From Patescibacteria group bacterium (GTDB taxonomy: Bacteria > Patescibacteriota > WWE3 > UBA101185 > UBA10185): 64,000 bases of DNA. The number at the start of each line of letters is the position of its first letter. Positions within the stretch are counted from its first letter, which is position 1. Below the pieces are notes generated by a model that saw only the letters and a list, made by a program, of their open reading frames with translations, was not told the DNA's origin and did not search any database. The DNA lies in contig JAUMAA010000003.1 in assembly GCA_032117075.1 (NCBI GenBank), forward strand, positions 41,574-105,573, in the 5' to 3' direction. Below are positions 1-64,000 of this stretch, in pieces. The translations under genes were made by a program, and so were the position numbers.

Positions 1-1028
1 TTTTCGCTCTAGTAATAGCGGTATCATATTTTGTAATTTACAGTAATGGTATTCAAAAAACAGTTGAAATTGGAATTTTAATTATTGTTTTTACAACATA
101 TGAAAGATTATTCCATGCTTTCAATAACATCTTAAGATTATCAAGTAGTTTTACTAAAAATTATTTGGACATGGTTTATTTAAGAAAATTTTTTGACTAT
201 ACCTTTGTACCAAGAAATTATGAAAAAATAGAAAACGAAAAGAATTTAGAAATAGAATTCAAAAATGTATATTTTAAATACCCGAGTTCAAATAAATATG
301 CACTCAAAAATATTAATTTTAAAATCTCATCAGGGGATATTTTAGCAATAATTGGTAATAATGGAGCAGGAAAGTCAACTTTAATGAAACTTATATTTAA
401 AATTTTCGAACCTACTAAAGGTCAAATCTTAATTAATGGAATTAATATTCAAAATATCAAAGATTCAGAATACTTAAAATTTTTTCATATCCTTCCACAG
501 GAATTTGATTTAGAGGACACATTAACGGTAGAAGAACTAATTTATCTTGGAAACACTGAGAAAAGGATAAATGTTAAAAATATACTTTGGTCAGCCAAAA
601 ATTCTACGGCACACAATTTTATAAAAGATTTAAAATATGGTTATAAACAAAAAATTTTTACTGAAGATTGGATTGATTGGATGAATAAAAATCTGAAGGA
701 AGAGATGGTAGATCTATCCGCAGGTCAGATTAGAAAAATACAAATTGCCAGACTTTTCTATAGCGAGAAACCTGTTATTTTTATGGACGAAGCCACTAGT
801 AACGTAGACTCCGAGTCTACTGCAGCAATTTTCGAAAATTTAAAAAAACTGAAAAATAATCATATTTTAGGTTTTATTACACACAATTTATTAAACATTA
901 GTCTAGCAAATAAGATTTTAATTATTAAAGAAGGTCAAGTGGTTGAATTCGATAATAAAGAAAACTTAACGAAGAAGAAAGATTCGGAATTAAATAAACA
1001 ATTAAAACTTCTTAAATTACAAAATTAA
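1..1028 (+). CDS. ABC transporter ATP-binding/permease fusion, C-terminal part (5' partial; reading frame open to the window start)
   Basis: Frame 3 is open from nt 3. Walker A GNNGAGKST, ABC signature LSAGQIRKIQIARL, Walker B IFMDEATSNVD. A hydrophobic segment upstream of the ATPase domain suggests an exporter-type TMD-NBD fusion. Confidence 0.85.
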   Translation, partial: FALVIAVSYFVIYSNGIQKTVEIGILIIVFTTYERLFHAFNNILRLSSSFTKNYLDMVYLRKFFDYTFVPRNYEKIENEKNLEIEFKNVYFKYPSSNKYALKNINFKISSGDILAIIGNNGAGKSTLMKLIFKIFEPTKGQILINGINIQNIKDSEYLKFFHILPQEFDLEDTLTVEELIYLGNTEKRINVKNILWSAKNSTAHNFIKDLKYGYKQKIFTEDWIDWMNKNLKEEMVDLSAGQIRKIQIARLFYSEKPVIFMDEATSNVDSESTAAIFENLKKLKNNHILGFITHNLLNISLANKILIIKEGQVVEFDNKENLTKKKDSELNKQLKLLKLQN

Positions 1029-1036
1029 TTAAGAAA

Positions 1037-1066
1037 ATGCGGGAGGTTTGAAAAACCTCCCGCATT
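1037..1066. terminator. GC-rich hairpin (atgcgggaggttt...aaacctcccgcat) between convergent genes; bidirectional terminator
   Basis: Perfect inverted repeat with A/T-rich flanks immediately after the ABC gene stop. Confidence 0.6.
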
Positions 1067-1082
1067 ATCTCTCTCAGCTCTC

Positions 1083-1790
1083 TTACTTCCAGTAAGTCTC
1101 CATCGAATCCCACAAATGTGTGTAATGCATTCTCCCAATCTCAGCAACAGCCTCTGCATATTCCCTAATCTCAGCTTGAGCATCAGGTTTGTTACGAAGA
1201 CTTACGAAGTGCATAACAGCTTGAGGACTGACGGTCCAGTAAAAACTCGTGTATGTAGAAAGCGGTAGAGTAAGACGAGCTTGCTCCATAGCTATACCGG
1301 CCGCTGCCATCTCCTTGTAGAGTGCGATGGAAGCCTCTTGAACTTCATCATACCTACGCTTGAAATTTTCGCTTTGAGGATGAACCTCGTCGGTCCGACC
1401 CTGTTTGCGATTCTTTGCCTGGAAATAGAAATACTGTGGTGTGTAAAAACTACTATATTCTACATACCTACCAGAAAGTTCATTCCAAGGCAAATCTTTA
1501 TAGGAGTAATCGGACCCAACCACATGTTTGAACCACTGCCTAGCTACAACCTCTGGACAATGAACATACAAAGTGATGTAACTGTGGCGAAAAGGCGAAC
1601 TGTGCAAGTTTTGTGCAAGCCAATCAAGAAATTTCTTGTCTTTAGAAAAGTCAAAAGTGGTTTGCCTTTTCCCAAAACTAGCTCTAGCGACGTTGACCGC
1701 CTTAAGACTTGGGTCCATACTCATCCAGTCATACAACTCAACCAAACCAACACCATCCCTCATGTAAATAGGGTCAGTTTTATTAGACAT
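1083..1790 (-). CDS. thyX: Flavin-dependent thymidylate synthase (ThyX)-like protein, divergent
   Basis: Aligns by eye to T. maritima ThyX blocks (GLVEL..RASF; H..PF.H...T.....P..VARQWF.H; ELSGRY; ARLTLPLSTYTSFYWTV...HFVSLR). The RHR motif is replaced by KHV and a 12-aa insert precedes ELSGRY. The likely start is the internal ATG (MSNKTD) preceded by the TAGGAGGA RBS; the ORF track extends to 1823. GC is about 45-48% versus about 30% in the surroundings. Confidence 0.65.
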   Translation of the reverse strand: MSNKTDPIYMRDGVGLVELYDWMSMDPSLKAVNVARASFGKRQTTFDFSKDKKFLDWLAQNLHSSPFRHSYITLYVHCPEVVARQWFKHVVGSDYSYKDLPWNELSGRYVEYSSFYTPQYFYFQAKNRKQGRTDEVHPQSENFKRRYDEVQEASIALYKEMAAAGIAMEQARLTLPLSTYTSFYWTVSPQAVMHFVSLRNKPDAQAEIREYAEAVAEIGRMHYTHLWDSMETYWK

Positions 1791-1857
1791 AAATCCTCCT
1801 ATATAAGCATCTCGTCCCATCAAGAAGTATACTTTAATTTTTGAAATCTACAAGAAA

Positions 1858-2733
1858 TTATTTCTTATTACCTGCATGTGAATTAGCTATCTCCTGACCA
1901 TTTCTATCTCCATAAGGATAGACAATTACAGTAGATCCAGCTCTAGCAATATCAGCTAAAATTTGCATCTCTCTTAACTTCATAGCTTCAGGATTTTTAG
2001 CTAAAATTTCCGATGCTTCAGAGAGTTTTTGAGCAACTAATACCTCAGCCGAGGCCTCAATTTGTTTTGCTTCGGCAGATCTTCTTGATCTAGCAATAGC
2101 TGCAAGTTCTTCTACCAAACTTTGAGGGGTGTCTATGTCAGTAATTCTCACTGCTCTTACATCTATTCCATAAACTTGTGCACCATCGTCAATCTGGACC
2201 TTAAGATTTGAAGCAATTTCTTCTCTCTGGTTTAGTAAGTCTTTCAAATCAAGATTACCAATAGTATTTTTCAAAGCCTCAGTCGATAACCAAATTACTG
2301 ATTGTCTATAATTTTGTACATCAAGTGTAGCTTTTCTTGGATCTTCAACTTTATATTCAACAGCTGCAGTTACTTTGGTAGGAACATTATCCTTTGTAAG
2401 AGTTGCAGTTGCTTCTACTTGATTGGTCTCGATTCTAGTATCAACAATCGAAGCAACGGAATAAATAAAAGGAGGAATGATAAAAAAACCAGGACCTTTC
2501 ACAGAATCAAATTTACCTAATTTTAAAATTACTATTCTTGTCCATTCTGGCAAGATATAAAACATAGAAGCAATAATCCAGGAAATTATAAAGTTTAGAA
2601 TTAATCCAAATCCAAAACCAGCTTCTCCAAAAATTGAGAGTACAAAACTAAGTGATAGAAGAAAAACAAATGAAATAAGAAAAATAATAAACCTAATAAA
2701 TAATTGTACTGATCCTGTGTTACCTGAATTCAT
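1858..2733 (-). CDS. SPFH/band-7 (stomatin/prohibitin-like) membrane protein
   Basis: N-terminal TM segments followed by an SPFH-like core (IVDTRIETNQVEA..., QSLVEELAAIARSRRSAEAKQIEASAE). AAAGGA RBS upstream. Confidence 0.8.
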   Translation of the reverse strand: MNSGNTGSVQLFIRFIIFLISFVFLLSLSFVLSIFGEAGFGFGLILNFIISWIIASMFYILPEWTRIVILKLGKFDSVKGPGFFIIPPFIYSVASIVDTRIETNQVEATATLTKDNVPTKVTAAVEYKVEDPRKATLDVQNYRQSVIWLSTEALKNTIGNLDLKDLLNQREEIASNLKVQIDDGAQVYGIDVRAVRITDIDTPQSLVEELAAIARSRRSAEAKQIEASAEVLVAQKLSEASEILAKNPEAMKLREMQILADIARAGSTVIVYPYGDRNGQEIANSHAGNKK

Positions 2734-2791
2734 AAAAATCCTTTAATAAAATACTTATTATAGTTTACAAAAAGGTCGACAAATTGAAAAG

Positions 2792-2816
2792 AGGGGAGGT
2801 GCTTTGCACCTCCCCG
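2792..2816 (-). terminator. Rho-independent terminator for the downstream minus-strand gene
   Basis: Hairpin ggggaggtgc-tttg-cacctcccc; on the minus strand it is followed by a U-rich tract. Confidence 0.5.
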
Positions 2817-2835
2817 TATCCTAACTTAGAACTAA

Positions 2836-3183
2836 TTAATAAACAGCGAAAGGATCGGAAGTCTTTCGCAATTTAAATCTTAGTAAGCGGTATTCATCGC
2901 TGTTCATTTGATGATAAGCAACCATGTATGTATGGTAGACAAACATCTTTAGCATCATATAAACTAAATTATAATCTGTTGAATTATTTCTAATCAAGTC
3001 AATCAATAATTTAGTTGATTCCGGATCAAATGTCTCAAAAGTTACAACATGATTTTGAAGTACTCGGCGGTACCTTTCAATCAAATAACTTTTTAGAGAA
3101 GCAGGATCAGAATCACTACTGACTAAATGAACAACTATACTTACTTCATTAGGATTAACAATCTCTACCCATTCACCATACAT
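2836..3183 (-). CDS. Hypothetical protein
   Basis: ORF with an AAGGAGAG RBS 5 nt before the internal ATG (MYGEWVEIV...). The track ORF extends to 3258, but the upstream part lacks an RBS. Confidence 0.5.
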   Translation of the reverse strand: MYGEWVEIVNPNEVSIVVHLVSSDSDPASLKSYLIERYRRVLQNHVVTFETFDPESTKLLIDLIRNNSTDYNLVYMMLKMFVYHTYMVAYHQMNSDEYRLLRFKLRKTSDPFAVY

Positions 3184-3293
3184 TTCAACTCTCCTTTGAG
3201 TAGTAAAAACTATCTTATTATAACTTAAATATGCTGACAAAAAAAGAAACCCTCTCAAATTTGAGAGGGTTTCAGGATTTAAAGAATTGTTAA

Positions 3294-3674
3294 TTATTTT
3301 TTATCATCTTCTGATTCATCTGAGTCTACTGATTCACTTGAATCTTCATCTTCTTCACTTATTTCTTCATATATAAAATCATCTTCGTACCTTAAATCAA
3401 TGATAGGATTGTTAAGAATTACTTTAGAAACTAAATATGCAGAAGTTGCTAAGAAAACTAGACCATATACAACTGTTTCAACAAATTTATATTTAAAACC
3501 TGGATCTTGAAGTGCTTCAAGGTTTACTAATGAAATACCGTAAAGGGTGTATGTGTAATAAATATATACGAAAGAAAGTAGAGCAGAGATAACAGCAAGT
3601 ACTATTGATAAATGTTTGTGTAAATAAATTTTTGTCATATGTATAAAATATAATACTAAATTATAATTTGTCAA
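3294..3674 (-). CDS. Small membrane protein with a poly-acidic C-terminal tail
   Basis: Two predicted TM helices, then EEISEEDEDSSESVDSDESEDDKK. Start uncertain (possibly the internal Met). Confidence 0.5.
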   Translation of the reverse strand: MTNYNLVLYFIHMTKIYLHKHLSIVLAVISALLSFVYIYYTYTLYGISLVNLEALQDPGFKYKFVETVVYGLVFLATSAYLVSKVILNNPIIDLRYEDDFIYEEISEEDEDSSESVDSDESEDDKK

Positions 3675-4214
3675 TTATCTAACTACCGAGGAAAAATGTT
3701 CCATAAATTTTTTTAATTTTGGATCTATTACTACAGTACAATAAGGGTAGTTTTGGTTGTTGATATAAAAGTTTTGATGATAATCTTCAGCTGAATAAAA
3801 TTTTTCAAATTTTTTTAGTTCGGTAACTAAAGGAGAATTATATTTCCCAGACTCATTCAACTCTGCAATTTTTTTCATAGTTAGGGCGAGCTGTTCGGGA
3901 GAATTAACCAATACAATTGATCTATATTGAGTACCAACATCATTTCCCTGTCTATTTAAAGAAGTAGGGTCATGAATTTCAAAAAATATATCTAAAATTG
4001 AATCTAACGAAATTTGATTTTTATTGAAAGTTACCTCCACAACTTCAGCATGCCCCGTAACACCCGAAGAAACTTCATCATAAGTTGGATTATCGGTCTT
4101 ACCTCCGCTATAACCACTCACAACTTTCTCAATGCCTCTAACTCTTTGAAATACAGCTTCTAAACACCAAAAGCAACCTCCGCCTAAATAAATTTTTTCA
4201 AAATTTTCATTCAT
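3675..4214 (-). CDS. msrA: Peptide methionine sulfoxide reductase MsrA
   Basis: GCFWC active-site motif near the N-terminus and the conserved MsrA core (HDPTSLNRQGNDVGTQYRS). Confidence 0.9.
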   Translation of the reverse strand: MNENFEKIYLGGGCFWCLEAVFQRVRGIEKVVSGYSGGKTDNPTYDEVSSGVTGHAEVVEVTFNKNQISLDSILDIFFEIHDPTSLNRQGNDVGTQYRSIVLVNSPEQLALTMKKIAELNESGKYNSPLVTELKKFEKFYSAEDYHQNFYINNQNYPYCTVVIDPKLKKFMEHFSSVVR

Positions 4215-4283
4215 AAAATAATTATTGCATTAGAAAACAAAATTAGTATAAGATTAATAAAGTAAAAATTTATTAAGGAGATT

Positions 4284-5000
4284 ATGCCCACAATAAAAAA
4301 TAATCATGGATTTGGAGCAGTTCCTTTCCTAGCAGTATTTGCTTTAGTTCTTACAGGTACATATATTGGATACAGTTATTACAACAATAATTCTCAGGTT
4401 TCTATAGAACCTATAAATTTAGAAAATCTCTCTGCAGTAAGCACTGCAGAAAATCCATTAATGAACTAAGGGGGTGTTCTTCAAGCTAACACAGGAAACT
4501 TTAATCCAGGAAATCAACCATTTTACTGGTCATATATTGATGATAGAAAACCTGGAATTTGGAATATTACTTACTATTTTACTGGAAGAAATGTCAAAAC
4601 TCTTGAAAAAGCTATGGAAAAAATAAAAAGTTCAGGTTTTATCTCTTTTAGAGATTCAAAAAAACCTTGCTACCCAGTAACTTCAAGACTAGGAATATGG
4701 GATACTTATCCAGTTGAAATTAAAAAGCTTGCGGATGATTTCTATCTAATGACAGTAAAAAATGTTAAAACTTACTTTAATTCTGAAGAAGACAAAAGAT
4801 GTAGAGTAAATAATACTGTAGTAGCATTCTTCTATGGACTAAAAAATAATGAATATGTTACAGCACCAAAAAATTCTTTCCCTATTCCCGCTTCTATATA
4901 CTTTAAAACTCCTTCAAATTCTAGGTCTGGAGTTGCATCACCAGCAGCTGTTGATAATGCACCAAAAGTTGATGTAAGTGGATTAAAAAGGATCGAGTAA
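4284..5000 (+). pseudogene. Secreted/membrane-anchored protein ORF interrupted by one in-frame TAA (4467-4469); the two ORF-track pieces 4284-4469 and 4614-5000 are in the same frame
   Basis: Translation continues without any further stop for 48 codons between the TAA and the next ATG. The N-terminal piece has a signal/TM segment and the distal piece is hydrophilic. Confidence 0.4.
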
Positions 5001-5020
5001 TTTAATTTCTCTTTCCAAGA

Positions 5021-5052
5021 AAGCGGTTGGGTTTTACCCAACCGCTTTTTTA
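5021..5052 (+). terminator. Rho-independent terminator
   Basis: aagcggttgggt-ttta-cccaaccgctt followed by TTTTTAT. Confidence 0.7.
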
Positions 5053-5103
5053 TTTAATGTTTTTTCAATTTACTTATTAGTAAATTTTTGATAGATTAAA
5101 GTA

Positions 5104-5790
5104 ATGTCTAAGTTAGATGTTTTTCTCGATTTTATAGTTAAGTTATATCTTAAACTTTACTTTATAAACAAAAAAATAAATAAATTTTTTTCATTAATTT
5201 TTAACTTTATTTTAGAAAAAAGAACTTTCATTTTTGCTGTTATTTTTGTTTTCTTTTTTGTAGCATTAATTGACTTTCAAACTAAAAATCAAAAGCCCAC
5301 TAGAATGCAAGTTTCAAAATACAATATTTATACTGCTGAACCTTTAGTTTTAGGATCTTCAAGTGTGAGTTTGCATGGAATGGATTCAAGGGCTAAAAAA
5401 ATTGAGGGAGTTTTTAGAGCATACAACTGTCCCATGGCAGGAACTGGGCAGTATATCGTAGAACAAGCCGACAAAAATGGAATACCTTACTGGATTGTAG
5501 CTGCAATTGCCTTTCAAGAATCAATTTGTGGGAAGCTGACCCCTGAGAAGAATGGTGTAGAAAGCTATAATTCCTGGGGATGGGCGGTATATGGATCTTC
5601 AAGTAAGGCATTTAATAGCTATGAGCACGGGATTAAAGTTGTTTCAGAATACCTCTCTAAGCGATTTTTCAAGCAGGGTATTACCGAAACATGCGATATT
5701 ATGAAAGTTTATACCCCTCCAAGCAAAGGATCTTGGTGTAGAGGAGTGAATTATTTTGGTGAAAAAATACAAAATTTTGGAACTAAATAA
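5104..5790 (+). CDS. Membrane-anchored putative peptidoglycan hydrolase (GH73 glucosaminidase-like / lysozyme-like fold)
   Basis: N-terminal TM. AIAFQESICGK ... NSWGWAVYG ... YTPP blocks resemble the GH73 A.Q..ESGWG / N.FGI pattern. Paralogous to 5941-6450. Confidence 0.45.
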   Translation: MSKLDVFLDFIVKLYLKLYFINKKINKFFSLIFNFILEKRTFIFAVIFVFFFVALIDFQTKNQKPTRMQVSKYNIYTAEPLVLGSSSVSLHGMDSRAKKIEGVFRAYNCPMAGTGQYIVEQADKNGIPYWIVAAIAFQESICGKLTPEKNGVESYNSWGWAVYGSSSKAFNSYEHGIKVVSEYLSKRFFKQGITETCDIMKVYTPPSKGSWCRGVNYFGEKIQNFGTK

Positions 5791-5879
5791 GCATTTTTAG
5801 GGTTAGATATCCTAATACCTAAAATTGCCCTAAAGTGTTGTATTTTCGCCTTTTTCTCAAAGTTTTAACACCCTTAAAT

Positions 5880-5908
5880 TTGACCAAACACCATAAAATT
5901 GGTATAAT
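5880..5908 (+). promoter_or_regulatory. Near-consensus sigma70 promoter (TTGACC-17nt-TATAAT) for 5941-6450
   Basis: Seen directly: TTGACC at 5880-5885, 17-nt spacer, TATAAT at 5903-5908, about 30 nt before the ATG. Confidence 0.5.
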
Positions 5909-5940
5909 TACACTAACAAATTTACCTCCCCTAAAAATAT

Positions 5941-6450
5941 ATGAAAAAATTATTAATTGTTATAAACTTTTTGTTGTTACCATTTGCGGTATTTGCTTCT
6001 TCAAAAGATTCATTAGATTCTTCGGATGCAAGAAACACCTATAAGGTAGAGTATAAAAAGGTCAATAGAAAAGAAGCTTTAACTAAGTTCTTTGAAAAAT
6101 ATAACTCTCCGTTAGCCAAAAATGTTGATACATTTATTACAACGGCTGATAAATACGGGATTGATTATAGATTGATACCTTCTATCTCATGTATGGAGTC
6201 AACCTGCGCTAAGTTTTTAATCGAAGGATCATATAACCCATTTGGATGGGGTATCTACGGAACAAATGTTATTTACTTCAAAAACTACGATGAAGCTATT
6301 ACTACTGTAGGTGAAGGACTTAACAAAGGATATTTCGCAAAAGGTTTTGACACCTTAGAAGAAATAGCACCAATCTATACACCACCAAACCATGTTAATT
6401 GGAAAAATGGAGTTTCATTCTTTATGAACGAAATTTCAAAGTTCGAATAA
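5941..6450 (+). CDS. Secreted putative peptidoglycan hydrolase (GH73-like), paralog of 5104-5790
   Basis: Signal peptide (MKKLLIVINFLLLPFAVFASS). Shares the GIDY..IPSISCMES ... NPFGWGIYG ... EEIAPIYTPP blocks with the upstream gene. Confidence 0.45.
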   Translation: MKKLLIVINFLLLPFAVFASSKDSLDSSDARNTYKVEYKKVNRKEALTKFFEKYNSPLAKNVDTFITTADKYGIDYRLIPSISCMESTCAKFLIEGSYNPFGWGIYGTNVIYFKNYDEAITTVGEGLNKGYFAKGFDTLEEIAPIYTPPNHVNWKNGVSFFMNEISKFE

Positions 6451-6466
6451 AAATAAATGGATGAAA

Positions 6467-6500
6467 GAGGGGCGGGTTTTTAACCCGCCCCTATTTTGTT
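6467..6500 (+). terminator. Rho-independent terminator
   Basis: aggggcgggttt-ttaa-cccgcccct followed by ATTTTGTTGTTTG. Confidence 0.6.
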
Positions 6501-6598
6501 GTTTGTAAGTTCTTACTTAAATATTAATTATTTAAAATTATAAATTTTCATTGTAAAATGCGTTCGTAGTAGATATTACCTATAGAGAGGGGTATTCT

Positions 6599-7210
6599 AT
6601 GAAGATCTTTACTGTGGCCGGGTCTCAGAATTTTATTGGCGCTGAAGTTTCCTTCATGCCTAACTATGATTCGGGAATCCAAGGATTAATAGTCGGTAAT
6701 GAGACTAACGGGTGTAAACTAGGGGTAGTTAAACTTTCCTTAGGAACAGAAAAGAAAACCTTACTTCACTGCGAAGTGATAGAGGGGAAAACACCGTATA
6801 TCAAACCAACTAATTCTTCCAAGGATGACTCATCAGCATTAGTGGTATTTCGGACTCCTGTTTTTAAAGGAGGTCGGAACTTCCACACTGGGGACAAAAC
6901 TCACGGAGCTTGCTTCAATTGTGAAGTAGAATTCGACAAAATGGTAGATCTCTGTAATTACTGTGGGCGAAAGCTAAAAGTATATTATAAAGATTTTCCT
7001 GGTCGTACCATTGCCCGTGGAACAGTTAGGAATTCGAAGAAGCCAGTTTTTGGCGATCAGTTAATCTGTATCGTTAAAAAAGGTATTATCTTCCGAACTT
7101 CCTACAATGGATATTTATATCCACATCCAGGTGCACATTTTCATGTCTTTGATGGCACGAGAATTGTTACTGCCACCTGGGATGAAAGGAAGAAGGGTTA
7201 CCTTCGGTGA
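6599..7210 (+). CDS. Hypothetical Cys-rich protein (CxxC...CxxC zinc-ribbon-like motif)
   Basis: AGAGAGGGG RBS. CFNCEVEFDKMVDLCNYCGR motif. GC-enriched (about 43%) relative to flanks. No family recognised. Confidence 0.5.
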   Translation: MKIFTVAGSQNFIGAEVSFMPNYDSGIQGLIVGNETNGCKLGVVKLSLGTEKKTLLHCEVIEGKTPYIKPTNSSKDDSSALVVFRTPVFKGGRNFHTGDKTHGACFNCEVEFDKMVDLCNYCGRKLKVYYKDFPGRTIARGTVRNSKKPVFGDQLICIVKKGIIFRTSYNGYLYPHPGAHFHVFDGTRIVTATWDERKKGYLR

Positions 7211-7311
7211 GAGCGATTAAGGTGGTGGGCAATTTTATTGCCCACCACCAAAATCAAAATTCATTTTTATCAAATTTTTTATTTTTCAAGAATACTCTAA
7301 AAAAGGAATAT

Positions 7312-7340
7312 TTGACTAAACTATTATAGGTTAGTATAAT
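7312..7340 (+). promoter_or_regulatory. Consensus sigma70 promoter TTGACT-17nt-TATAAT
   Basis: TTGACT 7312-7317, 17-nt spacer, TATAAT 7335-7340. Drives the 7375-7962 two-gene unit. Confidence 0.5.
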
Positions 7341-7374
7341 TGAAGTCCGTTATAGTGATAAGAGAGGTGCGGTA

Positions 7375-7560
7375 GTGAGATACCAGATTTGGTACCAGCC
7401 TAAGGAAGAAGGTTTAATCTTTTTGATTCAATTAATTCTTCAAATTCTAGGGTGGAGTTCATTTCCCAAGAGGAAATTCAGGGGAACCTGGTCCGAATGG
7501 CAAAAGTTCTCCAAAACAAACCGTATTTTGCGGATTTGTAAGGTCACAAAATTGAACTAG
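7375..7560 (+). CDS. Small basic protein (61 aa), GTG start; possibly a leader ORF translationally coupled to 7570-7962
   Basis: AGAGAGG RBS 7 nt before the GTG. Its TAG stop is embedded in the TAGGAGG RBS of the next gene. Confidence 0.3.
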   Translation: MRYQIWYQPKEEGLIFLIQLILQILGWSSFPKRKFRGTWSEWQKFSKTNRILRICKVTKLN

Positions 7561-7569
7561 GAGGTTCCA

Positions 7570-7962
7570 GTGTCAAACAAAGATGTGAAAATCTTTACAC
7601 TTGATAATAAGGGAAACCTTTTATTAGGTGCAAGAATTGGACTGGGACAAGGAAAATGGGCACGGTACCCATCTATTGGGAGTGTCAGTCCTATCAGGGT
7701 TGATATCCTTAAACCTGGGGATATCATTTGGTTTGCCCACTTTATGGAATTCCAATTTCCTGGAGAGCAAAATTGGGAGCATGAAAAACTTCTAATTCCC
7801 TTACCAGAAAATATGGTTGCTGTAGAAAAGATTGGGACTGAAAGATGCATTCTTGTAACCCCGAAAGAGACACAAATCATCAAGTTAGGTGAGGTTAAGT
7901 TTCTTTCAGACCAAACAGCAGTGTTTTTTCAAGAACCTGGAATCAGACCATCGCTACATTAA
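7570..7962 (+). CDS. Hypothetical protein (GTG start)
   Basis: AGGAGG RBS 6 nt upstream of the GTG. GC-enriched. No family recognised. Confidence 0.5.
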   Translation: MSNKDVKIFTLDNKGNLLLGARIGLGQGKWARYPSIGSVSPIRVDILKPGDIIWFAHFMEFQFPGEQNWEHEKLLIPLPENMVAVEKIGTERCILVTPKETQIIKLGEVKFLSDQTAVFFQEPGIRPSLH

Positions 7963-7975
7963 TCACTTTGCGAAG

Positions 7976-8006
7976 CGGGACGAGTGCGACAAAAGCACCC
8001 GTCCCG
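7976..8006 (+). terminator. GC-rich hairpin (cgggacgagtgc...gcacccgtcccg); putative terminator
   Basis: Stable inverted repeat after the stop, but the U-tail is weak. Confidence 0.4.
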
Positions 8007-8068
8007 ACAATCTAAATTATTAAAATATTTTCAAAAATACAAAGTTTGGTGATAAAATATAGAAGTTT

Positions 8069-8153
8069 GGGCGAGTGGTGGAATTGGTATACACGCATGC
8101 CTTAGGAGCATGTTCCGCAAGGATTGAGAGTTCGAGTCTCTCCTCGCCCACCA
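8069..8153 (+). tRNA. tRNA-Leu (anticodon UAG), 85 nt with long variable arm, CCA encoded
   Basis: Folded by hand: acceptor GGGCGAG/CTCGCCC, anticodon stem catgc/gcatg with loop cuUAGga, long variable arm, T-arm gagag-TTCGAGT-ctctc, terminal ACCA. Confidence 0.9.
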
Positions 8154-8207
8154 AAAATTATTATCAAATTTCTTAAACAATATTAACTTAAATCAATTTC
8201 TAAGTTC

Positions 8208-8714
8208 ATGAATTTGTTATATAATTACAATATGAATCCTGAAATTTTAATCTTTATTCTACTAATTTTGTGTCTTATTCAGTTAGGAGTATTAATGCTC
8301 TTTTTATCAAAAGGGTTTAATGATTTACATAAAAATGACATAAAACTCTATAATATATTTAAAAATAATATAGAGCCCCAAAATGTAACATTTACTCCAG
8401 AAGTCAAAAATTTAGTAAGTTTGTCAAATGATATATGGAGATTTTCTAAGCATGTAGACAAAAACAATGACAAACTAGTTAATTTATCGGAGAGATTAAT
8501 TAGAGGATTGGATAAATTCGATATAAAAATAACTGATTTTACAGGTCAAAAAATTAGCGAAGATTTAAATGTAAAATCAGAGGTGATAAAAAATGACTCC
8601 AGTCTGGAAGATAACTATGTAATTAGTACAGAGTCACCGGCAATTTTTTATAAAGATAAAATGTATCAGCAGGGATTTGTTTTAATTAATAAAATAAATA
8701 AATCAGAAAGTTAA
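8208..8714 (+). CDS. Membrane-anchored protein; C-terminal half weakly GrpE-like (speculative)
   Basis: N-terminal TM. The C-terminal region (GLDKFDIKITDFTGQKISEDLN ... MYQQGFVLINK) loosely matches the GrpE C-terminal pattern. Its stop is 1 nt before the Hsp70 ATG. Confidence 0.5.
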   Translation: MNLLYNYNMNPEILIFILLILCLIQLGVLMLFLSKGFNDLHKNDIKLYNIFKNNIEPQNVTFTPEVKNLVSLSNDIWRFSKHVDKNNDKLVNLSERLIRGLDKFDIKITDFTGQKISEDLNVKSEVIKNDSSLEDNYVISTESPAIFYKDKMYQQGFVLINKINKSES

Positions 8715-8715
8715 T

Positions 8716-11226
8716 ATGGATAGTAAGAATATAAAAATAGGTATAGATTTAGGTACAACCAACTCAGAAGTATGTATTAGCAATAAAGGAAATCTTGAAA
8801 TAATCAAGAATAGATTTGGAAATGAGTTTACCCCCTCAGTTCTTTGGATTGATAAATCTTTAAATAAGCAAATAGGACAAAAAGCTTATGAAAATTTCTT
8901 TAACCTATTAGAACAGCAAAATGTTAAATCAGAAATTAAAAGACTGATGGGAACTAATGAAAAAGTCAAATTTCCTAGACTTGATAAAGAAATGACTCCT
9001 GAAGAGATTTCTGCAGAAATTTTAATCTCTCTAAAAGAAGATATTAAAAGAAAATATAATGATTTTGATTTAAACTATGCTGTTATAACAGTACCGGCAT
9101 ATTTTAGTATTCTTCAATCAGAAGCTACTAAAAGGGCTGGTGAAATTGCTGGTTTTAAGCACGTAGTTTTATTACAGGAGCCGATTGCGGCTGCAGTAGC
9201 ATACGGATTTATGAATTCAACTAACGAAACTTGGGTTGTTTATGACTTAGGTGGAGGAACTTTTGATGTAGCTTTAGTTAACTCTAAAGACGGGCTGCTT
9301 TCTGTTATAGCTCATAATGGAGATAACTTTTTAGGTGGAAAAGATTTTGATGCAGAAATTGTTTATCAGAAAGTTATTCCAGAATTAAAAGAACAGTTCA
9401 ACTTAGAAAACCTTTCAATTGAGGATGAAGAATTTAAAAAAATATTTAATATTTTGAAATATAGAGCTGAACAAGCCAAAAAAGAACTAACTTCTTATGA
9501 AGAAACTTCTATCGATATTGATAATATCGGTGAAGACGAAGATGGGGTAGAAATTAATACCACTATTAAACTCACAAAAAAAGAATTTGAAAATATTATT
9601 AGAGATAAAGTTTCAAAAACTATAGAATTAACCAAAGAGACTATAAAATCCTCAGGAATTGATCAAAACATGATTAAAAAAGTAATTTTAGTAGGGGGAC
9701 CTACTCAAATTCCTTATATTAGAGAAAGAATTGCCAAAGAATTAAAAATTGAGGTTGACACCTCATTAGACCCACTTTCTGCGGTTGCTAAAGGAGCTTG
9801 TATCTATGCCATGAGTCAAAATGTCCCAGATACTGTTTTTGATAAAAATAAAAAACAATTAATGGAGGGGGAGATGAGCTTAAAATTGGAATATAGGTCA
9901 TTATCGTCAGAAATTGAAGAAAATATTTATGGTTTATTAGAAAATATAGAACAAGATAAAGAGTATTTTGTACAAATACAATCAGATTCAAATCATTTCA
10001 GCAGTCCAAAAACCAAAATAAATAATGGAAAGTTTTTTAAAGAAGTTAATTTAGAAAAAAATAAAACAAATATTTTTTATATTTATATCTTCGATGAAAA
10101 AGGTAATATTATCAAAACTTCCCCAGATTCATTTTCAATAACTCAAGGCTTATCAATTGCAGGAGCACCTATTTCACATTCAATTGGTATTGTAGTAGCC
10201 GATAGAAATGAAAGCTTAGGAGAAAAAGAATTTAGAGATACATATTTAGTAGTTTTTGAAAAAGGATCAATTCTTCCTTTAAAAGATACTAGGACATTTA
10301 AAACAGTTAAAAAACTAGTGAAGAATGAAAAGAATGCAACATTAGATATTGTAGTAGGAGAGGGGGAGTCTAAAATTCCAGATAGAAATACATTTATTTG
10401 TACACTAGGAATAAATGGCCAAGAACTTCCGTACGATCTTCCATCAGGAACTGAAGTTGAAATCACAATTGAAGTAAACGAATCAAGGGAGGTATCAGTA
10501 GCTGCTTACTTCCCATTAATAGATAAAAAGTATAACGGCAGATCTTCTTTACTTTCTAGAGAAGTGGATTTAGAAAAAATTGAAGAAGAATTAGAAACTG
10601 AAAGCATGCGAATTGATGACATCTCAAAAAATATATCAGAGAATGCTTCAGACGAACTTAGAGAAAAACTTAGAAGTGTATACCATACAGTAAGAGGAGC
10701 TACAAGCGGTGTAGAGGAGAAAGAAAAAGCCGATAAAGAACTTAGAGAATTAAAAGTTTCTATTGATGAGCTTCAAGAGAAATCTGAAATGCCAAAACTA
10801 ACCAATCTATTCAGTGAATTAGTAAAGGATTCTAAAGAGTTTATTGAAACATATGCTTCGGAAGAAAAAAAAGATATATTTACTAAAAAACTTACACATT
10901 TAGAGACAGACGGGAACGAGGCTATAAAAAATAAAGACAAAAGAAAAATAAATCAAGTAATTGAATTACTTGAAGATTTAAAAGGAGAAATCATCTATTC
11001 TAACGATGCAACATGGATTTATCAGTTTAGAAAACTCTCAACTGAAGTTCTAAATTATACAAACTATTCAGATGCTCAATATTATATTAAAAAGGGCAAC
11101 GATGCTTTAATAAAAAACGATGTCGAAGAAATTAAAAGATGTGTTAGAAATTTATTACAGCTTCTAGAGAGGCCAGAAACCTTTGAGGGAAGTGATAGAA
11201 ACACAATATCTGGTATAAGAAAGTAA
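8716..11226 (+). CDS. Atypical Hsp70-family protein (836 aa): complete actin-like NBD, about 100-aa insertion, SBD-beta-like region, long helical C-terminal extension
   Basis: IGIDLGTTNS, VITVPAYF, DLGGGTFDV, LVGGPTQIPYIRE, DPLSAVAKGA Hsp70 NBD motifs. A later segment (IVVGEGESKIPDRNTFICTLGINGQ..PSGTEVEITIEVNESREVSVAAY) resembles the DnaK SBD-beta motif (V.qGER......LG.F.L.GI.....G.P.IEVTFDID.NG). Confidence 0.85.
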   Translation: MDSKNIKIGIDLGTTNSEVCISNKGNLEIIKNRFGNEFTPSVLWIDKSLNKQIGQKAYENFFNLLEQQNVKSEIKRLMGTNEKVKFPRLDKEMTPEEISAEILISLKEDIKRKYNDFDLNYAVITVPAYFSILQSEATKRAGEIAGFKHVVLLQEPIAAAVAYGFMNSTNETWVVYDLGGGTFDVALVNSKDGLLSVIAHNGDNFLGGKDFDAEIVYQKVIPELKEQFNLENLSIEDEEFKKIFNILKYRAEQAKKELTSYEETSIDIDNIGEDEDGVEINTTIKLTKKEFENIIRDKVSKTIELTKETIKSSGIDQNMIKKVILVGGPTQIPYIRERIAKELKIEVDTSLDPLSAVAKGACIYAMSQNVPDTVFDKNKKQLMEGEMSLKLEYRSLSSEIEENIYGLLENIEQDKEYFVQIQSDSNHFSSPKTKINNGKFFKEVNLEKNKTNIFYIYIFDEKGNIIKTSPDSFSITQGLSIAGAPISHSIGIVVADRNESLGEKEFRDTYLVVFEKGSILPLKDTRTFKTVKKLVKNEKNATLDIVVGEGESKIPDRNTFICTLGINGQELPYDLPSGTEVEITIEVNESREVSVAAYFPLIDKKYNGRSSLLSREVDLEKIEEELETESMRIDDISKNISENASDELREKLRSVYHTVRGATSGVEEKEKADKELRELKVSIDELQEKSEMPKLTNLFSELVKDSKEFIETYASEEKKDIFTKKLTHLETDGNEAIKNKDKRKINQVIELLEDLKGEIIYSNDATWIYQFRKLSTEVLNYTNYSDAQYYIKKGNDALIKNDVEEIKRCVRNLLQLLERPETFEGSDRNTISGIRK

Positions 11227-11227
11227 A

Positions 11228-12655
11228 ATGTCATTTCATAATAATTCTTATTTTATACTAGACTTAAATTCTAATTCAACCGATAAACAAATTCTAAAAA
11301 AATCAAACAATATGCTTTTAAAGATTAAAGCAGAAATAGATATAAATGAAGAAATTCATCATGAATTAGATTTAAGAATTGAAAGAAACGAACATACTAT
11401 AAATGAAGCGACTAAAAAACTAACTTTTCCAAAGAAAAAATTAGAAGAATTTTTTTTCTGGTTTGAGCTAGAGAATGAAACAGACCATCATTTCTATAAA
11501 CTTCTTTCACAAAAAAACTTCATCCAAGCTATTAAATTTTTAAAAAAAGGAATTGAAGAAGATGAGTTAAGAAAATTTAAATACGAGAAAAACTTAGCAC
11601 TATGTTTTCTACTTATGCTAAATATTGATTATGATGAATCTATACTTTTAGAATCGATAAATTTATGGAAAAAATTAATTCATAATTCAAGTTTTTGGGC
11701 TGAGTTTTTTGATAAATATAGAACAAAAGAAGAGGGACTGGTTAATAAAGATTTAATGATTGAATTTAAATCTGAAATAGAAAATTTGATCTTTGAAGAA
11801 TATGAACATATTTCTAGCAGCTATCCAAAAGAAAGAATTATTGAAAAATTATTTACAATTTTAAAACCTCAAAATACTAGTATCTTTTCAAAATATTTAG
11901 AAAAATATATCTCTAAAGTTAACTCAATTTTAGAAAAATTTAATTCAATGGAATTCAAAGATAATAAAATAGGACAAATACAGAAAAATAAAATATCTGA
12001 AAATTTAGATAAATTAAAAGAATTATTTAATTATTTTGAATCTTTAGGGCTAGAAAATGAATCATCTATTAAAATACTGGGGGACGAGGTAGCCCAAAAT
12101 CTAGAGAGCCTATCTATTAAAATTAACAATCAGATTAAAGATTATGAAACATCTTATAAAATACTATCTATAGCATTGAAGTTTGTTGAAAGCAGCTCTA
12201 TTAAAAAAGGTATTGAAACAAATCTTGCAATAATAATTGAAAATAGAGAAGTTATAGCATTAAACACAATATATGAACTAATAAGAAGTGCAAAATTTGC
12301 ATCTGCATTAGTTTCAATTGATTATTTACTAAAGGATAGAAACACAAAAGATGAAACCAAAAAAACTTTAAGGGAACTAAAAGATAAAATTAAAGTGAAC
12401 AGAGATATGGATAAAACACTAATGAAAAACAAACCACTTTTATTTGATATTTTTGGGTTTGGGTTATTGTTGTATGGAGATATTAGATATCTTACATTTT
12501 TTTACATTCCAGTCTGCCCAATTTCAAGCTATAATACAATTAATAATTATGATGGTTCTACTTCATTTTTAGGAGAAAAGGAACTGGATTCCTTTTACTA
12601 TGGTTGGAAAGTAGTCTTCATAGCAGGAGTAATAATTTGGTTGTTAAGTAACTAA
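11228..12655 (+). CDS. Hypothetical helical protein with two C-terminal TM helices; N-terminus resembles a J-domain with degenerate HPD (speculative)
   Basis: YFILDLNSNSTDKQILKKSNNMLLKIKAEID aligns to the J-domain consensus YYEILGVSKTAS..EIKKAYRKLAMKYHPD, with HPD replaced by AEI. Hydrophobic C-terminus. Confidence 0.5.
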   Translation: MSFHNNSYFILDLNSNSTDKQILKKSNNMLLKIKAEIDINEEIHHELDLRIERNEHTINEATKKLTFPKKKLEEFFFWFELENETDHHFYKLLSQKNFIQAIKFLKKGIEEDELRKFKYEKNLALCFLLMLNIDYDESILLESINLWKKLIHNSSFWAEFFDKYRTKEEGLVNKDLMIEFKSEIENLIFEEYEHISSSYPKERIIEKLFTILKPQNTSIFSKYLEKYISKVNSILEKFNSMEFKDNKIGQIQKNKISENLDKLKELFNYFESLGLENESSIKILGDEVAQNLESLSIKINNQIKDYETSYKILSIALKFVESSSIKKGIETNLAIIIENREVIALNTIYELIRSAKFASALVSIDYLLKDRNTKDETKKTLRELKDKIKVNRDMDKTLMKNKPLLFDIFGFGLLLYGDIRYLTFFYIPVCPISSYNTINNYDGSTSFLGEKELDSFYYGWKVVFIAGVIIWLLSN

Positions 12656-12657
12656 AA

Positions 12658-13152
12658 GTGGGAAAATACGAATACGATACAAATTTAAATAATGATATAC
12701 CCTTTGAGACAAATCCTAATGTTACAAATAAAAAAGAACCTAATAGATTTGGTAGTGGAATAATTGTTTTAGTTATCATAGGAATTTTAGGTTACTTAAT
12801 CTCAACAAATAAAAACACTTCTATAAACAGTTCAAACAATGGTTCCAGCGATTCGAGTATTGTAGAATCAGGAAACGATACATATATTTGTTCTAAATAT
12901 AATATTTCTAAACTAAAAGATCTTACCCCAAGCTCAATCCTAAAAAATGAAATTGACGATTTAGAAAATAAACAAAATAAACTTGAAAGAGAATTGGATT
13001 CTATAGATCCTGATAGCAATCCTTATTTATATAATTCCAAAGTTGACGAATATAATGATATTGTTAGTAAATTAAAAGTAAAACTAAGCAACTACAATCA
13101 ACAAGTTGATAACTATAATGATTATTTAATTAAAAATTGTAATAAAAAATGA
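12658..13152 (+). CDS. Membrane-anchored coiled-coil protein
   Basis: Single TM (GIIVLVIIGILGYLIST), then a Ser/Asn-rich linker and a heptad-like helical region. Overlaps the next gene by 4 nt. Confidence 0.5.
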   Translation: MGKYEYDTNLNNDIPFETNPNVTNKKEPNRFGSGIIVLVIIGILGYLISTNKNTSINSSNNGSSDSSIVESGNDTYICSKYNISKLKDLTPSSILKNEIDDLENKQNKLERELDSIDPDSNPYLYNSKVDEYNDIVSKLKVKLSNYNQQVDNYNDYLIKNCNKK

Positions 13153-14216
13153 AACCCTTACTTTATAATAATTATAAAATTTCAGAAAACCTATTTGTAG
13201 TGAAAAGAGAAGAAAAAATTTTCTTTACTGAAATTTATAGTCTTTCAGATGGAAATTATCTTTTCTTATTTTTAAATATTAAACCAGATGAAGTGGTAAA
13301 TATAAATCAAGAATTAGAAATTGTAAAATTAAACATTGGAGGAGAAAACTATTTAGGTGTAATAGCTGACAGCTTTTCAGGAGAAAAAATTTATGAAATT
13401 TCTGAAAAACTCACTCAAATAAAAGGTTTGGATAGTGTTGCTGGAATGAAAGAATTGAAAAATCTTTTATATAATGAGGTCATAGAACCCTTAAGAAACC
13501 CAGAAAAGTTTAAAAAATTTAAAATATCAATACCTAACGGAATTTTACTTTTTGGACCTCCAGGCTGTGGTAAAACTTATATTGTAAAAAAATTGGCCGA
13601 AGAGTTAGGTTATTCGTTTATAGAACTTAACCCTTCTTCAGTTGCATCCCCCTATATTCACGGTGCAGTTTCAAATATCGGAAAAGTTTTTGAGATGGCA
13701 AGACTTCAAGCACCGTCTATTATCTTCATTGATGAAATAGAAGGATTACTTCCAAAAAGAGAAGATTTAGGATCCCATGCAGATACTAAAAAAGAGGAAA
13801 TAAATGAATTTTTACTCCAGCTAAATAATTCCAGTGAGAGCAATGTTTTAGTTGTAGGAGCTACAAATAGACCATCTATTATTGATTCGGCAATTTTAAG
13901 ATCAGGAAGAATGGACAAAAGAATATATGTAGGTCCACCGGATTATGAGTCAAGAAAAGAGTTGTTCAAACTTTCTCTATTAGGCAGACCTTTTGATAAT
14001 AAAATTAATTTGGACAAACTAGCTAAAGTTACTGAAAATTATGTAAGTTCTGATATATCTTTGATAGTTAATCAATCCGCAAGAAATGCACTTCAAAATA
14101 ACCAAGAGTATATAACAGAAGAAAATATTTTAAATATAATAAAAAATACTATTCCATCCATCTCAGAAGAGGATTTGAACTACTATCAGAACTATAGAAA
14201 TCTTGAAAGGTGGTAA
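13149..14216 (+). CDS. AAA+ ATPase, classical clade (Vps4/katanin/FtsH-like single AAA domain) with an N-terminal domain of about 120 aa
   Basis: Walker A GPPGCGKT, Walker B IIFIDEIE, SRH ATNRPSIIDSAILRSGRMDKRIYVGPPD. Confidence 0.85.
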   Translation: MKPLLYNNYKISENLFVVKREEKIFFTEIYSLSDGNYLFLFLNIKPDEVVNINQELEIVKLNIGGENYLGVIADSFSGEKIYEISEKLTQIKGLDSVAGMKELKNLLYNEVIEPLRNPEKFKKFKISIPNGILLFGPPGCGKTYIVKKLAEELGYSFIELNPSSVASPYIHGAVSNIGKVFEMARLQAPSIIFIDEIEGLLPKREDLGSHADTKKEEINEFLLQLNNSSESNVLVVGATNRPSIIDSAILRSGRMDKRIYVGPPDYESRKELFKLSLLGRPFDNKINLDKLAKVTENYVSSDISLIVNQSARNALQNNQEYITEENILNIIKNTIPSISEEDLNYYQNYRNLERW

Positions 14217-14265
14217 AATAATTCTTTGAAACCTTCTGAAAGAATTTAATTTTTGAATTGGTTAA

Positions 14266-14997
14266 TTATTTCTTTTTGATAATCATTAAAATTTCTTTAG
14301 TTTCAGAACCTTGACTTTGAGGTATTTCTTTAAAACTTACTTCGCAAGAAAGACCCAGGGCTTCAATAATATCTAAATAATATTTTTGAGATTTATTCCT
14401 TAATTCTTCAAGATTTCTATATCTAAGATTTGATTTGATAACAGGAAATATCCTAACCTCACCACCTACCTTTAAAATATTAAAAACATTTGTTAAATAC
14501 TTTTTAAATTCTTTTTCGCCTTCCTCATGAAGGTAGAGTCCAGGCCCAAAAGTATCGACAATTAAATCAAAAGCCCCATCCTTAAAGGGCAAGTTTGGAG
14601 CAAAGGCAGCCACAGCCAACCCATCACTTCCTTTAAGCCTTTCTTCTCTTACCTTTTGAGGATCCTCATCTTTTCCTGCAAAGTAATAATCTTTATTGTT
14701 ATCAATAATTTTATTAGTGTAATAAATTGACTGGATATCTCCTTTTTGATCTCTTTCAACCACACTTAAAAAATCTTTTTTGCTAATAGCTAGTGTTGGG
14801 TCCAAAGAAATAACTTGTAAATCAGGTCTTTTAGCAGAAAGACCCGCTGCAAAATTTCTAAAAACACCGCTTCCAACTTCAAGAACTCTAGCTTTTTCTG
14901 GTAAATTTTGAATAAAGGCATCTGACAGATCTAAATAAGGGGAGAGCTGTTCAAAACTTCTATTGGTTACATAAAAACTTGTTTCTTTATTTATCAT
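14266..14997 (-). CDS. Class I SAM-dependent methyltransferase-like protein
   Basis: Motif I VLEVGSGV, acidic end of beta2 (SLDP), FDLIVDTFGPGLYL, LKVGGEVRIF. Paralog of 15008-15808. Confidence 0.55.
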   Translation of the reverse strand: MINKETSFYVTNRSFEQLSPYLDLSDAFIQNLPEKARVLEVGSGVFRNFAAGLSAKRPDLQVISLDPTLAISKKDFLSVVERDQKGDIQSIYYTNKIIDNNKDYYFAGKDEDPQKVREERLKGSDGLAVAAFAPNLPFKDGAFDLIVDTFGPGLYLHEEGEKEFKKYLTNVFNILKVGGEVRIFPVIKSNLRYRNLEELRNKSQKYYLDIIEALGLSCEVSFKEIPQSQGSETKEILMIIKKK

Positions 14998-15007
14998 AAA
15001 TTTATTA

Positions 15008-15808
15008 TTAAACTGTTTTCTTTAAAACTAATACTAATGCTTCTTCTTTACTAATAGTATCTTGAATTATTTTAAAATTTAAATCGAAATTTAGGTTATC
15101 TTTTTGGCAAATATTTTTATAAAATTCATGTGTCGTTTGTATGTCTAATTTAATATCGTCATCTTGATCTAGATTGCCATTTATTTTATCAACTTGAACC
15201 TGAACATCTACGGCTGGAAAAATTCTTGCTACACCTCCCGGTTTTAAAATTCGATAAATTTCCTTCAAATATTTATCAAGTGAAGGATTTTCTTTTGTTT
15301 GCAAATAAATACCTGGTCCATAAATATCAATTATTAAATCTATAGATTCATCTCTAAGGGGAATCTGAGGTGCCAGTGCTGCAATAGGAAAACCAGTCTC
15401 GTGTGCTCTTTGGATTCTTGTTTTGGAAAATTCTTTTTGGTTTTCAACCTTAATTGAATCTTTTTCAGGTTTTAATTTTCTATCTTGGTACCATTTAACC
15501 TTTCTAAGGTATTGGGCATACTTAAACTTACCGCTATTCTTTGGGTCTTTTCTATAGTAAATATCAAAAGAATTTTTATTATCTGATCCAATTATAATTG
15601 TAGGATCAATAGTAATTGGCTTAATATCAGGTCTTAATTTCTTCACTCCTTCAGCAAAATTTTGGTCCAATCCACCCCCAATTTCTAAAACAACGGCATT
15701 TTCAGGTAATGATTTGATATAGTTTTCGCTTAACCCTGACATCCAGAGGAGCTCTTTTAATTCTCGGTTAGTTAAATAAAATTCAGGTATATTTGACATT
15801 TCTGACAT
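15008..15808 (-). CDS. Class I SAM-dependent methyltransferase-like protein (tandem paralog)
   Basis: VLEIGGGL, TIDP, IDLIIDIYGPGIYL, LKPGGVARIF. Same architecture as 14266-14997. Confidence 0.55.
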   Translation of the reverse strand: MSEMSNIPEFYLTNRELKELLWMSGLSENYIKSLPENAVVLEIGGGLDQNFAEGVKKLRPDIKPITIDPTIIIGSDNKNSFDIYYRKDPKNSGKFKYAQYLRKVKWYQDRKLKPEKDSIKVENQKEFSKTRIQRAHETGFPIAALAPQIPLRDESIDLIIDIYGPGIYLQTKENPSLDKYLKEIYRILKPGGVARIFPAVDVQVQVDKINGNLDQDDDIKLDIQTTHEFYKNICQKDNLNFDLNFKIIQDTISKEEALVLVLKKTV

Positions 15809-15859
15809 ATATTAGTTATAATATGCTCCCGTTCGTTTTTCAATCTAGGGAGACTAAGT

Positions 15860-16048
15860 ATGTACTGCAAGTTCTGCAGGCAAAAGTTGCGAGAGAAAAT
15901 TTGCCATTATTGCATGGCAAATATCGACAAACATTTTTGTATCTTTTGCAGAGAAGATGCGAGAGAAGGGAACCATAATTTCTGTAGATTAGTTATCTCC
16001 GAGATGGCAAGAATCGTCCCTAGAGAAAAGAAACATATTAGAAAGTAG
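15860..16048 (+). CDS. Small Cys-rich zinc-ribbon-like protein (62 aa)
   Basis: CKFC...CHYC...CIFC...NFC spacing. GGGAGA RBS. Followed by a strong hairpin. The overlapping alternative-frame ORF 15793-15978 is judged less likely. Confidence 0.4.
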   Translation: MYCKFCRQKLREKICHYCMANIDKHFCIFCREDAREGNHNFCRLVISEMARIVPREKKHIRK

Positions 16049-16061
16049 AGTAGAGATAGAA

Positions 16062-16087
16062 GGGGCGGGTCACAAGTGACCCGCCCC
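16062..16087. terminator. Bidirectional GC-rich hairpin (ggggcgggtcac-aa-gtgacccgcccc) between convergent genes
   Basis: Perfect 12-bp stem. Confidence 0.5.
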
Positions 16088-16108
16088 AAAACCCAAAATA
16101 TTTAATTT

Positions 16109-16423
16109 CTATTCAGTTATTTTGTATTTTTGTAAATCTTTAAATTGTTTATCACCATGTTGTTTATTAAATGCCTCTGTCATGTCTTCATTGCATTTGA
16201 AGATATTTCCACCTTTATGTTTGTTTCTAAAATCAGAAACATCGTATTTTTCACCTCTAACAATAATTACACATTTCTCAACATTAGAATTTGCAACCTC
16301 GTTCTGAATTCTAAATAAAGGAGCTTTTCCCATGGAGGAATTATTGTAAATAAAATAAGCAGCAACAGCTCCTAATGTTACTAAAATACCAGCTATGATT
16401 AAAATTATTTTTTGATTATTCAT
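16109..16423 (-). CDS. Membrane-anchored cytochrome b5-like heme-binding domain protein (tentative)
   Basis: N-terminal TM. YDVSDFRNKHKGG...NEDMTEAFNKQHG resembles the cyt-b5 pattern YDVT.F...HPGG...G.DAT..F...HS. Confidence 0.45.
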   Translation of the reverse strand: MNNQKIILIIAGILVTLGAVAAYFIYNNSSMGKAPLFRIQNEVANSNVEKCVIIVRGEKYDVSDFRNKHKGGNIFKCNEDMTEAFNKQHGDKQFKDLQKYKITE

Positions 16424-16452
16424 AAAATTATTATATATTATACTGTTGCTAT

Positions 16453-17142
16453 ATGAATCAAATAATTATATTTCACGAATTTGAAATTGAAATCATCCGA
16501 AAAAGAATTAAAAATATTCATCTTAGAATAAATCTTGAAGGCCAGATTACTTTAAGCACCCCAAAAAATATCAAGGAAGACTATTTGTTAGAGTTTCTTG
16601 AGTCAAAAATAGAATGGATCCGAACTTCTTTAAAAAAAACAGAAGCAAAAATAAAATACAGTAATAAAAAACTAACACACGGAGAAAAACATTATCTTTT
16701 TGGAAAAGAGCTCGTTTTAAACCTTCAAGAAGAAAAAGTTAAAAAAAGTGAAATATTTCTTTTAAATAATACTAATCTAGTAATGAGGGTACACCCTACA
16801 GTTAGTCAAAGAACTAGAGAAAAGTATATGCAAAAATGGTACGAAGAAAAATTAATTTTAGAAACAGAGAAATTTTTTGAAAAATGGGAAGAAGAATTAG
16901 GAGTAAGTAAAAAAGAATTAGTAATTAAAAAAATGAAAGGTAAATGGGGCTATTGTGAATGTAGAAGAAAGGTTATTTGTTTAAACACAGAGTTAGCTAA
17001 AAGAAACATTGATTTTGTTGAATATGTTGTCCTCCACGAACTGTGCCATTTGCTTGTCCCTAACCACGGACCAGACTTTAAAAAACTACTTAATATTCAT
17101 ATGCCTAAGTGGAAAATTATTAAAAACTCTGAAGAAATCTAG
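16453..17142 (+). CDS. YgjP/DUF45-like (M48/WLM-type) metal-dependent hydrolase
   Basis: C-terminal HExxH (VVLHELCHLLVPNHGPDF) typical of the YgjP family. Confidence 0.7.
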   Translation: MNQIIIFHEFEIEIIRKRIKNIHLRINLEGQITLSTPKNIKEDYLLEFLESKIEWIRTSLKKTEAKIKYSNKKLTHGEKHYLFGKELVLNLQEEKVKKSEIFLLNNTNLVMRVHPTVSQRTREKYMQKWYEEKLILETEKFFEKWEEELGVSKKELVIKKMKGKWGYCECRRKVICLNTELAKRNIDFVEYVVLHELCHLLVPNHGPDFKKLLNIHMPKWKIIKNSEEI

Positions 17143-17155
17143 TAACCTATAATAT

Positions 17156-17183
17156 TTGCAAAGGTAGAAAATTTTGTTATAAT
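17156..17183 (+). promoter_or_regulatory. Sigma70-like promoter TTGCAA-16nt-TATAAT for small peptide cassette A
   Basis: TTGCAA 17156-17161, TATAAT 17178-17183. The predicted TSS falls at the start of the GTTGCTGAGGT box (17190-17200). Confidence 0.45.
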
Positions 17184-17213
17184 ACTGGGGTTGCTGAGGT
17201 AGAGGGAGGTGCT

Positions 17214-17444
17214 ATGAGTTTGATATACTCGATAATTGGTTTTTGTTGGAAGTTTTTGCTAGCCATCTACAATATAGCCATCAAATTGGGGATTGTAGCA
17301 TCAGCTGTAGGATCAATAACTTTGTTGATGATTTTCTTAATGGGATATATCTCATTAGATTATCTCTGGAAAGGAGAAATAGTTATACTTGTAAGTGGCC
17401 TAATTTTAGGCTTTTTAAACAAGGTACTATTTGACGATCTTTAA
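17214..17444 (+). CDS. Small hydrophobic membrane peptide (76 aa), family with 21751-21924 (shared Y..KGEI motif)
   Basis: GAGGGAGG RBS. Two or three TM helices. Flanked by GTTGCTGAGGT (17190-17200) and its perfect complement ACCTCAGCAAC (17471-17481). Confidence 0.5.
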   Translation: MSLIYSIIGFCWKFLLAIYNIAIKLGIVASAVGSITLLMIFLMGYISLDYLWKGEIVILVSGLILGFLNKVLFDDL

Positions 17445-17511
17445 AAAAATTACTCCAAACTAATCTATTAACCTCAGCAACAACACAATTTTTCCTATAT
17501 AATGATTAAAT

Positions 17512-18231
17512 ATGAATAAAGAATATAATATTTCCAGAAGTAAAATTGATTTATTTATTGAATGTCCAAGATGTTTTTATCTTGATGTAAACGGGATTGT
17601 AAAAAGACCATCAGGACCTGGTTTTTCATTAAATTCTGCCGTAGACGAACTTTTAAAAAAAGAATTCGATTTACTTAGAGAAGAAAAAAAACCTCACTCA
17701 TTAATGGAGAAATTTGGAATAAGAGCAATCCCATACCAACATCCAGAATTAGATAAATTTCGACACAACTTTACCGGAGTTAGATATAAACATCCAAACG
17801 GAATTACTTTTTTTGGAGCTGTTGATGACCTTTGGATCAATGAAAATGGAGAAATTCATGTTGTTGACTATAAAGCAACCTCTACATCTGCGGAAGTTAC
17901 TTTAGAAGGGGAATACAAAGAAGGATACAAAAGACAAATTGAAATTTACCAATATCTTTTATCTAAAAATAATTTTCCTATTTCAAATATTGGATATTTT
18001 GTCTATGCAAATGCTAGAAAAGATTTAGATGCTTTCAATGAAAAATTGATTTTTGATGTCAAAATTTTACCTTACGAAGCAAATAATTCTTGGATTGAGG
18101 AGGTAATTAGTAATCTTTACAAAACATTAAGTAGCGAAGAGATACCTCTGCCAAATGAAACTTGTAAATATTGTGATTACATCAAAAAATATAATCAAAG
18201 TTTAAATAATCAACAATTGAGATTGTTTTAG
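17512..18231 (+). CDS. Cas4-like PD-(D/E)xK nuclease (DUF83/RecB-family) with four Cys
   Basis: N-terminal ECPRCFYL (Cas4-like CPR..YL), motif II VDDLW, motif III VVDYKAT, QxxxY (RQIEIYQYLL), C-terminal CKYCDY. Confidence 0.65.
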   Translation: MNKEYNISRSKIDLFIECPRCFYLDVNGIVKRPSGPGFSLNSAVDELLKKEFDLLREEKKPHSLMEKFGIRAIPYQHPELDKFRHNFTGVRYKHPNGITFFGAVDDLWINENGEIHVVDYKATSTSAEVTLEGEYKEGYKRQIEIYQYLLSKNNFPISNIGYFVYANARKDLDAFNEKLIFDVKILPYEANNSWIEEVISNLYKTLSSEEIPLPNETCKYCDYIKKYNQSLNNQQLRLF

Positions 18232-18245
18232 AAAATTAAGTAGAT

Positions 18246-18274
18246 GGCGGGAGTTGGCTATACCAACTCCCGAT
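18246..18274 (+). terminator. Rho-independent terminator
   Basis: ggcgggagttgg-ctata-ccaactcccg followed by ATTTTCGG. Confidence 0.6.
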
Positions 18275-18284
18275 TTTCGGTCTC

Positions 18285-18413
18285 TTAGCAAGTTCCTTGA
18301 CATTCTTCTTGAGTATTAGAAAAAGTCATCGAAATTAATTTCTTGCACTCCTTGTTAAGATAGTATAAAGAAATAATAGAACTTACCATCGCGAGAACCA
18401 CAAAAATAGTCAC
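18285..18413 (-). CDS. Possible small ORF (42 aa, GTG start; hydrophobic N-terminus, Cys-rich C-terminus) not in the ORF track
   Basis: GGGAGG RBS 7 nt before the GTG. Preceded by a leader of about 45 nt that is about 80% identical to the leader of the 25674-26177 gene. GC-enriched. Confidence 0.3.
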   Translation of the reverse strand: MTIFVVLAMVSSIISLYYLNKECKKLISMTFSNTQEECQGTC

Positions 18414-18466
18414 CTCGTCACCTCCCTAAGTTATTAAAATCTCCCAATTAATTTTACACCCAAAAT

Positions 18467-19042
18467 CTAGTTATAAAAGTAAGCCATTGTTAAAGCAGTA
18501 ATTAAAAAAAATACTGGTAAAAAAATTATAATTCCTATATTTCTTAATTTGAAAATAAAATAAGAAGATACTAATAAAATTAGAAACTCAGGAAGAAGAT
18601 ACCAAGATAAAAAATAGTAATTAAAAAAACTATCGGGGTAGTCAAAATAAATATCAAAACCATAAATACCGCTATTAAAAGGTGCTAGAAGAGAAATCCC
18701 ACCAACTAAAAAATCCAGAAAAAGGTGGGATAAAACCCCTACCAAAAATACTAAATTTACTATTTTCCAGAATTTTTGATTTTTATTTAGTAAATAATAA
18801 ATCATAAAATTTACAAATAAATAAAAAAATAAGTAGGGAAGGACAGAATGTGAGAAAAGTTTTCTGTGATCTAAGTCATTTATAAAAAAGCCTAAAATTA
18901 AATCAAAATCAGGAAACACTGAGCCAACAATTCCAACTAGAAATATAAAATTTGATTGAAATTTATCAAGTAAAATATCTTTTTTATTTCGAACAAGTAA
19001 ATAGGTTAATGGGACCCCTATTAAAGAATGAGATAAAACCAT
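18467..19042 (-). CDS. Polytopic membrane protein (possibly DUF457/YdjM-like membrane-bound metal-dependent hydrolase)
   Basis: Five to six TM helices. The N-terminal MVLSHSLIG pattern resembles the DUF457 start (M..THxxxG). Confidence 0.5.
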   Translation of the reverse strand: MVLSHSLIGVPLTYLLVRNKKDILLDKFQSNFIFLVGIVGSVFPDFDLILGFFINDLDHRKLFSHSVLPYLFFYLFVNFMIYYLLNKNQKFWKIVNLVFLVGVLSHLFLDFLVGGISLLAPFNSGIYGFDIYFDYPDSFFNYYFLSWYLLPEFLILLVSSYFIFKLRNIGIIIFLPVFFLITALTMAYFYN

Positions 19043-19063
19043 AATTAGATTATATCAATAAAA

Positions 19064-19086
19064 AGGGGTGCCTTTCAGGCACCCCT
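19064..19086 (-). terminator. Rho-independent terminator for the upstream minus-strand gene
   Basis: aggggtgcc-tttca-ggcacccct; the minus strand is followed by TTTTTATT. Confidence 0.5.
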
Positions 19087-19103
19087 CAATTTCAAATTAA
19101 TAA

Positions 19104-19361
19104 TTATCTAGCAGGCTCTGTTTCTTCTTCAACAACTGGTTGAGACATGTTGTTCATTTCTTTCACAACATTTACAGTTGCAGCTTCCATTCTTGACAAT
19201 CTTTCATTTAAATTATCAATACTGTCGAGTAAAAAATAAATAAGTAAGAAATTAATAACTGTTAAAAGACCTACGAAACCAACATTTTTGGCAAAGAAAG
19301 ACAAAACTTTTTCGGAATTATGAGTTTTTTTCATAATAAACCTTTCTTGGAGCAAATCCAA
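19104..19361 (-). CDS. Small membrane protein
   Basis: ORF with one TM helix; no family recognised. Confidence 0.4.
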   Translation of the reverse strand: MDLLQERFIMKKTHNSEKVLSFFAKNVGFVGLLTVINFLLIYFLLDSIDNLNERLSRMEAATVNVVKEMNNMSQPVVEEETEPAR

Positions 19362-19393
19362 AAATTACTACTTAATTAAATATACACAATTAA

Positions 19394-19648
19394 TTATCTA
19401 ATGTCATCAACTTCTAAACTTTTATCATTAAGGATTTCACTATTTTTTAATGAATTTTTTATATCATCAAGTGACATTTTGGAATTTTGAGGATCTGGTT
19501 TCTGAACCTCTAAGGGATTACTGGAAGATTTTAGTATTATTTTAGGTTCTAAAGAATTTTGGTATTTTATCCAAACAAAAAAACCCAAAATAAATAAACA
19601 AAAAATGAAGAAAAAGAAAAAAAGTTTCATTTCTTTAGAAATTGTCAT
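19394..19648 (-). CDS. Small membrane/secreted protein
   Basis: N-terminal TM/signal segment; the ATG overlaps the upstream stop. Confidence 0.4.
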   Translation of the reverse strand: MTISKEMKLFFFFFIFCLFILGFFVWIKYQNSLEPKIILKSSSNPLEVQKPDPQNSKMSLDDIKNSLKNSEILNDKSLEVDDIR

Positions 19649-20133
19649 TTTTTTAACTCCTTTAATTTTTCATAGATATCTTTATCAAAGTCTTCTATTA
19701 ATCTAATTTCTTTCCTGACATGATTCTTATAGTTATTATTAAAAATGCTTAGTTTCACAAAATAACTTCTTTTATCACTTTCACAATCTAAAAGAAGTAA
19801 AGCATCAATCTTAGATATAAAATCTTCTCTCTCCAAAATTAAAATATCAAATTCTTCGTAAAAACTATTAATATTTTCTCTGTCTTTTACAGACAAAATA
19901 TTTTGTGAATTAGTTAAATGAAATTCTTCAATAGAGGATTTGATATCGGACATTTGTTGCTTTTTATTTAAGACCGAACTTTGAAGATAATTTTTTCTAG
20001 TTATAAATAAATTTTTAATCTCAACACAACCTTTAATAATTTGATCCCTCTTTTTATCCTGAGAATAGGTTAACAAACTATAGGTCAGAGTTAGAGACAA
20101 TAAAAGGGTAAAAATCAATGCTTTTTGCTTCAT
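19645..20133 (-). CDS. Secreted hypothetical protein
   Basis: Signal peptide MKQKALIFTLLLSLTLTYS. Confidence 0.45.
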   Translation of the reverse strand: MKQKALIFTLLLSLTLTYSLLTYSQDKKRDQIIKGCVEIKNLFITRKNYLQSSVLNKKQQMSDIKSSIEEFHLTNSQNILSVKDRENINSFYEEFDILILEREDFISKIDALLLLDCESDKRSYFVKLSIFNNNYKNHVRKEIRLIEDFDKDIYEKLKELKK

Positions 20134-20169
20134 ATTAAGTTTATCTTATCATAAGATTATGATAGAATA

Positions 20170-21057
20170 ATGCCACTTATGAATATAAATGTAACCAAAC
20201 AACCAAATGCAGAATTACTTATACATGCAACTATTGAAAAAGAAAAAGTAGCCTCAATTTATGAAAAAATCGTAGATAACATAGTACTAGATAGTGAAAT
20301 TAAAGGATTTAGAAAAGGAAAAGCACCAAAATCAGTTGTTTTAGAGAAAATAGATATCTCTAAAGTACACGGTGAAGTTATTTCAGCCTTATTAAAAGAA
20401 TATTACCCACAAATTATGAAAGAAAAATCAATTTTCCCTTATTCAAGCCCTAAAGTAGATGTTAAAGAATTTGAAATTGGCAAAGACTTCGTTTTTGAGG
20501 CAACCGTTGCAGTTAAACCTGAGATAACCATGCCAAAATACGAAAAAATTATCGAAAAGAAGTCAAAAGAAAAATCAATGACTTCTGAAGAAATTGTTGA
20601 TGCAATTCTAGAAGATACAAAATTTGAACTTTCAGAATTAATGATTAATGAAGAAACTGACAGATTACTTGAAAGATTTATCTCTCAAATTAGAACATTA
20701 AATCTTAATGTAGACCAATTACTAAAAGCTCAAAACAAAACCTATGATGATCTTCTTGCAGATCATAAGACCATTGCTGAAAAAAATATCAAATCTGAAT
20801 TTATCTTGATGGAGGTTGTAAAAGATCAAAAATTAGATGCAACTGAAGAAGAAATTGCCGATTTTGTTAAAAATTTAGGAGACGAAAATCTAGCAAATAG
20901 ACTGCTATCTACAGATGAAAAATGGTATGTTAAAGGTGTAATTGAGAAAAACAAAGCTCTGGATTACCTTAAGTCACTAATGGTTTTTAAAGATCCAGAA
21001 GTAAAAGAAGAAAGCAAAAAAGAAATTACAGAGGAGAAACAAAATGATGAAAAATAA
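20170..21057 (+). CDS. tig: Trigger factor (short form)
   Basis: Ribosome-binding signature GFRKGKAP in the N-terminal domain. Conserved tig-clpP gene order. Confidence 0.8.
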   Translation: MPLMNINVTKQPNAELLIHATIEKEKVASIYEKIVDNIVLDSEIKGFRKGKAPKSVVLEKIDISKVHGEVISALLKEYYPQIMKEKSIFPYSSPKVDVKEFEIGKDFVFEATVAVKPEITMPKYEKIIEKKSKEKSMTSEEIVDAILEDTKFELSELMINEETDRLLERFISQIRTLNLNVDQLLKAQNKTYDDLLADHKTIAEKNIKSEFILMEVVKDQKLDATEEEIADFVKNLGDENLANRLLSTDEKWYVKGVIEKNKALDYLKSLMVFKDPEVKEESKKEITEEKQNDEK

Positions 21058-21655
21058 AGATTTATTCAATACTTTAGTTCCTGTAGTTGTTGAAAAAGAA
21101 GGTAATTACGAGAGATCGTACGATATCTACTCAAGACTACTTAAAGATTTTATTATTTTCGTTACAGGACCTATAGATATGGCAACAGCCAATACATTTA
21201 TTGCTCAAATGTTATTTTTAGAAGCAACTGACCCTACCAGAGACATAAAAATTTATATCAATTCTCCAGGAGGGGAAGCTTATTCTGGAAGAGCTATGTT
21301 TGATACAGTTAGACATGTAAAAAATGATGTTGTTACTATCAATACAGGACTTTGTGCATCTGCTGCCGCTTTACTTTTATGTTCTGGAACTAAAGGTAAA
21401 AGATACTCACTTCCAGGTGCTCATACTATGATTCACCAAACATTGGGTGGGGCAGAAGGACAAGCAACTGATGTTGAGATTTATGCAAAACAAATGGTTA
21501 AAATGAAACATGATTATGCCAAACTAATTGCAGTAGCCTCAGGAAAATCTTTTGAAGAGGTCTTAAAAGACATTGAAAGAGACAACTGGATGGACTCACA
21601 AGAAACTAAAGATTACGGAATCATAGATGAAGTAATTGAACCTGCAAAGAAATAA
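21044..21655 (+). CDS. clpP: ATP-dependent Clp protease proteolytic subunit ClpP
   Basis: Catalytic Ser context GLCASAAALL, His MIHQ, typical ClpP length. Confidence 0.9.
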   Translation: MMKNKDLFNTLVPVVVEKEGNYERSYDIYSRLLKDFIIFVTGPIDMATANTFIAQMLFLEATDPTRDIKIYINSPGGEAYSGRAMFDTVRHVKNDVVTINTGLCASAAALLLCSGTKGKRYSLPGAHTMIHQTLGGAEGQATDVEIYAKQMVKMKHDYAKLIAVASGKSFEEVLKDIERDNWMDSQETKDYGIIDEVIEPAKK

Positions 21656-21679
21656 TCTAAATAAAAATAACCTATAATT

Positions 21680-21708
21680 TTGACTTGACCTTGAATTTGA
21701 GGTATAAT
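21680..21708 (+). promoter_or_regulatory. Consensus sigma70 promoter TTGACT-17nt-TATAAT for small peptide cassette B
   Basis: TTGACT 21680-21685, TATAAT 21703-21708, followed 6 nt later by GTTGCTGAGGT (21715-21725). Confidence 0.5.
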
Positions 21709-21750
21709 ATATTCGTTGCTGAGGTTAGATCATACGAGAGGAGATCTAAT

Positions 21751-21924
21751 ATGAGACTGTTAGATATACTGGTTTGGGGCCTAAGATGGTCAATTACCTT
21801 AATCTTTTTCCTTCTTTTGGTAAGTATGTCTATGACATATTTTACAAAAGGGGAGATAATGAGTGTGGAACCACTGTTTAGTTCCGGGGTAACAACGGCG
21901 GTACTCTGGTACTTCAAAGACTAA
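21751..21924 (+). CDS. Small hydrophobic membrane peptide (57 aa), homolog of 17214-17444 (Y.TKGEI motif)
   Basis: GAGAGGAG RBS. Same flanking boxes: GTTGCTGAGGT upstream, ACCTCAGCAACAACACAA at 21941-21958. The track ORF begins further upstream (21685), but the RBS supports 21751. Confidence 0.5.
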   Translation: MRLLDILVWGLRWSITLIFFLLLVSMSMTYFTKGEIMSVEPLFSSGVTTAVLWYFKD

Positions 21925-22009
21925 CCAACAAAACTATCAAACCTCAGCAACAACACAAATTTCAATTTCTAATCAATTCTTAATAATATTGTATAATTAA
22001 CCATACTGT

Positions 22010-22086
22010 GGTCTGTTAGCTCAGTTGGTTAGAGCGCTTCAGTGACATTGAAGAGGTCATTGGTTCGAATCCAATACGGACCACCA
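22010..22086 (+). tRNA. tRNA-Val (anticodon GAC), 77 nt, CCA encoded
   Basis: Hand-folded: acceptor ggtctgt/acggacc (one G-U), D-arm gctc..gagc, anticodon stem cttca/tgaag with loop guGACau, T-arm attgg-TTCGAAT-ccaat, terminal ACCA. Confidence 0.85.
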
Positions 22087-22102
22087 TAAAAAATCACAAA
22101 AT

Positions 22103-22714
22103 ATGGATCAAGAGGTTGTAGATAATAAAATAACTAAGAATCTTGCCCATTCTAATCAAATTTCTGCCATAGAATTACCATCTTTAAATATAGTGACTAA
22201 TTTAAGTAGTCAGGACCTTGAGTATATTGAAAACGAAGTAATACCTTATTCAATTTTCAAACATCTTGAAAATAGATTTTCAGATTTTTCTGAGGAATGG
22301 CATGAAATCACTGAGGAAGGAATTATCAATAAAACTGCCAAGTCAAGTAAAGTTTTATTTAGATTCTTCCATCTGAAATCTATTAATGCTAACTTCAAAA
22401 ATAAATTGATTACAAATATTTACCAATCAAAGGATACTTATAAAATAAAAGCCCATGAATACAGAAATGAGGTAATTATTACCGATGGAGAAGTGTTTAA
22501 ATCAGAAAAAAATGAAATCAAATCAGTTGATAACTGCTTTATTGAAACTCATCAAGAGATAGAAATATTTAATGCAAGCTACCTTGTAACACTTAACAGA
22601 GAAAAGAAGACGACACCTTTTGGAAAATGGGAACATCATGACGAAATTCATTTCTTTATGATGGATAGGATAAAACTTGACTATCTAAGAATGTATATCG
22701 GATCTAAATTTTAA
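22103..22714 (+). CDS. Hypothetical protein
   Basis: ORF directly after tRNA-Val; no motif recognised. Confidence 0.45.
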   Translation: MDQEVVDNKITKNLAHSNQISAIELPSLNIVTNLSSQDLEYIENEVIPYSIFKHLENRFSDFSEEWHEITEEGIINKTAKSSKVLFRFFHLKSINANFKNKLITNIYQSKDTYKIKAHEYRNEVIITDGEVFKSEKNEIKSVDNCFIETHQEIEIFNASYLVTLNREKKTTPFGKWEHHDEIHFFMMDRIKLDYLRMYIGSKF

Positions 22715-23751
22715 TTTTCTTTTCTCAGAAATAACTTGTGACTAAAATAAAAACCAACTAAAAGCGGGACATAGAAATATATTAGTCTAAAGATTGTAAT
22801 TATAATAAGCGAATTTGCAAAATCAATTCCAATACTTCTCATAAATTCAGGAACAAATACCTCAATTATTCCTATCCCGTTTGGAGTAGGTGAGACAGTT
22901 TCTAGGGTGTTTAGTACTACATAACTAGAAACTACCTTGGAGACAGGTATAAGCTCTTTAAATGCCCAAGCAACTGTAGCTAGGGAAAGAATATTTAATA
23001 TATGGAAAAGTAGTCCGATTAGTATGGGTTTAAGATAAAATCTCGGGTCATGCTTTATATCTATAAAGCATTCATGAGCTAAATGAACATTTCTGTGGGC
23101 CCATTTTTCATCTAGATGTACCTTTTTATGAATTTTATGAGAAACAAAATTTAGTAGTCTTTGAATCTGGTGAAAAAATTTTATTAAAAAATCTTTTGTA
23201 AAGATTGATAGAAAAACTAATGTTAGGAGCAGGCCTCCAAATCCAAGCATGGCATAGAGATAATTTACAGGAAAATCGTCTATAGAGTCCCTAAAGAAAA
23301 TTAATGAAAACAAAATAATTAAGAAGAAACCTAAATAGTCAGCTAGTAATGCTAAAAAAGCACCGGCTGCAGTTTTGATTCTATTAAACTCCTTATGACC
23401 AGCATGATCTACAAAAGCAAGCAAACCTCCAGCACCTATAAATGGGGTGGAAACAGAAACAAACATATAAACAAAAGTGACCTTTAAAACCTCTCTATAG
23501 GTAAAATTAACTCCTGCTTTTTGGAAGTTAATATAAAAGTTATATGCTAATACTAGGTATTTAATAATTTGTATTACAACAGCAAGAAATAACAAAAGTA
23601 ATTTTGCTTTAAGAAGATCCTGAGGAACACTATCTAGTAAATGATAGTTTTTATAAATTATCCCGATAAAGAAAAATAAGGAGACAACATAAACAATTTT
23701 TGAAAACATAATCTTATTATACCAAGAGGGAATTTTCAGTTTGAGACTCAT
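22711..23751 (-). CDS. Polytopic membrane protein (MprF/flippase-like, UPF0104-type; tentative)
   Basis: Eight or more TM helices. Confidence 0.5.
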   Translation of the reverse strand: MSLKLKIPSWYNKIMFSKIVYVVSLFFFIGIIYKNYHLLDSVPQDLLKAKLLLLFLAVVIQIIKYLVLAYNFYINFQKAGVNFTYREVLKVTFVYMFVSVSTPFIGAGGLLAFVDHAGHKEFNRIKTAAGAFLALLADYLGFFLIILFSLIFFRDSIDDFPVNYLYAMLGFGGLLLTLVFLSIFTKDFLIKFFHQIQRLLNFVSHKIHKKVHLDEKWAHRNVHLAHECFIDIKHDPRFYLKPILIGLLFHILNILSLATVAWAFKELIPVSKVVSSYVVLNTLETVSPTPNGIGIIEVFVPEFMRSIGIDFANSLIIITIFRLIYFYVPLLVGFYFSHKLFLRKEN

Positions 23752-24364
23752 TAACTGAAAATTCCCCGACCTTTGTTCTTTTTAAATGAAAAAGTACTCC
23801 TTTTGTTCCATATCTCAACCCTATCTCATTGGCCAATGTTCTAATATAAGTCCCAGAAGAGCAAGAAATAACGATTTTAATAAGAGGATAGTTATGACCA
23901 AAATAGTCAAAATTTGAAATTTCTAATATCTTAATTTCGTAGATATTTGAGTTCATTTTAGGCATTTCAGCTACTTCCTGACCACTTCTCGCATATTTAT
24001 AAAGTCTTTTTCCAGAAACTATCTTTGCAGAAAAAATAGGCACATTTAAAGAAATTTCACCCATTAATGATTTTAAAACTTCCTCAAATTTTAACAAATC
24101 AAAGATAGGAGGAGACCCCTCAAATTCGAGTGGTTTTTCAAGATCAAAACTTTCAGAAAATGCACCAAGAAGTATTGAGGCCTCGTATTCTTTATCCTTT
24201 TTCATAAAACTATCCTGAATCTTACAATCTTTGTCTGTTAAAACTATCATCACTCCTTCAGCCAGAGGGTCCAATGTGCCGGCATGGCTGATTTTTTTAA
24301 CTCCTAAAACTCTCTTTAATCGGTAAATAAAATTAAACGAAGATATTTTAGTTGGTTTATACAT
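23717..24364 (-). CDS. truB: tRNA pseudouridine(55) synthase TruB
   Basis: HAGTLDPLAEG motif. The likely start is MYKPTKISS; the track ORF extends 4 codons further. Confidence 0.85.
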   Translation of the reverse strand: MYKPTKISSFNFIYRLKRVLGVKKISHAGTLDPLAEGVMIVLTDKDCKIQDSFMKKDKEYEASILLGAFSESFDLEKPLEFEGSPPIFDLLKFEEVLKSLMGEISLNVPIFSAKIVSGKRLYKYARSGQEVAEMPKMNSNIYEIKILEISNFDYFGHNYPLIKIVISCSSGTYIRTLANEIGLRYGTKGVLFHLKRTKVGEFSVNESQTENSLLV

Positions 24365-24497
24365 ATTTAAAATCATTAGAATATTATATATTCTTTCCTG
24401 TCAATTGAGAAAAAGGCATGTTTATTGTATAATTACAGTATTAAAATCTTATTTTAAGTAGTAAATAAAAGATTATTAGTAAAAAGTTAAAGGAAAA

Positions 24498-25004
24498 ATT
24501 ATAAAAATTTATAGAATAAATGAAAGAATAAAGGCACCTACTCTTAGAGTAATTGGGCCTACTGGTGAAAATTTTGGTGTTATAACCTTAGATGAAGCTA
24601 AGAAAAAAGCGGAGGAGTTAGAAAAAGACTTGGTATTAATTGCGGAAGAAGCAAAGCCCCCAGTAGCTAAAATTCTTGATTTTAATAAATTTTTATACGA
24701 AGAGAGAAAAAAAGAATCAGCAGCAAAAGCTAAATCCAAAAAGAGTGAGTTAAAAGAGTTAAGACTGTCATCAACTATTGGAGAAGGAGACTTGATGCAA
24801 AGAGTTAATAGGGCTAAAGAGTTCTTATCAGAGAATAATAGGGTCAAATTCAATCTAAAACTAAGAGGTAGAGAATTTATGAACCCAAAGTTAGCTTTTG
24901 AGAAGGTTAACAGGGTTCTTTCAGAACTATCAGAGGTTGGGAGAGCGGAAGAAGAGCCAAAAGTAGTAAATAAGAGCATAATAGTAGTTGTTTTAAAAAA
25001 GTAA
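24498..25004 (+). CDS. infC: Translation initiation factor IF-3, with non-AUG (AUU/AUA) start
   Basis: The frame is open from 24483 with no ATG. The N-terminal INERIKAPTLRVIGPTGENFGVITLDEA..LVLIAEEAKPPVAKILDFNKFLYE matches IF3. AAGGA RBS precedes ATT (24498)/ATA (24501). Followed by rpmI-rplT. Confidence 0.8.
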   Translation: MIKIYRINERIKAPTLRVIGPTGENFGVITLDEAKKKAEELEKDLVLIAEEAKPPVAKILDFNKFLYEERKKESAAKAKSKKSELKELRLSSTIGEGDLMQRVNRAKEFLSENNRVKFNLKLRGREFMNPKLAFEKVNRVLSELSEVGRAEEEPKVVNKSIIVVVLKK

Positions 25005-25023
25005 TGTTATAAAATAGAGACTT

Positions 25024-25224
25024 ATGGGAAAACTAAAAACCAAAAAAACTTTAATAAAAAGAGTAAAAATTTCTAAAAACGGTAAATTAATTAAGAAAGC
25101 AACCGGATCATCTCATAATAAGAGAAAATGGAGTGCTTCTAAAAGATTTAGAAAGATTAGCGAATCAGTTATTACTACTGAAGGGTACATTAAAAAGTAC
25201 AAAAAACTTCTACCTGGTAAATAA
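25024..25224 (+). CDS. rpmI: 50S ribosomal protein L35
   Basis: MGKLKTKKTLIKRVKISKNGKL... characteristic L35 sequence. Confidence 0.9.
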   Translation: MGKLKTKKTLIKRVKISKNGKLIKKATGSSHNKRKWSASKRFRKISESVITTEGYIKKYKKLLPGK

Positions 25225-25245
25225 TCTGGTATAATACAAATCACT

Positions 25246-25599
25246 ATGACAAGAGTAAAAGGCGGCTTTAGAGCACACAGAAAACACAAAAAAATCCTTG
25301 ATTTAGCAAAGGGTTATAGATTATCTAGAAGAACAAATTTTAAAAGAGCACAAGAAGCTGTTTTAAGAGCTGGTGAACATATTTTTCATGGTAGAAAACT
25401 AAGAAAAAGAGATATGAGATCCCTCTGGATTACTAGAATTTCAGCAGGATTATTTGACTCTGATCTGAATTATTCAAGATTTATTGCAGGTTTAAAGAAA
25501 TTAAATATCGATTTGAATAGAAAAATGCTTGCTGAACTAGCATTAAACAATAGGGAAACTTTTGCTTCCTTAGTAGAAAAAGTAAAAGCAGCAAAATAA
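25246..25599 (+). CDS. rplT: 50S ribosomal protein L20
   Basis: MTRVKGGFRAHRKHKKILDLAKGYR... L20 signature. Confidence 0.9.
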   Translation: MTRVKGGFRAHRKHKKILDLAKGYRLSRRTNFKRAQEAVLRAGEHIFHGRKLRKRDMRSLWITRISAGLFDSDLNYSRFIAGLKKLNIDLNRKMLAELALNNRETFASLVEKVKAAK

Positions 25600-25614
25600 A
25601 TTAAATAATACGAT

Positions 25615-25650
25615 AAATGGCGAGGGCAAAATGCCCTCGCCATTTTTTTA
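25615..25650 (+). terminator. Rho-independent terminator after rplT
   Basis: aaatggcgagggc-aaaat-gccctcgccattt followed by TTTTTA. Confidence 0.7.
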
Positions 25651-25673
25651 TCTCCTCAACTCAAACCAAGCTA

Positions 25674-26177
25674 TCAATCCTCACCAAGATCTGCAAGAAA
25701 GTTCCATGTCGACTCACCAATGCCTTTGCGAAAGTCTTCGTCAGTCTTTGCTTTCCAGGCATTCTTGGAATGAAATACTTTCTTTGACTGAGGATCGTAC
25801 TGATCTAAACTCAGCGAGAGCTTGAGATTTGCCTTTTTTCCTTCTACAAGCTTGTAATGAAGCTTTTCGAAAAGATTATTGGCCTCATCTAAGTAGGTAA
25901 GCATGTTAAGAACATCCCTTGGAATCCTAGCTCCCTTGGTTAAGAATCCTAGCTCCTCGACAATAAAAAACCGGAAGTTCTTCACCTTTCTTCTACGGGG
26001 ATACAAGGGGGACAGCTTGCCAAAACGAATCTTAAACAGCATCAAATACAAAACTGTTTGACCATCAAAAGTCTCTAATAAATCGTAAATTACCTCCAAG
26101 ATCTCAACAAAGCGGTCATTGCGGATAAGCTTTCCATTAGGAAATACTGAGTACTCCTTAACATTTGACCTACCCAT
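25674..26177 (-). CDS. Hypothetical protein (GC-enriched, inserted between rplT and pheS)
   Basis: ORF with GGAGG RBS. About 42% GC. Preceded by a conserved leader shared with the 18285-18413 ORF. No family recognised. Confidence 0.5.
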   Translation of the reverse strand: MGRSNVKEYSVFPNGKLIRNDRFVEILEVIYDLLETFDGQTVLYLMLFKIRFGKLSPLYPRRRKVKNFRFFIVEELGFLTKGARIPRDVLNMLTYLDEANNLFEKLHYKLVEGKKANLKLSLSLDQYDPQSKKVFHSKNAWKAKTDEDFRKGIGESTWNFLADLGED

Positions 26178-26244
26178 CTCTCTACCTCCTATAATTATTA
26201 AATCTCCCCATTAAATTTAATATTTTTTGATAAAATAGCAAGAG

Positions 26245-27225
26245 ATGAATATTTCAAACCAAATTGAACAAATTTTAAACACATTTGCCGAAGACTACAT
26301 CAACTTAAATAAAGATGTACTTTATCTTAAATACTTTTCTAAGAGTAATGGGTTAGTTACAAATTTAATCAAACAAATACCCTCACTATCAAAAGAGGAT
26401 AAAAAAATTTACGGACAAAAAATTAATGAGTTATCAAAAGATTTAGAAAATAGAATAAGTAGCTTAAATGTTAATGAAAAAACTAACCTAGACGAAACAA
26501 TTAAAGTAACAGATATTAAAAGAGGCGGTCACTTACATCCTGTAACCGAAACAATCAGAGAAATGAATAACTTTTTTAAATTTTATGGATTTTCAGTCTA
26601 CGAGGGACCTGAAATTGAAACAGAGGAATACAATTTTAGAAAACTAAATTTACCAGAAAACCATCCTGCAACAGACTTGCAGGATTCGCTCTATATCAAA
26701 CCAGGAGTACTTCTTAGAACCCACACTTCAAGCATTGAAACTAGGGTGCTAACCAATGAACAGCCCCCAATTAGAGTTATAATGCCTGGAACAGTCTTTA
26801 GAAATGAAACACCCAGTGCAACCAATGCTAGTTTTTTTCATCAATACCAAGGTGTTGTTGTGGACAAAAACATTACTATCAAAAATCTTGTTTCTACACT
26901 TACTGAATTTCATAAGCATTTATTTGGGCCCGATGTTGTTATAAGATTTAGATATAAATATTACCCTGAGGTTTCACCAGGACTTGGAACAGATATCCGA
27001 TGCTTATTTTGTAAAGGTGAAGGATGTAAGGTTTGTAAGTACAGAGGATACATTGAGGTTTTAGGAAGCGGCATGATTCATTACAACACTCTTAAAATGT
27101 GCGGCATAGATCCTAATGAGTACACTGGATTCGCTTTTGGCATGGGGTTATCAAGATTAGTTATGCAAAGACATAAAATAGATTCAATTAAAAAACTATA
27201 CGGAGGAGAAATAAGCTACCAATGA
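26245..27225 (+). CDS. pheS: Phenylalanine--tRNA ligase alpha subunit
   Basis: Class II aaRS motifs (LLRTHTSSIE, GTVFRNE, FHQ.QG), typical PheS length. Overlaps pheT by 4 nt. Confidence 0.9.
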   Translation: MNISNQIEQILNTFAEDYINLNKDVLYLKYFSKSNGLVTNLIKQIPSLSKEDKKIYGQKINELSKDLENRISSLNVNEKTNLDETIKVTDIKRGGHLHPVTETIREMNNFFKFYGFSVYEGPEIETEEYNFRKLNLPENHPATDLQDSLYIKPGVLLRTHTSSIETRVLTNEQPPIRVIMPGTVFRNETPSATNASFFHQYQGVVVDKNITIKNLVSTLTEFHKHLFGPDVVIRFRYKYYPEVSPGLGTDIRCLFCKGEGCKVCKYRGYIEVLGSGMIHYNTLKMCGIDPNEYTGFAFGMGLSRLVMQRHKIDSIKKLYGGEISYQ

Positions 27226-29093
27226 TTGTTCCAATAAAGTGGATTAAAGATTATCTAACTACACATAAATCACCAAAAGAAATTGCTAAATCTTTTACTG
27301 AGATAGGCCTAATGCTTGATAGACCTATTCTAGGGGAAGTCTTGGACTTAGAACATAGAATGGATAGAGCAGATTGGTTATCTATTTTAGGCTGTGCCAG
27401 AGATTTTGCTGCATTTGAAAATATTAAATTTGAAGAACCTGAACTTATATCAACTAATCTTGAAAAGAAAAATGAAATTGAAATACAAGTTAAATCAGAT
27501 AAAGTTAATAAATTCAGAACTAGAATCATTAGAAATATAAAAGTAGGTGAGAGTCCAAAATTCATACAAGAAAGATTAATTGATTACGGATTACCAGTTA
27601 TTAACAATATTGTAGATATAACTAATTTTGTAATGGTGGAATACGGCCAACCACTTCATGCACAAGACATTGAAAAATTCCAAACCAAAGAAATTGTATT
27701 AAGAGATTCGGAAGAAGGGGAGTCAATTCAGACCTTAGACTGTACAACTACTAAACTAATAGAAGGAACTTTAGTACTTTCTGAAACCAAAAGACCAATT
27801 TGTATTGGAGGAATTGTAGGTGGTCTAAGAACAGGAGTAACAGAAGATACCAAAAACATTGTATTGGATGGAGGTAACTACGATCAGGCAAGTATCAGAA
27901 AAGCATCAAGAGAATTAAATATCAGAAATGAAACTGTTTCTAGATCTGAAAAATTTCTTTCACCAGAATTAGTGGATTTAGCAATTATCAGAGCAACAGA
28001 TTTAATCCTGGAATATGCTGGAGGGGAGGCATTTGAAAATGATGATTATGAAAATTACCACCCAACTTCTAGAAAAATGATTTTAACAAAAGAAAGATTA
28101 GAAAAAATTTCAGGAGAAGATTTTTATTTTGAAAAAGCAGCAGAAATTTTCGATAGATTAAACTATGAAATAATTTCAAAAGATGAAGATAAAATTCATG
28201 TTAAAACACCTTATTTTAGAACTGACATAGAAGTAGAGGATGACTTAATTTCAGATGTTCTAAGAATTTATGGTTACTCAAAAATTACAGCAGAGCCAAT
28301 TAATAATTTTCCTCCTAAAAATATAACTCCTTCAATCTTAAAAGTGCAGGATGAAATTACAGATTATTTAGTTTCAATTGGATTAGATGAGCATATTACT
28401 GACCCATTCTTAAGATATGATGGAAATACAAATAGAGTGCTACTTTTTAATTCAGTCAACTCTGATAAAGATTCATTAAGGATTTCCATAAAAGAATCTT
28501 TAAAAAATGCCTTAGAATTTTCTCAAAAAATAGGGAAAGAAAATATACAAATTTTTGAAATAGGAAATGTTTATTTCAAAAGAAATGAAAATCTTGAAGA
28601 AGAAAGAAGGTTAGGTATTTTATTAAATTACGGAAATGCTAATTCAAATAGTTATGAAATAAGAAGGGTTTTAAATAGTTTACTCTCTTTCTTAAATATT
28701 GATTATTCATTAATTCATTCTAAAAACGGAATTAGTATCATAAAAAAAGAAATGGAATTAGGATTTTTTGCAGAGAATTATGCAGAATTTTATCTTGATA
28801 AAATTCTGCAATTATCGACTTTTAAAACTCAAATTATATCCGATTTTGAAAACTTATCAAAAGAAGATTTAACCTTTACTGCACATATAGATGCCACAAA
28901 TGGGGAGGTAATTGAATATATGAGATCTTTAAACCCACTTGTAACTAAGATTGACTTTATTGATGAGTATCAAAATGAAAATCAAAGAAAAGTTACAGTG
29001 AGATTTTTCACCAGTTACCCAGCTGAAATGAAAAAAATTAGAGAAGAATTAATTAACAATACCTCCAAAAAATTTGGTGTAACTTTTTATTAA
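27222..29093 (+). CDS. pheT: Phenylalanine--tRNA ligase beta subunit (short form)
   Basis: N-terminal MIVPIKWIKDYL... The B3/4 and B5 regions are recognisable. Follows pheS. Confidence 0.85.
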   Translation: MIVPIKWIKDYLTTHKSPKEIAKSFTEIGLMLDRPILGEVLDLEHRMDRADWLSILGCARDFAAFENIKFEEPELISTNLEKKNEIEIQVKSDKVNKFRTRIIRNIKVGESPKFIQERLIDYGLPVINNIVDITNFVMVEYGQPLHAQDIEKFQTKEIVLRDSEEGESIQTLDCTTTKLIEGTLVLSETKRPICIGGIVGGLRTGVTEDTKNIVLDGGNYDQASIRKASRELNIRNETVSRSEKFLSPELVDLAIIRATDLILEYAGGEAFENDDYENYHPTSRKMILTKERLEKISGEDFYFEKAAEIFDRLNYEIISKDEDKIHVKTPYFRTDIEVEDDLISDVLRIYGYSKITAEPINNFPPKNITPSILKVQDEITDYLVSIGLDEHITDPFLRYDGNTNRVLLFNSVNSDKDSLRISIKESLKNALEFSQKIGKENIQIFEIGNVYFKRNENLEEERRLGILLNYGNANSNSYEIRRVLNSLLSFLNIDYSLIHSKNGISIIKKEMELGFFAENYAEFYLDKILQLSTFKTQIISDFENLSKEDLTFTAHIDATNGEVIEYMRSLNPLVTKIDFIDEYQNENQRKVTVRFFTSYPAEMKKIREELINNTSKKFGVTFY

Positions 29094-29127
29094 TATTTTT
29101 TTGGAACTTTTCAAAAATTAAAAATTA

Positions 29128-31785
29128 TTACTCTGGTTTAATTGTGTTTACAACATTAAGTATAATCTCGTCCGAGCTTTCGTTTCCATCTCTATCAGTA
29201 ACTTTTGCTTTAAACTTATGATTTCCTAGATTTCCTTCATTAAGTTTAAATGTAAATCCAAATGGATAAGACGAGTCCTCACCAACCTGGACATCATCAA
29301 AATAAAATTTAACATTTCTTATTTTCTCAGAAGCAGATATTTCGGTAGAAATTCTAAATTTTAAAGGAACATTGGTATTTGGTGCAGGAGCTACAATTTT
29401 AATATAAGGTTCAATATCATCTAACTCATCTCCATCGTATTTAAGTCTAGAAGTAATTGTTGGAGGGAAGTAGGTGTCATCTTTAGAAAAATTTTCTTGT
29501 AACCAAGCATCTGTGTAAATCTGCCAATCTGGATAGTAATCTTTAATTCCAATAAATGTCTTTGTTTCTGTCTCATCAGCATTTTTACAATCATCATTGG
29601 CAATTCGTCCGTCAACTTCACAAATCTCAATAGTTTGGTACCAATCACTTATTGATAGAGGTTCTGTTCCTTTCACAAACCACTCTGATCTCTTAGGAAA
29701 ATCTTTGTACGGAAGCATGCCTGTTCTTTCATCAATTTCAACTTTTTTAACTGTTTCAGGAGCTACAAATTTTTCTACTGAGTCCCCTGTAGTAGGTTTA
29801 CCTTTTAATAAAGATTTCATGGTTTCAGCCCAAATTGGAGTCGCACCAGATACACCAGAGGCAATAGATTCATTCAGCGGTTCATTGTTTGAGTTTCCTA
29901 CCCAAACTCCAACTGTGTATGAAGGAGAATATCCAACGGCATAGTTATCTCTTTTATTATTTGTTGTACCTGTTTTAACGGCTACTTGATGATTTGGAAT
30001 TTTTAATAAAGAATTAGTACCGAATACAGCACTTCTAGCAAAATCATCAGATAGCATTTCTGAGATCAAAAAGGCAGTTTCTTCTGATACAGCTTTCTCA
30101 CCCGACTGATTAGGAGTATAAATTACCTCTCCTTTTCTATTTTTAATTTCTAAGATGCTTACTGGTTTGTTATAAGTACCCTTATTACCAAACACTGTAT
30201 AAGAAGATGTTAATTCTAGTAGCTGTGTTTCCCCACCTCCTAAAGTAATTGATAAACCATATTTCGATTTATCACCAAAAGAATTAATTCCCATTTTTTT
30301 TGATAAATCTAAAAAGTTTTGTAAACCTAAAATTTTTAATGCTTTTACAGCGGGAATGTTTAAAGAGTTTGCTAATGATTTTCTCATTGAAACAGGTCCT
30401 TTGTAGGTACCGTCATAATTAACAGGAACATAAGCACCCTCCTCACCAACACCTTCTCCAGTAAAAGTAGTAGGAACATCTAAAAATGAGAAGGCTGGTG
30501 TAAATCCTCGTTCAAGAAGACCTGCATATGTAACAGGCTTAATAGCAGAACCAGGCTGTCTATTGGCTACAGCTACATTAAAAAAAGGGTCAAATTTACA
30601 TCCTTTTGATCCTGCAGTTGCAGATTCACAACCTTGTGGTTCGGGCTTTCCAAAGTAGTTTTTAGAACCAATCAAAGAAAGAATCTCACCAGTTTTAGTA
30701 TCCATAACAACCATTGCAGCATTGCCGACACCGAATTTTGCTTCTGTTTCTAAAACTTTAGTCATAATTTTTTCTGATTCTTCTTGCTTATCGATATCTA
30801 AGGAAGTTCTTACTTCTAGACCTCCAGACTCAACAACATCCTCACCAAACATCTTAATCAATTCATCTTTAACATAAAACACAAAGTGTGGGGCTTTAAA
30901 AATAGCAGCAGATGGCTTAAAATCTAATTTTTCATTGATTGCCTGATTGTATTCATCCTCAGAAATATATTGCCTATTTCCATCTTTATCAGCCCAACCT
31001 TTTGTCCTCATTAAACTTAAAACGAAGTTTCTTCTCTCAACCCCAGCTTCTTTGTTCGAGGAATAAGGGGAGTAATACGAGGGTCTTTGAGGAAGTCCGG
31101 CAAGATAAGCTGATTCGGAAAGTGTAAGATCTTTTGGCTCTTTAGCAAAGTATGCTTTTGCTGCTGCATAAATTCCATAGTTTTGACCGCCATAAGGTGT
31201 TTCATTAAAATACATCTGTAAGATTTCGTCTTTAGAATATTTAGACTCAATTTGAAGAGATAAAATTAATTCTTTAATCTTTCTATCAATTGTTCTATCT
31301 TGTGTTAGAAGTGCATTTTTTACAACCTGTTGAGTAAGTGTGGATCCACCTTGTAATCCCTCTCCTGTTGCGGTGTTTCTAACAGCCCTAGCCATACCTC
31401 TGATAGAAAATCCGCTATGTATAAAAAACTCTGCATCTTCTGCGGAAAGGGTTGCATGTAACACATTTGGGGAAACATCTTCAAGTTTAATTAAAACTCT
31501 ATTCTTATCCCCATATAATTCAAAAATAGGTTTCCCATTTCGGTCTAAAATCTTACTTCCACTTTCATTTCCTTTTGAACTTAGTCTATTAGGATCTGGA
31601 AGGTCCTTAGAGTAAAGTATAAAAACAATATAAATCAAAATAAGTACTAAGGCCAAAGAAGAACTTAAAAAATTAAACAATAAAGATAGCCTTTCGTACC
31701 TTATATCGGAGTCAGAAAGTTTAGGTTTTGACTTAAAGTTCTTACTAAAATTGCTGTATTTTGAATTTTTAAACCCACTTTTCAT
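29128..31785 (-). CDS. Class A penicillin-binding protein (PBP1A-type transglycosylase/transpeptidase) with C-terminal extension
   Basis: N-terminal TM. GT51 motif EDAEFFIHSGFS. Transpeptidase SxxK (GSAIKP), SLN, KTG(T) motifs. C-terminal region of about 150 aa beyond the TP domain. Confidence 0.9.
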   Translation of the reverse strand: MKSGFKNSKYSNFSKNFKSKPKLSDSDIRYERLSLLFNFLSSSLALVLILIYIVFILYSKDLPDPNRLSSKGNESGSKILDRNGKPIFELYGDKNRVLIKLEDVSPNVLHATLSAEDAEFFIHSGFSIRGMARAVRNTATGEGLQGGSTLTQQVVKNALLTQDRTIDRKIKELILSLQIESKYSKDEILQMYFNETPYGGQNYGIYAAAKAYFAKEPKDLTLSESAYLAGLPQRPSYYSPYSSNKEAGVERRNFVLSLMRTKGWADKDGNRQYISEDEYNQAINEKLDFKPSAAIFKAPHFVFYVKDELIKMFGEDVVESGGLEVRTSLDIDKQEESEKIMTKVLETEAKFGVGNAAMVVMDTKTGEILSLIGSKNYFGKPEPQGCESATAGSKGCKFDPFFNVAVANRQPGSAIKPVTYAGLLERGFTPAFSFLDVPTTFTGEGVGEEGAYVPVNYDGTYKGPVSMRKSLANSLNIPAVKALKILGLQNFLDLSKKMGINSFGDKSKYGLSITLGGGETQLLELTSSYTVFGNKGTYNKPVSILEIKNRKGEVIYTPNQSGEKAVSEETAFLISEMLSDDFARSAVFGTNSLLKIPNHQVAVKTGTTNNKRDNYAVGYSPSYTVGVWVGNSNNEPLNESIASGVSGATPIWAETMKSLLKGKPTTGDSVEKFVAPETVKKVEIDERTGMLPYKDFPKRSEWFVKGTEPLSISDWYQTIEICEVDGRIANDDCKNADETETKTFIGIKDYYPDWQIYTDAWLQENFSKDDTYFPPTITSRLKYDGDELDDIEPYIKIVAPAPNTNVPLKFRISTEISASEKIRNVKFYFDDVQVGEDSSYPFGFTFKLNEGNLGNHKFKAKVTDRDGNESSDEIILNVVNTIKPE

Positions 31786-31822
31786 ACTCTAAGTATAACA
31801 ATTTAATGTTAAAATACGAAAT

Positions 31823-33016
31823 ATGGAACAAGAAAAAATTCATGAACTTTTATTTAGAAATATCGATGAAATATTACCTTCCAAAGAATTTCTTCTTTCA
31901 AAAGTAGAGAAGGGCGAAAAGATTAAAATTTACCACGGAATAGACCCTACCTCAGAAACATTACATATAGGACATTTGGCAGCTTTAAAGAAAATGAAAC
32001 ATTTTCAAGAACTAGGATGGGAAGTTATTATTTTAATGGGCGGGATGACAGCAACAATTGGGGACCCGAGTGGAAAATCAAAAGTAAGAAATAAACTTAC
32101 AGTTTCAGATGTAAATAAAAATATTGAAAAAATTAAGAAACAAATTGAAAAAGTAATCTCATTTGATGGAGCAAACAAAGCATCTCTTCTTAACAACTAT
32201 GATTGGCTATCAAAATTAAATTTTGAAGAGATAGTTGAATTATCATCAAATATTACTCATGAACAAATGATTGAGAGAGACATGTTTCAAGAAAGAATGA
32301 AAAATCACGAACCAATATACATGCATGAATTTATGTACCCACTCATGCAGGGATTTGATTCAGTAGAAATGGATGTCGATGCGGAATTAGGAGGAAGTGA
32401 CCAACTTTTCAATATGATGATGGGAAGAACTTTACTTAAAAAAATTAAGGGTAAAGAAAAATTTGTAATTACAATTCCACTATTAACAGATTCGAATGGG
32501 AAAAAAATTGGAAAATCAGAAGGAAATATAATTCCTTTTGCAAACGGTAATCCTTACGAAACATTTGCTGGAATTATGACCTTAGGAGATAGTGTAATAA
32601 TCAAATGTTTTGTAGCACTTACCGATGTATCTTTGGAAGAAGTTTCAATCATGGAGATTGACATGCAAAAAAATGGAGCCAATCCTATGGTCTATAAAAA
32701 GCTTTTAGCCTTCACCTTAGTTAAGGAAATTTACAACGAAGAAGAAGCTAAAAAATGCCACGAAGAATTTGAAAAAACAGTACAAAATAAAGAATTTTCC
32801 GAGAACCAATCTGTAGAAATTGAAGTACAGGAGGAAGAAAAAGTATTAGATTTTTTAAAAAGAAATTTAACAGGATTCTCCAACTCTGAAATTAAACAAG
32901 TAATTGAACAAAACGGTCTTTTAATAAATAATGAAAAAGTATCCGATTTAAACTTTTTAATTAAAAAAGGAGACGAAATTAAATTTGGGAAGAAAAACTT
33001 TTTTAGATTAAAATAA
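31823..33016 (+). CDS. tyrS: Tyrosine--tRNA ligase
   Basis: HIGH motif (TLHIGHL), KMSKS-like KIGKSEGN, C-terminal S4-like domain. Confidence 0.8.
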   Translation: MEQEKIHELLFRNIDEILPSKEFLLSKVEKGEKIKIYHGIDPTSETLHIGHLAALKKMKHFQELGWEVIILMGGMTATIGDPSGKSKVRNKLTVSDVNKNIEKIKKQIEKVISFDGANKASLLNNYDWLSKLNFEEIVELSSNITHEQMIERDMFQERMKNHEPIYMHEFMYPLMQGFDSVEMDVDAELGGSDQLFNMMMGRTLLKKIKGKEKFVITIPLLTDSNGKKIGKSEGNIIPFANGNPYETFAGIMTLGDSVIIKCFVALTDVSLEEVSIMEIDMQKNGANPMVYKKLLAFTLVKEIYNEEEAKKCHEEFEKTVQNKEFSENQSVEIEVQEEEKVLDFLKRNLTGFSNSEIKQVIEQNGLLINNEKVSDLNFLIKKGDEIKFGKKNFFRLK

Positions 33017-33153
33017 ATTATGGATTTTTTGAAAAAATTTAAAAATAAAGAATATAGAAAAAAAGTTTTTATTGTAATCCTTGCAATCCTTTTCTTGGCT
33101 GGAACTTTTTTACCAACTTTGGTTTTTCTCCTTTAAGGTAAAGCTAAACTATT

Positions 33154-35175
33154 ATGTTAAAACTAAATAGCCATATCTCTAAAATTTCAGGAATTGGCCC
33201 TAGTTACGAAAAATTATTTCAAAATATTGGAATTAACACTGTAGGCGAGTTACTTTTGCATCTCCCATTTAGATTAGAAAAATTTTCTACTCATAAAAAA
33301 ATCGAGGATTTAATACCTGGGGAGCAAGCTATTTTTGAAGCAGAGCTTTTTTCCATAGACAATATTAGAACTAGAACTGGAAAAAGATTGACCAAAGGTG
33401 TAGCAAAAGATGAAACAGGAAAAATTGATTTGACTTGGTTTAATCAGCAGTACCTTACCAAAAGTTTAAAGTTCGGAAAAAAGTATAAATTTATTGGTAA
33501 GGTTGATATTTTTGGAAAAAAACTTTCTCTCGTCGCACCGAAAGTAGAAGAAATTAAAAATGAAGAAAATTTTGAACTAGTAAACCAAGGAGAAATTATC
33601 CCTGTGTATCCTGAAACTAAAGGCCTCTCATCAAAATTTATATCATCAAAAATGAAAATTGCTTTAGAAGAATTGGTGGATGAAGATTTTCTTCCCCAGG
33701 AAATAATTGAGAAGTATGGATTTTTGAAATTAAAGGATAATTTTTCAAAAATCCACTTCCCAGACACTGTAGAAGAAAATCCAAAACTCTTAGAAAAACT
33801 ACAGTTTGAAGAACTTTTTTTACAGATGATTAAAATTGAAAAAAGAAGAGAAGAGTGGGGAGAGAAATTAAATTCATTCATAGTTAAGAACTTCTATGAA
33901 AAAACTCAAGAATTGGAAAAGTCACTTCCTTTCCCGCTCACTGAATCTCAGAAAAAAGCTATCCATGAAATTTCTGAAGATTTAATTTCTCAAAAACCTA
34001 TGAATAGGTTGCTTGAGGGAGATGTGGGAACTGGAAAGACTTTAGTTGCTGTCTTTGCATCTTATTTAGTAGCTGAAAATGGGTATCAGACTCTTTACTT
34101 AGCCCCGACTGAAATTTTAGCTAAACAACATTATGAAACTTTTAAAAAGTATCTTGAACCGATGGGAATCAGAATTGTACTCAAAACAGGGGGAAGTAAA
34201 ACTAATTTGGAAAATTTGGACTTTGATATCTGTATTGGAACACATGCGATTTTGTTTGATTTTGAACATTTAAACAAAATCGCACTAGTAATAGTAGACG
34301 AACAACACAGATTTGGTGTAGAGCAGAGATCAAAAATTTTGAATATTTATAATCATCAAGTTACACCAAATCTTTTAACGATGACAGCAACGCCAATTCC
34401 AAGAACTCTAGCTCTTACAATCTACGGAGATTTAGATATTTCTATACTAGGTGCACCTCCAAATAAGGATAAAAAAATTACAACTTATGTGGTGCAACCA
34501 AATAAAAGAGATGAGATGTATCAATGGATTATAGAAAAAAATGAGCCTGCTTTTATTGTCTGTCCATTTATTAATGAATCTGAAAATGAAGATTTTGCTC
34601 AAGTAAAATCAGCAATAAAGGAGCATGAAAACCTCTCAAAAGGTATATTTAAAAATAAAAAGGTCGGACTGCTTCATGGAAAATTAAAACCCGCTGAAAA
34701 AGAGGGGATTCTAACATCCTTTAGGTCTGGTGAATTTGACATCTTAGTATCAACACCAGTTATCGAAGTCGGAGTTGATATTCCAGATGCCAACATCATT
34801 GTAATTGAATCTGCAGAAAGATATGGATTGGCATCACTCCATCAATTAAGAGGCAGGGTCGGTAGAGGACAAAAAGAAGGGTTTTGCATTGTAATACCCT
34901 CCACCTTTTCTAAACCTTCATATGAAAGATTAAAAAATTTAGAAAAAACAAATAATGGATTAAAATTAGCAGAACTTGATTTGAAAAATAGAGGAGAAGG
35001 GGATATTCTAGGAAAATCTCAATCAGGAGTTAAGACACTTAGATTTGTGGATTTAAGTAACCTTGAATTAATTGAAAAAGTAAAATCAGATGCAAAAAAG
35101 TATTCCAAGCTTTTAAATGAAAATCCTAAGTTGAAAGCTGTTCTTGACGAAGTTCAGATAACTTGGAACAATTAA
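33154..35175 (+). CDS. recG: ATP-dependent DNA helicase RecG
   Basis: N-terminal wedge/OB region. Helicase motifs GDVGTGKT, DEQHRFG, TATPIPRT, and the C-terminal RecG domain. Confidence 0.9.
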   Translation: MLKLNSHISKISGIGPSYEKLFQNIGINTVGELLLHLPFRLEKFSTHKKIEDLIPGEQAIFEAELFSIDNIRTRTGKRLTKGVAKDETGKIDLTWFNQQYLTKSLKFGKKYKFIGKVDIFGKKLSLVAPKVEEIKNEENFELVNQGEIIPVYPETKGLSSKFISSKMKIALEELVDEDFLPQEIIEKYGFLKLKDNFSKIHFPDTVEENPKLLEKLQFEELFLQMIKIEKRREEWGEKLNSFIVKNFYEKTQELEKSLPFPLTESQKKAIHEISEDLISQKPMNRLLEGDVGTGKTLVAVFASYLVAENGYQTLYLAPTEILAKQHYETFKKYLEPMGIRIVLKTGGSKTNLENLDFDICIGTHAILFDFEHLNKIALVIVDEQHRFGVEQRSKILNIYNHQVTPNLLTMTATPIPRTLALTIYGDLDISILGAPPNKDKKITTYVVQPNKRDEMYQWIIEKNEPAFIVCPFINESENEDFAQVKSAIKEHENLSKGIFKNKKVGLLHGKLKPAEKEGILTSFRSGEFDILVSTPVIEVGVDIPDANIIVIESAERYGLASLHQLRGRVGRGQKEGFCIVIPSTFSKPSYERLKNLEKTNNGLKLAELDLKNRGEGDILGKSQSGVKTLRFVDLSNLELIEKVKSDAKKYSKLLNENPKLKAVLDEVQITWNN

Positions 35176-35200
35176 GAATAGAAAATTAAACACATACCTC

Positions 35201-36067
35201 ATGAAAAGATTATCAGAACATTTAGAAAATATTAAAAAGACAGACGATTCAGAACTTTATCAAAAATCAGTAATTGCAATAAATAGCATAAGAGGAGAAC
35301 ACTCTGAGGATATAAATATAATAAACGAGATTAATGCCGAATATTCAAAGGAAGAAATAGAGCTAGCATTTAATCCTTCTATTCTTTCTGTAAATGAACA
35401 ATCAAATCTTTCGGAGGAATCAAAAGTTAGAATGGTTAAAATTTTAGCTTCTTACTACGATATTGATTTACCTAAAAAAATCTCACCTATGGACTTAAAA
35501 GACAAATACGAAGTAGTAACATCTGCATACAGAATTGACAGAAATACCAAGGAAAGTTCCTCAGCTGTTGCCCTATCCAATTCCGATGATGAAGAAAACG
35601 ATTACTCACTTCTTGAAAACCTCATAGGTGAGCAAAAATCAAAATTCTTTGATGAAAATGTTGAATTAACTGCTCAAGCTATAGGATTTAACTACCACGA
35701 ACTTCTTATTCTTTGCAAAAGTAAAGCAAAAAACGAAGCACAAATGGAAAAATGTGATGATTTTTTTGAAAAATTATTTAATAACTTACTTACCTTCATC
35801 AAATTTGAATTTTCAAAAATGAATGAAAATTTACAATGGTACTACCATATGAGTTATGAGAAAGCTTTACCAATTAAACATGCGATGACTTACTTCTCAA
35901 GTCTAGATTTATTTGACGAAATTCTTCTGGAATTAAATCCCGTAGAATATAAAAAAATTCTAATAGCCCTTGAAGATATTAGAAAAATGGATGATGAGCT
36001 TAGCAATTACCCTAGCTGGTATGCCCACTATCAAAAGGTCCAGAGGGACAGCAAGATGATAGAATAA
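35201..36067 (+). CDS. Hypothetical protein
   Basis: ORF; acidic, helical; no motif recognised. Confidence 0.45.
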   Translation: MKRLSEHLENIKKTDDSELYQKSVIAINSIRGEHSEDINIINEINAEYSKEEIELAFNPSILSVNEQSNLSEESKVRMVKILASYYDIDLPKKISPMDLKDKYEVVTSAYRIDRNTKESSSAVALSNSDDEENDYSLLENLIGEQKSKFFDENVELTAQAIGFNYHELLILCKSKAKNEAQMEKCDDFFEKLFNNLLTFIKFEFSKMNENLQWYYHMSYEKALPIKHAMTYFSSLDLFDEILLELNPVEYKKILIALEDIRKMDDELSNYPSWYAHYQKVQRDSKMIE

Positions 36068-36071
36068 GGGC

Positions 36072-36632
36072 ATGATATTTAACTCACCTAGAATAAGTTC
36101 CGGAGAACTAAGAAATAGAAAACTAAAATTACCTAAGTTTAACGAATTAAGAGTAGTCAGAGATTTAGTAAGACAAGCTATCTTTATGATTATTGGAGAA
36201 AAAATTATAGATTCCAGAGTTATGGACCTATTTGCTGGAAGCGGGATTTTAGGTTTTGAAAGCATAAGTAGAGGAGCTAAATTTGTCGATTTCGTAGATG
36301 AAAACTACTCATGTTCCCAAACAATACTAGAAAATGCAAAAAATATGGGTGTTTCTGAAAAAGTAGCCAGTCATCAAATAAAAGCAATAGGATTTGTTGG
36401 AAATGCCTTCGAAAAATATGATGTGGTGTTTTTGGATCCTTTCTATGAAGATCATAAACATAAGTTCTTACTTCAATTAATTCACGATTCCCTAGAAGAA
36501 GAGGGTATTGTGGTGTTCCTTCACGGAGGTACTGATATTAAAGAACTTATTCAAAATATTCCTTTGGAGGTTTTTGACGAAAGAAAATATGCTAAAACAA
36601 TAGTAACTTTTCTTAAAAAGAGAGCAATCTAA
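36072..36632 (+). CDS. rsmD: 16S rRNA (guanine966-N2)-methyltransferase RsmD-like
   Basis: LDLFAGSGILGFE motif I and DPPY-like LDPFYE. Confidence 0.7.
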   Translation: MIFNSPRISSGELRNRKLKLPKFNELRVVRDLVRQAIFMIIGEKIIDSRVMDLFAGSGILGFESISRGAKFVDFVDENYSCSQTILENAKNMGVSEKVASHQIKAIGFVGNAFEKYDVVFLDPFYEDHKHKFLLQLIHDSLEEEGIVVFLHGGTDIKELIQNIPLEVFDERKYAKTIVTFLKKRAI

Positions 36633-36687
36633 ACTTTTTATTGACAAAACAAACCTCAAAAGGTATATTCAACCAAAGGACTAAATT

Positions 36688-36837
36688 ATGGCAGTACCAA
36701 AAAGACGACATAGTAAATCAAGAACAAAGAAAAAAAGAAATGCTCATTTCTTTACCTCAGTTGTTAACTCAATAAAATGTAAAGATTGCGGCAAATACAA
36801 ATTACCCCACAGAGTTTGTGCTAATTGTGGTAAATAA
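36688..36837 (+). CDS. rpmF: 50S ribosomal protein L32 (49 aa; not in the ORF track)
   Basis: MAVPKRRHSKSRTKKKRNAHF... with a C-terminal CxxC...CxxC zinc ribbon (CKDCGKYKLPHRVCANCG). Confidence 0.85.
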   Translation: MAVPKRRHSKSRTKKKRNAHFFTSVVNSIKCKDCGKYKLPHRVCANCGK

Positions 36838-36843
36838 TCTTTA

Positions 36844-37254
36844 ATGACATATAAAATCAATTTAAGACATAACTCAAGAATTGTGGCCTTGACCTCACTT
36901 TTTAGTTATATGTTTGCTGAAGAAGAGGATATTTACAATATTAGTCTTTTCAAGGATGAATTTGGGGATATTGATTATGAAGTTGAATTCTATGAAGTGC
37001 TTTACAAAGGTGTAACTCAAAATATTGAAGATATTGATAAAATAATTACTAGAAGTGCCACTGATTGGCCAATAAAAAATATTTCGAAGATTGATTTAGT
37101 AATTTTGAGAATGGGTGTTTTTGAATTAGAATTTAAGAAAGATACACCTAAAAATGTAGTAATAGACGAAGCAGTAGAATTAGCCAAAAAATTTGGTAAT
37201 GATTCGTCAAGTAAATTTATTAATGGAGTTTTAGATAATTTAGAAAGGAAATAA
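36844..37254 (+). CDS. nusB: Transcription antitermination factor NusB
   Basis: RSRIVALTSLFS... and C-terminal FINGVLD motif. Confidence 0.8.
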   Translation: MTYKINLRHNSRIVALTSLFSYMFAEEEDIYNISLFKDEFGDIDYEVEFYEVLYKGVTQNIEDIDKIITRSATDWPIKNISKIDLVILRMGVFELEFKKDTPKNVVIDEAVELAKKFGNDSSSKFINGVLDNLERK

Positions 37255-37259
37255 AAATT

Positions 37260-37535
37260 ATGTATAAAATGTCAAAAGATGGCTTATACGAAGAGATATC
37301 AAACCTACTTGTTAACAAATTTGGAGTCGATGAAGGAGATATAAAAGTTTCTTCAATTTTAGGTGACGATCTAAACCTCGGGCCTGCGGAGATTGAAGAA
37401 TTAATATTGGATGTGTGTGAAAAACATAGTGCAGACCACGACAGAGTGATAGACTCTTTGGATCACGACGAGTTAGAAGAAGTGACTGTTGCAGATCTTG
37501 TTGATACTTTTGCCGATATCTTAAAATTCGACTAA
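37260..37535 (+). CDS. Acyl carrier protein-like protein lacking the conserved phosphopantetheine-attachment Ser
   Basis: Aligns to ACP (DLGADSLDTVEL) as DLNLGPAEIEEL, with Ser replaced by Pro. Conserved position immediately upstream of rnc. Confidence 0.55.
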   Translation: MYKMSKDGLYEEISNLLVNKFGVDEGDIKVSSILGDDLNLGPAEIEELILDVCEKHSADHDRVIDSLDHDELEEVTVADLVDTFADILKFD

Positions 37536-37540
37536 ATAAA

Positions 37541-38227
37541 ATGGATATACTGAGTAAACTAAATGAACAATTAAAATTGGATTTAACAAATAATGAGTTG
37601 TTTATGACAGCTTTTACCCATAGGTCATATTTAAACGAACATCCAACCTACCAGTTACCTTCAAATGAAAGATTAGAATTTTTAGGAGATGCTGTTTTAC
37701 AATTTCTCTCCTCAAAACATTTATTTCAATCCTATTCCTCATTACCTGAGGGGGATCTTACCAATTTAAGAGCATCGATTGTTAAGACTCAGTCTTTATC
37801 AGAAGAGGCTAAAAAACTCAATTTTGGTCAATTTCTTTTAATGTCCAAGGGGGAGGAAGTGACTGGGGGAAGGGATAGAGAATACCTTTTAGCTAATACA
37901 TTTGAGTCATTTCTTGGAGCCCTTTATCTTGAAAAAGGTATTGAGGCTTGTGAGAAATTTCTTGAAAATAACTTATTTTATAAACTAGAAAATATTTTTA
38001 AAGAAGATGCCTATAAAGACTTTAAAACAAGATTTCAGGAAAAGGTTCAAGAGCTTAAAAAAGGAACACCAACATACAAAATCCTAGAAACTTCCGGACT
38101 AGAACATGAAAAAATCTTCAAAGTAGCAGTTCTTGTTGAAAATGAGGAGTTCACAAAGGGAGAGGGTACCTCAAAACAAAGAGCAGAGCAGGATGCTGCC
38201 AAAAAAGGATTAGACAAATTAAAGTAA
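37541..38227 (+). CDS. rnc: Ribonuclease III
   Basis: ERLEFLGDAVL RNase III signature, C-terminal dsRBD. Confidence 0.9.
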   Translation: MDILSKLNEQLKLDLTNNELFMTAFTHRSYLNEHPTYQLPSNERLEFLGDAVLQFLSSKHLFQSYSSLPEGDLTNLRASIVKTQSLSEEAKKLNFGQFLLMSKGEEVTGGRDREYLLANTFESFLGALYLEKGIEACEKFLENNLFYKLENIFKEDAYKDFKTRFQEKVQELKKGTPTYKILETSGLEHEKIFKVAVLVENEEFTKGEGTSKQRAEQDAAKKGLDKLK

Positions 38228-38248
38228 ATCCTGTATAATCACAGAATT

Positions 38249-38569
38249 ATGTCAGTATCTATAAGACTTGCAAAAATTGGAAAAAAGTTCGCACCTACTT
38301 ATAAAGTAGTCGCTTCTACTACAAGAAACAAAAGAACAGGTAAATACCTAGATATTCTAGGAACCTTCAATCCGAATATAAAACCATTTGATTTCAAACT
38401 TGATCAAGAAAAGTTTGATAAGTGGTCAAAAAATGGAGCTATTATCTCTCAAGCAGTTAAAGACATAATTGCCGGTAAGTATGAATTTAAAACATACAAT
38501 CCAAAAGCAGAGAAAAAAGCAGCTGAACTAGCAGCTAAAAAAGCAGCTAGCGAAGAATCTAATGCCTAA
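38249..38569 (+). CDS. rpsP: 30S ribosomal protein S16
   Basis: MSVSIRLAKIGKKFAPTYKVV... S16 signature. Confidence 0.9.
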   Translation: MSVSIRLAKIGKKFAPTYKVVASTTRNKRTGKYLDILGTFNPNIKPFDFKLDQEKFDKWSKNGAIISQAVKDIIAGKYEFKTYNPKAEKKAAELAAKKAASEESNA

Positions 38570-39206
38570 AATTAAGATTAATATCATTACATTATTTCCA
38601 AATCTATTTAACGAATTCAAAAGTGTACTCCCATTTAAAAGGGCACTTGAAAAAAATTTAATTGAATTAAATATTATCAATCTCAGAGATTTCGCAATTG
38701 ATGAAAGAGGAACAGTGGATGATAAGCCTTACGGAGGAGGGACAGGGATGATATTAAGAGTAGAACCAATTGTTAAGGCCTTAGAAACAATTGAAGAAAA
38801 AGAAGAAATAATCGTTTTAAATCCCAAAGGACAACTATTTAATCAAAACTTAGCTAAAGAATTTAAAGAAAAAACTTCACTAACTTTTATTTGCGGAAGG
38901 TATGAAGGAATTGATCAAAGAATAATAGACAACTATGCTACAAAGGAAGTCTCAATAGGAGAATATGTTTGCAGTGGTGGTGAAGCTCCAACTATTGTCA
39001 TGTTAGAGGCAATAATAAGATTATTACCTGAAGTTTTAGAAGAAGAAGTTACAAATGATGAATCATTTGAAGATAGTACATTTGAGTACCCTCAATACAC
39101 TAGACCTGAAAATTTTAATGGATTAAAAGTTCCAGATGTTTTAATTTCAGGCAACCACAAAGAAATTGAAAAGTGGAAAAAAGATAATTCGAGAAAATTA
39201 AATTAA
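38562..39206 (+). CDS. trmD: tRNA (guanine37-N1)-methyltransferase TrmD
   Basis: DDKPYGGGTGMIL and the SPOUT-fold core. rpsP-trmD synteny. Confidence 0.9.
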   Translation: MPKIKINIITLFPNLFNEFKSVLPFKRALEKNLIELNIINLRDFAIDERGTVDDKPYGGGTGMILRVEPIVKALETIEEKEEIIVLNPKGQLFNQNLAKEFKEKTSLTFICGRYEGIDQRIIDNYATKEVSIGEYVCSGGEAPTIVMLEAIIRLLPEVLEEEVTNDESFEDSTFEYPQYTRPENFNGLKVPDVLISGNHKEIEKWKKDNSRKLN

Positions 39207-39859
39207 TTTTGAGAAACAGTTTCTTCTAAATATCTATTGATAAAATCAGTAAATTTCATATCATTTAAAATATCATTTATAGGTGCATCTATTGAGGACT
39301 GAACTTTGGTCTTATTAAATACTGTTCTAGCAACAAACGAAACTCTGTAATATTTATTATCTCGATCATCAAATAACTCCAAATCTCTAATATTTATAAT
39401 CTTTCCTTTATTACTATTTAGAGATGTGAGGTAATTTAATGCAGATAGGGGACCAACTGTTCTACCATTAAACCTTACTTCAATAACTCCTTGGTTGCTT
39501 AAATTCTGATCCGCTATATTTTTGTTTTCATCTATCTTATTGAAATTAAATTTCTCGGCTTCTGCTCCTAAATTTGCAACTAATGGAGCAGGGGACTCAT
39601 CGTTAGGAACTAGCTCTACCATCTTTTCTTCGTATCTATTTAAATCATCAGCTTTATCTCTAGCATTTTGCAGGATATTTAATTTAGTTTGATAATTTGT
39701 AATTTGTAAATTTTTACCATCCCTGGTTGAATCTAATTCAGATTTAATATTTAAGTAAGGCATTATAAGTAACAAATTTATTATTGCAATTAAAGTAATA
39801 AAAATTACTGGAAAAATGAAGTATTTTAAATAAATAGTGAAGTCTTTTTTATCTGACAT
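39203..39859 (-). CDS. Type IV pilus assembly protein PilO-like (bitopic)
   Basis: N-terminal TM plus periplasmic domain; position after PilM/PilN. Confidence 0.5.
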   Translation of the reverse strand: MSDKKDFTIYLKYFIFPVIFITLIAIINLLLIMPYLNIKSELDSTRDGKNLQITNYQTKLNILQNARDKADDLNRYEEKMVELVPNDESPAPLVANLGAEAEKFNFNKIDENKNIADQNLSNQGVIEVRFNGRTVGPLSALNYLTSLNSNKGKIINIRDLELFDDRDNKYYRVSFVARTVFNKTKVQSSIDAPINDILNDMKFTDFINRYLEETVSQN

Positions 39860-40418
39860 TTAAGAGTCCTTTATTATATTTTACAGTAACAACATATTCT
39901 TTGGAAACCTCATTAACATCCTCAGGCACACCAGAGTTGCTAAATAAGTTTTCAATATTTGAGTCATTTACTTTAGAAGCTTTTAAGTTATCAACAAATC
40001 TTTTAAATGCAGTTGAGTCAGCGGTAACTCTTACCGAAACAAGGTCTTTATCGGTATCTACCGTAATAGTTTTAATAACCACACCTCCAGAAATATTTCG
40101 TTCATAAATATCTCTCATAACTTTTTCGTATAAAACCTTATCTCCTTCAAATTTTTGAGCAGCATCAAATCTAGCTTTAATATCTCTTAACTGAATTTCT
40201 TCCTTAGAATATTCCGCAATGTCTTTTCTCAAGGAAGTTAGTTTTGAATCTAGACTATCTTTTTCATTTTTCAATGGCTGTAAAAGAGTATTAAAATAGT
40301 AGCCCAAACTCCCGACCGCAAGCATTGTTAATATCAAAAAAATATTCGCAATCTTGGTATAAAGCTGAATTTTTTGCTCTAATTTCTCTTCTGATGTTAG
40401 TAAATTTATTTCACTCAT
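39849..40418 (-). CDS. Type IV pilus assembly protein PilN-like (bitopic, coiled coil)
   Basis: Short N-terminus, TM, coiled coil; directly downstream of pilM. Confidence 0.55.
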   Translation of the reverse strand: MSEINLLTSEEKLEQKIQLYTKIANIFLILTMLAVGSLGYYFNTLLQPLKNEKDSLDSKLTSLRKDIAEYSKEEIQLRDIKARFDAAQKFEGDKVLYEKVMRDIYERNISGGVVIKTITVDTDKDLVSVRVTADSTAFKRFVDNLKASKVNDSNIENLFSNSGVPEDVNEVSKEYVVTVKYNKGLLNVR

Positions 40419-41440
40419 AAAATCTCAATTCCTGATAGACCTATTGGTGCAGATAGAGAGGAGGATAATTCTTTTAAACTTCCTTCATACTTACTTAAAT
40501 CAGAATTGACTTTAACTTTATTAAAAGGATTAAATACCTCTACAGGTATATTTAAATTTTTCTGCAAGTAATCCTCAAGACCAGGTAATTTAGCCATTCC
40601 CCCTGTTAGATAAATTTTAGAAATATTCATGTTTTTATTCTTATCCATAAAATAAATTACTGACCTCTTAATATCAAGTATATATGAATCTATTAAAGGT
40701 TTTAAGAAATTAAAAATCTTTCCCTCCGCGACTTGAGGATTTAGACCGTAAGCCTTTTTATAATTCTCAGCTTGGATATTTGTTAGATTTAAATTCTGAA
40801 TTAAAGCTTTATTTAAGGAATTAGATCCTATTGAGATAGTTTTAATAAATCTTGGAACTCTTTTATAAGAAACATGTAAAGTAGAGAACTGGTACCCAAA
40901 ATCAAGAATCATAACAGCATCTTTACCATCTTTAATATCTATAATTCTAGATAAGGAAATTGTTTTTGCTTCAAATACTTTAGGGGTTAGGCCTGCTTTT
41001 TTAATTAAATCAACATATCTTTCGATTCTTTCTTTTTTAGCTGCCACAATTAAAATTTCAACATTAGTAGAATCTTTTTGATCAATAATTTTGTAATCAT
41101 AAGTTAAATTAGCAATATTCTCGGGAAAAATCTCAGCTGCTTGGAGATTAATATAGTTTCGGATTTCTTTATCACTCATCTTAGGAATGACTTTTACATT
41201 CAAATAAACATCTGTCTCGGGTAACGATAAAGAAACTTCATTAGTAGGAAAATCAAGTTCTTTAAAAAATTCCTTTAACTTGAAAGAATATAAATTTATA
41301 GCTTCTTCGTTATTGAAATCCAATTTTAATTTTTCTGATTCATATATTGCAAAATTTAAAATAGTAGGGGACTTTGAAACCAAACCAACCTCAACACATT
41401 TGATGCTATGATTTCCTAAATCTATTCCAATATGAGTCAT
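40415..41440 (-). CDS. pilM: Type IV pilus assembly ATPase-like protein PilM (actin fold)
   Basis: N-terminal IGIDLGNHSIKCVEV and the actin-like ATPase fold length. Confidence 0.8.
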   Translation of the reverse strand: MTHIGIDLGNHSIKCVEVGLVSKSPTILNFAIYESEKLKLDFNNEEAINLYSFKLKEFFKELDFPTNEVSLSLPETDVYLNVKVIPKMSDKEIRNYINLQAAEIFPENIANLTYDYKIIDQKDSTNVEILIVAAKKERIERYVDLIKKAGLTPKVFEAKTISLSRIIDIKDGKDAVMILDFGYQFSTLHVSYKRVPRFIKTISIGSNSLNKALIQNLNLTNIQAENYKKAYGLNPQVAEGKIFNFLKPLIDSYILDIKRSVIYFMDKNKNMNISKIYLTGGMAKLPGLEDYLQKNLNIPVEVFNPFNKVKVNSDLSKYEGSLKELSSSLSAPIGLSGIEIL

Positions 41441-41464
41441 ATAATTTATTATACTTAATTTTAG

Positions 41465-41947
41465 TTATTGTTGATATGTTTTATTCAAAGTAATTCTTTT
41501 TTCAAATTTAACTTCTGTTTTTAATCTTGAATTATTAAAATCTTTAGAAATACCAAAGGAAATATAAACAACTTGTGGGTTAGTTCCAGTTACTGTAAGA
41601 ACAAAAGGTGCTGATTTACCTATCTCTGAATCAGTTAATTGAATATTATCTAGTACCAACATGCTACTTGATTCTATAAAGGAAAGAGTAAAAGTTTTAG
41701 TTGGGTAAACAATCGATAACTTTTTACTTACAGAATTGTATGAAACAGAGTCAGAATCTTGAATTAATTTAGTAAGTTTAACATTTAGAAATGAGTACTC
41801 CTCTTCAAGAGAAATTTTATTTTGAATTTTAGTTGAGGTGGATGTTAGGCTAATAATCATATCTGAAGAAATTACGGATACGACTGTAATTAGTAAAACT
41901 ACTACCAAGAGTTCGACTAGAGTAAAACCCTTATTATTTAATCTCAC
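41465..41947 (-). CDS. Prepilin-type minor pilin/pseudopilin
   Basis: NKGFTLVELLVVVLLI class III signal peptide (G-F-T-L-x-E). Confidence 0.7.
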   Translation of the reverse strand: MRLNNKGFTLVELLVVVLLITVVSVISSDMIISLTSTSTKIQNKISLEEEYSFLNVKLTKLIQDSDSVSYNSVSKKLSIVYPTKTFTLSFIESSSMLVLDNIQLTDSEIGKSAPFVLTVTGTNPQVVYISFGISKDFNNSRLKTEVKFEKRITLNKTYQQ

Positions 41948-42414
41948 TGTCTAGTCCTCCAATTTGTAAAAATAGTATCAGTAGAAGATGAGAAGAGAAT
42001 TTTATTGGTTTCATAATAACTAACTACTTGAATATTTATTTCCACTATAGGTAAAGATGAGAGTGGTTCTGTGGTTACCTTAAAGCAAGTAAGTCCTTTT
42101 TGAACTGGAGAAGGGCAACTTGTAAAATTATTAGTCGATGGATTAGGAAAATAACAATAAGTATTAGTACATCTACTATTTAATTCTGTCGAAAAAGAAT
42201 CAAACCCAGTATCTTTGATAACTCTTAATTTTTCTAAAACATTTGATGAGTTTTTAGTTGCTTCTTGTCTCTCTGTAACATTAAGTGAATTTTGAATATT
42301 GAAAGTGGTGAGAGAAAGGAGTGCAACCACTAATACAACTGCAAATGCTATAGCTAAGACAGCTTCAACTAATCCTATTCCTTTATTATTTACTTTGAGC
42401 ATAGATTCTTCCAA
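41944..42414 (-). CDS. Prepilin-type minor pilin (PilV-like)
   Basis: NNKGIGLVEAVLAIAF prepilin N-terminus. Confidence 0.6.
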   Translation of the reverse strand: MEESMLKVNNKGIGLVEAVLAIAFAVVLVVALLSLTTFNIQNSLNVTERQEATKNSSNVLEKLRVIKDTGFDSFSTELNSRCTNTYCYFPNPSTNNFTSCPSPVQKGLTCFKVTTEPLSSLPIVEINIQVVSYYETNKILFSSSTDTIFTNWRTRQ

Positions 42415-42820
42415 ATTTATTAATAATTACATTAAATGATGGGAAATTGATTGTTACAGAAATCAAATTATTATTTTGATCAACTAAGTTACCATATCTA
42501 TCTATAAAAAAATTTGAGGTACTTGATCCTGAAATAAAGTCATAGTTTGTTTCTTTACATTCATTTAACTCAACAGAGCAAGTAGTTACTTTCAAACCGG
42601 CAAAGTTCATAGAATATTTGTTATCCGTTGTTAAGGCAAGGTTTTGAGTTGTTCTAAATGTAGAAATAAAATTTTTAACTTCTTCGTTTTCAGCTTGTTT
42701 TCTCTGATAATTTAAAATAGAAGGAATCGAAAGACCTGCAATTACAATTATCAATACAATCACAACAAGAAGTTCGATAAATGTAAAACCAGAATTTGAA
42801 TTAAGCTTCTTTATCTGCAT
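42386..42820 (-). CDS. Prepilin-type minor pilin
   Basis: NSGFTFIELLVVIVLI. Confidence 0.7.
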   Translation of the reverse strand: MQIKKLNSNSGFTFIELLVVIVLIIVIAGLSIPSILNYQRKQAENEEVKNFISTFRTTQNLALTTDNKYSMNFAGLKVTTCSVELNECKETNYDFISGSSTSNFFIDRYGNLVDQNNNLISVTINFPSFNVIINKFGRIYAQSK

Positions 42821-43335
42821 TAAGGACCTGTAACAGGAGCCAGACCTCCACTAACCTTAAATACATTACTTTTAACTAAATCGCAACTAGAAAACAGCCC
42901 TGAGGTAGGATCCATACTTTCTTTAGGTATCTCTAGGATAAATTCTTGACCTCTGGGGATTCCAAAATTACTACTTTCTTTAATTGAATAAACCTCATAA
43001 TAACTTTGAGTTATATTAGTTACATAAATGTAATCGCAGGAAGTATTTTCAGATGGATCGTATAAGGAAACTTTAACATTAAAAGAACTTAGCTCCGAGA
43101 TAGCTGAAGGGTATCTTTTGTATTCAGAGTAGTAGAGTTCTAAAGCAGAAGCAATCTGTGAAAGAGAAGATACTCTTAGAGCGTCCCTTTGTTCCCTTTG
43201 TTTTTCGGCTGGATTAAAGATGACAATAGAAGTAGCTGCAAGTATCACCATTATTCCAACTACAATCATTAACTCTAGCAAAGTAAAACCTTTATTACTT
43301 ACATTAAATTTTTTGGTATATGAGCAGTTTTTCAT
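42820..43335 (-). CDS. Prepilin-type pilin
   Basis: NKGFTLLELMIVVGIMVILA. Confidence 0.7.
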   Translation of the reverse strand: MKNCSYTKKFNVSNKGFTLLELMIVVGIMVILAATSIVIFNPAEKQREQRDALRVSSLSQIASALELYYSEYKRYPSAISELSSFNVKVSLYDPSENTSCDYIYVTNITQSYYEVYSIKESSNFGIPRGQEFILEIPKESMDPTSGLFSSCDLVKSNVFKVSGGLAPVTGP

Positions 43336-43348
43336 TTTTTTCCTTTAA

Positions 43349-44218
43349 TTAATTATCTAAAAATAGAGCATAATCATAAATAGATGATGGTGTATCCAGA
43401 TATTTAAATGCCTCAACTCTTCTGGAGGTTTTATCAACTCCGTCAGTAAATACTCCTTTTGCAGTAATTTTGTACCCTTGAATTACATTTCTTACATTTG
43501 TACTGGTTGAAAAAACTTTAAGAGTACTTACTTCGTTGGAAAGAGGTTGAAATCTTATCATGTAAGAATTTGTAACTCTAAAGTAACCAGAGGCACAATT
43601 TCCTGTAATAGGAGAGATATTTTTATAAGAACTACCATCAAATAAATAGTTTTCAAGTAAATATTCGTTAGTTTTAACTCTGTTTACATTTGTAGTAGTT
43701 AGTGAATCTTCTACAGGTTCAAAAATTTGAATACTTGGGTTTGATGTAACAATACCAAGTCTATATGATGTATTTGGAGGGGACACTTCCAATTTAATAC
43801 ATGCAGTTTGAGGTAAAAGTACTCCGGCTCCTGAAAACTCGGTGGTTAAAAAAGTGACCGTCTCAGAAGGTTTAATTTTTTCGTAAACCATACCGGTACT
43901 TGAATTTGCATTTAATTTATCAACAGTAATGATTGCGGAAGTTCCGTTGTTTACAAAATCAATAGCTTCACTAAATTCCGTATTATCTACTAATAGATCT
44001 AAATCGGAGTCACTCTTTAATAAAAATTTTTCAAGGCCGCCTTCGGCGGCCGCTGTTACTTTTTGTAATGAATCCAAATTTCCAGTTCTTTTAAGGGATT
44101 CTGTACTTCTTGAGGTAATTCCTAAACCTACACCCAGTGTTACTGCCATTGCTACTACAACAATTAAGAGAACCTGACCTTTATTATCTAAATTGTTTGA
44201 CATATCTTTATTAATCAT
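43349..44218 (-). CDS. Pilus-associated protein with hydrophobic N-terminus (PilX-like?)
   Basis: NKGQVLLIVVVAMAVTLGVGLG hydrophobic helix lacking the Glu5; Thr/Ser/Val-rich. Confidence 0.4.
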   Translation of the reverse strand: MINKDMSNNLDNKGQVLLIVVVAMAVTLGVGLGITSRSTESLKRTGNLDSLQKVTAAAEGGLEKFLLKSDSDLDLLVDNTEFSEAIDFVNNGTSAIITVDKLNANSSTGMVYEKIKPSETVTFLTTEFSGAGVLLPQTACIKLEVSPPNTSYRLGIVTSNPSIQIFEPVEDSLTTTNVNRVKTNEYLLENYLFDGSSYKNISPITGNCASGYFRVTNSYMIRFQPLSNEVSTLKVFSTSTNVRNVIQGYKITAKGVFTDGVDKTSRRVEAFKYLDTPSSIYDYALFLDN

Positions 44219-44229
44219 ACTAGTAACTT

Positions 44230-47200
44230 TTAATCATTAAAATACTTAAATATTGTTTTGCTTCTTGTAACATTAAACATCTTATAAGACCTCAGGTCTT
44301 GTTGTAAATAAATTAATACATCTGGGTTTTGAGAAATATTTATAAAGGATCTATCTTCATTTTGAGTACTTAAATTTCCAATTAATTTAAAGTCTCCATA
44401 GATACCACCTTTTAAGTGATAAACTGCTCTATTGCCACAAATAAGAGAATAGTTCTCTAAATCAGAACAATCCACATGGAAAACAATTCTCTCTTTGATA
44501 TTTGATTTATCAGTTGAAACAAAGTAAACATTTTCTAAGTTGTTATAAATATTTAAATCTGTAAGATCAAAGTATAGTTGTTTATTTTTTGCAACATAAA
44601 TTATTGTTGGAGTTGCAGATACTGGAACACTGTTAAAAGCATCAATTTTATTGAAATTATTTACAGAGCCCGATGGTTTCGTGTCTGTTAGTAGTAAAGA
44701 AGTAACTTGTGTTTCAGGTAAGGCATAGTCAACTAAATTTTCAGTATAACTAAAATTAAATGCCTTAGTCAGCTTATCAAAATAAGGAATATTAAAATAA
44801 GAAGGACCCATCAAAGTATTACTTAATCTAAAATTTTTACCGCCCTGAGCAGAACCTGAAACATAAACACCTTCATACCTTTTATCCACATCAGAAGTAG
44901 TATAAAACTTTACATCACTTGATCTTTTTATCATTGTATTTCCGTTAACTCTAAAATTTAAGTAAGAGGTAGGAGGCTGAACATTTCCGGAGGTTAAATA
45001 AATATCTAAAGATTGAGGAACTAAATTATAACTATTAACTACATTTGATTTATAAAACAAATCCAAACATCCATTATTGATTGTTCCGGTAAAGTAGTTA
45101 TTAGAAATAGAGCTGGTTGATGTAGTTGTTGAATTTGTAAATCCAATTCTACTTACTTTAGTATCAGCAGTATTGGTAAAACAAATTTTATATTTCACAT
45201 TATCAATCAAAGTATTACCTGATTTACTTAGGTCATGATCCCAGAAAAAATTAGAAAAGGTATCTTTATGCAGTGTGAATGAAGATTCACCGTCGGGTGC
45301 GGTAAGATTTCTTTGTTGAGGAGTAACATTTTTGAAAGTTTTGGTTACAACCATTTTGGCATCGGCAAAAGGATCCTGATCTTGATTATCTAAATAAGTA
45401 AATATATTTATGAAACTTTGAAGTGTGTAATACCTATTAGGATCTATACCTAAAGATGGGTAATTATAGACAGTTCCGTTGTAATTAAAACTTATTTTAT
45501 AAAAATATTTCTCAAAATTAGGTGACTTAACATTTAAAAAATTAAAAGATTTTCTATCAGACAATAAATTTGCAGCTAAAGTTGTCGGAAGTGGGGCAGA
45601 GGTAATGCCGTCATAAAGAGTAAGATACATTTTAGTTCCAGCGGGAACATTTACTATACCTGAGGGGCAGCTTAAATTAATAGCCGAATTAAATGTGTAA
45701 TTTAGGTTATAAGTAGAAGTTGTTGTATCAATAGCAGAGGGTACTATTCCTTTATTTATAGAATTTGGATCTGTATTTATAAGAGTTAAACCACCCGCAA
45801 CTAGATTGTAATTAGGCACACACTCTGGGGTAGTTGGAGGGACTTTTGAAGTTAGAACATAGTTTCTAGAAACAAAAATTGCATAATCATTATCTGTATT
45901 TGCATCATCGTTATTGTAATATCTAAATGTTAATGGAGCATTATTTCCGGGCCCAAGAGAAGGGAATTTGTAACCTCCGTTTGTTTCATTTAATTCAAAG
46001 AGTCTGTGTGTTCCAGTGGGTGAATTAAATTTTTCAGCCCTAAACATTCTAGACTTTGCACTTAAGTTATTCTTAGAATCTACAAAATTAGGAGCAATTA
46101 AAATATCGACATCATTTCCAGAATTTACACTAAAGCTAACATTCTTCAAGTAACTCAGAGAAACATTTCGTAGTGCAATAAATTTTGTTTGAGTTGGCTG
46201 ATTCCCCATGTACCCACTAAATTCAAACCTCTTAAATACTAAATTGCTGTTGGCATACTGAAGGGTGAAGTAGTATTTATCTGAGACATAATCAGCCAAG
46301 ACACCTGATCCTACACCTAATTTTGGTACAACCTCGAAGGTTAGAAGGGAGGGTACCGGTTCAAATTTATAGTTTTCTATTCTATACTTGTAGTACCAGT
46401 CACTAGAACCTGGGAAATAGATTCTTACTAGATCAACTCTATTTTTAAGGTTATAGGCTGCTAACGGAGAATCGTAACCCCCAAATACCCAATTTAAGGA
46501 ACTCTGATTCTGAAGTGTAGGATTGAACCCGTAATAGACTCTATTATAAAAGTCTTTGTAGTCCCCTTTGTTATCTTTAAATATCCCATAATTTGGAAAT
46601 TTTATAGCTGATGCGTTACTCCACTCATGTCTATTATCTCCACTTGAGCTAACCCTTAAAACCATATTAATACCGTATTCAAGTTCTGAAAAAGGAGCGG
46701 CACAGTTATTTTTCGACTTCCCAATACAATATGACTTAGCATCCCTAGTGGCACTTCCTCCAGAACTTGGACCCTGGTTTACAAATATATTAGGGTTTAA
46801 AGATAATCTAGGTCCAGAAAAAGAAGAAGGAGCTACATTGAAGGACATCCTGGTAATGTTTGGATAGTTGTAGTACTGACTGTAACCTTCTTTATTCAAA
46901 GTAACACATTGATACCTCCTATCCCAGCATGATTCAGTAGCTGAAAGACGACAATTACTTTCTAGAGGTACACCAAGAGTTTGAGCCCTTCTTAAGCATT
47001 CAACATTTCCCCTATATGTAGTTCCCCAACCACCTTGCGGATCCTTTCTTTCATAACATCTATTCTCCAACAGATCTTCAAGACCTCCGCCTCCAAAAAT
47101 AACGGTATTATTTTTTTTGGCTATAGAAGAAGGAAACCAGCTAGACTTACATCCAGCTGTATAGCCAACATTTCCAAATGTTTTAAAAGACCTAGTGATA

Positions 47201-47781
47201 TTAACGACACTTTGAGGGTTTGTATTTAAAAGAATTTCATAAAAACCACCATAATAAACAAGTAATGGGACCCCACTAATATTTTCTAAGACAGGATTAC
47301 CATAATATTCAATTCCTGAACTATTTATTTGGACATTAGGCACTGCTACAGTTGATGTAACTGTAGTGGAAACCGCATAACTAGTAGTATAGGTATTATT
47401 AAAAGAGGTGTTAGATGAAAAATCAGAAACAGAAGACACTCCGAAAGTTGGTAATCTATTTACAGTTACAATATTTGTAATCTGTTGATCAACAGTTTTA
47501 ATAGAGTAGGTGGTTTTAGTACAAAAGAAATCCATAAATGGCTGACTATCGTCACACTCAGGTCTAATAACATCTTTCATAAGATAGTTAGTGACTTTAT
47601 AAACATCTTCTGTTTCAGTAGTAGCGGCTAATACTTGAGACCAATCATCTTCCTGGTTAGTGTTTTGATTTGAAATTAAATTAGGGTAGAAGTAGTATCC
47701 AGTAAAAATTAAAACGGATAACATAAATAATTTTATGATCGTCCAATTTGAAATTTTACTAGGAAGTGTAATTCTACCCAT
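44230..47781 (-). CDS. Very large (1183 aa) N/S/T/Y-rich secreted/surface protein encoded within the T4P locus (PilY1-like tip adhesin role possible)
   Basis: Single N-terminal TM/signal anchor, beta-rich low-complexity composition, sits between the pilD and minor pilin genes. Confidence 0.55.
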   Translation of the reverse strand: MGRITLPSKISNWTIIKLFMLSVLIFTGYYFYPNLISNQNTNQEDDWSQVLAATTETEDVYKVTNYLMKDVIRPECDDSQPFMDFFCTKTTYSIKTVDQQITNIVTVNRLPTFGVSSVSDFSSNTSFNNTYTTSYAVSTTVTSTVAVPNVQINSSGIEYYGNPVLENISGVPLLVYYGGFYEILLNTNPQSVVNITRSFKTFGNVGYTAGCKSSWFPSSIAKKNNTVIFGGGGLEDLLENRCYERKDPQGGWGTTYRGNVECLRRAQTLGVPLESNCRLSATESCWDRRYQCVTLNKEGYSQYYNYPNITRMSFNVAPSSFSGPRLSLNPNIFVNQGPSSGGSATRDAKSYCIGKSKNNCAAPFSELEYGINMVLRVSSSGDNRHEWSNASAIKFPNYGIFKDNKGDYKDFYNRVYYGFNPTLQNQSSLNWVFGGYDSPLAAYNLKNRVDLVRIYFPGSSDWYYKYRIENYKFEPVPSLLTFEVVPKLGVGSGVLADYVSDKYYFTLQYANSNLVFKRFEFSGYMGNQPTQTKFIALRNVSLSYLKNVSFSVNSGNDVDILIAPNFVDSKNNLSAKSRMFRAEKFNSPTGTHRLFELNETNGGYKFPSLGPGNNAPLTFRYYNNDDANTDNDYAIFVSRNYVLTSKVPPTTPECVPNYNLVAGGLTLINTDPNSINKGIVPSAIDTTTSTYNLNYTFNSAINLSCPSGIVNVPAGTKMYLTLYDGITSAPLPTTLAANLLSDRKSFNFLNVKSPNFEKYFYKISFNYNGTVYNYPSLGIDPNRYYTLQSFINIFTYLDNQDQDPFADAKMVVTKTFKNVTPQQRNLTAPDGESSFTLHKDTFSNFFWDHDLSKSGNTLIDNVKYKICFTNTADTKVSRIGFTNSTTTSTSSISNNYFTGTINNGCLDLFYKSNVVNSYNLVPQSLDIYLTSGNVQPPTSYLNFRVNGNTMIKRSSDVKFYTTSDVDKRYEGVYVSGSAQGGKNFRLSNTLMGPSYFNIPYFDKLTKAFNFSYTENLVDYALPETQVTSLLLTDTKPSGSVNNFNKIDAFNSVPVSATPTIIYVAKNKQLYFDLTDLNIYNNLENVYFVSTDKSNIKERIVFHVDCSDLENYSLICGNRAVYHLKGGIYGDFKLIGNLSTQNEDRSFINISQNPDVLIYLQQDLRSYKMFNVTRSKTIFKYFND

Positions 47782-47829
47782 ACTATTATTAAAACATATT
47801 TTATGAAAATAATTTTATAAAAACTAATT

Positions 47830-48588
47830 TTAAAAAGAAAAAATTGAAAAGATAAAGGAAAAAAGAGCACCTATCACCAAAAAAGGACCAAAAGGAATTT
47901 GGGATTTTAGTTTTTTTAATTTGAAAATTAAAACTAAAATCCCAAACACACCCCCTAAAATAAATCCAAAATAAAGTGCAGAAATGTTTGCTGGGTAACC
48001 AACTACAATGGAGATAAAACATGCTAGTTTTAAATCCCCACCACCCATACCACCTTTAGATAAAAGTATGATTAGATAAAAAATTGTAAAAATAATAAAA
48101 ACCGATAAAAATTCGGTAAATAAATTATCAAGTGATAAATTTTGCAATATTAAACTTCTATATAAAATTGAAAAAATACTTCCAAAAACAATTATTTCAA
48201 AAGGAATCTCATAAAATTTAAAATCAGTAAAACTAATAATTAAAAATAATGAAAAAATAATTAACAGATATATAAGAAAATTTATTTCAAAATTTTGAAT
48301 CACGGTAATGTAGTATGCAAAAACAAAACTAACACCAGTTAGAATTTCAGAAACAGGGTAGAGTAGTGATAATTTATGACCGCAATAAGAACATCTTCCT
48401 TTTTGGAGTATAAAACTAATAATTGGAATTAGGTTGATAGCCTCAAGCTGATGTCCGCAATGATCACATTTGGATCTGTCTGTAAGAAAGTTTTCCTTAC
48501 GATAAAGGCGGTCGGAAACAACATTAAGGAATGATCCAAGGAATATTCCTAAGAAAAATAATGTTGTTCCGACCGCCCAATCAAACAT
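47830..48588 (-). CDS. pilD: Prepilin peptidase (A24 family)
   Basis: N-terminal tetra-Cys (CDHCGHQL..CSYCGHKL) plus a polytopic membrane domain with GGMGGGDLKL. Confidence 0.8.
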   Translation of the reverse strand: MFDWAVGTTLFFLGIFLGSFLNVVSDRLYRKENFLTDRSKCDHCGHQLEAINLIPIISFILQKGRCSYCGHKLSLLYPVSEILTGVSFVFAYYITVIQNFEINFLIYLLIIFSLFLIISFTDFKFYEIPFEIIVFGSIFSILYRSLILQNLSLDNLFTEFLSVFIIFTIFYLIILLSKGGMGGGDLKLACFISIVVGYPANISALYFGFILGGVFGILVLIFKLKKLKSQIPFGPFLVIGALFSFIFSIFSF

Positions 48589-48600
48589 CTTAAAACCTAA

Positions 48601-49167
48601 CTATTGACCAAACTTATCTGTTCCGCAAGCAGAAAGATCTGTACCAACCTCATAAGCTGTTACATCATCACCACCATCATTTTGCATTTTTGGTGCATCA
48701 TTATCTAGCATAGAATTTATTTCAAATCCTGTAGCAGAAACACAAAAAACATACCTAGCTGTAGCTGTTTTAAGACCTTCAGATGTGGTGTAAGTTACAC
48801 TAGCTGTACCATTCTTAGGGTCTAAAGGTAATACTGCTAAATTTGAAAACTTATAAGGAACTGGTGCGACAGCTGTTGGAACAAACTTTACCCAACCGGT
48901 ACCATCTACTGCCTGGTTATTAGGATTTGCTGTATCCGCTGAATTATACTTTCCAGGTGTTAAAGTAATAAATCCTTGAGCTTGCTCTCTTAATATTCCA
49001 TCTTGGATACTTCTTAAGTCAGAAACTCTCTTGGTATCATTTCCCCTTCCAGTCAATCTTCCTACATCGATATTAGTAAACACAATTGCTACTAATATTC
49101 CAAGAATTACCATGACAATTAGTAATTCTATAAGTGTAAAACCTTTATTGTTGTTGATTTTACTCAT
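48601..49167 (-). CDS. pilA: Type IV major pilin (PilA-like)
   Basis: NNKGFTLIELLIVMVILGILVAIVF class III signal and pilin helix. Confidence 0.75.
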   Translation of the reverse strand: MSKINNNKGFTLIELLIVMVILGILVAIVFTNIDVGRLTGRGNDTKRVSDLRSIQDGILREQAQGFITLTPGKYNSADTANPNNQAVDGTGWVKFVPTAVAPVPYKFSNLAVLPLDPKNGTASVTYTTSEGLKTATARYVFCVSATGFEINSMLDNDAPKMQNDGGDDVTAYEVGTDLSACGTDKFGQ

Positions 49168-49169
49168 AT

Positions 49170-50381
49170 TTATAATCCTCCTACGGTGCCGATAATACTA
49201 TAGATTGGGGTAATCACCGATAAAATTATTCCCCCAACACTAACTCCTAATACTATTAATATAATAGGTTCAATTGCTGCTGACAATCCTTTGATTGCAT
49301 AACTGGATTCATTTGCATAATTGTCTGCAACTTTATCTAGTAGTTCATCTACTTTACCAGTTTCTTCTCCGATTTTAATCATAGAAGGAATAATTGGATC
49401 AAAAAATTTATTGGATCTAAAATAATCAGATAAGTTATTTCCTTTTTCAATATATTTTGAAGCCTCTAAAGAGGCAGTGATAATAATAATGTTAGAAGAA
49501 ACTCTTGCAGAGATTATCAATGCTTCTGTAATCTGAACTCCAGAACCAATTAGCAAAGATAAAATTCTCATATAACTTGAAAGTTCTGTTTGTTTTAAAA
49601 CTTTTCCAATAACTGGAATTTTGAAAAGTATTGTTGACATTATTGATTTTCCTTCAGGAGAAATCAAAAATAATCTTAAAAGAATTCCTCCTGCAATAAT
49701 GACAATTAGAAAAACATACCAGTAATTGATTAACACATTTGATAAATTAATTAAAAATTGAGTATGCCAAGGAAGTTCTTTATCTAATGATTTAAAAATT
49801 TCAGTAAGTTTAGGAACTACATAAACAATTAAAACTAAAATAACAATAATCATTACAACTAAAATTATGGCAGGGTAAATCAAAGCTGCTTTAAGTCTAG
49901 ATTGCAAATCCCTGTTTGATTCATATGTCTCTGCAATTCTTGCAAGAATGCTATCTAACTTACCAGATGATTCTCCTGCTTTTATTAAAGCAGTATAAGA
50001 AGAGTCAAAAATTGCAGGAAACCTAGACATGGCACCAGAAAGGGAAGTACCGGCATCAACATCTTTACTTATTTCAGTTAGTATTTTTTTAAAGTTGTTA
50101 TTAGTGGTTTGGTCAATACAAATCAATAAAGATTTGGTGATAGTTAAACCTGAATTAATCATGGTAGAAAATTCCCTAGAGAATTCAGTAACTTCTTCAA
50201 AACTAACACCTCCAATAGAGGAGAGGGTATCCAAAAAAGATGCATGTTTTTCAGCAATTGAAACAACTATTAAGGATTGAGATTTGAGAATAGTAAGGGC
50301 ATCTTGTTGTGATTTTGCTTCAACTGTACCTGTTTTAGAGTTTCCAAGGGAATCTTTAGCTGAAAAATCATATATCGGCAT
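49170..50381 (-). CDS. pilC: Type IV pilus platform protein PilC (GspF family)
   Basis: Two T2SSF-like repeats with three TM segments; about 400 aa. Confidence 0.85.
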   Translation of the reverse strand: MPIYDFSAKDSLGNSKTGTVEAKSQQDALTILKSQSLIVVSIAEKHASFLDTLSSIGGVSFEEVTEFSREFSTMINSGLTITKSLLICIDQTTNNNFKKILTEISKDVDAGTSLSGAMSRFPAIFDSSYTALIKAGESSGKLDSILARIAETYESNRDLQSRLKAALIYPAIILVVMIIVILVLIVYVVPKLTEIFKSLDKELPWHTQFLINLSNVLINYWYVFLIVIIAGGILLRLFLISPEGKSIMSTILFKIPVIGKVLKQTELSSYMRILSLLIGSGVQITEALIISARVSSNIIIITASLEASKYIEKGNNLSDYFRSNKFFDPIIPSMIKIGEETGKVDELLDKVADNYANESSYAIKGLSAAIEPIILIVLGVSVGGIILSVITPIYSIIGTVGGL

Positions 50382-50383
50382 AA

Positions 50384-51445
50384 TTATTTTTTAATAAGTC
50401 TTTGTAAATTCTCAGGATTTAAAGAATACTTAATAGCAGTATTCAAAGCTACTTTTCCTGTATTTACAAGCTCAGCTAAAGAATTATCCATACTTAACAT
50501 TCCTACATTTGCTGATGTAGCAATAACATTATCAATTGAGAAAATCTTTCCTTCTCTAATAAGACTTCTAGATGCAGAGGTTGCAATTAAAACTTCAGTT
50601 GCAGGGACTAAGTCGTTAGTTACTGTTTCAATTAATCTTTGAGAAACAACCATTTCAAGAGTTAAAGATAATTGATTTCTAATTTGCTCTTGCATTGTTT
50701 GAGGACAGGAAGACAAAATTCTGTCAATTGTTTGAGCTGCCGAATTAGTATGAAGAGTAGAGAATACTAAATGCCCGGTCTCTGCCAAGTTCATCACAGC
50801 TAGCATTGAATCAAAATCGTTAATTTCACCAACCATTATAATGTTAGGGTCAACTCTAGTAATTGATTTTAAAGAAGAAGTCCAGTTAACAGTATCTAAA
50901 GATAACTCTATTTGCTGCACAAAACTTTTTTTTGATTCAAATAAAAATTCAATTGGATCCTCAATTGTAACAATATGTTCAGATCTTGTTTGGTTTATCT
51001 TTTCCATAATACCTGCAATAGTAGTTGATTTTCCCTGACCTGTTGGTCCCGTAACTAAAATCAGACCCTGTTTAAGTTCAATAGCATGATTTAAAACAGG
51101 AGGAAGATTTAGTTTTTCAAGTTCTGGAACTTTGAATGGAATACTCCTTAATGCAACAGCAGGATAACCTTTTTGATTAAAAACTGTTACCCTAAACCGG
51201 ATATTATTTCCAAAATTTACTGATAGATAAAGTTCTTTATTTATTTCAAAAATTTTTCTCTGATCTTGTGTCAAAACTTGAGAAAGAAAATACTCAATAT
51301 CATCAACACTTAAAGGTTGATAGCTTTCTTTAATTAATAATTGTTTTTTAATTCTAAAAATTGGAGGAAGACCTACAGACAAATGTAAGTCTGAAGCACC
51401 ATCTGATATAACTGAATTTACTAACTCTTTTAAATTAATTGCCAT
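50384..51445 (-). CDS. pilT: Twitching motility/retraction ATPase PilT
   Basis: Walker A GPTGQGKSTT, about 350 aa PilT-size secretion ATPase. Confidence 0.8.
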   Translation of the reverse strand: MAINLKELVNSVISDGASDLHLSVGLPPIFRIKKQLLIKESYQPLSVDDIEYFLSQVLTQDQRKIFEINKELYLSVNFGNNIRFRVTVFNQKGYPAVALRSIPFKVPELEKLNLPPVLNHAIELKQGLILVTGPTGQGKSTTIAGIMEKINQTRSEHIVTIEDPIEFLFESKKSFVQQIELSLDTVNWTSSLKSITRVDPNIIMVGEINDFDSMLAVMNLAETGHLVFSTLHTNSAAQTIDRILSSCPQTMQEQIRNQLSLTLEMVVSQRLIETVTNDLVPATEVLIATSASRSLIREGKIFSIDNVIATSANVGMLSMDNSLAELVNTGKVALNTAIKYSLNPENLQRLIKK

Positions 51446-51511
51446 ATTATAATTTACCTACTAAATTAATTGCCATATTTTAAATCTATATTATTTTCAA
51501 ATTAAATACAA

Positions 51512-53305
51512 CTAACTGAGTGCTACCCTCATAACTTCAGAAATATTTGTTTGACCTTCAACTGATTTTAAAAAACCATCCTGCATTAAAGTTACCATTC
51601 CCTGAGAAATAGCAATCTCTTCAATCTCTTGTGCAGATTTTCTTTCGATAGTGGCCTTAGAAATTTCAGGACTCATTGGAAAAAATTCATAAATTCCAAT
51701 TCTTCCTTGATAACCAATATTGTTACACTTATCACAACCAACTGGTCTGAATAATTTAAAGTCACCTTTTTCGATTAACTGGATGCTATCAAATATTTTT
51801 TTATCTTTACTTTCTAAAATATGATTATCTTGAAGTTTCTTTAAGGAATCTTTAACCAAAAGTTTAATATCCTCAGGAGGATCGTATTCTTGTTTACAAT
51901 TAACACAAAGTTTTCTAACTAATCTTTGAGCTAACACTCCGTTACAAGTAGAGGAGAGAAGGTAATTCTCAACATTCATATCTAAAAGTCTCGGTATAGC
52001 ACCAGTTGCGGAATTTGTGTGTAAAGTTGATAGAACCAAGTGACCTGTTAGAGCCGCTTGTATGGCGAGACCTGCGGTCTCGCCATCTCTAATTTCTCCA
52101 ACCATTATTATATTAGGATCTTGCCTTAAAAAACTTCTCAAAGCAGAAGCAAAAGTAAGCCCTGCTTTCACATTTACTTGAACTTGATTTACACCTGGAA
52201 CTCTAATTTCAACCGGATCTTCAATAGTTACAATATTAACTCTAGAGGTATTTAACTTCTGTAATGCCGAGGCTAAAGTCACAGTTTTACCAGAACCTGT
52301 TGGTCCGGTTACTAAAATTATTCCAGTTGGTTTAAGTAGTGCCTCTTCAAACCTTCTTAAGGTCAAGCCTCTCATACCTAAGTCTTGAAAAGAATAAACT
52401 GTAGATTGTTCTTTAAGTAACCTAATCACTACCTTCTCACCAAAAACAGTTGGAAGAGTAGAGACTCTTAAATCGGTAAAAGTATTTCCAACTTGGACTT
52501 TAAATCTTCCATCCTGAGGAATTCTTTTTTCATCAATTTTTAATCCAGATAAAACCTTAATTCTCGCAACTATTGAATCACTCATTTCTTTTGGAAAAGT
52601 CCTTCTTTCCTCTAAAACTCCGTCGATTCTATATCTTAGTCTTACTTTTTCTTCCGAGGGTTCTAAGTGAATATCTGAGGCACCTAGCTTAACTGCTGTT
52701 TCTACAATCATACCGACAATTCTCGCCACAGGAGCATCTTTTAAAACTTCATCATCTTTGGTTAATGTACCGCTACCATCAATCCTTAATGCTTGGGTAG
52801 TTGCGGAAATCTCTTCCATTGCTTTAGTAACATCTTCACCCAAATTCTTAGATCTAGCATCTTCTAAAACATCTTCAATATCCCTTTTGGTAGCTACATA
52901 TGGAACAACTTTTAAATTAGTTTTCTTTTCTAAAAATTCTATAATTTCTAAATTCATCGGATCAGACATAGCGACTTGAAGAATTTCGGACATTTGATTA
53001 AAAGGTGCTAATTCATATTTTTTGGCTAAATCTAATGGGACAAGTTCAAAAAGTTTAGGACTAATCTTCTTTCCTTTGAGAACAACATATTCCATTCCAT
53101 ATACTTGGGAGTAGGCGAGAGCATATTCTTCGCCAGAAACTAAATTTGATTCTTTCAAAACCTCACGAGTAGATTTACCTGTATTGGTGCTTTCTATTCT
53201 CAAAGCATCATATTGCTGTTGATTTATTTTTCCAGCAACAAGTAAAACATCTTCAATAGTCTTGAAATTAGTATTTTGATTTGTACTATAATTCAAATCA
53301 GGCAT
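51512..53305 (-). CDS. pilB: Type IV pilus assembly ATPase PilB (GspE family)
   Basis: N-terminal T2SSE_N-like domains, Walker A GPTGSGKT, tetra-Cys (CVNCK...CDKCNNIGYQG) zinc motif. Confidence 0.85.
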   Translation of the reverse strand: MPDLNYSTNQNTNFKTIEDVLLVAGKINQQQYDALRIESTNTGKSTREVLKESNLVSGEEYALAYSQVYGMEYVVLKGKKISPKLFELVPLDLAKKYELAPFNQMSEILQVAMSDPMNLEIIEFLEKKTNLKVVPYVATKRDIEDVLEDARSKNLGEDVTKAMEEISATTQALRIDGSGTLTKDDEVLKDAPVARIVGMIVETAVKLGASDIHLEPSEEKVRLRYRIDGVLEERRTFPKEMSDSIVARIKVLSGLKIDEKRIPQDGRFKVQVGNTFTDLRVSTLPTVFGEKVVIRLLKEQSTVYSFQDLGMRGLTLRRFEEALLKPTGIILVTGPTGSGKTVTLASALQKLNTSRVNIVTIEDPVEIRVPGVNQVQVNVKAGLTFASALRSFLRQDPNIIMVGEIRDGETAGLAIQAALTGHLVLSTLHTNSATGAIPRLLDMNVENYLLSSTCNGVLAQRLVRKLCVNCKQEYDPPEDIKLLVKDSLKKLQDNHILESKDKKIFDSIQLIEKGDFKLFRPVGCDKCNNIGYQGRIGIYEFFPMSPEISKATIERKSAQEIEEIAISQGMVTLMQDGFLKSVEGQTNISEVMRVALS

Positions 53306-53320
53306 TATTATTACTATATC

Positions 53321-54001
53321 ATGACTGAAAAAAAATTAATTTTTAAAACTTATTTAATATATGGAACAAGTAAATCTTTAAGGGAACAAAAGATTAAAAC
53401 ATTGTTTCCAGATAAATTTAAAATTGAAAACAATCCAGACTTTTTACAAATAAAATTAAGCGATAAAAAAAAGAGTATTGGTATCGAAGAAGTAAAATTT
53501 ATTGGGCAATTTTTACAAACAAAACCACTTTCTCATAAAGTAAAAATTGCCCTTATCTCAGAAGCCAACTCGCTCACTACTGAAGCTCAAAATTCCTTAT
53601 TAAAAACATTAGAGGAACACACAGACAACTCAATAATAATTCTTGAAGATTCTTATATCAATTTTTTACTTCCAACAATTATTTCAAGGTGTATTTTAGA
53701 AAAAGTAGAAAGTAAGATTGATGAAAATGAAAAAATTCCAAGTAACTTTTTTGAGATGAATGTAACTGATAAATTAAATTTCATTGAAACGATTAATAAA
53801 CTTGAAAAAGAAGAAATAATTTCGATTTTAAATTCCAGTTTAAAACAATTAAAAGAAGGGAAGTATCAAAATTTTAAAAAAGAGAATACATTTAATATTA
53901 ATTTAATTGCTAAAACCTGTGAAAATTTAGAAAAATATAATTTAAATACAAGATTAGCCCTAGAAAATTTAGCACTTAACTTACTACCTGTAATGATATA
54001 A
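53321..54001 (+). CDS. holB: DNA polymerase III delta-prime-like clamp-loader subunit (degenerate P-loop)
   Basis: AAA+ clamp-loader-like LIYGTSKS and SEANSLTTEAQNSLLKTLEE (sensor/box VII-like). The track ORF starts 15 codons earlier. Confidence 0.6.
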   Translation: MTEKKLIFKTYLIYGTSKSLREQKIKTLFPDKFKIENNPDFLQIKLSDKKKSIGIEEVKFIGQFLQTKPLSHKVKIALISEANSLTTEAQNSLLKTLEEHTDNSIIILEDSYINFLLPTIISRCILEKVESKIDENEKIPSNFFEMNVTDKLNFIETINKLEKEEIISILNSSLKQLKEGKYQNFKKENTFNINLIAKTCENLEKYNLNTRLALENLALNLLPVMI

Positions 54002-54012
54002 TATGTTGGTCT

Positions 54013-55971
54013 ATGAGTAACAATAACTATTCTTCCGAGCAATTACAAATTCTAGAAGGTTTAGAAGCGGTCAGAAAAAGACCTGGAATGTATATTGGTT
54101 CAACTGGCCAAGTTGGACTTCATCACTGTGTTACTGAAATCGTAAACAACTCAATGGACGAAGCTTTAGCTGGTTTTGCTAACCATATAAGAGTGACATT
54201 TTTTGAAGACGGATCAGTTGGAGTTTACGATAATGGAAGAGGAATTCCCTTTGACTTAAATAAAAAATACAACAAAACCGGACTAGAAATTGCTTTCACA
54301 GTTTTGCACGGAGGAGGTAAATTCGGTGGAGGAGGGTACAAAGTTTCCTCCGGTCTTCACGGAGTAGGTGCTTCTGTTGTTAATGCCTTATCTGAATACT
54401 GTAGAGTTATTTCAAGAAGAGGTGAAGAAATTGTAATTCAGGAATATAAAGACGGTGGAAATGTATTAGGGCCAGTTAGACCTTATAAAGAAGGAGAAAC
54501 TCTACTTAAAGGAATTGAAAGTCCTTTAAACCCACTTGATTGGAATTACTCATCAGGAACAATTGTTCAATTCAAACCAGATAAAACAATATTTGATACT
54601 GTGGATTTCAAATATGAACATTTTGAAAATCAATTAAGAGAGTATGCATATCTTACAGCAAAAGTAAAATTTGAAATTATTGACTACAGATCAGATAAAC
54701 AATATGTTTATTACTTTGAAGGTGGAGTAAAAACATTTCTTAAAAATCTAAATAGAAATAAAAAAGTTATTAATCAATCTCCATTCTATGTTCTTAAAGA
54801 TACCGAGGAACTTTATGTAGAAGCTGCTTTTCAATATAACGATTCATTTAATGAAAATTTTTTAAGTTTTGCAAACCACATTAAAACAGGAGAGGGTGGA
54901 ACCCATTTAACAGGATTTAGAACAGCATTAACTAGAACAATAAATGATTATGCTAAAAAAACAGGGTATTTAAAAGATTCAGAATCTCTAACACCTGACG
55001 ATATTAATGAAGGTTTAACAGCTGTTATCTCTGTCAAATTACAATCTGAGGAACTTCAGTTTGAAGGGCAAACAAAAAACAAATTAGGAAATACTTTTGT
55101 AAGACCATTAGTAGAAAAAATTACTAAAGATGCTATTACAGAATATTTTGATGAGAATCCAAAAGAAGCCAAAGCTATTTTAGAAAAAAATGTTTTAGCG
55201 ATGAAAGCCAGAATGGCTGCAAAAGCTGCAAGAGAAACTGTTATTAGAAAAACATTTTTAGAAGGTGGAGGAGTTCTGCCAGGAAAATTAGCAGACTGCT
55301 CCGAAAAAGATGCTAAAAAAACTGAACTATTTATTGTTGAGGGAGACTCTGCGGGCGGATCTGCAAAACAAGGAAGAGATAGAAAAACACAAGCAATTTT
55401 GCCTTTATTTGGAAAAGTTATTAATACCGAAAGAGCTAGACTTGATAAAGTAGTCTCTTCCGATAAATTTAAGAATTTAATTATCGCTATTGGTTCTGGA
55501 ATTGGGGACCACTATAATCCAGACAAACTCAGGTACCACAAGATTGTTATTATGGCCGATGCTGATATTGATGGAAGTCACATTATGACCCTTTACCTAA
55601 CATTTTTCTTTAGACATATGAGACCACTAGTTGAAAATGGTCATATCTATGTTGCCGTACCTCCTTTATACAAAGCAACTTGGGGTAAAAATAAAAAATA
55701 TCTTTTCACTGATGCCGAAAGAATTGATTTTTTAAAAGCTCATGCAGATAAAAAAATTATTACTCAAAGATTTAAAGGTTTAGGAGAAATGAATTCTGAT
55801 GAATTATGGGAAACTACTATGAACCCAAAAACCAGAAGATTAAAGCAAATAACCGTCTCAGATGCCACAAGAGCTGATATAGTATTTACAACATTAATGG
55901 GCGATGAAGTTCTTCCTAGAAAGAAATTTATCCAAACCAATGCTAAAAAAGCAAATATTGATGTTGCTTAA
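54013..55971 (+). CDS. gyrB: DNA gyrase subunit B
   Basis: GLEAVRKRPGMYIGST, GHKL ATPase, TOPRIM (EGDSAGGSAKQGRDR), C-terminal tail. Adjacent gyrA supports gyrase rather than topo IV. Confidence 0.9.
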   Translation: MSNNNYSSEQLQILEGLEAVRKRPGMYIGSTGQVGLHHCVTEIVNNSMDEALAGFANHIRVTFFEDGSVGVYDNGRGIPFDLNKKYNKTGLEIAFTVLHGGGKFGGGGYKVSSGLHGVGASVVNALSEYCRVISRRGEEIVIQEYKDGGNVLGPVRPYKEGETLLKGIESPLNPLDWNYSSGTIVQFKPDKTIFDTVDFKYEHFENQLREYAYLTAKVKFEIIDYRSDKQYVYYFEGGVKTFLKNLNRNKKVINQSPFYVLKDTEELYVEAAFQYNDSFNENFLSFANHIKTGEGGTHLTGFRTALTRTINDYAKKTGYLKDSESLTPDDINEGLTAVISVKLQSEELQFEGQTKNKLGNTFVRPLVEKITKDAITEYFDENPKEAKAILEKNVLAMKARMAAKAARETVIRKTFLEGGGVLPGKLADCSEKDAKKTELFIVEGDSAGGSAKQGRDRKTQAILPLFGKVINTERARLDKVVSSDKFKNLIIAIGSGIGDHYNPDKLRYHKIVIMADADIDGSHIMTLYLTFFFRHMRPLVENGHIYVAVPPLYKATWGKNKKYLFTDAERIDFLKAHADKKIITQRFKGLGEMNSDELWETTMNPKTRRLKQITVSDATRADIVFTTLMGDEVLPRKKFIQTNAKKANIDVA

Positions 55972-56028
55972 TTCAAATTAAAATTATTAAAGATTACATT
56001 AAACACATTTTTTAGTTATCATGGTTGT

Positions 56029-57231
56029 ATGCCCAGGATATTTTTATACTTATTATTAATTTTAATAGCCCTTGGCATGCTTGGGTTTAGTTATCAAAAT
56101 GAACTTAAAAATTATTACCTTCTTTATTCAAATCAAATCTCAAACGAGGAATTAACCAAATTTAATCAAAAAAAGATTTTTATTAATTTTCCAAATAAAA
56201 GTCATCAATATAGTCTAGAAGAGATAGGTATCTCATTTAACAATAAAAAAGATAGGCAGATTGATGAAAATAAATTTAATTCTTTCAGAACAAATTTAGA
56301 AAAAGAACTTCAGTATCTAACCCAAAACCCTAATATTAATCTAGAAAAAAATGAATTTTATATTCTTGGAATAGATAGCAAAATTTTTCTTGATGAAGAA
56401 AAGTTTCTAAATGAATTAAATTTTAATAATCTTTTACAAAATAATGAGATTAGAATTTCTCCAAAATTTAGAGAGTCTTTTTCATTAAAACAAAATATTG
56501 ATGCTAACCAAAAACTTATTAATAAAATGACAAATAACTCCCTAACCATAAAAATAGGGAGGCAAATATTCATCTTAGATTCTCAGAAATTACAAACATT
56601 TCTTACAAAATATCAGGATCAAAATAATAAAGAGATTATTATTGTAGAAAAAAAGAAAATTGAAGATTATTTATCTAATTTAAAAAAAACACAAAAACTG
56701 CCTGCAGAATTTAATTTAAGTGAGTCTTCTCAAAAACTTACTTCTCATTTACTATTTAGATTAACAGAGGAAGTTCATACTAAAACTTTAGTACTTCCCA
56801 TCACCAGTTCATACACCTTAAATCCAGATTTACATAAAAAATTTATTGAAGTAAATAAATCAAATCAGAGAGCATACCTTTTTGAAAATGGAAATTTAAT
56901 TAAAGAATATGTTATTTCTACTGGGATTACCTGGGAAACTCCGACAGGTAGTTTTAAAGTTTTAAATAAAGTTCCAATGACTATTTCTTACTCATATATC
57001 TGGTACATGCCTTGGTACTTACCAATAGGAACTATCAACGGTCCATTCTACTTTGGGTTTCATGAGGTACCTTATCAAGTAAGTTATAACGGAATGATTT
57101 ATTCTAGGGATCCTGAGACTATAGGAAGTCCTGCGACAGGGGGGTGTATTCAACTCCTTAAAGGACAAGCTAAAGAAGTTTACGACTGGGCTGAAGTGGG
57201 AATGCCTGTTTATATAACTGAAAATAAGTAG
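56029..57231 (+). CDS. L,D-transpeptidase (YkuD domain) protein with N-terminal TM
   Basis: C-terminal YkuD catalytic motif HE...SPATGGCIQL. Confidence 0.75.
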   Translation: MPRIFLYLLLILIALGMLGFSYQNELKNYYLLYSNQISNEELTKFNQKKIFINFPNKSHQYSLEEIGISFNNKKDRQIDENKFNSFRTNLEKELQYLTQNPNINLEKNEFYILGIDSKIFLDEEKFLNELNFNNLLQNNEIRISPKFRESFSLKQNIDANQKLINKMTNNSLTIKIGRQIFILDSQKLQTFLTKYQDQNNKEIIIVEKKKIEDYLSNLKKTQKLPAEFNLSESSQKLTSHLLFRLTEEVHTKTLVLPITSSYTLNPDLHKKFIEVNKSNQRAYLFENGNLIKEYVISTGITWETPTGSFKVLNKVPMTISYSYIWYMPWYLPIGTINGPFYFGFHEVPYQVSYNGMIYSRDPETIGSPATGGCIQLLKGQAKEVYDWAEVGMPVYITENK

Positions 57232-57268
57232 TAAAATAGTAAAGGAGATGGCATAAATCAAGGAGGAT

Positions 57269-57460
57269 GTGGTGTGGGAATTAATTAAGTACGGACTGTT
57301 TGCCTTCTTTGGGGTTTTTTATTCCTGTCTCCTTTTGTTAGTTTTGATTAGAGTGGTGAGGGCCTTACTGACCCCAGTTGATGAAGTTGATTTAATTGAC
57401 TACATTAACACCAAAAACAACAACGAATCCCTCAAGAGTTGGGAGGAGAGAGAAAGTTAG
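57269..57460 (+). CDS. Small hydrophobic protein (63 aa), GTG start
   Basis: AAGGAGG RBS, one or two TM helices, followed by a strong terminator. GC-enriched. Confidence 0.4.
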   Translation: MVWELIKYGLFAFFGVFYSCLLLLVLIRVVRALLTPVDEVDLIDYINTKNNNESLKSWEERES

Positions 57461-57465
57461 AATTA

Positions 57466-57497
57466 AAGCGGGTTCGTAAATTTATTACGAACCCGCA
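57466..57497 (+). terminator. Rho-independent terminator
   Basis: aagcgggttcgtaa-atttat-tacgaacccgc. Confidence 0.55.
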
Positions 57498-57553
57498 ATT
57501 CAAAACATCACCATTTCATTTGACTATCATCTCTTTTCTAGTAAAATAAAAAC

Positions 57554-58102
57554 ATGTCAAATTCAAACTTATTTCATATCATAAAACAAGATAAAGCCCC
57601 TCAAGTAATTAGCGTACTAGTTGAAATTGCAAAAGGCGACTTCACTAAATACGAGTTTAATCACGAGTATGGAATACTCGAATTAGATAGGGTTCTTTAT
57701 GGGCCTCTTTTCTACCCAGTTGCTTATTGCGATGTTCCTGGTACTTGGAATGAAGGGGATAATGACCCATTAGATGCTGTTGTATTCTGTTCAGGAAATT
57801 TACTTCCTGGTACTTTGGTCAAAGGAAGAGTAATCGGAGTTATGGAAATGGAAGATAACGGTGAAGCAGATTCAAAAATTATCTGTGTAGCAGATAAGGA
57901 CCCAAGATACAAAAATGTAAATTCCATCAATGATTTAACAGAGTATGAAAGAAAAGATTTAAAATCTTTTATGGAACTTTATAAAATTCCTCAAACTGGA
58001 AAAGATACTGTTAAAGTAGGTGAGTTTAAAGACAAAGAAGCAGCTTTCGAACTAATCGAAAATTGTGTAAAAACCTACCAAGAAAAATTTGGTAACCAAT
58101 AA
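57554..58102 (+). CDS. ppa: Inorganic pyrophosphatase (family I)
   Basis: Conserved DNDPLDAVV and EFNHEY.LE core. Confidence 0.9.
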   Translation: MSNSNLFHIIKQDKAPQVISVLVEIAKGDFTKYEFNHEYGILELDRVLYGPLFYPVAYCDVPGTWNEGDNDPLDAVVFCSGNLLPGTLVKGRVIGVMEMEDNGEADSKIICVADKDPRYKNVNSINDLTEYERKDLKSFMELYKIPQTGKDTVKVGEFKDKEAAFELIENCVKTYQEKFGNQ

Positions 58103-58104
58103 AC

Positions 58105-60720
58105 ATGGACGATAACATTAAAGATCAAAATGTAGATAACTCACATGAGTTAGAGAATGAAGAAACACTTGATATAGAACAAGGTGGTATCGAACCTATT
58201 GAAATTTCTGGTGAAATGGAAAGAGCTTACCTTGACTATGCAATGTCGGTTATTGTTTCAAGAGCTTTACCAGATGTAAGAGATGGTTTGAAACCAGTTC
58301 AAAGAAGAATTATCTATGCGATGCACGAACAAAACATGCATCATGATTCAAAATTTTCCAAATGTGCTGCAGTTGTAGGTGAAGTGTTAAAGAGTTATCA
58401 CCCTCATGGAGATATGTCTGTATATGAAGCCTTAGTAAGAATGGCTCAGGACTTCTCATTGAGATATCCTCTCATTATTGGGCAAGGAAATTTTGGTAAT
58501 GTTGACGGGGACGGTGCTGCGGCAATGAGGTATACAGAAAGTAAGTTAGCTAAATTAGCTGATGAACTACTAAGAGATATCGATAAAGATACAGTAAATT
58601 TTGAAATTAATGACTTGCAAAACGAAGAGCCTGACTATTTACCTTCTGCAATTCCAAATATTCTATTAAATGGTGCGGTAGGAATTGCTGTCGGAATGGC
58701 TACAAATATTCCTCCTCATAATCTTTCTGAGGTATGTGATGGAATTAATGAGCTTATAGAAAAAGCTGATTATATTGGAGATGTACCTTCAAAAGATGAT
58801 CCAGATCAAGTAGCTAAAGTTGATTTTACTTCTCATGCGACAGTGGAGGAGTTAGTAAAATTTATCAAAGGACCTGATTTCCCAACTGGAGGAATTATCT
58901 ACGATCAAAGAGATATAATGCAAATCTACTCAGTAGGAAAGGGTAGGGTAGTAGCAAGAGCAAAAATGGAAATTGAGGATGATAAAAAAGGAAAAACACA
59001 AATTGTTGTGACAGAAATACCTTATCAAGTAAACAAGTCCACTTTACTTGAGAAAATCTCTGAATGTGTCAAAGATAAGAAAATAATTGGTATTTCGGAT
59101 CTTAGAGATGAATCGAACAAGTTAGGAATTAGAGTAGTCATAGAATTAAAAAAAGATGCTGCTCCTCAAAAGGTTCAGAATCAATTATATAGATATACTC
59201 AATTACAAACTGCATTTAATGCCAATATGGTCATGTTAGTCCATAGAGAACCAAAACTCATGGGATTAAAACCAATACTTGAAGAATTTATCAAACACAG
59301 ACAAATTGTAGTAATTAGAAGAACAAAATATTTATTAAGAAAAGCATTAGATAGAGAACATATTTTACTTGGACTTAAAATTGCAGTTGATTTCATAGAT
59401 GAAGTCATTAAGATAATTAGAGGAGCTAAAGATACAGAAGAGGCGAAAGTTAATTTAATTAAAAGATTTAGCTTTTCAGACCTTCAAGCTCAAGCTATTT
59501 TAGATCTTCAATTAAGAAGACTTTCAGCACTTGAAAGATATAAGATTGAAGAGGAATTGAATCAGATTCAACAAATAATTAAGGATTGTAAGGAACTTCT
59601 CGCAAGTCCTGTCAAAATAATCGAAACAATTAAGAAAGAAAATTTAGAAATTAAGGAAAAATTCGGTGATGCAAGAAAAACTAAAGTTATCAAAGGAAAA
59701 TTAGGCGAACTTACTGATGAAGACTTAGTTGTAAATGAATCATGCATTATTTCAATTTCTGAAAATGGCTATATTAAAAGATTAAAACCAGATACATATA
59801 GAAAACAAGGTAGGGGAGGAAAGGGAGTTAACGGACAAACATTGAAAGAAGAAGATAACATAGATCAAATCAGAATAGCATCAACCCATGATGCTGCGAT
59901 GTTTTTTACCAATAAGGGTAAGGTATTTAAATTAAAAGTTTGGGATATTCCAGAATCCTCAAGAACAGCAAAGGGTACCTCAATTGTTAATTTCTTAAAT
60001 ATCTCGCAAGATGAAAGAGTAGAAGCTTTTATCACTGCAGATAATCAAATATTTGACGATAATAATTGTTTCGTAGTATTAGCAACTGTTCAAGGAAAGA
60101 TCAAGAAAACCCCAATTTCAGACTTTGCTAATATTAGAAACAATGGAATTATAGCCATCAACCTTACAGATGGAGATACTTTAATTGCAGCTAAGTTATC
60201 CTGTGGATCTGACGATGTTATCTTGATTTCAGACAAGGGTCAATCAATTAGATTTCACGAAAAAGAAGCTAGACCTATGGGAAGAGCTGCATCAGGAGTA
60301 GCTGGAGTTAAATTACTACCAAAACATAAACTAATCGCAATGGATATCATTTCAAAAGCACAAAAAGACGGATGTTTGGCTGTGGTAACTGAGCAAGGAT
60401 ACGGAAAGAAGACACCTCTTGAAGAGTATAAAGCTCAGGCAAGAGGAGGGTCAGGAATAATTACTTATAAGGTTTCTGATAAAACCGGGGATGTAGTTGC
60501 AGCCAGAATTGCTGAGAGAGATTTTGATAACGATGTATTACTTGCATCAAAATCAGGAAAAATCATCAGACTAGAATACAAAGGGATTCCTGAACAAGGC
60601 AGGTCAACAATTGGAGTAAGACTTATCAGATTGGATGCTAGCGACAAGTTAGTTGGGGCTGCTTTCATGGATATTAACGAAGAAATGGTAAACTCTATTA
60701 CACAAGAAGAAGAGGAATAA
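58105..60720 (+). CDS. gyrA: DNA gyrase subunit A
   Basis: AAMRYTE active-site Tyr motif, GyrA-box region, beta-pinwheel CTD. Confidence 0.95.
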   Translation: MDDNIKDQNVDNSHELENEETLDIEQGGIEPIEISGEMERAYLDYAMSVIVSRALPDVRDGLKPVQRRIIYAMHEQNMHHDSKFSKCAAVVGEVLKSYHPHGDMSVYEALVRMAQDFSLRYPLIIGQGNFGNVDGDGAAAMRYTESKLAKLADELLRDIDKDTVNFEINDLQNEEPDYLPSAIPNILLNGAVGIAVGMATNIPPHNLSEVCDGINELIEKADYIGDVPSKDDPDQVAKVDFTSHATVEELVKFIKGPDFPTGGIIYDQRDIMQIYSVGKGRVVARAKMEIEDDKKGKTQIVVTEIPYQVNKSTLLEKISECVKDKKIIGISDLRDESNKLGIRVVIELKKDAAPQKVQNQLYRYTQLQTAFNANMVMLVHREPKLMGLKPILEEFIKHRQIVVIRRTKYLLRKALDREHILLGLKIAVDFIDEVIKIIRGAKDTEEAKVNLIKRFSFSDLQAQAILDLQLRRLSALERYKIEEELNQIQQIIKDCKELLASPVKIIETIKKENLEIKEKFGDARKTKVIKGKLGELTDEDLVVNESCIISISENGYIKRLKPDTYRKQGRGGKGVNGQTLKEEDNIDQIRIASTHDAAMFFTNKGKVFKLKVWDIPESSRTAKGTSIVNFLNISQDERVEAFITADNQIFDDNNCFVVLATVQGKIKKTPISDFANIRNNGIIAINLTDGDTLIAAKLSCGSDDVILISDKGQSIRFHEKEARPMGRAASGVAGVKLLPKHKLIAMDIISKAQKDGCLAVVTEQGYGKKTPLEEYKAQARGGSGIITYKVSDKTGDVVAARIAERDFDNDVLLASKSGKIIRLEYKGIPEQGRSTIGVRLIRLDASDKLVGAAFMDINEEMVNSITQEEEE

Positions 60721-60721
60721 A

Positions 60722-61756
60722 ATGATTTCCTTGCCTGAGTTTTCACAAAATATTCAAAAAAAAATTCAATTAGCTAAAAGAGTAATTCTTTTCCTACATA
60801 AATCTCCCGATCTTGATTCAATTGGTTCTAATTTTGGATTTGTGGATTACATAAAAAATCTAAATTCAACTGCAGAAATCATTATACTTTCAACAGATAT
60901 CCCGTCTGAGAGTTTAAATTTAATAATTAATAATTATTCAGAGATTAACTTATCAATTATCGAAGTAGCAAATTTTGAATTTCAAAATGGGGACTTGTCA
61001 GTTTCAATTGATTTTTCAGAAATTCATCGAGCAAGTAGAGTAGAGGGATTTATTATTCCAGAGTTTGTAGATCAAGCAATAATTGATCACCATGTTATTC
61101 CAGAAATAAAAAGTAAATTAAATTTTATCGAAACTCAAAATATCTCAGCTTCAACTATCATTTTTAAATTATACAAAGAAGCTAAAATAGAAATTTCTTT
61201 AAATACATATAAATTTTTAATTTTTGGCATTCTTGGTGATTCAGGAAGCTTAAGATACAAAGATAATAATTTTTTAACATCACTAGAAATTATTAGAGAA
61301 TTCTGCGAAAAATATGGAACTATTAATTATTTTGAGATTGTAGAAATGATGGAAAGAAATATGCCGGTACAGGAATATATTCTTGAGGGTATTTATCTAA
61401 ACAATCTAGTTTACGATGAAGAAAAGAAATATGCTTACACATACATGACATTAGAAGATAGACAAAAAAAGGGAATTCCCACTCATTATGTTGAATTCTT
61501 AAACGGAGCAACTGTTATTAAAAACATTGGGTTATCAAATTTTACATTTTCTGTTACAGAAGACAAAAAAGAAGCAAATAAGTTTAACCTAAGCTTTAGA
61601 TCATGCTCTGGAACAGGTTTTGTAGTCAGAGATATTGCTGCAAAATTAGGCGGGGGAGGGCATCTGGCCGCTGCGGGAGCTCAGATTGAAGCTAAAAGTC
61701 TAAATGAAGCTTTAGAAAGGGTTAAAACTGCCATTCATGAGCTTGATGCAATTTGA
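60722..61756 (+). CDS. DHH/DHHA1 family phosphoesterase (NrnA-like)
   Basis: DHH motif (IIDHHV) and GGGH motif (GGGGHLAAAG). Confidence 0.8.
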   Translation: MISLPEFSQNIQKKIQLAKRVILFLHKSPDLDSIGSNFGFVDYIKNLNSTAEIIILSTDIPSESLNLIINNYSEINLSIIEVANFEFQNGDLSVSIDFSEIHRASRVEGFIIPEFVDQAIIDHHVIPEIKSKLNFIETQNISASTIIFKLYKEAKIEISLNTYKFLIFGILGDSGSLRYKDNNFLTSLEIIREFCEKYGTINYFEIVEMMERNMPVQEYILEGIYLNNLVYDEEKKYAYTYMTLEDRQKKGIPTHYVEFLNGATVIKNIGLSNFTFSVTEDKKEANKFNLSFRSCSGTGFVVRDIAAKLGGGGHLAAAGAQIEAKSLNEALERVKTAIHELDAI

Positions 61757-62399
61757 AATTAACCTACACCAAAGTCAAGGTTATAAATATATTGGAGGTA
61801 TTGATGAGGTGGGAAGGGGATGTCTCGCAGGACCTTTGGTAACTGCTATTGTGGTTTATGATATTGAAAAATTAAAGAATATTTCAGAAGTAAAAGTTTT
61901 AAAAAAAATTAATCAAATCAAAGATTCAAAAAAATTATTAGAACAAAGAAGAGAAGAGTTATCTGAATTTATTAATGAATTGGCAACATTTATTCATATT
62001 CAAGAAACATCTAATAACGAAATAGATAAATTATTAATTTCAAAATCAACAAATAATTCTTTTTTAGAAAATTTTAATCAGGCTAAAAGAAATAATTATT
62101 TAGATTTTGTATTAACAGATGCTTTTAAAATTAAGGGGGTGGAGGAAAGTACTCAGAAAAGTTTGATAAAAGGAGATAACACATCCTTAGCAATAGCCTC
62201 AGCTTCGATAGTTGCCAAAGTTTATAGGGACAACTTAATGAAAAAAATTGCAGAAGAGGAAAGATACAAAAATTACGAATTTGAAAAACACAAAGGTTAC
62301 GGAACAGCTGCACATCTAGATGCAATCAAAAAATACGGTATCTCAGATTTACACAGAAAATCTTTTGAACCTATTAAATCAATTATTAGTAATAACTAA
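61737..62399 (+). CDS. rnhB: Ribonuclease HII
   Basis: IGGIDEVGRGCLAGPLV N-terminal catalytic motif. Confidence 0.9.
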   Translation: MSLMQFEINLHQSQGYKYIGGIDEVGRGCLAGPLVTAIVVYDIEKLKNISEVKVLKKINQIKDSKKLLEQRREELSEFINELATFIHIQETSNNEIDKLLISKSTNNSFLENFNQAKRNNYLDFVLTDAFKIKGVEESTQKSLIKGDNTSLAIASASIVAKVYRDNLMKKIAEEERYKNYEFEKHKGYGTAAHLDAIKKYGISDLHRKSFEPIKSIISNN

Positions 62400-62438
62400 A
62401 TCATTGACTTAAAAATTTATTCAATTCATAATCAATAT

Positions 62439-62795
62439 ATGCCTCAAAATGAAAATTTAAACGAAAAACCTAAATTAAGCGAAATTACAGTTAAGGAACT
62501 TAACAATAAAATTCTAACTCAATACATTAGGGGGGTTGAGGCACTTGCAAATAACACTAGAGTTGGGCAAAACGAAAGTTTAAAGACTAAGGTAGTAAAG
62601 GGCTTAGACTCCTTAGGAAATTCATACAAAAAACAACTTGAAAGAAGGGGGATTGATGGAACTTATAATGAAAATTATGCACTATGGACATTAATAGACG
62701 ATACTAGAGTTTATATAGAATCCACCTTACCGACCCATGAAGTTAGCAGAGATTTTCTTGAACATCAATTGAGAAAAGCAAGGGAACTTTTATGA
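62439..62795 (+). CDS. Hypothetical protein (paralog of 62792-63145)
   Basis: Shared C-terminal block (RGIDGTYNENYALWTLIDDTRVYIE vs RGLRDPYDINSAVWSLVNGTKVYLE). Confidence 0.45.
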   Translation: MPQNENLNEKPKLSEITVKELNNKILTQYIRGVEALANNTRVGQNESLKTKVVKGLDSLGNSYKKQLERRGIDGTYNENYALWTLIDDTRVYIESTLPTHEVSRDFLEHQLRKARELL

Positions 62796-63145
62796 ATGTT
62801 AACACGAAAAGTTCAGAAAAAGATTCTCTAAAAATTCCAATAGAGGAAGTAAACAAAGAAGTTATCTCCAAATATAAAACAGGATTAATGTTGCTTATAA
62901 AAAACATAGGGGACAAAGAAACTGAAATAGGGGTGATGGAAGATTTTATCAAACTGGAAAATTACTATACCAATCAATTAAATGTCAGAGGTCTAAGAGA
63001 TCCTTATGATATAAACAGCGCTGTATGGAGTTTAGTTAATGGAACTAAAGTCTATTTAGAAGTATCAAACAAAATAGGGAGTATGGACAAGAATTACCTA
63101 GAGTATTTGTTACAAAAAGCAGATAATTTATTTAAGGAGGAGTAA
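62792..63145 (+). CDS. Hypothetical protein (tandem paralog; ATGA overlap with the upstream gene)
   Basis: See the paralog; overlapping stop/start. Confidence 0.45.
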   Translation: MNVNTKSSEKDSLKIPIEEVNKEVISKYKTGLMLLIKNIGDKETEIGVMEDFIKLENYYTNQLNVRGLRDPYDINSAVWSLVNGTKVYLEVSNKIGSMDKNYLEYLLQKADNLFKEE

Positions 63146-63645
63146 TGAAAAACCTCGAACCGGAAACCAACAACGATAGATTCAAAAATATTTTTAGTAT
63201 TATTGAGGAACAAGCAAATAAACCAAAAGAAGAAGTAGATTTCTCAGACTTAACTAAACTTGTTGATGTTAAAAAAGATATTAAGAAATTAAGTGTTCAA
63301 ACAGGTGAGGATCTTGATAATAAAGATTTTGTTGTTAGTACTTTAAATACCTTACTTAATAAAACATTGCTTCAACTCTGCTTTAAAGAAACACCTTCAA
63401 AATTAAGTCCGGAAGCTTTAGAAAAAGCACAAGTTAATTTGGAAACAAAACTAGACGAACTTCATAAATTAATTGGAAATAGACAACAAATAACTCAAGA
63501 AGAGTTAGAAAAACTAGAAGCAAATTTATTTAGAAGTTACTCACAAATAGTTTTAAATAAGATCACCAATAGTCAAATTGTTTTAAATGTTGCCATGATT
63601 GAAAATGCCGTTAAAACTATCAAAGATTTGGATCTAGTTAAATAA
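63145..63645 (+). CDS. Hypothetical helical protein
   Basis: ORF with overlapping start; no motif recognised. Confidence 0.45.
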   Translation: MKNLEPETNNDRFKNIFSIIEEQANKPKEEVDFSDLTKLVDVKKDIKKLSVQTGEDLDNKDFVVSTLNTLLNKTLLQLCFKETPSKLSPEALEKAQVNLETKLDELHKLIGNRQQITQEELEKLEANLFRSYSQIVLNKITNSQIVLNVAMIENAVKTIKDLDLVK

Positions 63646-63676
63646 TTTCATTGACTTTTTAATTTTTTAAAACTAT

Positions 63677-64000
63677 ATTTAATATCGTGCATATTGAAAC
63701 AACATACTCTTACGACGATGTTTTGTTAGTTCCGCAAAAATCAAAAGTAAAATCACGAAGTGATGTTTCTCTCCAAACAAACTTAACTCCAAATTTTAAT
63801 TTAAATTTACCTGTAATTTCATCAAATATGGACTCAGTAACTGGAACTGAAATGGCAATAAAATTAGCGATGTACGGAGGCCTAGGAGTACTTCCAAGAT
63901 TTGGGAATATAGATGAAGAAGTCGAAATGCTAATGCAAGTAAAAAAAGAAAATGTAAAAGTTGGGGCTTCTTTAGGAATAAAAGATGAGTTCAAAGAAAG
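63677..64000 (+). CDS. guaB: IMP dehydrogenase/GMP reductase family, N-terminal part (3' partial; GTG start; not in the ORF track)
   Basis: The open frame to the window end translates to YSYDDVLLVPQKS...LPVISSNMDSVTGTEMAIKLAMYGGLGV, the conserved IMPDH N-terminus. TTGACT-17-TATATT promoter upstream. The minus-strand ORF 63710-63994 is rejected. Confidence 0.75.

Follow-up and report, generated by a model that had tools for sequence, protein, structure and literature searches.

Flavin-dependent thymidylate synthase (ThyX), a target for antibacterial drugs, is the textbook example of a family delimited by a single short motif, RHR(X)7S. ThyX enzymes are FAD-binding homotetramers whose active sites lie where three subunits meet, and a genome usually has either thyX or thyA. 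This signature (Myllykallio 2002) was used in an evolutionary survey in which sequences deviating by more than two dissimilar residues from RHRX7S were dropped (PMC2826268). The RHR residues mainly bind the phosphates and the ribityl part of FAD, and only the first arginine also contacts dUMP (PMC6514825). According to the same review the ThyX motifs of Mtb and Hp are canonical RHR; the C. glutamicum entries lie outside our comparison. The founding member of the family, Thy1/ThyX from Dictyostelium discoideum, complements E. coli delta-thyA (PMC10733785). The canonical combination of E58 and RHR (numbering of T. maritima) was read directly in the solved ThyX proteins of T. maritima, T. thermophilus and PBCV-1 (2cfa/4fzb) and in 4p5a. 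We take 4P5A to be PolB (SVIThyX2), the UMP/dUMP C5-methylase of Streptomyces. PolB is a ThyX paralog that acts on UMP and dUMP and has extra loops near the active-site entrance, Loop 1 (117-131) and Loop 2 (192-201) (PMC5003785).

The DNA analysed here (the window, 64,000 nucleotides from a Patescibacteria group bacterium) contains a thyX-like gene of a K-H-x variant subfamily on the minus strand (1083-1790). It is an intact open reading frame of 235 amino acids with Pfam, TIGR and PDB matches. The protein matches the Thy1 profile PF02511 with E=1.2e-38 and 133.3 bits (cutoff 24.8) and the thyX equivalog TIGR02170 of NCBIfam with 125.8 bits (cutoff 87.9), and its best solved relatives in HMMER are the ThyX proteins of T. 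thermophilus (6j61, E=1e-32) and T. maritima (1kq4, E=8e-31). An AF2 monomer model calculated with 28 homologs reached a pLDDT of 86.1 and a pTM of 0.80; residues 91-101 form a low-confidence loop in it (pLDDT<50). The top PDB matches of this model in Foldseek are all T. maritima ThyX (probability 1.00, TM about 0.55-0.60), and the window protein is therefore predicted to have the ThyX fold. Altogether, profile scores, solved relatives and fold match bear out the homology to ThyX proposed in a preliminary description of this DNA.

The strong ribosome binding site reported there was confirmed as well: a Shine-Dalgarno sequence, GGAGG (1795-1799, minus strand), can be read 4 nt ahead of the ATG at 1790. 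The public gene call P0001 starts ten codons earlier, at the ATG at 1820, and comprises 245 amino acids. Since all ThyX orthologs in the alignment begin at the methionine of MS(N/H)KT, which corresponds to the ATG at 1790, the start at 1790 is favoured and that of P0001 is probably ten codons too far upstream. A ThyX-family gene is present once in the 64-kb window. The window, which is a small fraction of the genome, contains no thyA, folA, second thyX, tmk, dut, dcd or glyA.

The peptide KHVVGSDYSYKDLPWNELSGRY quoted in the preliminary description matches the window protein exactly. The stretch FKHVVGSDYSYKDLPWNELSGRY aligns to FRHR(I/T)AS--------(Y/V)NE(L/I)SGRY of the T. maritima and T. thermophilus ThyX proteins (HMMER, 6j61 and 1kq4). 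In this alignment and in the family alignments the canonical RHR position (R78-H79-R80 in T. maritima) is occupied by K88-H89-V90 (codons 1521-1529, minus strand). The signature RHR(X)7S is replaced by K88-H89-V90-(X)15-S106, so that two motif residues out of three are exchanged and 15 residues instead of 7 precede the serine. The rest of the 235-aa protein contains no genuine RHR, the presence of which the preliminary description had named as speaking against its reading. Its statement that a dUMP-binding RHR is replaced holds for the two changed residues, whereas the designation as dUMP-binding is only partly right, RHR being mainly a clamp for the phosphates and the ribityl of FAD. Upstream of the motif, in the sequence PFRH, R68 (codon 1587-1589, minus strand) takes the position of the FAD contact E58 in T. 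maritima (PFEH) according to the family alignments. The motif helix is followed by an insert that precedes the substrate-recognition peptide and for which 12 residues had been given; the alignment gap against T. maritima and T. thermophilus ThyX yields 8, D94-P101 (DYSYKDLP; 1488-1511, minus strand). In the clade of the window protein the insert has the consensus (D/E)Y(S/T/A)(F/Y)(K/V)D(T/L)x. The substrate-recognition peptide itself, N103-E-L-S106-G-R108-Y109 (1464-1484, minus strand; N85-Y91 in T. maritima), is fully conserved in the alignments, and S106, R108 and Y109 are invariant columns of the family alignments.

The residues of the dUMP site are kept: R84/Q85 (R74/Q75 in T. maritima), E104/S106/R108/Y109 (E86/S88/R90/Y91), R172 (R147) and R199 (R174). 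The same is true for the folate-site residues H63 (H53) and E169 (E144). Across the family alignments all of these positions, dUMP-binding and catalytic alike, either do not vary or are conserved to 90% or more. Six of these T. maritima positions, H53, S88, R90, Y91, E144 and R174, have been mutated in crystal entries, as their titles state. The flavin site is different. As FAD contacts of T. maritima ThyX we take S30, T55, E58, R78, H79, R80, N163 and R165, a list that we presume to follow Mathews 2003 in part. Two of these positions are kept in the window protein, S38 (S30) and H89 (H79), and six are changed: T55 to S65, E58 to R68, R78 to K88, R80 to V90, N163 to S188 and R165 to Q190. The list also draws in part on PMC6514825. 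Read from the alignment, the exchanges E58R, R78K, R80V, N163S and R165Q are concentrated where the ADP moiety of the flavin is bound. The equivalent of R165 is a histidine in the ThyX proteins of T. thermophilus and Dictyostelium.

The KHV-type change is a recurrent hallmark of a subfamily and not a peculiarity of the window protein. Motifs were scored in the best 120 database homologs, 116 of which were scorable; all 116 share the coupled change: the E58 position is occupied by Arg, and the third motif position is never Arg (0/116). The first motif position is Lys in 113 of the 116, and the second is His or Tyr. The pattern of the subfamily is thus R-H-R to (K/R)-(H/Y)-x, the third residue being non-basic, combined with E58 to Arg. 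HMMER, run exhaustively over 1.84 billion representatives (50%-identity clusters), identified 6162 ThyX-like clusters, and about 100 of the closest 149 are of the variant type. Glu is found at the E58 position in 15 of these 149 clusters and pairs with RH(R/K) in every one; a few intermediates combine Arg at this position with KHR or KYR. The E58/R80 pair strongly co-varies in these alignments, though not independently of phylogeny, and the coupled swap of E to R and R to x suggests compensation. The length of the loop ahead of the recognition peptide is not constant: it is extended by 1 residue in some KHQVG forms, by 8 in the clade of the window protein, by 11-16 in Vampirovibrionales and Ignavibacteria and by 28 in the Planctomycetota (K-Y-Q-V-G). 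K-Y-Q variants occur in Planctomycetota.

Cellular carriers of the subfamily include a WWE3 metagenome-assembled genome (60% identity), Vampirovibrionales, Ignavibacteria including Ignavibacterium album, Marinimicrobia, Kapaibacteria and Sedimentisphaerales/Planctomycetota, and the isolated phages carrying it are Geobacillus NIIg9.7, Synechococcus S-CBS4 and Streptomyces Jada. No experimentally characterised or solved member with the variant motif was found in the literature or among the PDB entries checked, and a literature search returned neither a biochemical, genetic or structural study of any subfamily member nor a paper that deals with variants of the ThyX motif or with the ThyX of CPR, Melainabacteria or Ignavibacteria. 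The rule for dropping sequences in the survey PMC2826268 would probably have excluded the K-H-x branch. The branch is already annotated automatically as thymidylate synthase, but its departure from the signature motif seems not to have been a topic before.

Relatives with the same FKDTxWNE insert motif are also encoded on 269 IMG/VR contigs, with up to 53% identity to the window protein. We examined 81 viral loci, 80 kept from the IMG/VR scan and the phage-like locus L093. The KH motif and the loop length of the window protein are present in 77 of them, and 63 of the 81 have a dCTP-deaminase gene (PF22769) on the same strand as thyX, at a median distance of 938 bp upstream. With thyX clustered at 70% identity, 9 of the 16 viral clusters show this linkage; several of the loci without it are on truncated contigs. 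dCTP deaminase supplies dUTP/dUMP, and the pairing in phages therefore resembles a thymidylate module. Neighbour joining groups the Patescibacteria genes and the viral genes that share the insert in a single clade (96% bootstrap), inside which both are intermingled with weak support. The nearest relatives outside the Patescibacteria belong to phage contigs with 43-47% GC, to whose composition thyX is native. An old phage link of the Patescibacteria thyX is likely from these sequences, and an ancient exchange of thyX with phages is plausible.

In the window the gene is located next to a Band_7/SPFH gene (1858-2733, minus strand), which lies directly upstream of thyX, a pairing that is kept in relatives. 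The spacer of 67 nt between the two contains neither a terminator nor a significant hairpin (fold z=-0.65), and the next terminator, a stem of 10 bp, 8 of them GC, and a T tract (2793-2815, minus strand), is located upstream of Band_7. For this reason we regard Band_7 and thyX as one unit; they are probably co-transcribed, with 2793-2815 as the likely 5′ boundary. Downstream of thyX there is an intrinsic terminator with a 14-bp stem and a T tract (1036-1066, minus strand; -28.3 kcal/mol, z=-5.86). It lies between convergent genes and may also be usable by the ABC gene on the plus strand. Of the strong hairpin terminators said to bracket the gene, the downstream one was found, whereas the upstream flank of thyX has none before the one beyond Band_7.

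Annotated neighbours in the window are Band_7, an ABC ATPase and MsrA (PMSR), besides several ORFs without family match. Metagenomic relatives share the gene order MsrA (PMSR), two small ORFs, Band_7, ThyX and ABC/PMT; their ThyX proteins are 79, 77, 62 and 52% identical to that of the window, and the divergence of the flanking proteins is similar. Band_7, which is 87-91% identical to its relatives, adjoins ThyX in the loci L082, L091 and L092; in L086 an ORF of 137 amino acids lies between them, and in L084 the gene upstream of thyX is cut. Among 64 genome loci no gene neighbour is conserved across bacterial clades, the neighbours being lineage-specific only. The GyrB protein encoded in the window puts this DNA among the Patescibacteria close to candidate division WWE3; it has 67-70% identity to named WWE3/Patescibacteria relatives, which is comparable to the 60% of thyX to the WWE3 genome, and up to 95% to metagenomic relatives.

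The gene differs clearly from its surroundings in composition, as the preliminary description had recognised, although its figure of 45-48% GC was somewhat high. The GC content is 43.4% (39.5-50% in 200-nt windows) compared to 30.9% for the window, and GC3 is about 0.42-0.43 compared to 0.218 +/- 0.055 for window ORFs of at least 120 amino acids. Compared to the window, thyX has 0 of 15 TTA, 0 of 20 TCA and 2 of 14 AGA codons. Codons ending in A are avoided (A3 0.16 vs 0.39), and twofold NNR sites are rich in G (0.59 vs 0.21). Positions 25674-26177 and 6599-7210 of the window are candidates for further genes with this avoidance. At fourfold sites amelioration is almost complete (GC about 0.23-0.26 vs 0.18-0.19), and these sites are shifted from A to T. 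The raised GC3 is kept in every thyX ortholog (0.34-0.47 vs 0.19-0.27). At fourfold and twofold synonymous sites the agreement between orthologs with 62-79% identity does not exceed chance, for thyX as for the neighbouring genes. Because the synonymous sites are saturated and GC3 is nevertheless raised, and because synteny is conserved, thyX is on this comparison an old resident of the lineage and not a recent import.

Three possible causes of the bias were considered, and none of them, be it an antisense ORF, mRNA structure or a codon selection like that of ribosomal genes, accounts for it. An antisense gene on the plus strand (1281-1844, 187 amino acids, codon-aligned) was rejected, since the syntenic orthologs have 4-10 stops in this frame. 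The frame is open because thyX has no TTA and TCA codons, and is thus a by-product of the codon use. A structured mRNA was rejected with a z of -1.19 for the fold of the whole gene and no Rfam match. Concerning translational selection, the window's genes for the ribosomal proteins L35 and S16 share the raised use of NNC codons but not the preference for NNG (G/(G+A) 0.15-0.17 vs 0.59).

We conclude, with a probability of about 0.78, that the product of the gene is a working flavin-dependent thymidylate synthase which belongs to a broad subfamily and whose flavin-phosphate clamp is rewired. The enzyme would catalyse the reaction dUMP + CH2H4folate + NAD(P)H to dTMP with a nucleotide pocket and catalytic residues predicted to be unchanged, only the flavin-phosphate contacts being rewired. 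R68 would act as a relocated arginine and supply the guanidinium that R80 gives in canonical ThyX, and K88 would keep the dual contact of R78 to flavin and dUMP phosphate. The cofactor would still be FAD. The mRNA would be transcribed together with Band_7 and end at the terminator at 1036-1066, and the protein would make dTMP for the Patescibacteria (WWE3-related) cell. For this organism the gene most likely provides the ordinary thymidylate synthase, and its product is probably a mildly unusual but otherwise ordinary working enzyme. Two observations count against this reading: the FAD contacts E58R, R78K, R80V, N163S and R165Q differ, so that FAD binding is not guaranteed, and the historical signature RHR(X)7S is absent. 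A bolder proposal, which we regard as doubtful, goes further. It states that K-H-x/PFRH ThyX proteins hold the flavin in a way not seen in solved ThyX, with the phosphate arginine moved from the RHR helix to the E58 strand and maybe with another cofactor form or reductant, and, separately, that in WWE3-related Patescibacteria selection acts on synonymous sites of thyX, avoiding A-ending codons through complete synonymous turnover.

An altered substrate or function, as suggested in the preliminary description, would make the protein a neofunctionalised ThyX paralog that, for example, methylates UMP or dCMP, as in PolB, or modifies bases in the style of phages. PolB, which methylates UMP as well as dUMP, is a precedent for this (PMC5003785), the insert of the window protein adjoins the substrate-recognition peptide, the signature is lost, and many members of the subfamily are phage-borne. 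The loops of PolB (117-131 and 192-201) are, however, located downstream of the recognition peptide, whereas the insert lies upstream of it and off the positions of Loop 1 and Loop 2 (Tyr124/Tyr126), which led us to reject a PolB-like UMP/dUMP C5-methylase; moreover, 4p5a keeps E58 and RHR. The positions contacting uracil, phosphate and sugar are all conserved, and the changed residues contact the flavin phosphates and not the nucleotide (PMC6514825). The gene is widespread and present as a single copy in the window, its bacterial neighbours are housekeeping genes none of which is conserved across clades, and the phage context is a dCTP deaminase, a supplier of dUTP/dUMP. We therefore consider a paralog with another substrate unlikely. 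The loss of two flavin-phosphate arginines (R80V, R165Q) and the exchange of Glu for Arg in the FAD site could also point to a catalytically dead or non-flavin protein with ThyX fold that is kept for nucleotide binding or regulation. Such a protein would hardly be expected to conserve catalytic and dUMP-binding residues strictly across phyla and phages; R165 is replaced by His in T. thermophilus ThyX and in the functional Dictyostelium enzyme too, and phages keep the gene beside dCTP deaminase, which makes this explanation extremely improbable.

The preliminary description had regarded the high GC content as consistent with horizontal acquisition. If a recent event is meant, GC content and codon use would be the fading footprint of a foreign gene in a 30% GC genome. 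The GC3 of about 0.42 compared to 0.22 for the other window ORFs fits this, as do the codon use far from that of the window (TTA 0/15, TCA 0/20, AGA 2/14), the mixed clade of virus and Patescibacteria genes (96% bootstrap) and the nearest relatives outside the Patescibacteria, in which the gene is native to phage contigs of 43-47% GC. Yet the same locus with the same neighbours is found at 79, 77, 62 and even 52% ThyX identity with similarly diverged flanks, and the raised GC3 is retained in all orthologs although synonymous sites are at chance level in those of 62-79% identity. A passive footprint should in addition decay evenly, whereas here fourfold sites are nearly ameliorated and twofold NNR sites are still rich in G. 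A recent transfer is therefore very unlikely, and the reading of the gene as a long-resident, working thymidylate synthase is preferred.

The feature described for this locus is real, with corrections to insert length, GC content and terminators. Its wider meaning lies in the branch to which it belongs: ThyX proteins without RHR(X)7S are spread over CPR, Melainabacteria, Ignavibacteria, Marinimicrobia, Planctomycetota and many phages. If this branch is active, which the evidence suggests, the motif regarded as defining needs to be relaxed, and ThyX can bind its flavin in more ways than the solved structures reveal. For the window itself the practical outcome is modest; the rewired flavin site and the long-maintained codon bias are of value to specialists.

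Among known systems, T. maritima ThyX/FDTS (TM0449; 1KQ4, 1O26) has the same family and fold as the window protein and about 36% identity to it in the family alignment. Together with T. thermophilus ThyX (6J61) it matches the window protein in HMMER with E=1e-31 to 1e-33, and both have the recognition peptide NE(L/I)SGRY and the equivalents of H53, R74/Q75, E144, R147 and R174 in common with it. The window protein differs from the two in having KHV instead of RHR, PFRH instead of PFE(H/M) and the 8-aa insert; N163 and R165 of T. maritima correspond to S188 and Q190, positions at which T. thermophilus has D and H. Dictyostelium ThyX has FE(M) and no insert and shares with the window protein the family and a non-conserved R165 (His); it was rejected as a proof of activity for the variant, since its sequence is canonical RHR. 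PolB (4p5a) keeps E58 and RHR and is encoded in an antibiotic gene cluster, and the window protein shares neither. The phage ThyX proteins of S-CBS4 (thy1), vB_GthS_NIIg9.7 (gp38) and Jada (gp8) share PFR(H/G), K-(H/Y)-x-(V/I)-(G/A) and WNE-S-RY with the window protein and have an insert of similar length. Phage ThyX-like genes and those of uncultivated viral contigs fall into the same clade (96% bootstrap) as the window gene; the viral genes are encoded in genomes of 33-57% GC, usually beside dCTP deaminase and HNH, whereas the window gene is chromosomal and located beside Band_7.

The thyX gene of the window avoids codons ending in A (A3 of 0.16 vs 0.39), with TTA, TCA and GGA used in 0/15, 0/20 and 0/8 cases, respectively, and its twofold NNR sites favour G (0.59 vs 0.21). 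GC3 is raised in every syntenic thyX ortholog and not in the window gene alone, and synonymous sites are saturated in the closest orthologs tested. The codon bias appears to be kept up over time. Orthologs of the gene are located in the metagenomic relatives' loci L082 (10001-10705), L084 (891-1598), L086 (10001-10729), L091 (2195-2887) and L092 (6322-7026), as well as in locus L002 (1417-2094).

On the plus strand, an antisense ORF of 187 aa (1281-1844) is codon-aligned with thyX. This frame is open because TTA, CTA and TCA codons are nearly absent from thyX. The thyX orthologs carry four to 10 stops in the same frame, and the ORF was therefore rejected as a gene. The public gene call for the thyX product (P0001) is 245 aa long and begins at ATG 1820, in the region 1790-1823. 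Since the N-termini of the orthologs and a GGAGG at 1795-1799 point to ATG 1790 (235 aa), we favour the latter as the probable start.

Two further ORFs without Pfam match show a GC3 elevation similar to that of thyX: 25674-26177 on the minus strand (GC3 0.45, G/(G+A) 0.68) and 6599-7210 on the plus strand (GC3 0.37). In L082 and L086, the corresponding position is occupied by orthologs of the latter that evolve fast (44-45% identity). Taken over all genes of these two loci other than thyX, the top GC3 is approximately 0.35.

A type IV pilus-like cluster (39203-53305, minus strand) encodes PilM, T2SSF, two T2SSE ATPases, a 1183-aa protein without Pfam match (44230-47781) and several short ORFs; among these short ORFs, 48601-49167 carries a methylation motif at its N-terminus. 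The putative operon at 8716-14216 (plus strand) is of unusual make-up: an 836-aa protein, of which residues 1-365 are an Hsp70/actin-like ATPase, is followed by ORFs of 475 and 164 aa, both without Pfam match, and an AAA+ ATPase. Genes for tRNA-Leu (anticodon TAG, 8069-8153) and tRNA-Val (anticodon GAC, 22010-22086), both on the plus strand, were the only RNA genes detected within the 64-kb window.

Some ThyX relatives of 554-818 aa (P0155, P0256 and P0210) contain an intein, located in the region of the loop that bears the 8-aa insert in the window protein. The inteins in ThyX relatives consist of Intein_splicing with HNH or LAGLIDADG; in other relatives, such as P0124, HNH is fused at the N-terminus.

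In Ignavibacteria, seven loci (L025, L028, L053, L056, L063, L071 and L081) have an ORF of approximately 296 aa that precedes the variant thyX by some 1.2 kb. Judged by eye, it looks like a candidate type 2 GTP cyclohydrolase I, which acts in the folate pathway. Among the viral loci (L095-L174 and the phage-like L093), there is a phage module that combines dCTP deaminase, small ORFs and variant ThyX, often with an HNH endonuclease downstream (39 loci). This module was found repeatedly in several diverged viral groups with a GC content of 33-57%.

Follow-up and report, generated by a model that had tools for sequence, protein, structure and literature searches.

A mobile five-gene cassette with a non-canonical Hsp70 and a Cdc48-like AAA+ ATPase, putatively a conflict system, next to a tRNA-Leu gene of a Patescibacteria group bacterium

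The DNA analysed here, called the window throughout, is a 64,000-nt stretch from a Patescibacteria group bacterium (GCA_032117075.1, JAUMAA010000003.1:41574-105573). ORF calling places five tightly packed plus-strand genes, A to E, at 8208-14216 (Table 1), with gaps of 1, 1 and 2 nt at the A/B, B/C and C/D junctions and a 4-nt overlap at D/E; the coordinates and junctions given in an earlier note on this DNA, made from the sequence by eye, were all reproduced. Promoter and terminator scans, which carry little information in DNA of 30% GC, found no terminator-like site on the plus strand of the unit. The tRNA-Leu gene upstream of gene A, called by ARAGORN and Rfam, is a likely insertion landmark, context rather than a functional part of the module. 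On the opposite strand, at 14266-15808, lie two genes with weak Pfam methyltransferase matches. The earlier note rightly described them as paralogues of each other (E 2.5e-34) on the opposite strand. The pair is missing from all relatives and occurs in the window only; it was therefore rejected as part of the module.

Table 1. Coordinates of the features of the locus in the window, and tRNA genes directly upstream of gene A in related loci
Feature	aa	nt	Strand	Remarks
tRNA-Leu		8069-8153	+	anticodon tag; 55 nt 5' of gene A
Gene A	168 aa	8208-8714	+	membrane-anchored GrpE-like protein, putative nucleotide-exchange factor
A, TM	~13-33	8244-8306	+	N-terminal
A, GrpE-like helical plus beta region	~66-160	8403-8687	+	
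Gene B	836 aa	8716-11226	+	non-canonical Hsp70
B, NBD	1-365	8716-9810	+	Pfam HSP70 at aa 8-365
B, extra beta domain	387-482	9874-10161	+	predicted model
B, SBD-beta	490-609	10183-10542	+	predicted model
B, helical domain	619-823	10570-11184	+	predicted model
Gene C	475 aa	11228-12655	+	J-like domain without HPD, alpha-solenoid, C-terminal TM
C, J-like domain without HPD	~6-75	11243-11452	+	
C, alpha-solenoid scaffold	~70-390		+	
C, TM anchor	455-474	12590-12649	+	C-terminal
Gene D	164 aa	12658-13152	+	GTG start; bitopic coiled-coil membrane protein
D, TM	~31-49	12748-12804	+	
D, coiled-coil		12889-13140	+	bracketed by Cys78 and Cys161; YNxKVDxYN repeats
Gene E	355 aa	13149-14216	+	single-domain classical AAA+ ATPase, Cdc48/VAT-D2 type
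E, AAA core	132-262	13542-13934	+	
E, Walker A	136-143	13554-13577	+	
Relative L059				tRNA-Pro, 71 nt
Relative L109				tRNA-Gln, 105 nt
Relative L042				tRNA-Gln, 214 nt
Relative L026				tRNA-Gln, 230 nt

The earlier note described B as an Hsp70 with an insertion, an SBD and a long helical tail, and the analysis bears this out. The NBD matches Pfam HSP70 (PF00012) at 6.6e-80; alignment to DnaK leaves ~90 aa (roughly 376-465) without a DnaK counterpart, which in an AlphaFold model (pLDDT 79.7) form a separate beta domain; a PDB profile search aligns the NBD and, weakly, the SBD-beta (aa 511-636 to DnaK 375-499); and the top Foldseek matches of the model are full-length DnaK (~790 columns aligned, E 1e-36). 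B thus has the catalytic NBD, beta-sandwich SBD and helical lid of the Hsp70 superfamily. Residues D11, T14, K75, E155, D177, T182 and D184 correspond to DnaK D8, T11, K70, E171, D194, T199 and D201, and the catalytic residues are invariant across 35 homologues. The C-terminal tail is also conserved (..SGI(T/R)K). B is neither a DnaK nor an HscA equivalog, scoring 273.5 against a cutoff of 648 for NCBIfam DnaK (NF001413) and 238 against 708 for HscA (TIGR01991), each with NBD-only coverage. A 680-aa Hsp70 adjoining the cassette of locus L024 was considered as a co-resident canonical DnaK and rejected, being non-canonical as well (433 bits, same cutoff of 648).

Single-sequence searches with C against Pfam and PDB J domains gave weak matches (0.027 and 0.14), and the J-like region has low confidence in the predicted model of the window protein. 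When the alignment of C N-termini was compared by hhalign with 10 canonical J domains, the probability was 94.2% (E 1.1e-7, 59 columns), against 0.3-0.6% for two control alignments in the same comparison. At the HPD position the family consensus is K-I-D and the window sequence is degenerate (IKAEIDINEE), so the J-like start without HPD proposed earlier stands; because the invariant HPD is missing at the aligned position, C is classed by its sequence as only J-like, not as a canonical J-domain protein (PF00226). The DnaK NBD residues that contact the HPD motif of J proteins, R167, N170 and R151, have as equivalents V151, Q154 and S135 in B. A fold search with the C model returned generic helical-repeat or designed-repeat folds only, and the solenoid is therefore given no specific fold assignment. 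Two C-terminal TM helices had been proposed for C: one is clear, and the other, on its N-terminal side, is a hydrophobic segment of low confidence.

The product of A, whose C-terminus had been said to resemble GrpE, is GrpE-like as a family: 18 of 20 members individually match Pfam GrpE (PF01025; best 2.8e-9), and the window copy, though without a Pfam GrpE match of its own, is homologous to family members at 1e-7 to 1e-33. The family profile found no GrpE match in PDB. A Lys-rich segment, read from the sequence, follows the TM and suggests that the C-terminal domain is cytosolic. A is found in every locus that reaches far enough upstream. Both A and C lack their TM and are soluble in the archaeal-labelled and proteobacterial versions of the cassette.

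Alignment of the D family agrees with the description of a TM-anchored coiled-coil protein. Its members have an acidic-hydrophobic N-terminal motif (consensus FDLDFLDK), a Ser/Asn-rich stalk and a Cys pair kept in 57 of 61 sequences. The charge distribution, the Cys pair and a fusion in locus L022 together predict a topology with the N-terminal motif in the cytosol and the coiled-coil facing outward. The D profile matches a 228-aa E. coli protein (5e-10) and Shewanella and Vibrio proteins annotated 'peptidoglycan-binding'; the gene is missing from archaeal-labelled versions.

E has a beta-rich N-terminal domain of ~95 aa without a Pfam match, followed by matches to Pfam AAA (PF00004; 8.9e-35) and AAA_lid_3. 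Walker A, the Walker B Glu, the sensor-1 Asn and both Arg fingers are invariant in 71/71 sequences, the Walker B Asp is present in 70/71, and the pore-loop residue is always Y, F or W. The best PDB matches are VAT and the D2 domain of Cdc48/p97 (about 1e-90), and the best 60 are all Cdc48/VAT/p97, NSF-like, AFG2/SPATA5, NVL or Rix7. With the NCBIfam models E scores 182 for Cdc48 (cutoff 803), 180 for FtsH (600), 179 for PAN (500) and 155 for CdvC (650). Cdc48 has two AAA rings, FtsH a TM plus a protease, PAN a coiled-coil plus OB and CdvC an MIT domain; E has a single AAA domain and none of these architectures. Its sequence thus places E in the classical clade, as the earlier note had it, closest to Cdc48/VAT D2; the Vps4/katanin/Msp1 subtype also suggested there was rejected on the best 60 PDB matches and because E has no Pfam MIT match and no predicted TM.

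The earlier note staked its reading on synteny in relatives. The order A-B-C-D-E is identical in all of the ~105 CPR-type loci retrieved (90 non-redundant), and since it recurs in every one the five-gene arrangement is not chance. Complete cassettes number 63 among the 90, with D present in 49 of the 63 and an Xre-type HTH gene immediately 5' of A in 23; membrane proteins of the Yip1 and DUF6804 families are optional additions. These loci carry CPR, Omnitrophota and DPANN labels, which for MAGs may reflect misbinning. Proteobacterial cassettes have all five components in permuted order, one of them on an E. coli chromosome: E. coli HeN100 (NZ_CP044443.1, 4115537-4122320) and Shewanella have all five by profile, in the order A-B-E-D-C. 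For Polaromonas, profiles found A, B and E, and a C-like protein was recognised from pairwise phmmer matches and visual inspection; for Haliscomenobacter, A, B, E and the J-like N-terminus of C were detected. With TM segments in A, C and D, the window locus represents the membrane-anchored subtype of a widespread, undescribed five-component module.

The order of GrpE-like, Hsp70 and J-like genes mirrors grpE-dnaK-dnaJ, and no canonical dnaK lies within the 64 kb, as would fit a divergent housekeeping operon whose other neighbours are adjacent by chance. We regard this as very improbable indeed: B falls far below the DnaK equivalog cutoff (273 bits against 648) with an NBD-only match, C has no HPD, D and E accompany A, B and C in most loci, and the unit is mobile: Vibrio, Pseudomonas, Polaromonas and E. 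coli, all of which carry a canonical chromosomal dnaK, have it on plasmids and islands.

The components diverge at very different rates. Bit-score ratios between the window and locus L004 are 0.88 for E, 0.64 for B, 0.36 for C, 0.31 for A and 0.18 for D, making E the most conserved component and D the fastest-evolving. The engines are conserved, and D plus the end of C are fast-evolving and modular; these ends look like specificity determinants. In 90%-identity clusters, GyrA and GyrB of this organism have 12 and 23 members, and the Hsp70 and C have 1 each; the distribution of the cassette appears patchy.

As a family, the cassette is mobile-element cargo. Large serine recombinases are the commonest flanking family (7 of 113 ORFs in 20 species-representative loci). 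Among 28 loci having both flanks, six have a large serine recombinase within 3 kb and six a tRNA within 1 kb; only 21-29% of such loci have a recombinase or tRNA close by, and housekeeping genes are also frequent neighbours. Compact islands with the layout tRNA, HTH-A..E, recombinase were found at L109, L090, L006 and L026, the cassette being essentially the sole cargo in several of them (L109, L090); relatives with a tRNA on one side and a large serine recombinase on the other bear out the earlier idea of an island at a tRNA gene. The Shewanella cassette is Tn7-like cargo, 3' of tnsABCDE. The carriers comprise serine-recombinase islands, Tn7-like elements, plasmids and an integrase-type island. 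Flanks are unrelated in the closest relatives of the window cassette (63-68% identity). The 64 kb of the window contain no recombinase and its cassette lacks an HTH gene, leaving the tRNA as the sole landmark, and no repeat of the tRNA-Leu 3' end occurs at 7900-24000. Direct repeats of at least 12 nt at tRNA/recombinase boundaries were absent from six of seven loci; serine recombinases use very short att cores.

No cassette match was found in 50,697 deposited phages. A single viral-catalogue (IMG/VR) contig bears a cassette, flanked by Gabija-like and Cas4-like rather than virion genes, and PHROGs matches of the cassette proteins are generic only. A phage origin was rejected on these grounds; rarity in viral data argues against phage origin only. 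Service to the carrier element itself, through entry exclusion, aid in establishment or transfer, or the unfolding of a host immune protein as counter-defence, would fit the tight linkage to recombinases, Tn7-like transposition genes, plasmids and TraG/TraD/VirB4-like genes, as well as the islands with no other substantial cargo. Such a selfish function is nevertheless improbable, as most two-flank loci have no recombinase within 3 kb, carriage by unrelated elements fits generic beneficial cargo better than the biology of one element, and viral data yield that one contig and no deposited phage.

The neighbours of the cassette include RADAR rdrB with a dptF fragment, ZorA and a helicase/AAA pair (Polaromonas), BREX brxL/pglZ with TerB, an E-like AAA+ fused to a MAD6-like kinase domain, Gabija-like OLD with UvrD, and AbiEii, SLFN, HsdM, MazG-like, HEPN and SoFic genes. 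A complete cassette lies beside RADAR in a cultured E. coli strain. This is guilt by association from ~10 loci, with no background control for comparison. The cassette genes include nothing recognisable as an effector, be it nuclease, NADase, protease or pore-former, and the way in which the cassette would stop an invader is therefore pure inference.

Neither PADLOC nor NCBIfam (June 2026) has a model describing the five-gene module, nor does any openly searchable paper, in keeping with the earlier failure to match it to a described system. In PADLOC-DB v2.0, A, B and C have no match at E <= 0.1, D has an insignificant one (PbeC, 0.015), and E matches generic AAA only, including IetA models at 1.9e-35. 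IetA identity was rejected for E: its resemblance to NCBIfam IteA_antiphage (1.8e-30, score 106 against a cutoff of 510) is that of a classical AAA in general, its scores for CDC48, FtsH and PAN are higher, and the cassette has no IetS-like protease.

Two kinds of conflict system with an Hsp70 were found in the literature, and neither fits. CoCoNuT systems include CnuD (type III) and an Hsp70-like NBD-SBD fused to McrB; there an Hsp70-like NBD/SBD is followed by helical repeats, in predicted defence operons that adjoin BREX, type I RM and other systems of that sort. CnuD is defined by a McrB-like GTPase with McrC homologues, has degenerate Walker A-like motifs and predicted RNA binding, and has no partner of the GrpE-like, J-like or AAA+ kind (Bell et al., eLife 2024, PMC11090510). 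Neither the window cassette nor any of its relatives with annotation contains a McrB-like NxD GTPase or McrC/DUF2357, and the ATPase residues of B are intact, so CnuD identity was rejected. The predicted GTPase-centric conflict systems, mostly of Actinobacteria and Firmicutes, recruit an Hsp70 with GrpE and J-domain (DnaJ-FNIII) cofactors, and are defined by GTPases of the GAP1-N2 or DO type together with tubulin or FNIII proteins (Kaur et al., eLife 2020, PMC7159879). No GTPase, tubulin or FNIII gene was found in the cassettes examined, and those systems lack a Cdc48-like AAA+. The cassette may also resemble Zorya (ZorAB) in coupling an envelope-spanning part, peptidoglycan-binding in some versions, to cytosolic ATP-driven proteins in mobile defence islands; it has no ZorA-D homology (PADLOC), and its chaperone and unfoldase chemistry is wholly unlike the ion-driven motor and nuclease/helicase of Zorya.

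Computation shows directly which parts the module has, that their catalytic residues are conserved, and their strict co-occurrence, mobility and defence-gene neighbours. Because the unit travels on mobile DNA and sits among anti-phage genes, it is probably a chaperone-based defence system; on whether it acts against phages or other mobile DNA, as a putative envelope-coupled Hsp70/AAA+ conflict system, our confidence is evenly balanced. The earlier note had left conflict and membrane proteostasis side by side, and the evidence, with the same even confidence, favours the former. An accessory quality-control or extraction machine for membrane proteins, of benefit to the host under stress and with no part in phage or plasmid conflict, seems unlikely. 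Msp1 and Cdc48 remove misfolded or mislocalised membrane proteins, and such a role would suit a cassette whose recognisable parts are all chaperone or unfoldase with no toxin or nuclease, whose E has an intact threading pore loop, whose A, C and D are membrane-anchored in the window with Yip1 and DUF6804 as optional membrane partners, and which often adjoins housekeeping genes. It would not lead one to expect carriage by serine recombinases and in Tn7-like slots among RADAR, Zorya, BREX and Gabija-like genes, an apparently patchy distribution, or ends of D and C that look like specificity determinants. Moreover, with A and C soluble in the archaeal-labelled and proteobacterial versions and D missing from the former, membrane clients cannot be the universal substrate.

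For a conflict system, the following mechanism may be proposed. A, C and D would tether both ATPases at the inner membrane face, with the disulfide-stapled coiled-coil of D exposed outside the cell and its conserved N-terminal peptide presented to the cytosol; D could therefore report or anchor an envelope event. The ATP cycle of B would be tuned by private partners, with A for nucleotide exchange and with C docked at a J-like/NBD interface that co-evolved to take the place of the canonical HPD-R167 contact. B might then hand its bound polypeptide to E, which would thread it and so unfold or extract it, much as DnaK passes substrates to ClpB. Candidate clients are a protein of the invader at the membrane and a component of the system that works as a switch. 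More tentatively still, this may be the first of its kind: immunity through a complete private Hsp70 cycle, a Cdc48-like unfoldase and an envelope-spanning sensor, shared horizontally between E. coli, Vibrio and Shewanella on one side and CPR, Omnitrophota and DPANN on the other, and acting by unfolding or extracting an invader protein, or by chaperone titration as an infection sensor, rather than by cutting nucleic acid or killing the cell.

Among cellular machines a close likeness is DnaK-DnaJ-GrpE with ClpB, which likewise joins an Hsp70, a J-type partner, a GrpE-type factor and a threading hexameric AAA+, and whose grpE-dnaK-dnaJ order A-B-C echoes. The differences are that B has an extra beta domain and a ~200-aa helical tail and is not a DnaK equivalog, that C lacks HPD as B lacks the R167/N170 contact residues, that E has one Cdc48-D2-like domain whereas ClpB is two-ring with an M-domain, and that all genes here share one mobile cassette, whose fifth component spans the membrane. 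HscC-DjlC and HscA-HscB of E. coli are also specialised Hsp70s served by their own co-chaperones, and DjlC, like C, is membrane-anchored by a C-terminal TM helix; HscC, however, at ~556 aa, is not known to have a GrpE-like factor of its own or to work with an AAA+, and DjlC and HscB keep the HPD missing in C. The mitochondrial presequence motor consists of mtHsp70, Tim44, Pam18, Pam16 and Mge1, of which Mge1 is a GrpE homologue and Pam16 J-like without HPD. By analogy, it too unites a membrane-tethered Hsp70, a GrpE homologue and an HPD-less J-like subunit, and it offers a precedent for control of a membrane-bound, polypeptide-pulling Hsp70 through a J-like domain without HPD; the cassette lacks a translocon, an HPD-bearing Pam18 equivalent and a Tim44-like tether, and the motor is not known to have an AAA+ partner. 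The likeness is best taken as analogy, not membership, with shared homology limited to domain families.

Few biological machines have been studied as closely as Hsp70 systems, and HPD is supposedly essential to them; here a conserved five-gene Hsp70 module has no name in the resources checked. If the defence reading is true, the module would stand for a new class of mechanism, in which immunity relies on a chaperone or unfoldase and no toxin is obvious, and for a bacterial precedent of substrate transfer from Hsp70 to AAA+ at a membrane, with a logic comparable to that of eukaryotic Cdc48, Msp1 or the import motor. Since a complete copy lies beside RADAR in a cultured E. coli strain, the module is directly testable. 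Even if it is not defence, the pairing of an Hsp70 with a J-like protein that lacks HPD shows, as a natural experiment, how the Hsp70 cycle can be rewired. The cassette is also among the few multi-gene ones found in bins labelled CPR, DPANN, Omnitrophota and Proteobacteria, which informs gene flow into ultra-small symbionts.

ORF calling of the window returned a five-gene unit with exactly the coordinates and junctions reported in the earlier note: A (GrpE-like), B (an 836-aa Hsp70), C (a J-like scaffold), D (a membrane-spanning coiled-coil protein) and E (an AAA+ ATPase). No terminator-like site was found on the + strand within the unit. GC content of the window is ~30%, and the rest of it is occupied by housekeeping genes (pheT, class A PBP, recG, gyrA/B, type IV pilus genes and an aminoacyl-tRNA synthetase). 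The two methyltransferase-like genes that converge on the cassette are mutually homologous (2.5e-34), and their similarity to class I methyltransferases is weak (Methyltransf_11 scores 26 bits in one gene and stays below threshold in its partner). The pair was rejected as cassette components, being absent from all related loci and present only beside the window cassette. Genes for a metallopeptidase and a Cas4-like nuclease, 2-4 kb downstream of the cassette, may be additional accessory or defence-type cargo.

Features of the window and of related loci (handles L003 to L032 denote fetched cassette loci)
Feature	Source	Coordinates	Strand	Remarks
tRNA-Leu(tag)	window	8069-8153		55 nt upstream of A
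A	window	8208-8714
B	window	8716-11226
C	window	11228-12655
D	window	12658-13152
E	window	13149-14216
Methyltransferase-like paralogues	window	14266-14997, 15008-15808	-	tandem
YgjP-like/SprT-like HExxH metallopeptidase	window	16453-17142	+	6.5e-49
Repeat unit, two copies	window	17169-17525, 21694-21995
Hydrophobic ORF, 76 aa	window	17214-17444		within one repeat copy
Cas4-like PD-(D/E)xK nuclease	window	17512-18231	+	PDDEXK_1 3e-12, Cas_Cas4 6e-6
tRNA-Val	window	22010		directly downstream of the other repeat copy
1183-aa ORF	window	44230-47781	-	no Pfam match at E <= 1e-5
PilC-like	window	49170-50381
PilB-like	window	51512-53305
Identical 57-nt hairpins	L021	1945-2001, 9051-9107		flanking the cassette
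Trypsin-like serine peptidase	L003	14527-15522
Trypsin-like serine peptidase	L027	7061-7924
Trypsin-like serine peptidase	L029	15729-17015
Gabija-like OLD-family ATPase-TOPRIM and UvrD pair; DUF2779/Cas4-like nuclease	L029	962-6675		directly upstream of the cassette
Second Hsp70, 680 aa, non-canonical	L024	3482-5524		2 kb upstream of the cassette
862-aa protein, weak TraD-like coupling-protein match	L024	13197-15785		directly downstream of the cassette
Kinase-like/E-like AAA+ fusion	L032 (Haliscomenobacter plasmid NC_015512.1)	10218-12032

Two further features of the window lie outside the cassette. The repeat unit (~300-350 nt) lies between inverted 11-mers, GTTGCTGAGGT ... ACCTCAGCAAC, and its two copies share an identical 19-nt core, AACCTCAGCAACAACACAA; a small repeated element and a structured RNA are both conceivable identities. 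The 1183-aa ORF adjoins the type IV pilus genes.

Related loci were taken from long contigs, 20 GTDB species-representative genomes, one IMG/VR contig and 80 metagenome contigs, with ORFs called under genetic code 11; because retrieval used peptide patterns, the sample is biased to the CPR-like subfamily. The order A-B-C-D-E is kept in every fetched CPR-type locus, so that the gene-neighbourhood conservation on which the earlier note had made its reading depend is borne out. With optional genes bracketed, the consensus is [Xre-type HTH]-A-B-C-[Yip1 membrane protein]-D-E-[DUF6804 membrane protein]. The 90 non-redundant loci include 63 complete cassettes, within which D occurs in 49, DUF6804 in 30, the HTH gene in 23 and Yip1 in 10. 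Record titles label the loci as many CPR classes, Omnitrophota, Woesearchaeota and one 'Thaumarchaeota' bin, these being MAG labels for which misbinning is possible. The three archaeal-labelled loci lack D, and their A and C lack TM segments. Conservation is highest in E and B and lowest in D and at the C-terminal end of C.

Three loci appear to use another genetic code, in-frame stops splitting cassette genes under code 11 (for example B in L007 and L009, from contigs labelled Peribacteria and Gracilibacteria, and D in the unlabelled L026), which is consistent with alternative coding and not with pseudogenes. A trypsin-like serine peptidase gene lies ~1.5 kb or nearer to the cassette in three loci; a homology search found none beside the cassette in the 80 metagenome loci, and the adjacency is probably coincidental. 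The second Hsp70 of the 'Thaumarchaeota'-labelled locus scores 433 bits against the DnaK model (cutoff 648).

B has a complete nucleotide-binding domain (NBD; aa 8-365, Pfam HSP70 6.6e-80), and the DnaK and HscA equivalog models match it over this domain alone, at less than half of their cutoffs. With a profile built from 35 homologues, aa 511-636 gave a weak alignment to the substrate-binding beta domain of DnaK. In the AlphaFold model (pLDDT 79.7) the NBD is followed by an additional beta domain at aa 387-482, an SBD-beta-like domain at 490-609 and an extended helical domain at 619-823, and Foldseek aligned full-length DnaK to it over ~790 columns. Against a manually entered DnaK ruler sequence, all catalytic residues are kept, ~90 residues between NBD and SBD have no DnaK counterpart, and V, Q and S replace R167, N170 and R151. 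These three DnaK residues are contacts for the J-domain HPD motif. The family is very uniform in length (~836-840 aa), with ~50% identity across the full length and a conserved C-terminal tail, ..SGI(T/R)K.

TM helices were called for all proteins by a simple hydropathy scan. A has one at its N-terminus, and its C-terminal domain has a family consensus resembling GrpE. Individually, 18 of 20 A-family members match Pfam GrpE (best 2.8e-9); the copy in the window, though homologous to the others, has diverged too far to do so by itself. Profile-profile comparison aligned the first ~70 residues of C with manually entered reference sequences of canonical J domains at 94% probability (1e-7), against 0.3-0.6% for two control alignments. 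The HPD position reads K-I-D in the family consensus and is degenerate in the window copy. The remainder of C is modelled with confidence (pLDDT 80-94) as an alpha-solenoid, for which a fold search returned generic structural neighbours only. Its C-terminal end varies, being a TM anchor in the window and either a helical region with a TM segment or a soluble beta-rich domain in relatives.

E is a single-domain classical AAA+ protein; its nearest match is the D2 domain of VAT and Cdc48/p97 (about 1e-90), and it falls below the NCBIfam cutoffs for CDC48, FtsH, PAN and CdvC. An alignment of 71 sequences shows no variation in the Walker A motif, the Walker B glutamate, sensor-1 or either arginine finger; all 71 have an aromatic pore-loop residue, and 70 retain the Walker B aspartate. 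In the Haliscomenobacter plasmid, the E-like protein has at its N-terminus a protein-kinase-like domain that most resembles MAD6, the defence kinase of MADS (1.2e-32), and BREX PglW, and a gene for a TerB-domain protein follows; this fusion suggests that the N-domain of the AAA+ protein is a swappable input or output module.

D has a conserved N-terminal acidic-hydrophobic motif (consensus FDLDFLDK) and one TM helix. Beyond these come a stalk rich in Ser, Thr and Asn and then a coiled-coil, whose YNxKVDxYN repeats lie between two cysteines; the pair is conserved in 57 of 61 sequences. In L022, a natural fusion, the TM helix of C is continued by the stalk and coiled-coil of D. This fusion, the two cysteines and the way charges are distributed about the TM helix lead us to infer that the coiled-coil probably lies outside the cell.

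Among the flanks of the 20 species-representative loci (113 ORFs), the commonest Pfam families were three large serine recombinase domains (7, 6 and 5 ORFs), followed by DNA methylases, Fic/SoFic, SLFN-AlbA_2, TraG/VirB4-like ATPases and HEPN; housekeeping genes occur there too. Of the first 26 loci, nine carry the recombinase gene at a distance of 73-1,470 nt, before or after the cassette, and one more (L022) has it at ~5.5 kb. Among the 28 non-redundant loci that extend 3 kb or more to each side, six show a recombinase within 3 kb, six a tRNA gene within 1 kb, eight one or the other and four both. The cassette is practically the sole cargo of several compact islands (L109, L090, L006, L026, L027, L025 and L054), two of which read tRNA-Gln/HTH-A..E/recombinase (L109) and tRNA-Asn/HTH-A..E/recombinase (L090). 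The identity of the tRNA differs between islands; as in the window, a tRNA gene stands directly upstream of A in L059, L042, L109 and L026. Such islands bear on the reading that the cassette serves the element itself, which we consider quite unlikely. In the Harrisonbacteria-labelled L021, one hairpin (17-nt arms AAGCAGGCGGGCAAAAA / TTTTTGCCCGCCTGCTT) lies between the recombinase and HTH genes and the other past DUF6804; they may be element boundaries or terminators.

No recombinase, HTH gene or att repeat was found in the window itself. The nearest relatives of its cassette (63-68% identity) have unrelated flanks, and at 90% identity this organism's GyrA and GyrB clusters have 12 and 23 members where those of B and C contain this organism alone. 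Such a pattern fits an accessory gene, although the unusually strong conservation of gyrase must be borne in mind. That the unit is a housekeeping operon is very improbable.

The C-terminal region specific to B recovered 947 cluster representatives at E <= 1e-3 (579 at <= 1e-10), none of which bears a name; full-length relatives are mostly 815-850 aa. Relatives in cultured bacteria were found on plasmids (tblastn) and on one E. coli chromosome (blastn). The proteobacterial cassettes with all five parts have the order A-B-E-D-C. The E. coli HeN100 copy occupies NZ_CP044443.1 4115537-4122320, its proteins being WP_076487106, WP_076487107, WP_076487108, WP_133301085 and WP_133301086.

Components and context of distant cassettes (detected with the component profiles unless marked otherwise)
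Source	A-like	E-like	D-like	C-like	Context
E. coli HeN100	124 aa, 9e-6	2e-45	228 aa, 5e-10	580 aa, phmmer matches to CPR C proteins	integrated island; RADAR rdrB and dptF fragment adjoin
Shewanella	123 aa, 2e-8	8e-42	481 aa, 6e-9	672 aa, phmmer matches	first cargo downstream of Tn7-like tnsABCDE
Vibrio	114 aa, by eye only	annotated AAA ATPase, annotation only	283 aa, 2e-6	539 aa, by eye only	PLD-like gene, recombinase, toxin-antitoxin pair nearby
Polaromonas	130-aa ORF, 5e-7	6e-45	none annotated	551 aa, phmmer matches including N-terminus	ZorA/OmpA-family genes on one side, helicase and AAA pair on the other
Haliscomenobacter	299 aa, 1e-5	1e-77	not detected	571 aa, J-like N-terminus 1e-8	BREX brxL/pglZ and TerB adjoin
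Aminobacter					AAA and helicase pair, RES toxin nearby

In Shewanella and Vibrio the D-like protein bears a peptidoglycan-binding annotation and is predicted to contain a TM helix; the hydropathy scan called none in the E. coli protein, in which a hydrophobic stretch is visible by eye. The IMG/VR contig (L029) has no virion genes in the 21 kb examined, which casts doubt on its viral assignment unless this stretch is the cargo zone of a prophage.

By computation the cassette is a co-inherited set in which an Hsp70, predicted to be ATPase-competent, is joined by a GrpE-like factor, a J-like scaffold without HPD, a putatively threading-competent AAA+ protein and a membrane-spanning coiled-coil protein. 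The set travels on mobile elements and is found repeatedly amid defence genes. Its engines are conserved, and D and the end of C are fast-evolving and modular. No effector is evident in the cassette. We give about an even chance to its being a conflict system, anti-phage or anti-plasmid. A set of chaperone parts could also serve accessory proteostasis, the other role proposed in the earlier note, which we regard as rather unlikely for genes in such company.

In the window subtype, A, C and D would hold the machine at the inner membrane face, and B would be driven by a private nucleotide cycle formed by A and C. The absence of HPD from C, and from B of the residues that contact it, points to co-evolution of the interface, which would insulate B from host DnaJ proteins and C from host DnaK. 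By analogy with DnaK-ClpB, bound polypeptide may be handed from B to E for unfolding or extraction, and D would couple the engine to an envelope event. Since the archaeal-labelled versions have no membrane segments, whatever activity is universal would have to come from the A-B-C-E engine rather than from a membrane effector.

The module would work like a specialised Hsp70 triad with a disaggregase-type partner. It is not a CoCoNuT system (PMC11090510), having no McrBC and intact ATPase motifs, nor one of the GTPase-centric Hsp70 systems (PMC7159879). The defining features tested fail for DnaK, HscA, canonical J-domain proteins, Cdc48, FtsH and PAN; PADLOC matched no system to the module; NCBIfam release 20 lacks models for A, C and D as well as any B-specific one; RefSeq relatives carry generic PGAP names only; and a literature search found no description of the module. 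On these grounds we rate the module a dedicated Hsp70 system, one that may represent a new class of chaperone-based immunity.

Follow-up and report, generated by a model that had tools for sequence, protein, structure and literature searches.

The window analysed here, a 64,000-nucleotide stretch of the Patescibacteria group bacterium contig JAUMAA010000003.1, carries a tightly coupled operon of five genes on its forward strand (positions 8208-14216, +). The genes, designated A-B-C-D-E, are separated by gaps of 1-2 nt or overlap by 4 nt. The second of them, gene B (8716..11226, +), starts with ATG and encodes an Hsp70 paralog of 836 aa, and its reading frame and coordinates agree with the original prediction. 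The latter did not include the five-gene operon and its mobile defence-island context, which carry most of the interest. In DNA of such AT-richness, scanning the operon for promoters and terminators gave no useful signal, with 29 sites found against 34 expected. The flanks within the window look like ordinary chromosome, encoding tRNA-Leu, methyltransferase-like genes and MsrA.

The nucleotide-binding domain (NBD) of B comprises residues 1-365 (8716..9810, +). The Pfam HSP70 match (PF00012, E 6.6e-80) is restricted to residues 8-365, corresponding to profile positions 2-372 of 599, while DnaK NBDs in PDB match B at E 3.7e-61. The phosphate-1/2 and adenosine motifs of the actin-like Hsp70 NBD and the catalytic residues of the superfamily (PF00012) are present, and the equivalents of DnaK K70, E171, D194, T199 and D201 were invariant in 141 aligned family members. 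Pfam, the PDB alignment and the 141-sequence conservation thus all support the earlier view that the NBD motifs are intact. At the positions equivalent to DnaK R167 and R151, which are related to J-domain contact and allostery, B has V and S. The NCBIfam DnaK equivalogs reached only the NBD and scored far below their cutoffs (TIGR02350, 268.7 vs 822.55 bits; NF001413, 273.5 vs 648), as did the HscA model (TIGR01991, 238.2 vs 708.55 bits). The C-terminal 470 aa gave nothing significant in Pfam, NCBIfam and PADLOC, even at E up to 10. At the level of fold, the best PDB match of B is full-length DnaK over 630-790 alignment columns, with Foldseek alignments extending into the lid. The frame is continuous and the homologs are collinear, with over 150 cluster representatives, each about 830 aa long, alignable along their entire length. 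This excludes a fusion artefact, which had been raised as an alternative.

In canonical Hsp70 proteins a short hydrophobic linker (DnaK 389-VLLLD-393) joins the NBD directly to the substrate-binding beta domain (SBD-beta). No VLLLD-type motif was found after the NBD in the family alignment, including the window protein, so that the predicted absence of the canonical linker/SBD junction holds. The distance from NBD to SBD-beta was 115-132 residues in 140/140 full-length cluster representatives, which rules out a standard DnaK domain order, and we conclude that this insertion is a family-defining architecture. Residues 366-386 (9811..9873, +) form a variable tether at the canonical linker position; it is probably flexible, as pLDDT falls below 50 at residues 376-381 and its median identity to family members is 16%. 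It is followed by a seven-stranded Ig-like/FN3-like beta-sandwich at residues 387-477 (9874..10146, +), predicted with pLDDT of about 86-90 and found throughout the B family, and by a conserved junction at residues 478-488 (10147..10179, +). The family consensus of this junction, GLSVSGAPLPHS, keeps a vestige of the DnaK 'TPLSLG'. Structure prediction and alignment give an insertion of about 100-120 aa, in line with the approximately 100 aa proposed before, and the boundaries suggested then for the insert and the SBD-beta lie within about 40 nt of those derived here. However, its description as Asn/Lys-rich did not stand as a compositional oddity (N+K is 20.9% in the insert vs 17.2% across the whole of B); the insert is a conserved folded Ig-like domain and not a composition-driven spacer.

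The SBD-beta itself, delimited by comparison with Hsp70 proteins, spans residues 489-610 (10180..10545, +) and retains the eight-stranded substrate-binding beta-sandwich with a hydrophobic pocket that is characteristic of Hsp70. The loops L1,2 (+11), L3,4 (+5) and L5,6 (+3) are enlarged. A check of the substrate-binding cleft, which had been recommended, showed that the hydrophobic pocket positions I492, F528, L543 and I545 are kept, and the pocket is conserved family-wide. The remaining 226 aa (residues 611-836; 10546..11223, +) constitute an eight-helix C-terminal region, with the predicted helices within residues 619-816 and 39% charged residues. The long, charged and helical C-terminus agrees with the 240-aa helical extension expected, although not all of it is extension. 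In canonical Hsp70 proteins an alpha-helical lid (helices A-E) shuts the SBD-beta. Residues ~697-757 show a weak lid-like profile match (hhalign P 0.013, 60 columns), which lends slight support to the suggestion that the tail may act as a lid. The tail thus appears to combine a lid-like part, weakly supported in this role, with additional helices, so that only part of it represents an extension. The B family also conserves a C-terminal motif, [LMI][SA]GIT[RKH], which reads ISGIRK in the window copy. Canonical DnaK, GrpE, J-domain, SBD and lid sequences served as references for the linker, hhalign, GrpE/J HMM and loop comparisons; of these, the GrpE sequence was confirmed against PDB.

The order A-B-C-(D)-E recurs in about 50/63 loci. 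For genes A, C and D, scans with Pfam, NCBIfam and PADLOC returned no significant match, although E values as high as 10 were allowed. Gene A (8208..8714, +), whose stop codon lies 1 nt upstream of the Hsp70 start, encodes 168 aa; an N-terminal transmembrane (TM) helix covers residues 13-31, and the C-terminal domain may be GrpE-like. Members of its family are found directly upstream of the Hsp70 gene in 48-51/63 loci. When a GrpE HMM was run on 3,070 ORFs, 10 of its 11 matches were A-family proteins (E 3e-4 to 0.017), and hhalign of A against GrpE gave P 3e-4 over 77 columns (controls 0.13-0.44), although with a probability of 12-40%. Neither Pfam nor two profile searches of PDB sequences retrieved GrpE, a four-helix bundle with a C-terminal beta-domain, with A, and because of the latter the GrpE label is kept tentative. 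A is a candidate nucleotide-exchange factor (NEF), remotely GrpE-like. TM anchors were predicted in 39/47 A and 38/41 D proteins, while proteobacterial A proteins have no TM helix.

Gene C (11228..12655, +) encodes a helical protein of 475 aa, with a J-domain homolog in its N-terminal ~75 aa and a hydrophobic, tail-anchor-like C-terminus; a hydrophobic tail is common to many C proteins. Comparison with J-domains by hhalign returned a probability of 93.7% (E 1.9e-7, 59 columns), helices I-III being present. J-domains made up 12/17 top PDB profile matches of C, at marginal E-values of 0.017-0.9, and all ten proteins matched by a J-domain HMM among the 3,070 ORFs were C-family members, each at the N-terminus. 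Pfam DnaJ remained below threshold for C. The HPD tripeptide, invariant in J-domains at the turn from helix II to helix III, was not found in the window protein; 1/52 family members has it, at a shifted position, and the family consensus in its place reads ..KIDDxPEYD... C-family genes occur in 54-56/63 loci, while a word-index homolog search with gene C found 3 relatives. C is a candidate adaptor or sensor. Gene D (12658..13152, +) encodes 164 aa. Its short N-terminus is cytosolic and precedes a single TM helix (31-49), while the extracytoplasmic part is made of a Ser-rich linker and a coiled coil that contains two Cys. One distant branch has D fused onto the C-terminus of C.

Gene E (13149..14216, +), the start of which overlaps gene D by 4 nt, encodes a single-module classic AAA+ ATPase of 355 aa (Pfam AAA, PF00004, 8.9e-35, and AAA_lid_3). 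Residues 1-93 form a conserved N-domain and residues 94-348 the AAA module, whose closest solved relatives are VAT and Cdc48/p97 D2 (best single D2 stretch E 9e-47). Across 51 sequences the Walker A GPPGCGKT, the Walker B DE, the pore-loop aromatic and the SRH arginines are conserved, i.e., the hallmark features of classic-clade AAA+ unfoldases are present. E-family genes were found in 51/63 loci, and the E HMM matches the AAA partners of plasmid and E. coli cassettes at 5e-65 to 4e-102.

Components of the cassette recur in about 50 genomes of Patescibacteria, DPANN archaea and Proteobacteria, including plasmids. Among 185,579 species genomes scanned, the close clade was represented by 59 loci, many of their hosts being Patescibacteria or DPANN, and in E. 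coli the cassette was present in 1/5,426 genomes (strain HeN100). Polaromonas and Shewanella also carry a version of it. The labels of metagenome-assembled genomes were treated with caution, as two loci with different taxon labels proved to be the same contig. Other gene orders (A-B-E-D-C or C-A-B) exist as well: E. coli HeN100 has all five families so rearranged, and plasmids have some of them. Module GC was below that of the flanks in 41/49 loci (27.6% vs 31.2% in the window), and disrupted copies were frequent.

The families that most often flank the cassette are serine or tyrosine recombinases and DNA methyltransferases. Conjugative and mobilizable plasmids are among the carriers, with peptidoglycan-binding proteins encoded within the operon of the plasmid versions, and on two plasmids the cassette is Tn7-like cargo, placed first after tnsABCDE. 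Many chromosomal copies, the window included, have no adjacent mobility gene. Defence genes found next to the cassette include ZorA (Zorya), a Type IIG RM enzyme with Gabija (GajA 4.5e-275, GajB 9e-241), BREX with a McrBC-like pair and, in a CP4-like island, RADAR rdrB with a dptF remnant. This association with defence islands was seen in about ten annotated contexts. PADLOC-DB v2.0.0 returned no match for A, B, C or D of the window or for A, B and the C-like protein (C') of the plasmid homologs, and no toxic effector (nuclease, protease, TIR, pore-former) was recognisable in the cassette. Adjacent serine recombinase and terminase-like genes had suggested a phage-borne cassette, but this idea was rejected, as searches of 50,697 phage records and 2.9 million viral contigs (IMG/VR) yielded no relative.

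When compared to the DnaK–DnaJ–GrpE/ClpB machinery, the cassette likewise has an Hsp70 that contains an SBD-beta and a helical, possibly lid-like region, candidate partners of its own for exchange (GrpE-like, weakly supported) and J-type targeting, and a pore-loop ring AAA+ protein genetically coupled to the Hsp70. In contrast to that machinery, an Ig-like domain occupies the VLLLD site, conservation does not extend to R167/R151, HPD is missing from the J-like domain, the membrane-anchored NEF candidate bears only a remote resemblance to GrpE, and the whole set is gathered in one mobile operon that is accessory rather than universal. ClpB/Hsp104 proteins have two AAA+ modules and bind the Hsp70 NBD through a coiled-coil M-domain, whereas E is of the single-module Cdc48/VAT-D2 type without an M-domain; its one AAA module, its N-domain of about 93 aa and the lack of any ClpB-type match in Pfam and NCBIfam set it apart from that family. 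Hsp110/Grp170 proteins are also enlarged Hsp70s in which a segment has been added, the helical C-terminus is extended and the linker has diverged. However, the insertions of Hsp110, for the most part acidic or disordered, are located inside the SBD-beta and the lid, and the protein, restricted to eukaryotes, is itself a NEF with no private J or NEF partners. With a discrete folded insert before the SBD-beta, private operon partners and prokaryotic hosts, B falls outside the Hsp110/Grp170 definition.

The bacterial Hsp70 types recognised in a recent review as studied are DnaK, HscA and HscC alone (PMC8215388), and the other bacterial DnaK derivates, with the exception of HscA and to a lesser extent HscC, have been described as unexplored 'dark matter' (PMC13580251). 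Both reviews, in which the function of these derivates is raised as a question, agree with the earlier remark that such paralogs are rarely characterised. Databases annotate the relatives of B plainly as 'molecular chaperone DnaK' or 'Hsp70 family protein'. HscC-type proteins have 550-580 aa, NBD deletions, an L1,2 insertion of 4-8 aa, a shortened lid and functional J-domain partners, with DjlB/DjlC encoded nearby and tail-anchored in the inner membrane (PMC8215388). They contain no inserted domain and have neither a NEF nor an AAA+ partner. As a specialised bacterial Hsp70 with a J-like partner encoded nearby that has a tail-anchor-like C-terminus, an SBD-beta L1,2 insertion and a sporadic distribution that suggests horizontal transfer, B resembles HscC. 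It nevertheless lies outside the HscC type, the L1,2 insertion (+11 aa) being the single defining trait in common; B has 836 aa, an inserted domain, an enlarged helical region, an AAA+ partner and a NEF candidate, and C lacks HPD. The mitochondrial presequence translocase motor, composed of mtHsp70, membrane-tethered Pam18/Pam16 and Mge1 (PMC5773037), similarly brings together an Hsp70, a J-like protein without HPD (Pam16) and a GrpE-type exchanger, the candidate counterpart of which is A, at a membrane. This is an analogy only, as the cassette has no recognisable translocon, the linker of its Hsp70 is not DnaK-like and it includes an AAA+ unfoldase.

Hsp70-family proteins have also been reported in predicted mobile conflict systems, for example CnuD in CoCoNuT (PMC11090510), fusions of HSP70, GrpE and DnaJ within GAP1-N2/DO-GTPase systems (PMC7159879) and, in a third study, EACC1-protease-DnaK-like fusions (PMC12642450). 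The cassette shares with them an Hsp70-family protein in a mobile, defence-linked neighbourhood, sometimes with GrpE/DnaJ-type partners, but contains none of their McrBC, GTPase, tubulin, HEPN or protease-effector genes; no McrBC-like gene was found within the conserved module. CnuD, with a degenerate Walker A-like motif and an association with CnuB/C (PMC11090510), is set apart by this description from B, in which the ATPase motifs are invariant. Neither an Ig-like insertion nor a Cdc48-like AAA+ partner is described in these three studies, nor was the architecture of B or the cassette found described in the literature searched, though prior description elsewhere is possible. Regarding IetAS, E scores 106 bits against the NCBIfam IteA model (cutoff 510), no protease gene, such as that of the subtilisin-like IetS, is present in the operon, and the PADLOC IetA match of E (1.9e-35) is weaker than its generic Cdc48 and FtsH matches. 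One family of the Hsp70 'dark matter' is sharply defined by an Ig-like domain that replaces the allosteric linker, and a fixed partner set is identified, consisting of candidate exchange and J-like co-chaperones and a Cdc48-type unfoldase.

Taken together, we propose, with a probability of roughly 0.6, that B supplies the Hsp70-type ATPase to a chaperone–unfoldase cassette that is self-contained and horizontally mobile, and probably engaged in conflict with phages or mobile elements. The cassette behaves as accessory DNA in defence islands and transposon or plasmid cargo, and therefore such conflict is its most likely role. The domain anatomy, the conservation of motifs and operon, the partner homologies and the genomic context were computed in the analysis, while we infer that A works as a NEF, how the hand-over is ordered, what the client is and that the cassette serves in defence. 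In the proposed mechanism, C would recognise or recruit the client and position B, and the J-like/NBD interface of the two proteins may have co-diverged from the canonical HPD–R167 contact. The SBD-beta of B would clamp a hydrophobic client segment as B hydrolyses ATP, with the Ig-like domain possibly taking the place of the short allosteric linker to serve as spacer and docking platform, and nucleotide exchange by A would reset B. The client would then pass to hexameric E and be threaded and unfolded or extracted, in a hand-over analogous to DnaK–DnaJ–GrpE feeding ClpB. In the window clade A, D and probably C would tether the machine to the cytoplasmic membrane, and the target may be an invader protein or, as an abortive response, a host envelope protein. 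The loss of the linker and of the J-contact residues could also mean that the coupling of ATP to substrate has been lost rather than rewired. How Hsp70 allostery and J-domain signalling proceed without the VLLLD linker, R167 and HPD is a question that the family raises.

The strongest competing explanation, which we consider unlikely, is a housekeeping-type motor for membrane proteostasis or translocation that pulls, inserts or extracts envelope proteins in reduced, surface-attached symbionts and has no immune role. The TM helices of A and D, the hydrophobic tail of many C proteins, the extracytoplasmic domain of D, the peptidoglycan-binding proteins of the plasmid operons and the many Patescibacteria or DPANN hosts would all fit such a motor. 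So would the likeness to the mitochondrial import motor (mtHsp70, Pam16, Mge1), with Pam16 as a parallel for an HPD-less J-like protein, or to Msp1/Cdc48-type membrane-protein extraction, and the action of E. coli HscC at the membrane with tail-anchored DjlB/DjlC (PMC8215388). However, the rare and patchy distribution, the GC content below that of the flanks, the disrupted copies, the location in Tn7 cargo, plasmids and defence islands, and the TM-less proteobacterial A fit accessory functions rather than core physiology. It is less probable still that the cassette serves its carrier element and not the host, for example through addiction, counter-defence or the remodelling of proteins needed for replication or transfer. 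In favour of this are the plasmid-borne copies, the position as first cargo after tnsABCDE or beside integrases, and the fact that DnaK/DnaJ/GrpE are classically recruited by plasmids and phages for remodelling of replication initiators. Yet many chromosomal copies lack a neighbouring mobility gene, several element types carry the cassette, the phage and viral collections hold no relatives, and Tn7-like cargo sites and integrative islands commonly hold host-beneficial defence genes.

The remaining explanations concern B itself. Bacterial DnaK derivates containing an NBD were recently proposed as Hsp110-like co-chaperones (PMC13580251), and B might accordingly be a nucleotide-exchange factor or holdase for canonical DnaK that has lost its own chaperone action. 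Its large size, insertion and extended helical C-terminus resemble Hsp110/Grp170 superficially, and the canonical linker and R167 are indeed lost, but we find this highly improbable: catalytic residues and SBD pocket are conserved across the family, the insertion precedes the SBD-beta instead of lying inside it, linkage to an AAA+ unfoldase is recurrent, and the operon encodes its own possibly NEF-like and J-like partners, which would be superfluous for a NEF. That B is an ordinary DnaK, HscA or HscC orthologue, one region of which was mis-aligned, or that two genes were fused by artefact, is suggested only by the database labels of its relatives and is refuted by the low DnaK and HscA scores that stop at the NBD, the insertion in every representative, the continuous frame and the collinear homologs.

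Within the preferred reading of a mobile chaperone–unfoldase cassette, a more specific and tentative possibility, to which we assign somewhat less than even odds, is that of an unnamed immune system in which a private Hsp70 cycle and a Cdc48-like unfoldase provide chaperone-type detection of an invader or invader-induced protein and its neutralisation by ATP-driven unfolding or extraction at the envelope. Its components would be a GrpE-like exchanger, an Ig-insert Hsp70 and an HPD-less J-like sensor, without nuclease, NADase or pore effector. It would span E. coli islands, proteobacterial plasmids, Patescibacteria and DPANN archaea. This raises the question of whether a chaperone–unfoldase pair can act as a stand-alone conflict or immune module. 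Should the cassette prove protective, it would represent a mechanistically new class of prokaryotic immunity and widen the defence repertoires of ultrasmall Patescibacteria and DPANN archaea. Since cultivable hosts carry it, as does one complete E. coli genome, direct cloning and phage challenge are possible.

The gene at 8716-11226 (+), referred to as gene B, starts with ATG and encodes an Hsp70 paralog of 836 aa. Its match to Pfam HSP70 (E 6.6e-80) is confined to residues 8-365, as are those to the NCBIfam models for DnaK and HscA, and all NCBIfam scores lie far under the curated cutoffs (e.g., 268.7 bits for TIGR02350, for which the cutoff is 822.55). A phmmer search of PDB sequences retrieved DnaK NBDs (E 3.7e-61), while a second, insignificant stretch aligned residues 500-604 to the SBD-beta of Geobacillus DnaK; the original prediction had outlined the protein correctly. 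B was modelled with AlphaFold2 using 19 homologs (mean pLDDT 81.4), and residues 376-615 were modelled again separately (pLDDT 88.6). The protein comprises the Hsp70 ATPase domain or NBD (residues 1-365), a weakly conserved tether of low model confidence (366-386), an insert forming a beta-sandwich of seven strands (387-477), a conserved junction (478-488), an SBD-beta of eight strands (489-610) and a helical tail (611-836) with eight helices modelled in 619-816. The SBD-beta-like region expected past the insert was recovered by comparing the SBD-region profile of the family with canonical SBD-beta sequences (98.3% probability, E 1.4e-14), its loops being enlarged (L1,2 by 11 residues, L3,4 by 5 and L5,6 by 3). 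The description of the insert as Asn/Lys-rich did not hold (N+K 20.9% vs 17.2% in the whole of B), and the helical tail, suggested as a possible lid, resembles Hsp70 lids only weakly (P 0.013 in profile comparison). A duplicated SBD-beta basket was also considered as the origin of the insert; profile comparison found no similarity between the insert and SBD-beta (P 0.29), and this possibility was therefore rejected.

Among 1.84 billion cluster representatives, at least 150 proteins of approximately 830 aa aligned with B over their full length (E 1e-242 to 1e-94). In all 140 full-length representatives the end of the NBD and the start of SBD-beta are 115-132 residues apart, and the insert measures 87-99 residues. 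This collinearity and spacing rule out a lineage-specific expansion as well as an artefactual fusion of two genes, the latter having been named beforehand as one of the findings that would overturn the predicted architecture. Since insert and spacing are shared by the 140 proteins, the architecture is ancestral to a sizeable family. Two members are unusual and could be real fusions or assembly artefacts: P0140 (1,012 aa) joins a C-type J-like N-terminus to a paralog without the first ~85 NBD residues, and P0033 (1,544 aa) contains two copies in head-to-tail tandem, the first truncated inside the helical tail.

Alignment of 141 full-length sequences revealed that the equivalents of DnaK K70, E171, D194, T199 and D201 are invariant, in agreement with the NBD motifs having been predicted to be intact, and that the pocket positions of SBD-beta are hydrophobic throughout. 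As anticipated, no VLLLD-like linker was found after the NBD of B, and a vestige of the DnaK 'TPLSLG' segment is kept downstream of the insert as 'APISHSIG'. Computationally, B is shown to be an Hsp70 competent for ATPase activity, with a genuine peptide-binding basket and an inserted Ig-like domain. Its extreme C-terminus carries the conserved motif [LMI][SA]GIT[RKH], a putative docking site comparable to the EEVD tail of eukaryotic Hsp70s. Ser or Cys occupies the position of DnaK R151, and the equivalent of R167 is Val in B and variable across the family. R167 of DnaK is the residue that the HPD aspartate of J-domains classically contacts, as indicated by R167 suppressors and structure 5NRO.

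Gene B is the second gene of a five-gene cassette (8208-14216), in which it is preceded by gene A (8208-8714) and followed by genes C (11228-12655), D (12658-13152) and E (13149-14216), with gaps of 1-2 nt or a 4-nt overlap between them. The N-terminus of the C product matched eight canonical J-domains in hhalign (93.7% probability, E 1.9e-7), and J-domains made up 12 of the 17 top matches of the C profile in the PDB at marginal E-values (0.017-0.9). In a search of 3,070 ORFs a J-domain HMM matched C-family proteins only, always at the N-terminus. This region is, judging from these profiles, a J-domain homolog, and the HPD tripeptide is absent from the C of the window and from 51 of its 52 relatives. 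Concerning A, 10 of the 11 matches of a five-sequence GrpE HMM in the same ORFs were A-family proteins, and hhalign against the GrpE C-terminal domain gave P 3e-4 (0.13-0.44 in six control comparisons). Neither Pfam nor two profile searches of PDB sequences returned a GrpE match, and on this mixed evidence a relationship of A to GrpE is somewhat favoured. Among the reference DnaK, GrpE, J-domain, SBD and lid sequences of the local profile comparisons, GrpE alone was verified (E. coli GrpE against 1DKG); the conclusions on NBD, SBD-beta, J-like and AAA regions are independently backed by PDB-based results.

Gene E encodes a classic AAA+ ATPase with a single module, nearest to the D2 rings of VAT and Cdc48/p97. 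Walker A, Walker B, the pore-loop aromatic residue and the SRH arginines are conserved, and computational analysis shows it to be a motor-competent unfoldase. A single TM helix is present in 39 of 47 A and 38 of 41 D proteins and a hydrophobic C-terminus is common among C proteins, while no TM helix was found in B and E. Operons from Proteobacteria also encode a protein with a peptidoglycan-binding domain (PG_binding_1; loci L067:11338-12186, L068:10801-12246 and L071:12807-14372), which may represent an envelope-linked counterpart of gene D in the window.

The conservation of the cassette was examined in 63 loci: 59 of the close clade, obtained by scanning a single genome for each species, three from metagenomes, and that of the window. 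Iterated HMMs detected A in 51, C in 56, D in 36 and E in 51 of them, and gene order was nearly invariant, namely A-B-C-(D, 0-2 copies)-E. The analysis shows that the cassette proteins, among them a private J-like protein and a candidate exchange factor, are co-inherited and that in the clade of the window there is membrane tethering. In a distant branch (L003, L060 and Thermodesulfitimonas autotrophica) the order is C-A-B, C continues at its end into a fused D-like coiled coil, and the AAA gene is missing. A multi-TM protein of ~104 aa recurs up- or downstream of the cassette in 16 loci (e.g., L013:13194-13508) and was not found in the first 22 kb of the window.

Hosts of the close clade include many Patescibacteria, DPANN archaea and Omnitrophota, as well as MAGs labelled Proteobacteria, Bacteroidota and others. 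Taxon labels of the MAGs are unreliable for these loci, because L008 (labelled Gracilibacteria) and L009 (labelled Bacteroidales), from the same study, share 9,447 bp at 100% identity and represent one contig binned twice. That the spread is real is shown by high-GC alphaproteobacterial loci, which carry partly ameliorated modules. In 41 of 49 loci the module is poorer in GC than its flanks, with an average difference of 4.4 points (27.6% vs 31.2% in the window). Large serine recombinases, tyrosine integrases and DNA methyltransferases are the most frequent among 150 flanking proteins, and in 12 loci (including L004, L005, L026, L032, L033, L042 and L047) the module has a large serine recombinase as its immediate neighbour. 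In seven of these 12 a terminase-large-subunit-like gene follows just past the recombinase, which is always module-proximal, on either side, with the terminase-like gene beyond.

Plasmids of Proteobacteria and Bacteroidota also carry homologous cassettes of the same families, arranged as A-B-E-(D)-C or C-A-B. In E. coli the cassette was found in one of 5,426 genomes; strain HeN100 (L070, NZ_CP044443.1, ~4,115,500-4,122,300) carries all five components in the order A-B-E-D-C and is a handy starting point for experiments. It resides there in a CP4-like island with RADAR rdrB, a dptF remnant and IS elements. Elsewhere its surroundings contain ZorA of Zorya (Polaromonas), a Type IIG RM enzyme and Gabija (Sinorhizobium medicae; GajA 4.5e-275, GajB 9e-241), BREX brxL/pglZ with a McrBC-like pair (Haliscomenobacter), or toxin genes, IS elements and an integrase (Aminobacter, Pseudomonas), and in Shewanella and Aeromonas it is the first cargo past a Tn7-like tnsABCDE. 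Frameshifts or an ISNCY insertion interrupt the Hsp70 gene in L041, L052, L056, L057, L069 (S. medicae plasmid) and L071 (A. caviae plasmid), suggesting that the cassette decays often. No relatives were detected in 50,697 phage genomes or IMG/VR viral contigs. Overall, accessory behaviour of the defence-island type is shown computationally.

We consider a dedicated Hsp70-AAA+ bichaperone cassette, most plausibly serving conflict with phages or mobile elements, to be the best explanation, with a probability of about 0.6. C would pick the client and place B through a rewired interface, C having lost HPD and B, in parallel, R167; B would then clamp the client and be recycled by A, and E would unfold or extract the client. 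The Ig-like domain would stand in for the short allosteric linker, possibly serving as a spacer or giving C or E a platform. The more specific reading, that the cassette is a new immune system, is tentative and rather doubtful: it draws on the defence-type surroundings, but these amount to about ten loci, the cassette has no recognisable toxic effector, and PADLOC has no model for it.

In its proposed working the cassette resembles DnaK-DnaJ-GrpE-ClpB. Recent reviews list DnaK, HscA and HscC as the only characterised bacterial Hsp70 types, the remainder being 'dark matter' (PMC8215388, PMC13580251). B is set apart from these three by the curated cutoffs and by their defining features, which it lacks (PMC8215388), and from Hsp110 by the position of the insertion. 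Hsp70-like proteins have been described in predicted conflict systems, such as CnuD of CoCoNuT (PMC11090510), the GAP1-N2 systems with HSP70, GrpE and DnaJ fusions (PMC7159879) and EACC1-protease fusions (PMC12642450). Going by their descriptions, these differ from the cassette in architecture and partner set. No published account of the cassette was found in the literature searched, the coverage of which was incomplete, and an earlier account is possible.

The gene content of the window and its low GC point to a Patescibacteria-like bacterium. A tRNA-Leu (8069-8153, +; anticodon tag) lies 54 nt upstream of gene A; tRNA genes are often integration sites. Two neighbouring paralogs on the other strand follow closely after the cassette, 14266-14997 (-), without a Pfam match, and 15008-15808 (-), with a weak match to Methyltransf_11. 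An ORF of 1,183 aa (44230-47781, -), also without a Pfam match, lies inside a type IV pilus/T2SS-like cluster near T2SSF (49170-50381) and the T2SSE ATPase (51512-53305). Finally, the neighbouring genes at 5104-5790 (+) and 5941-6450 (+) returned no Pfam match; their products have N-terminal hydrophobic segments and the common motifs …IPSISCMES.C…GWG.YG…, and may be paralogs resembling cell-wall hydrolases.
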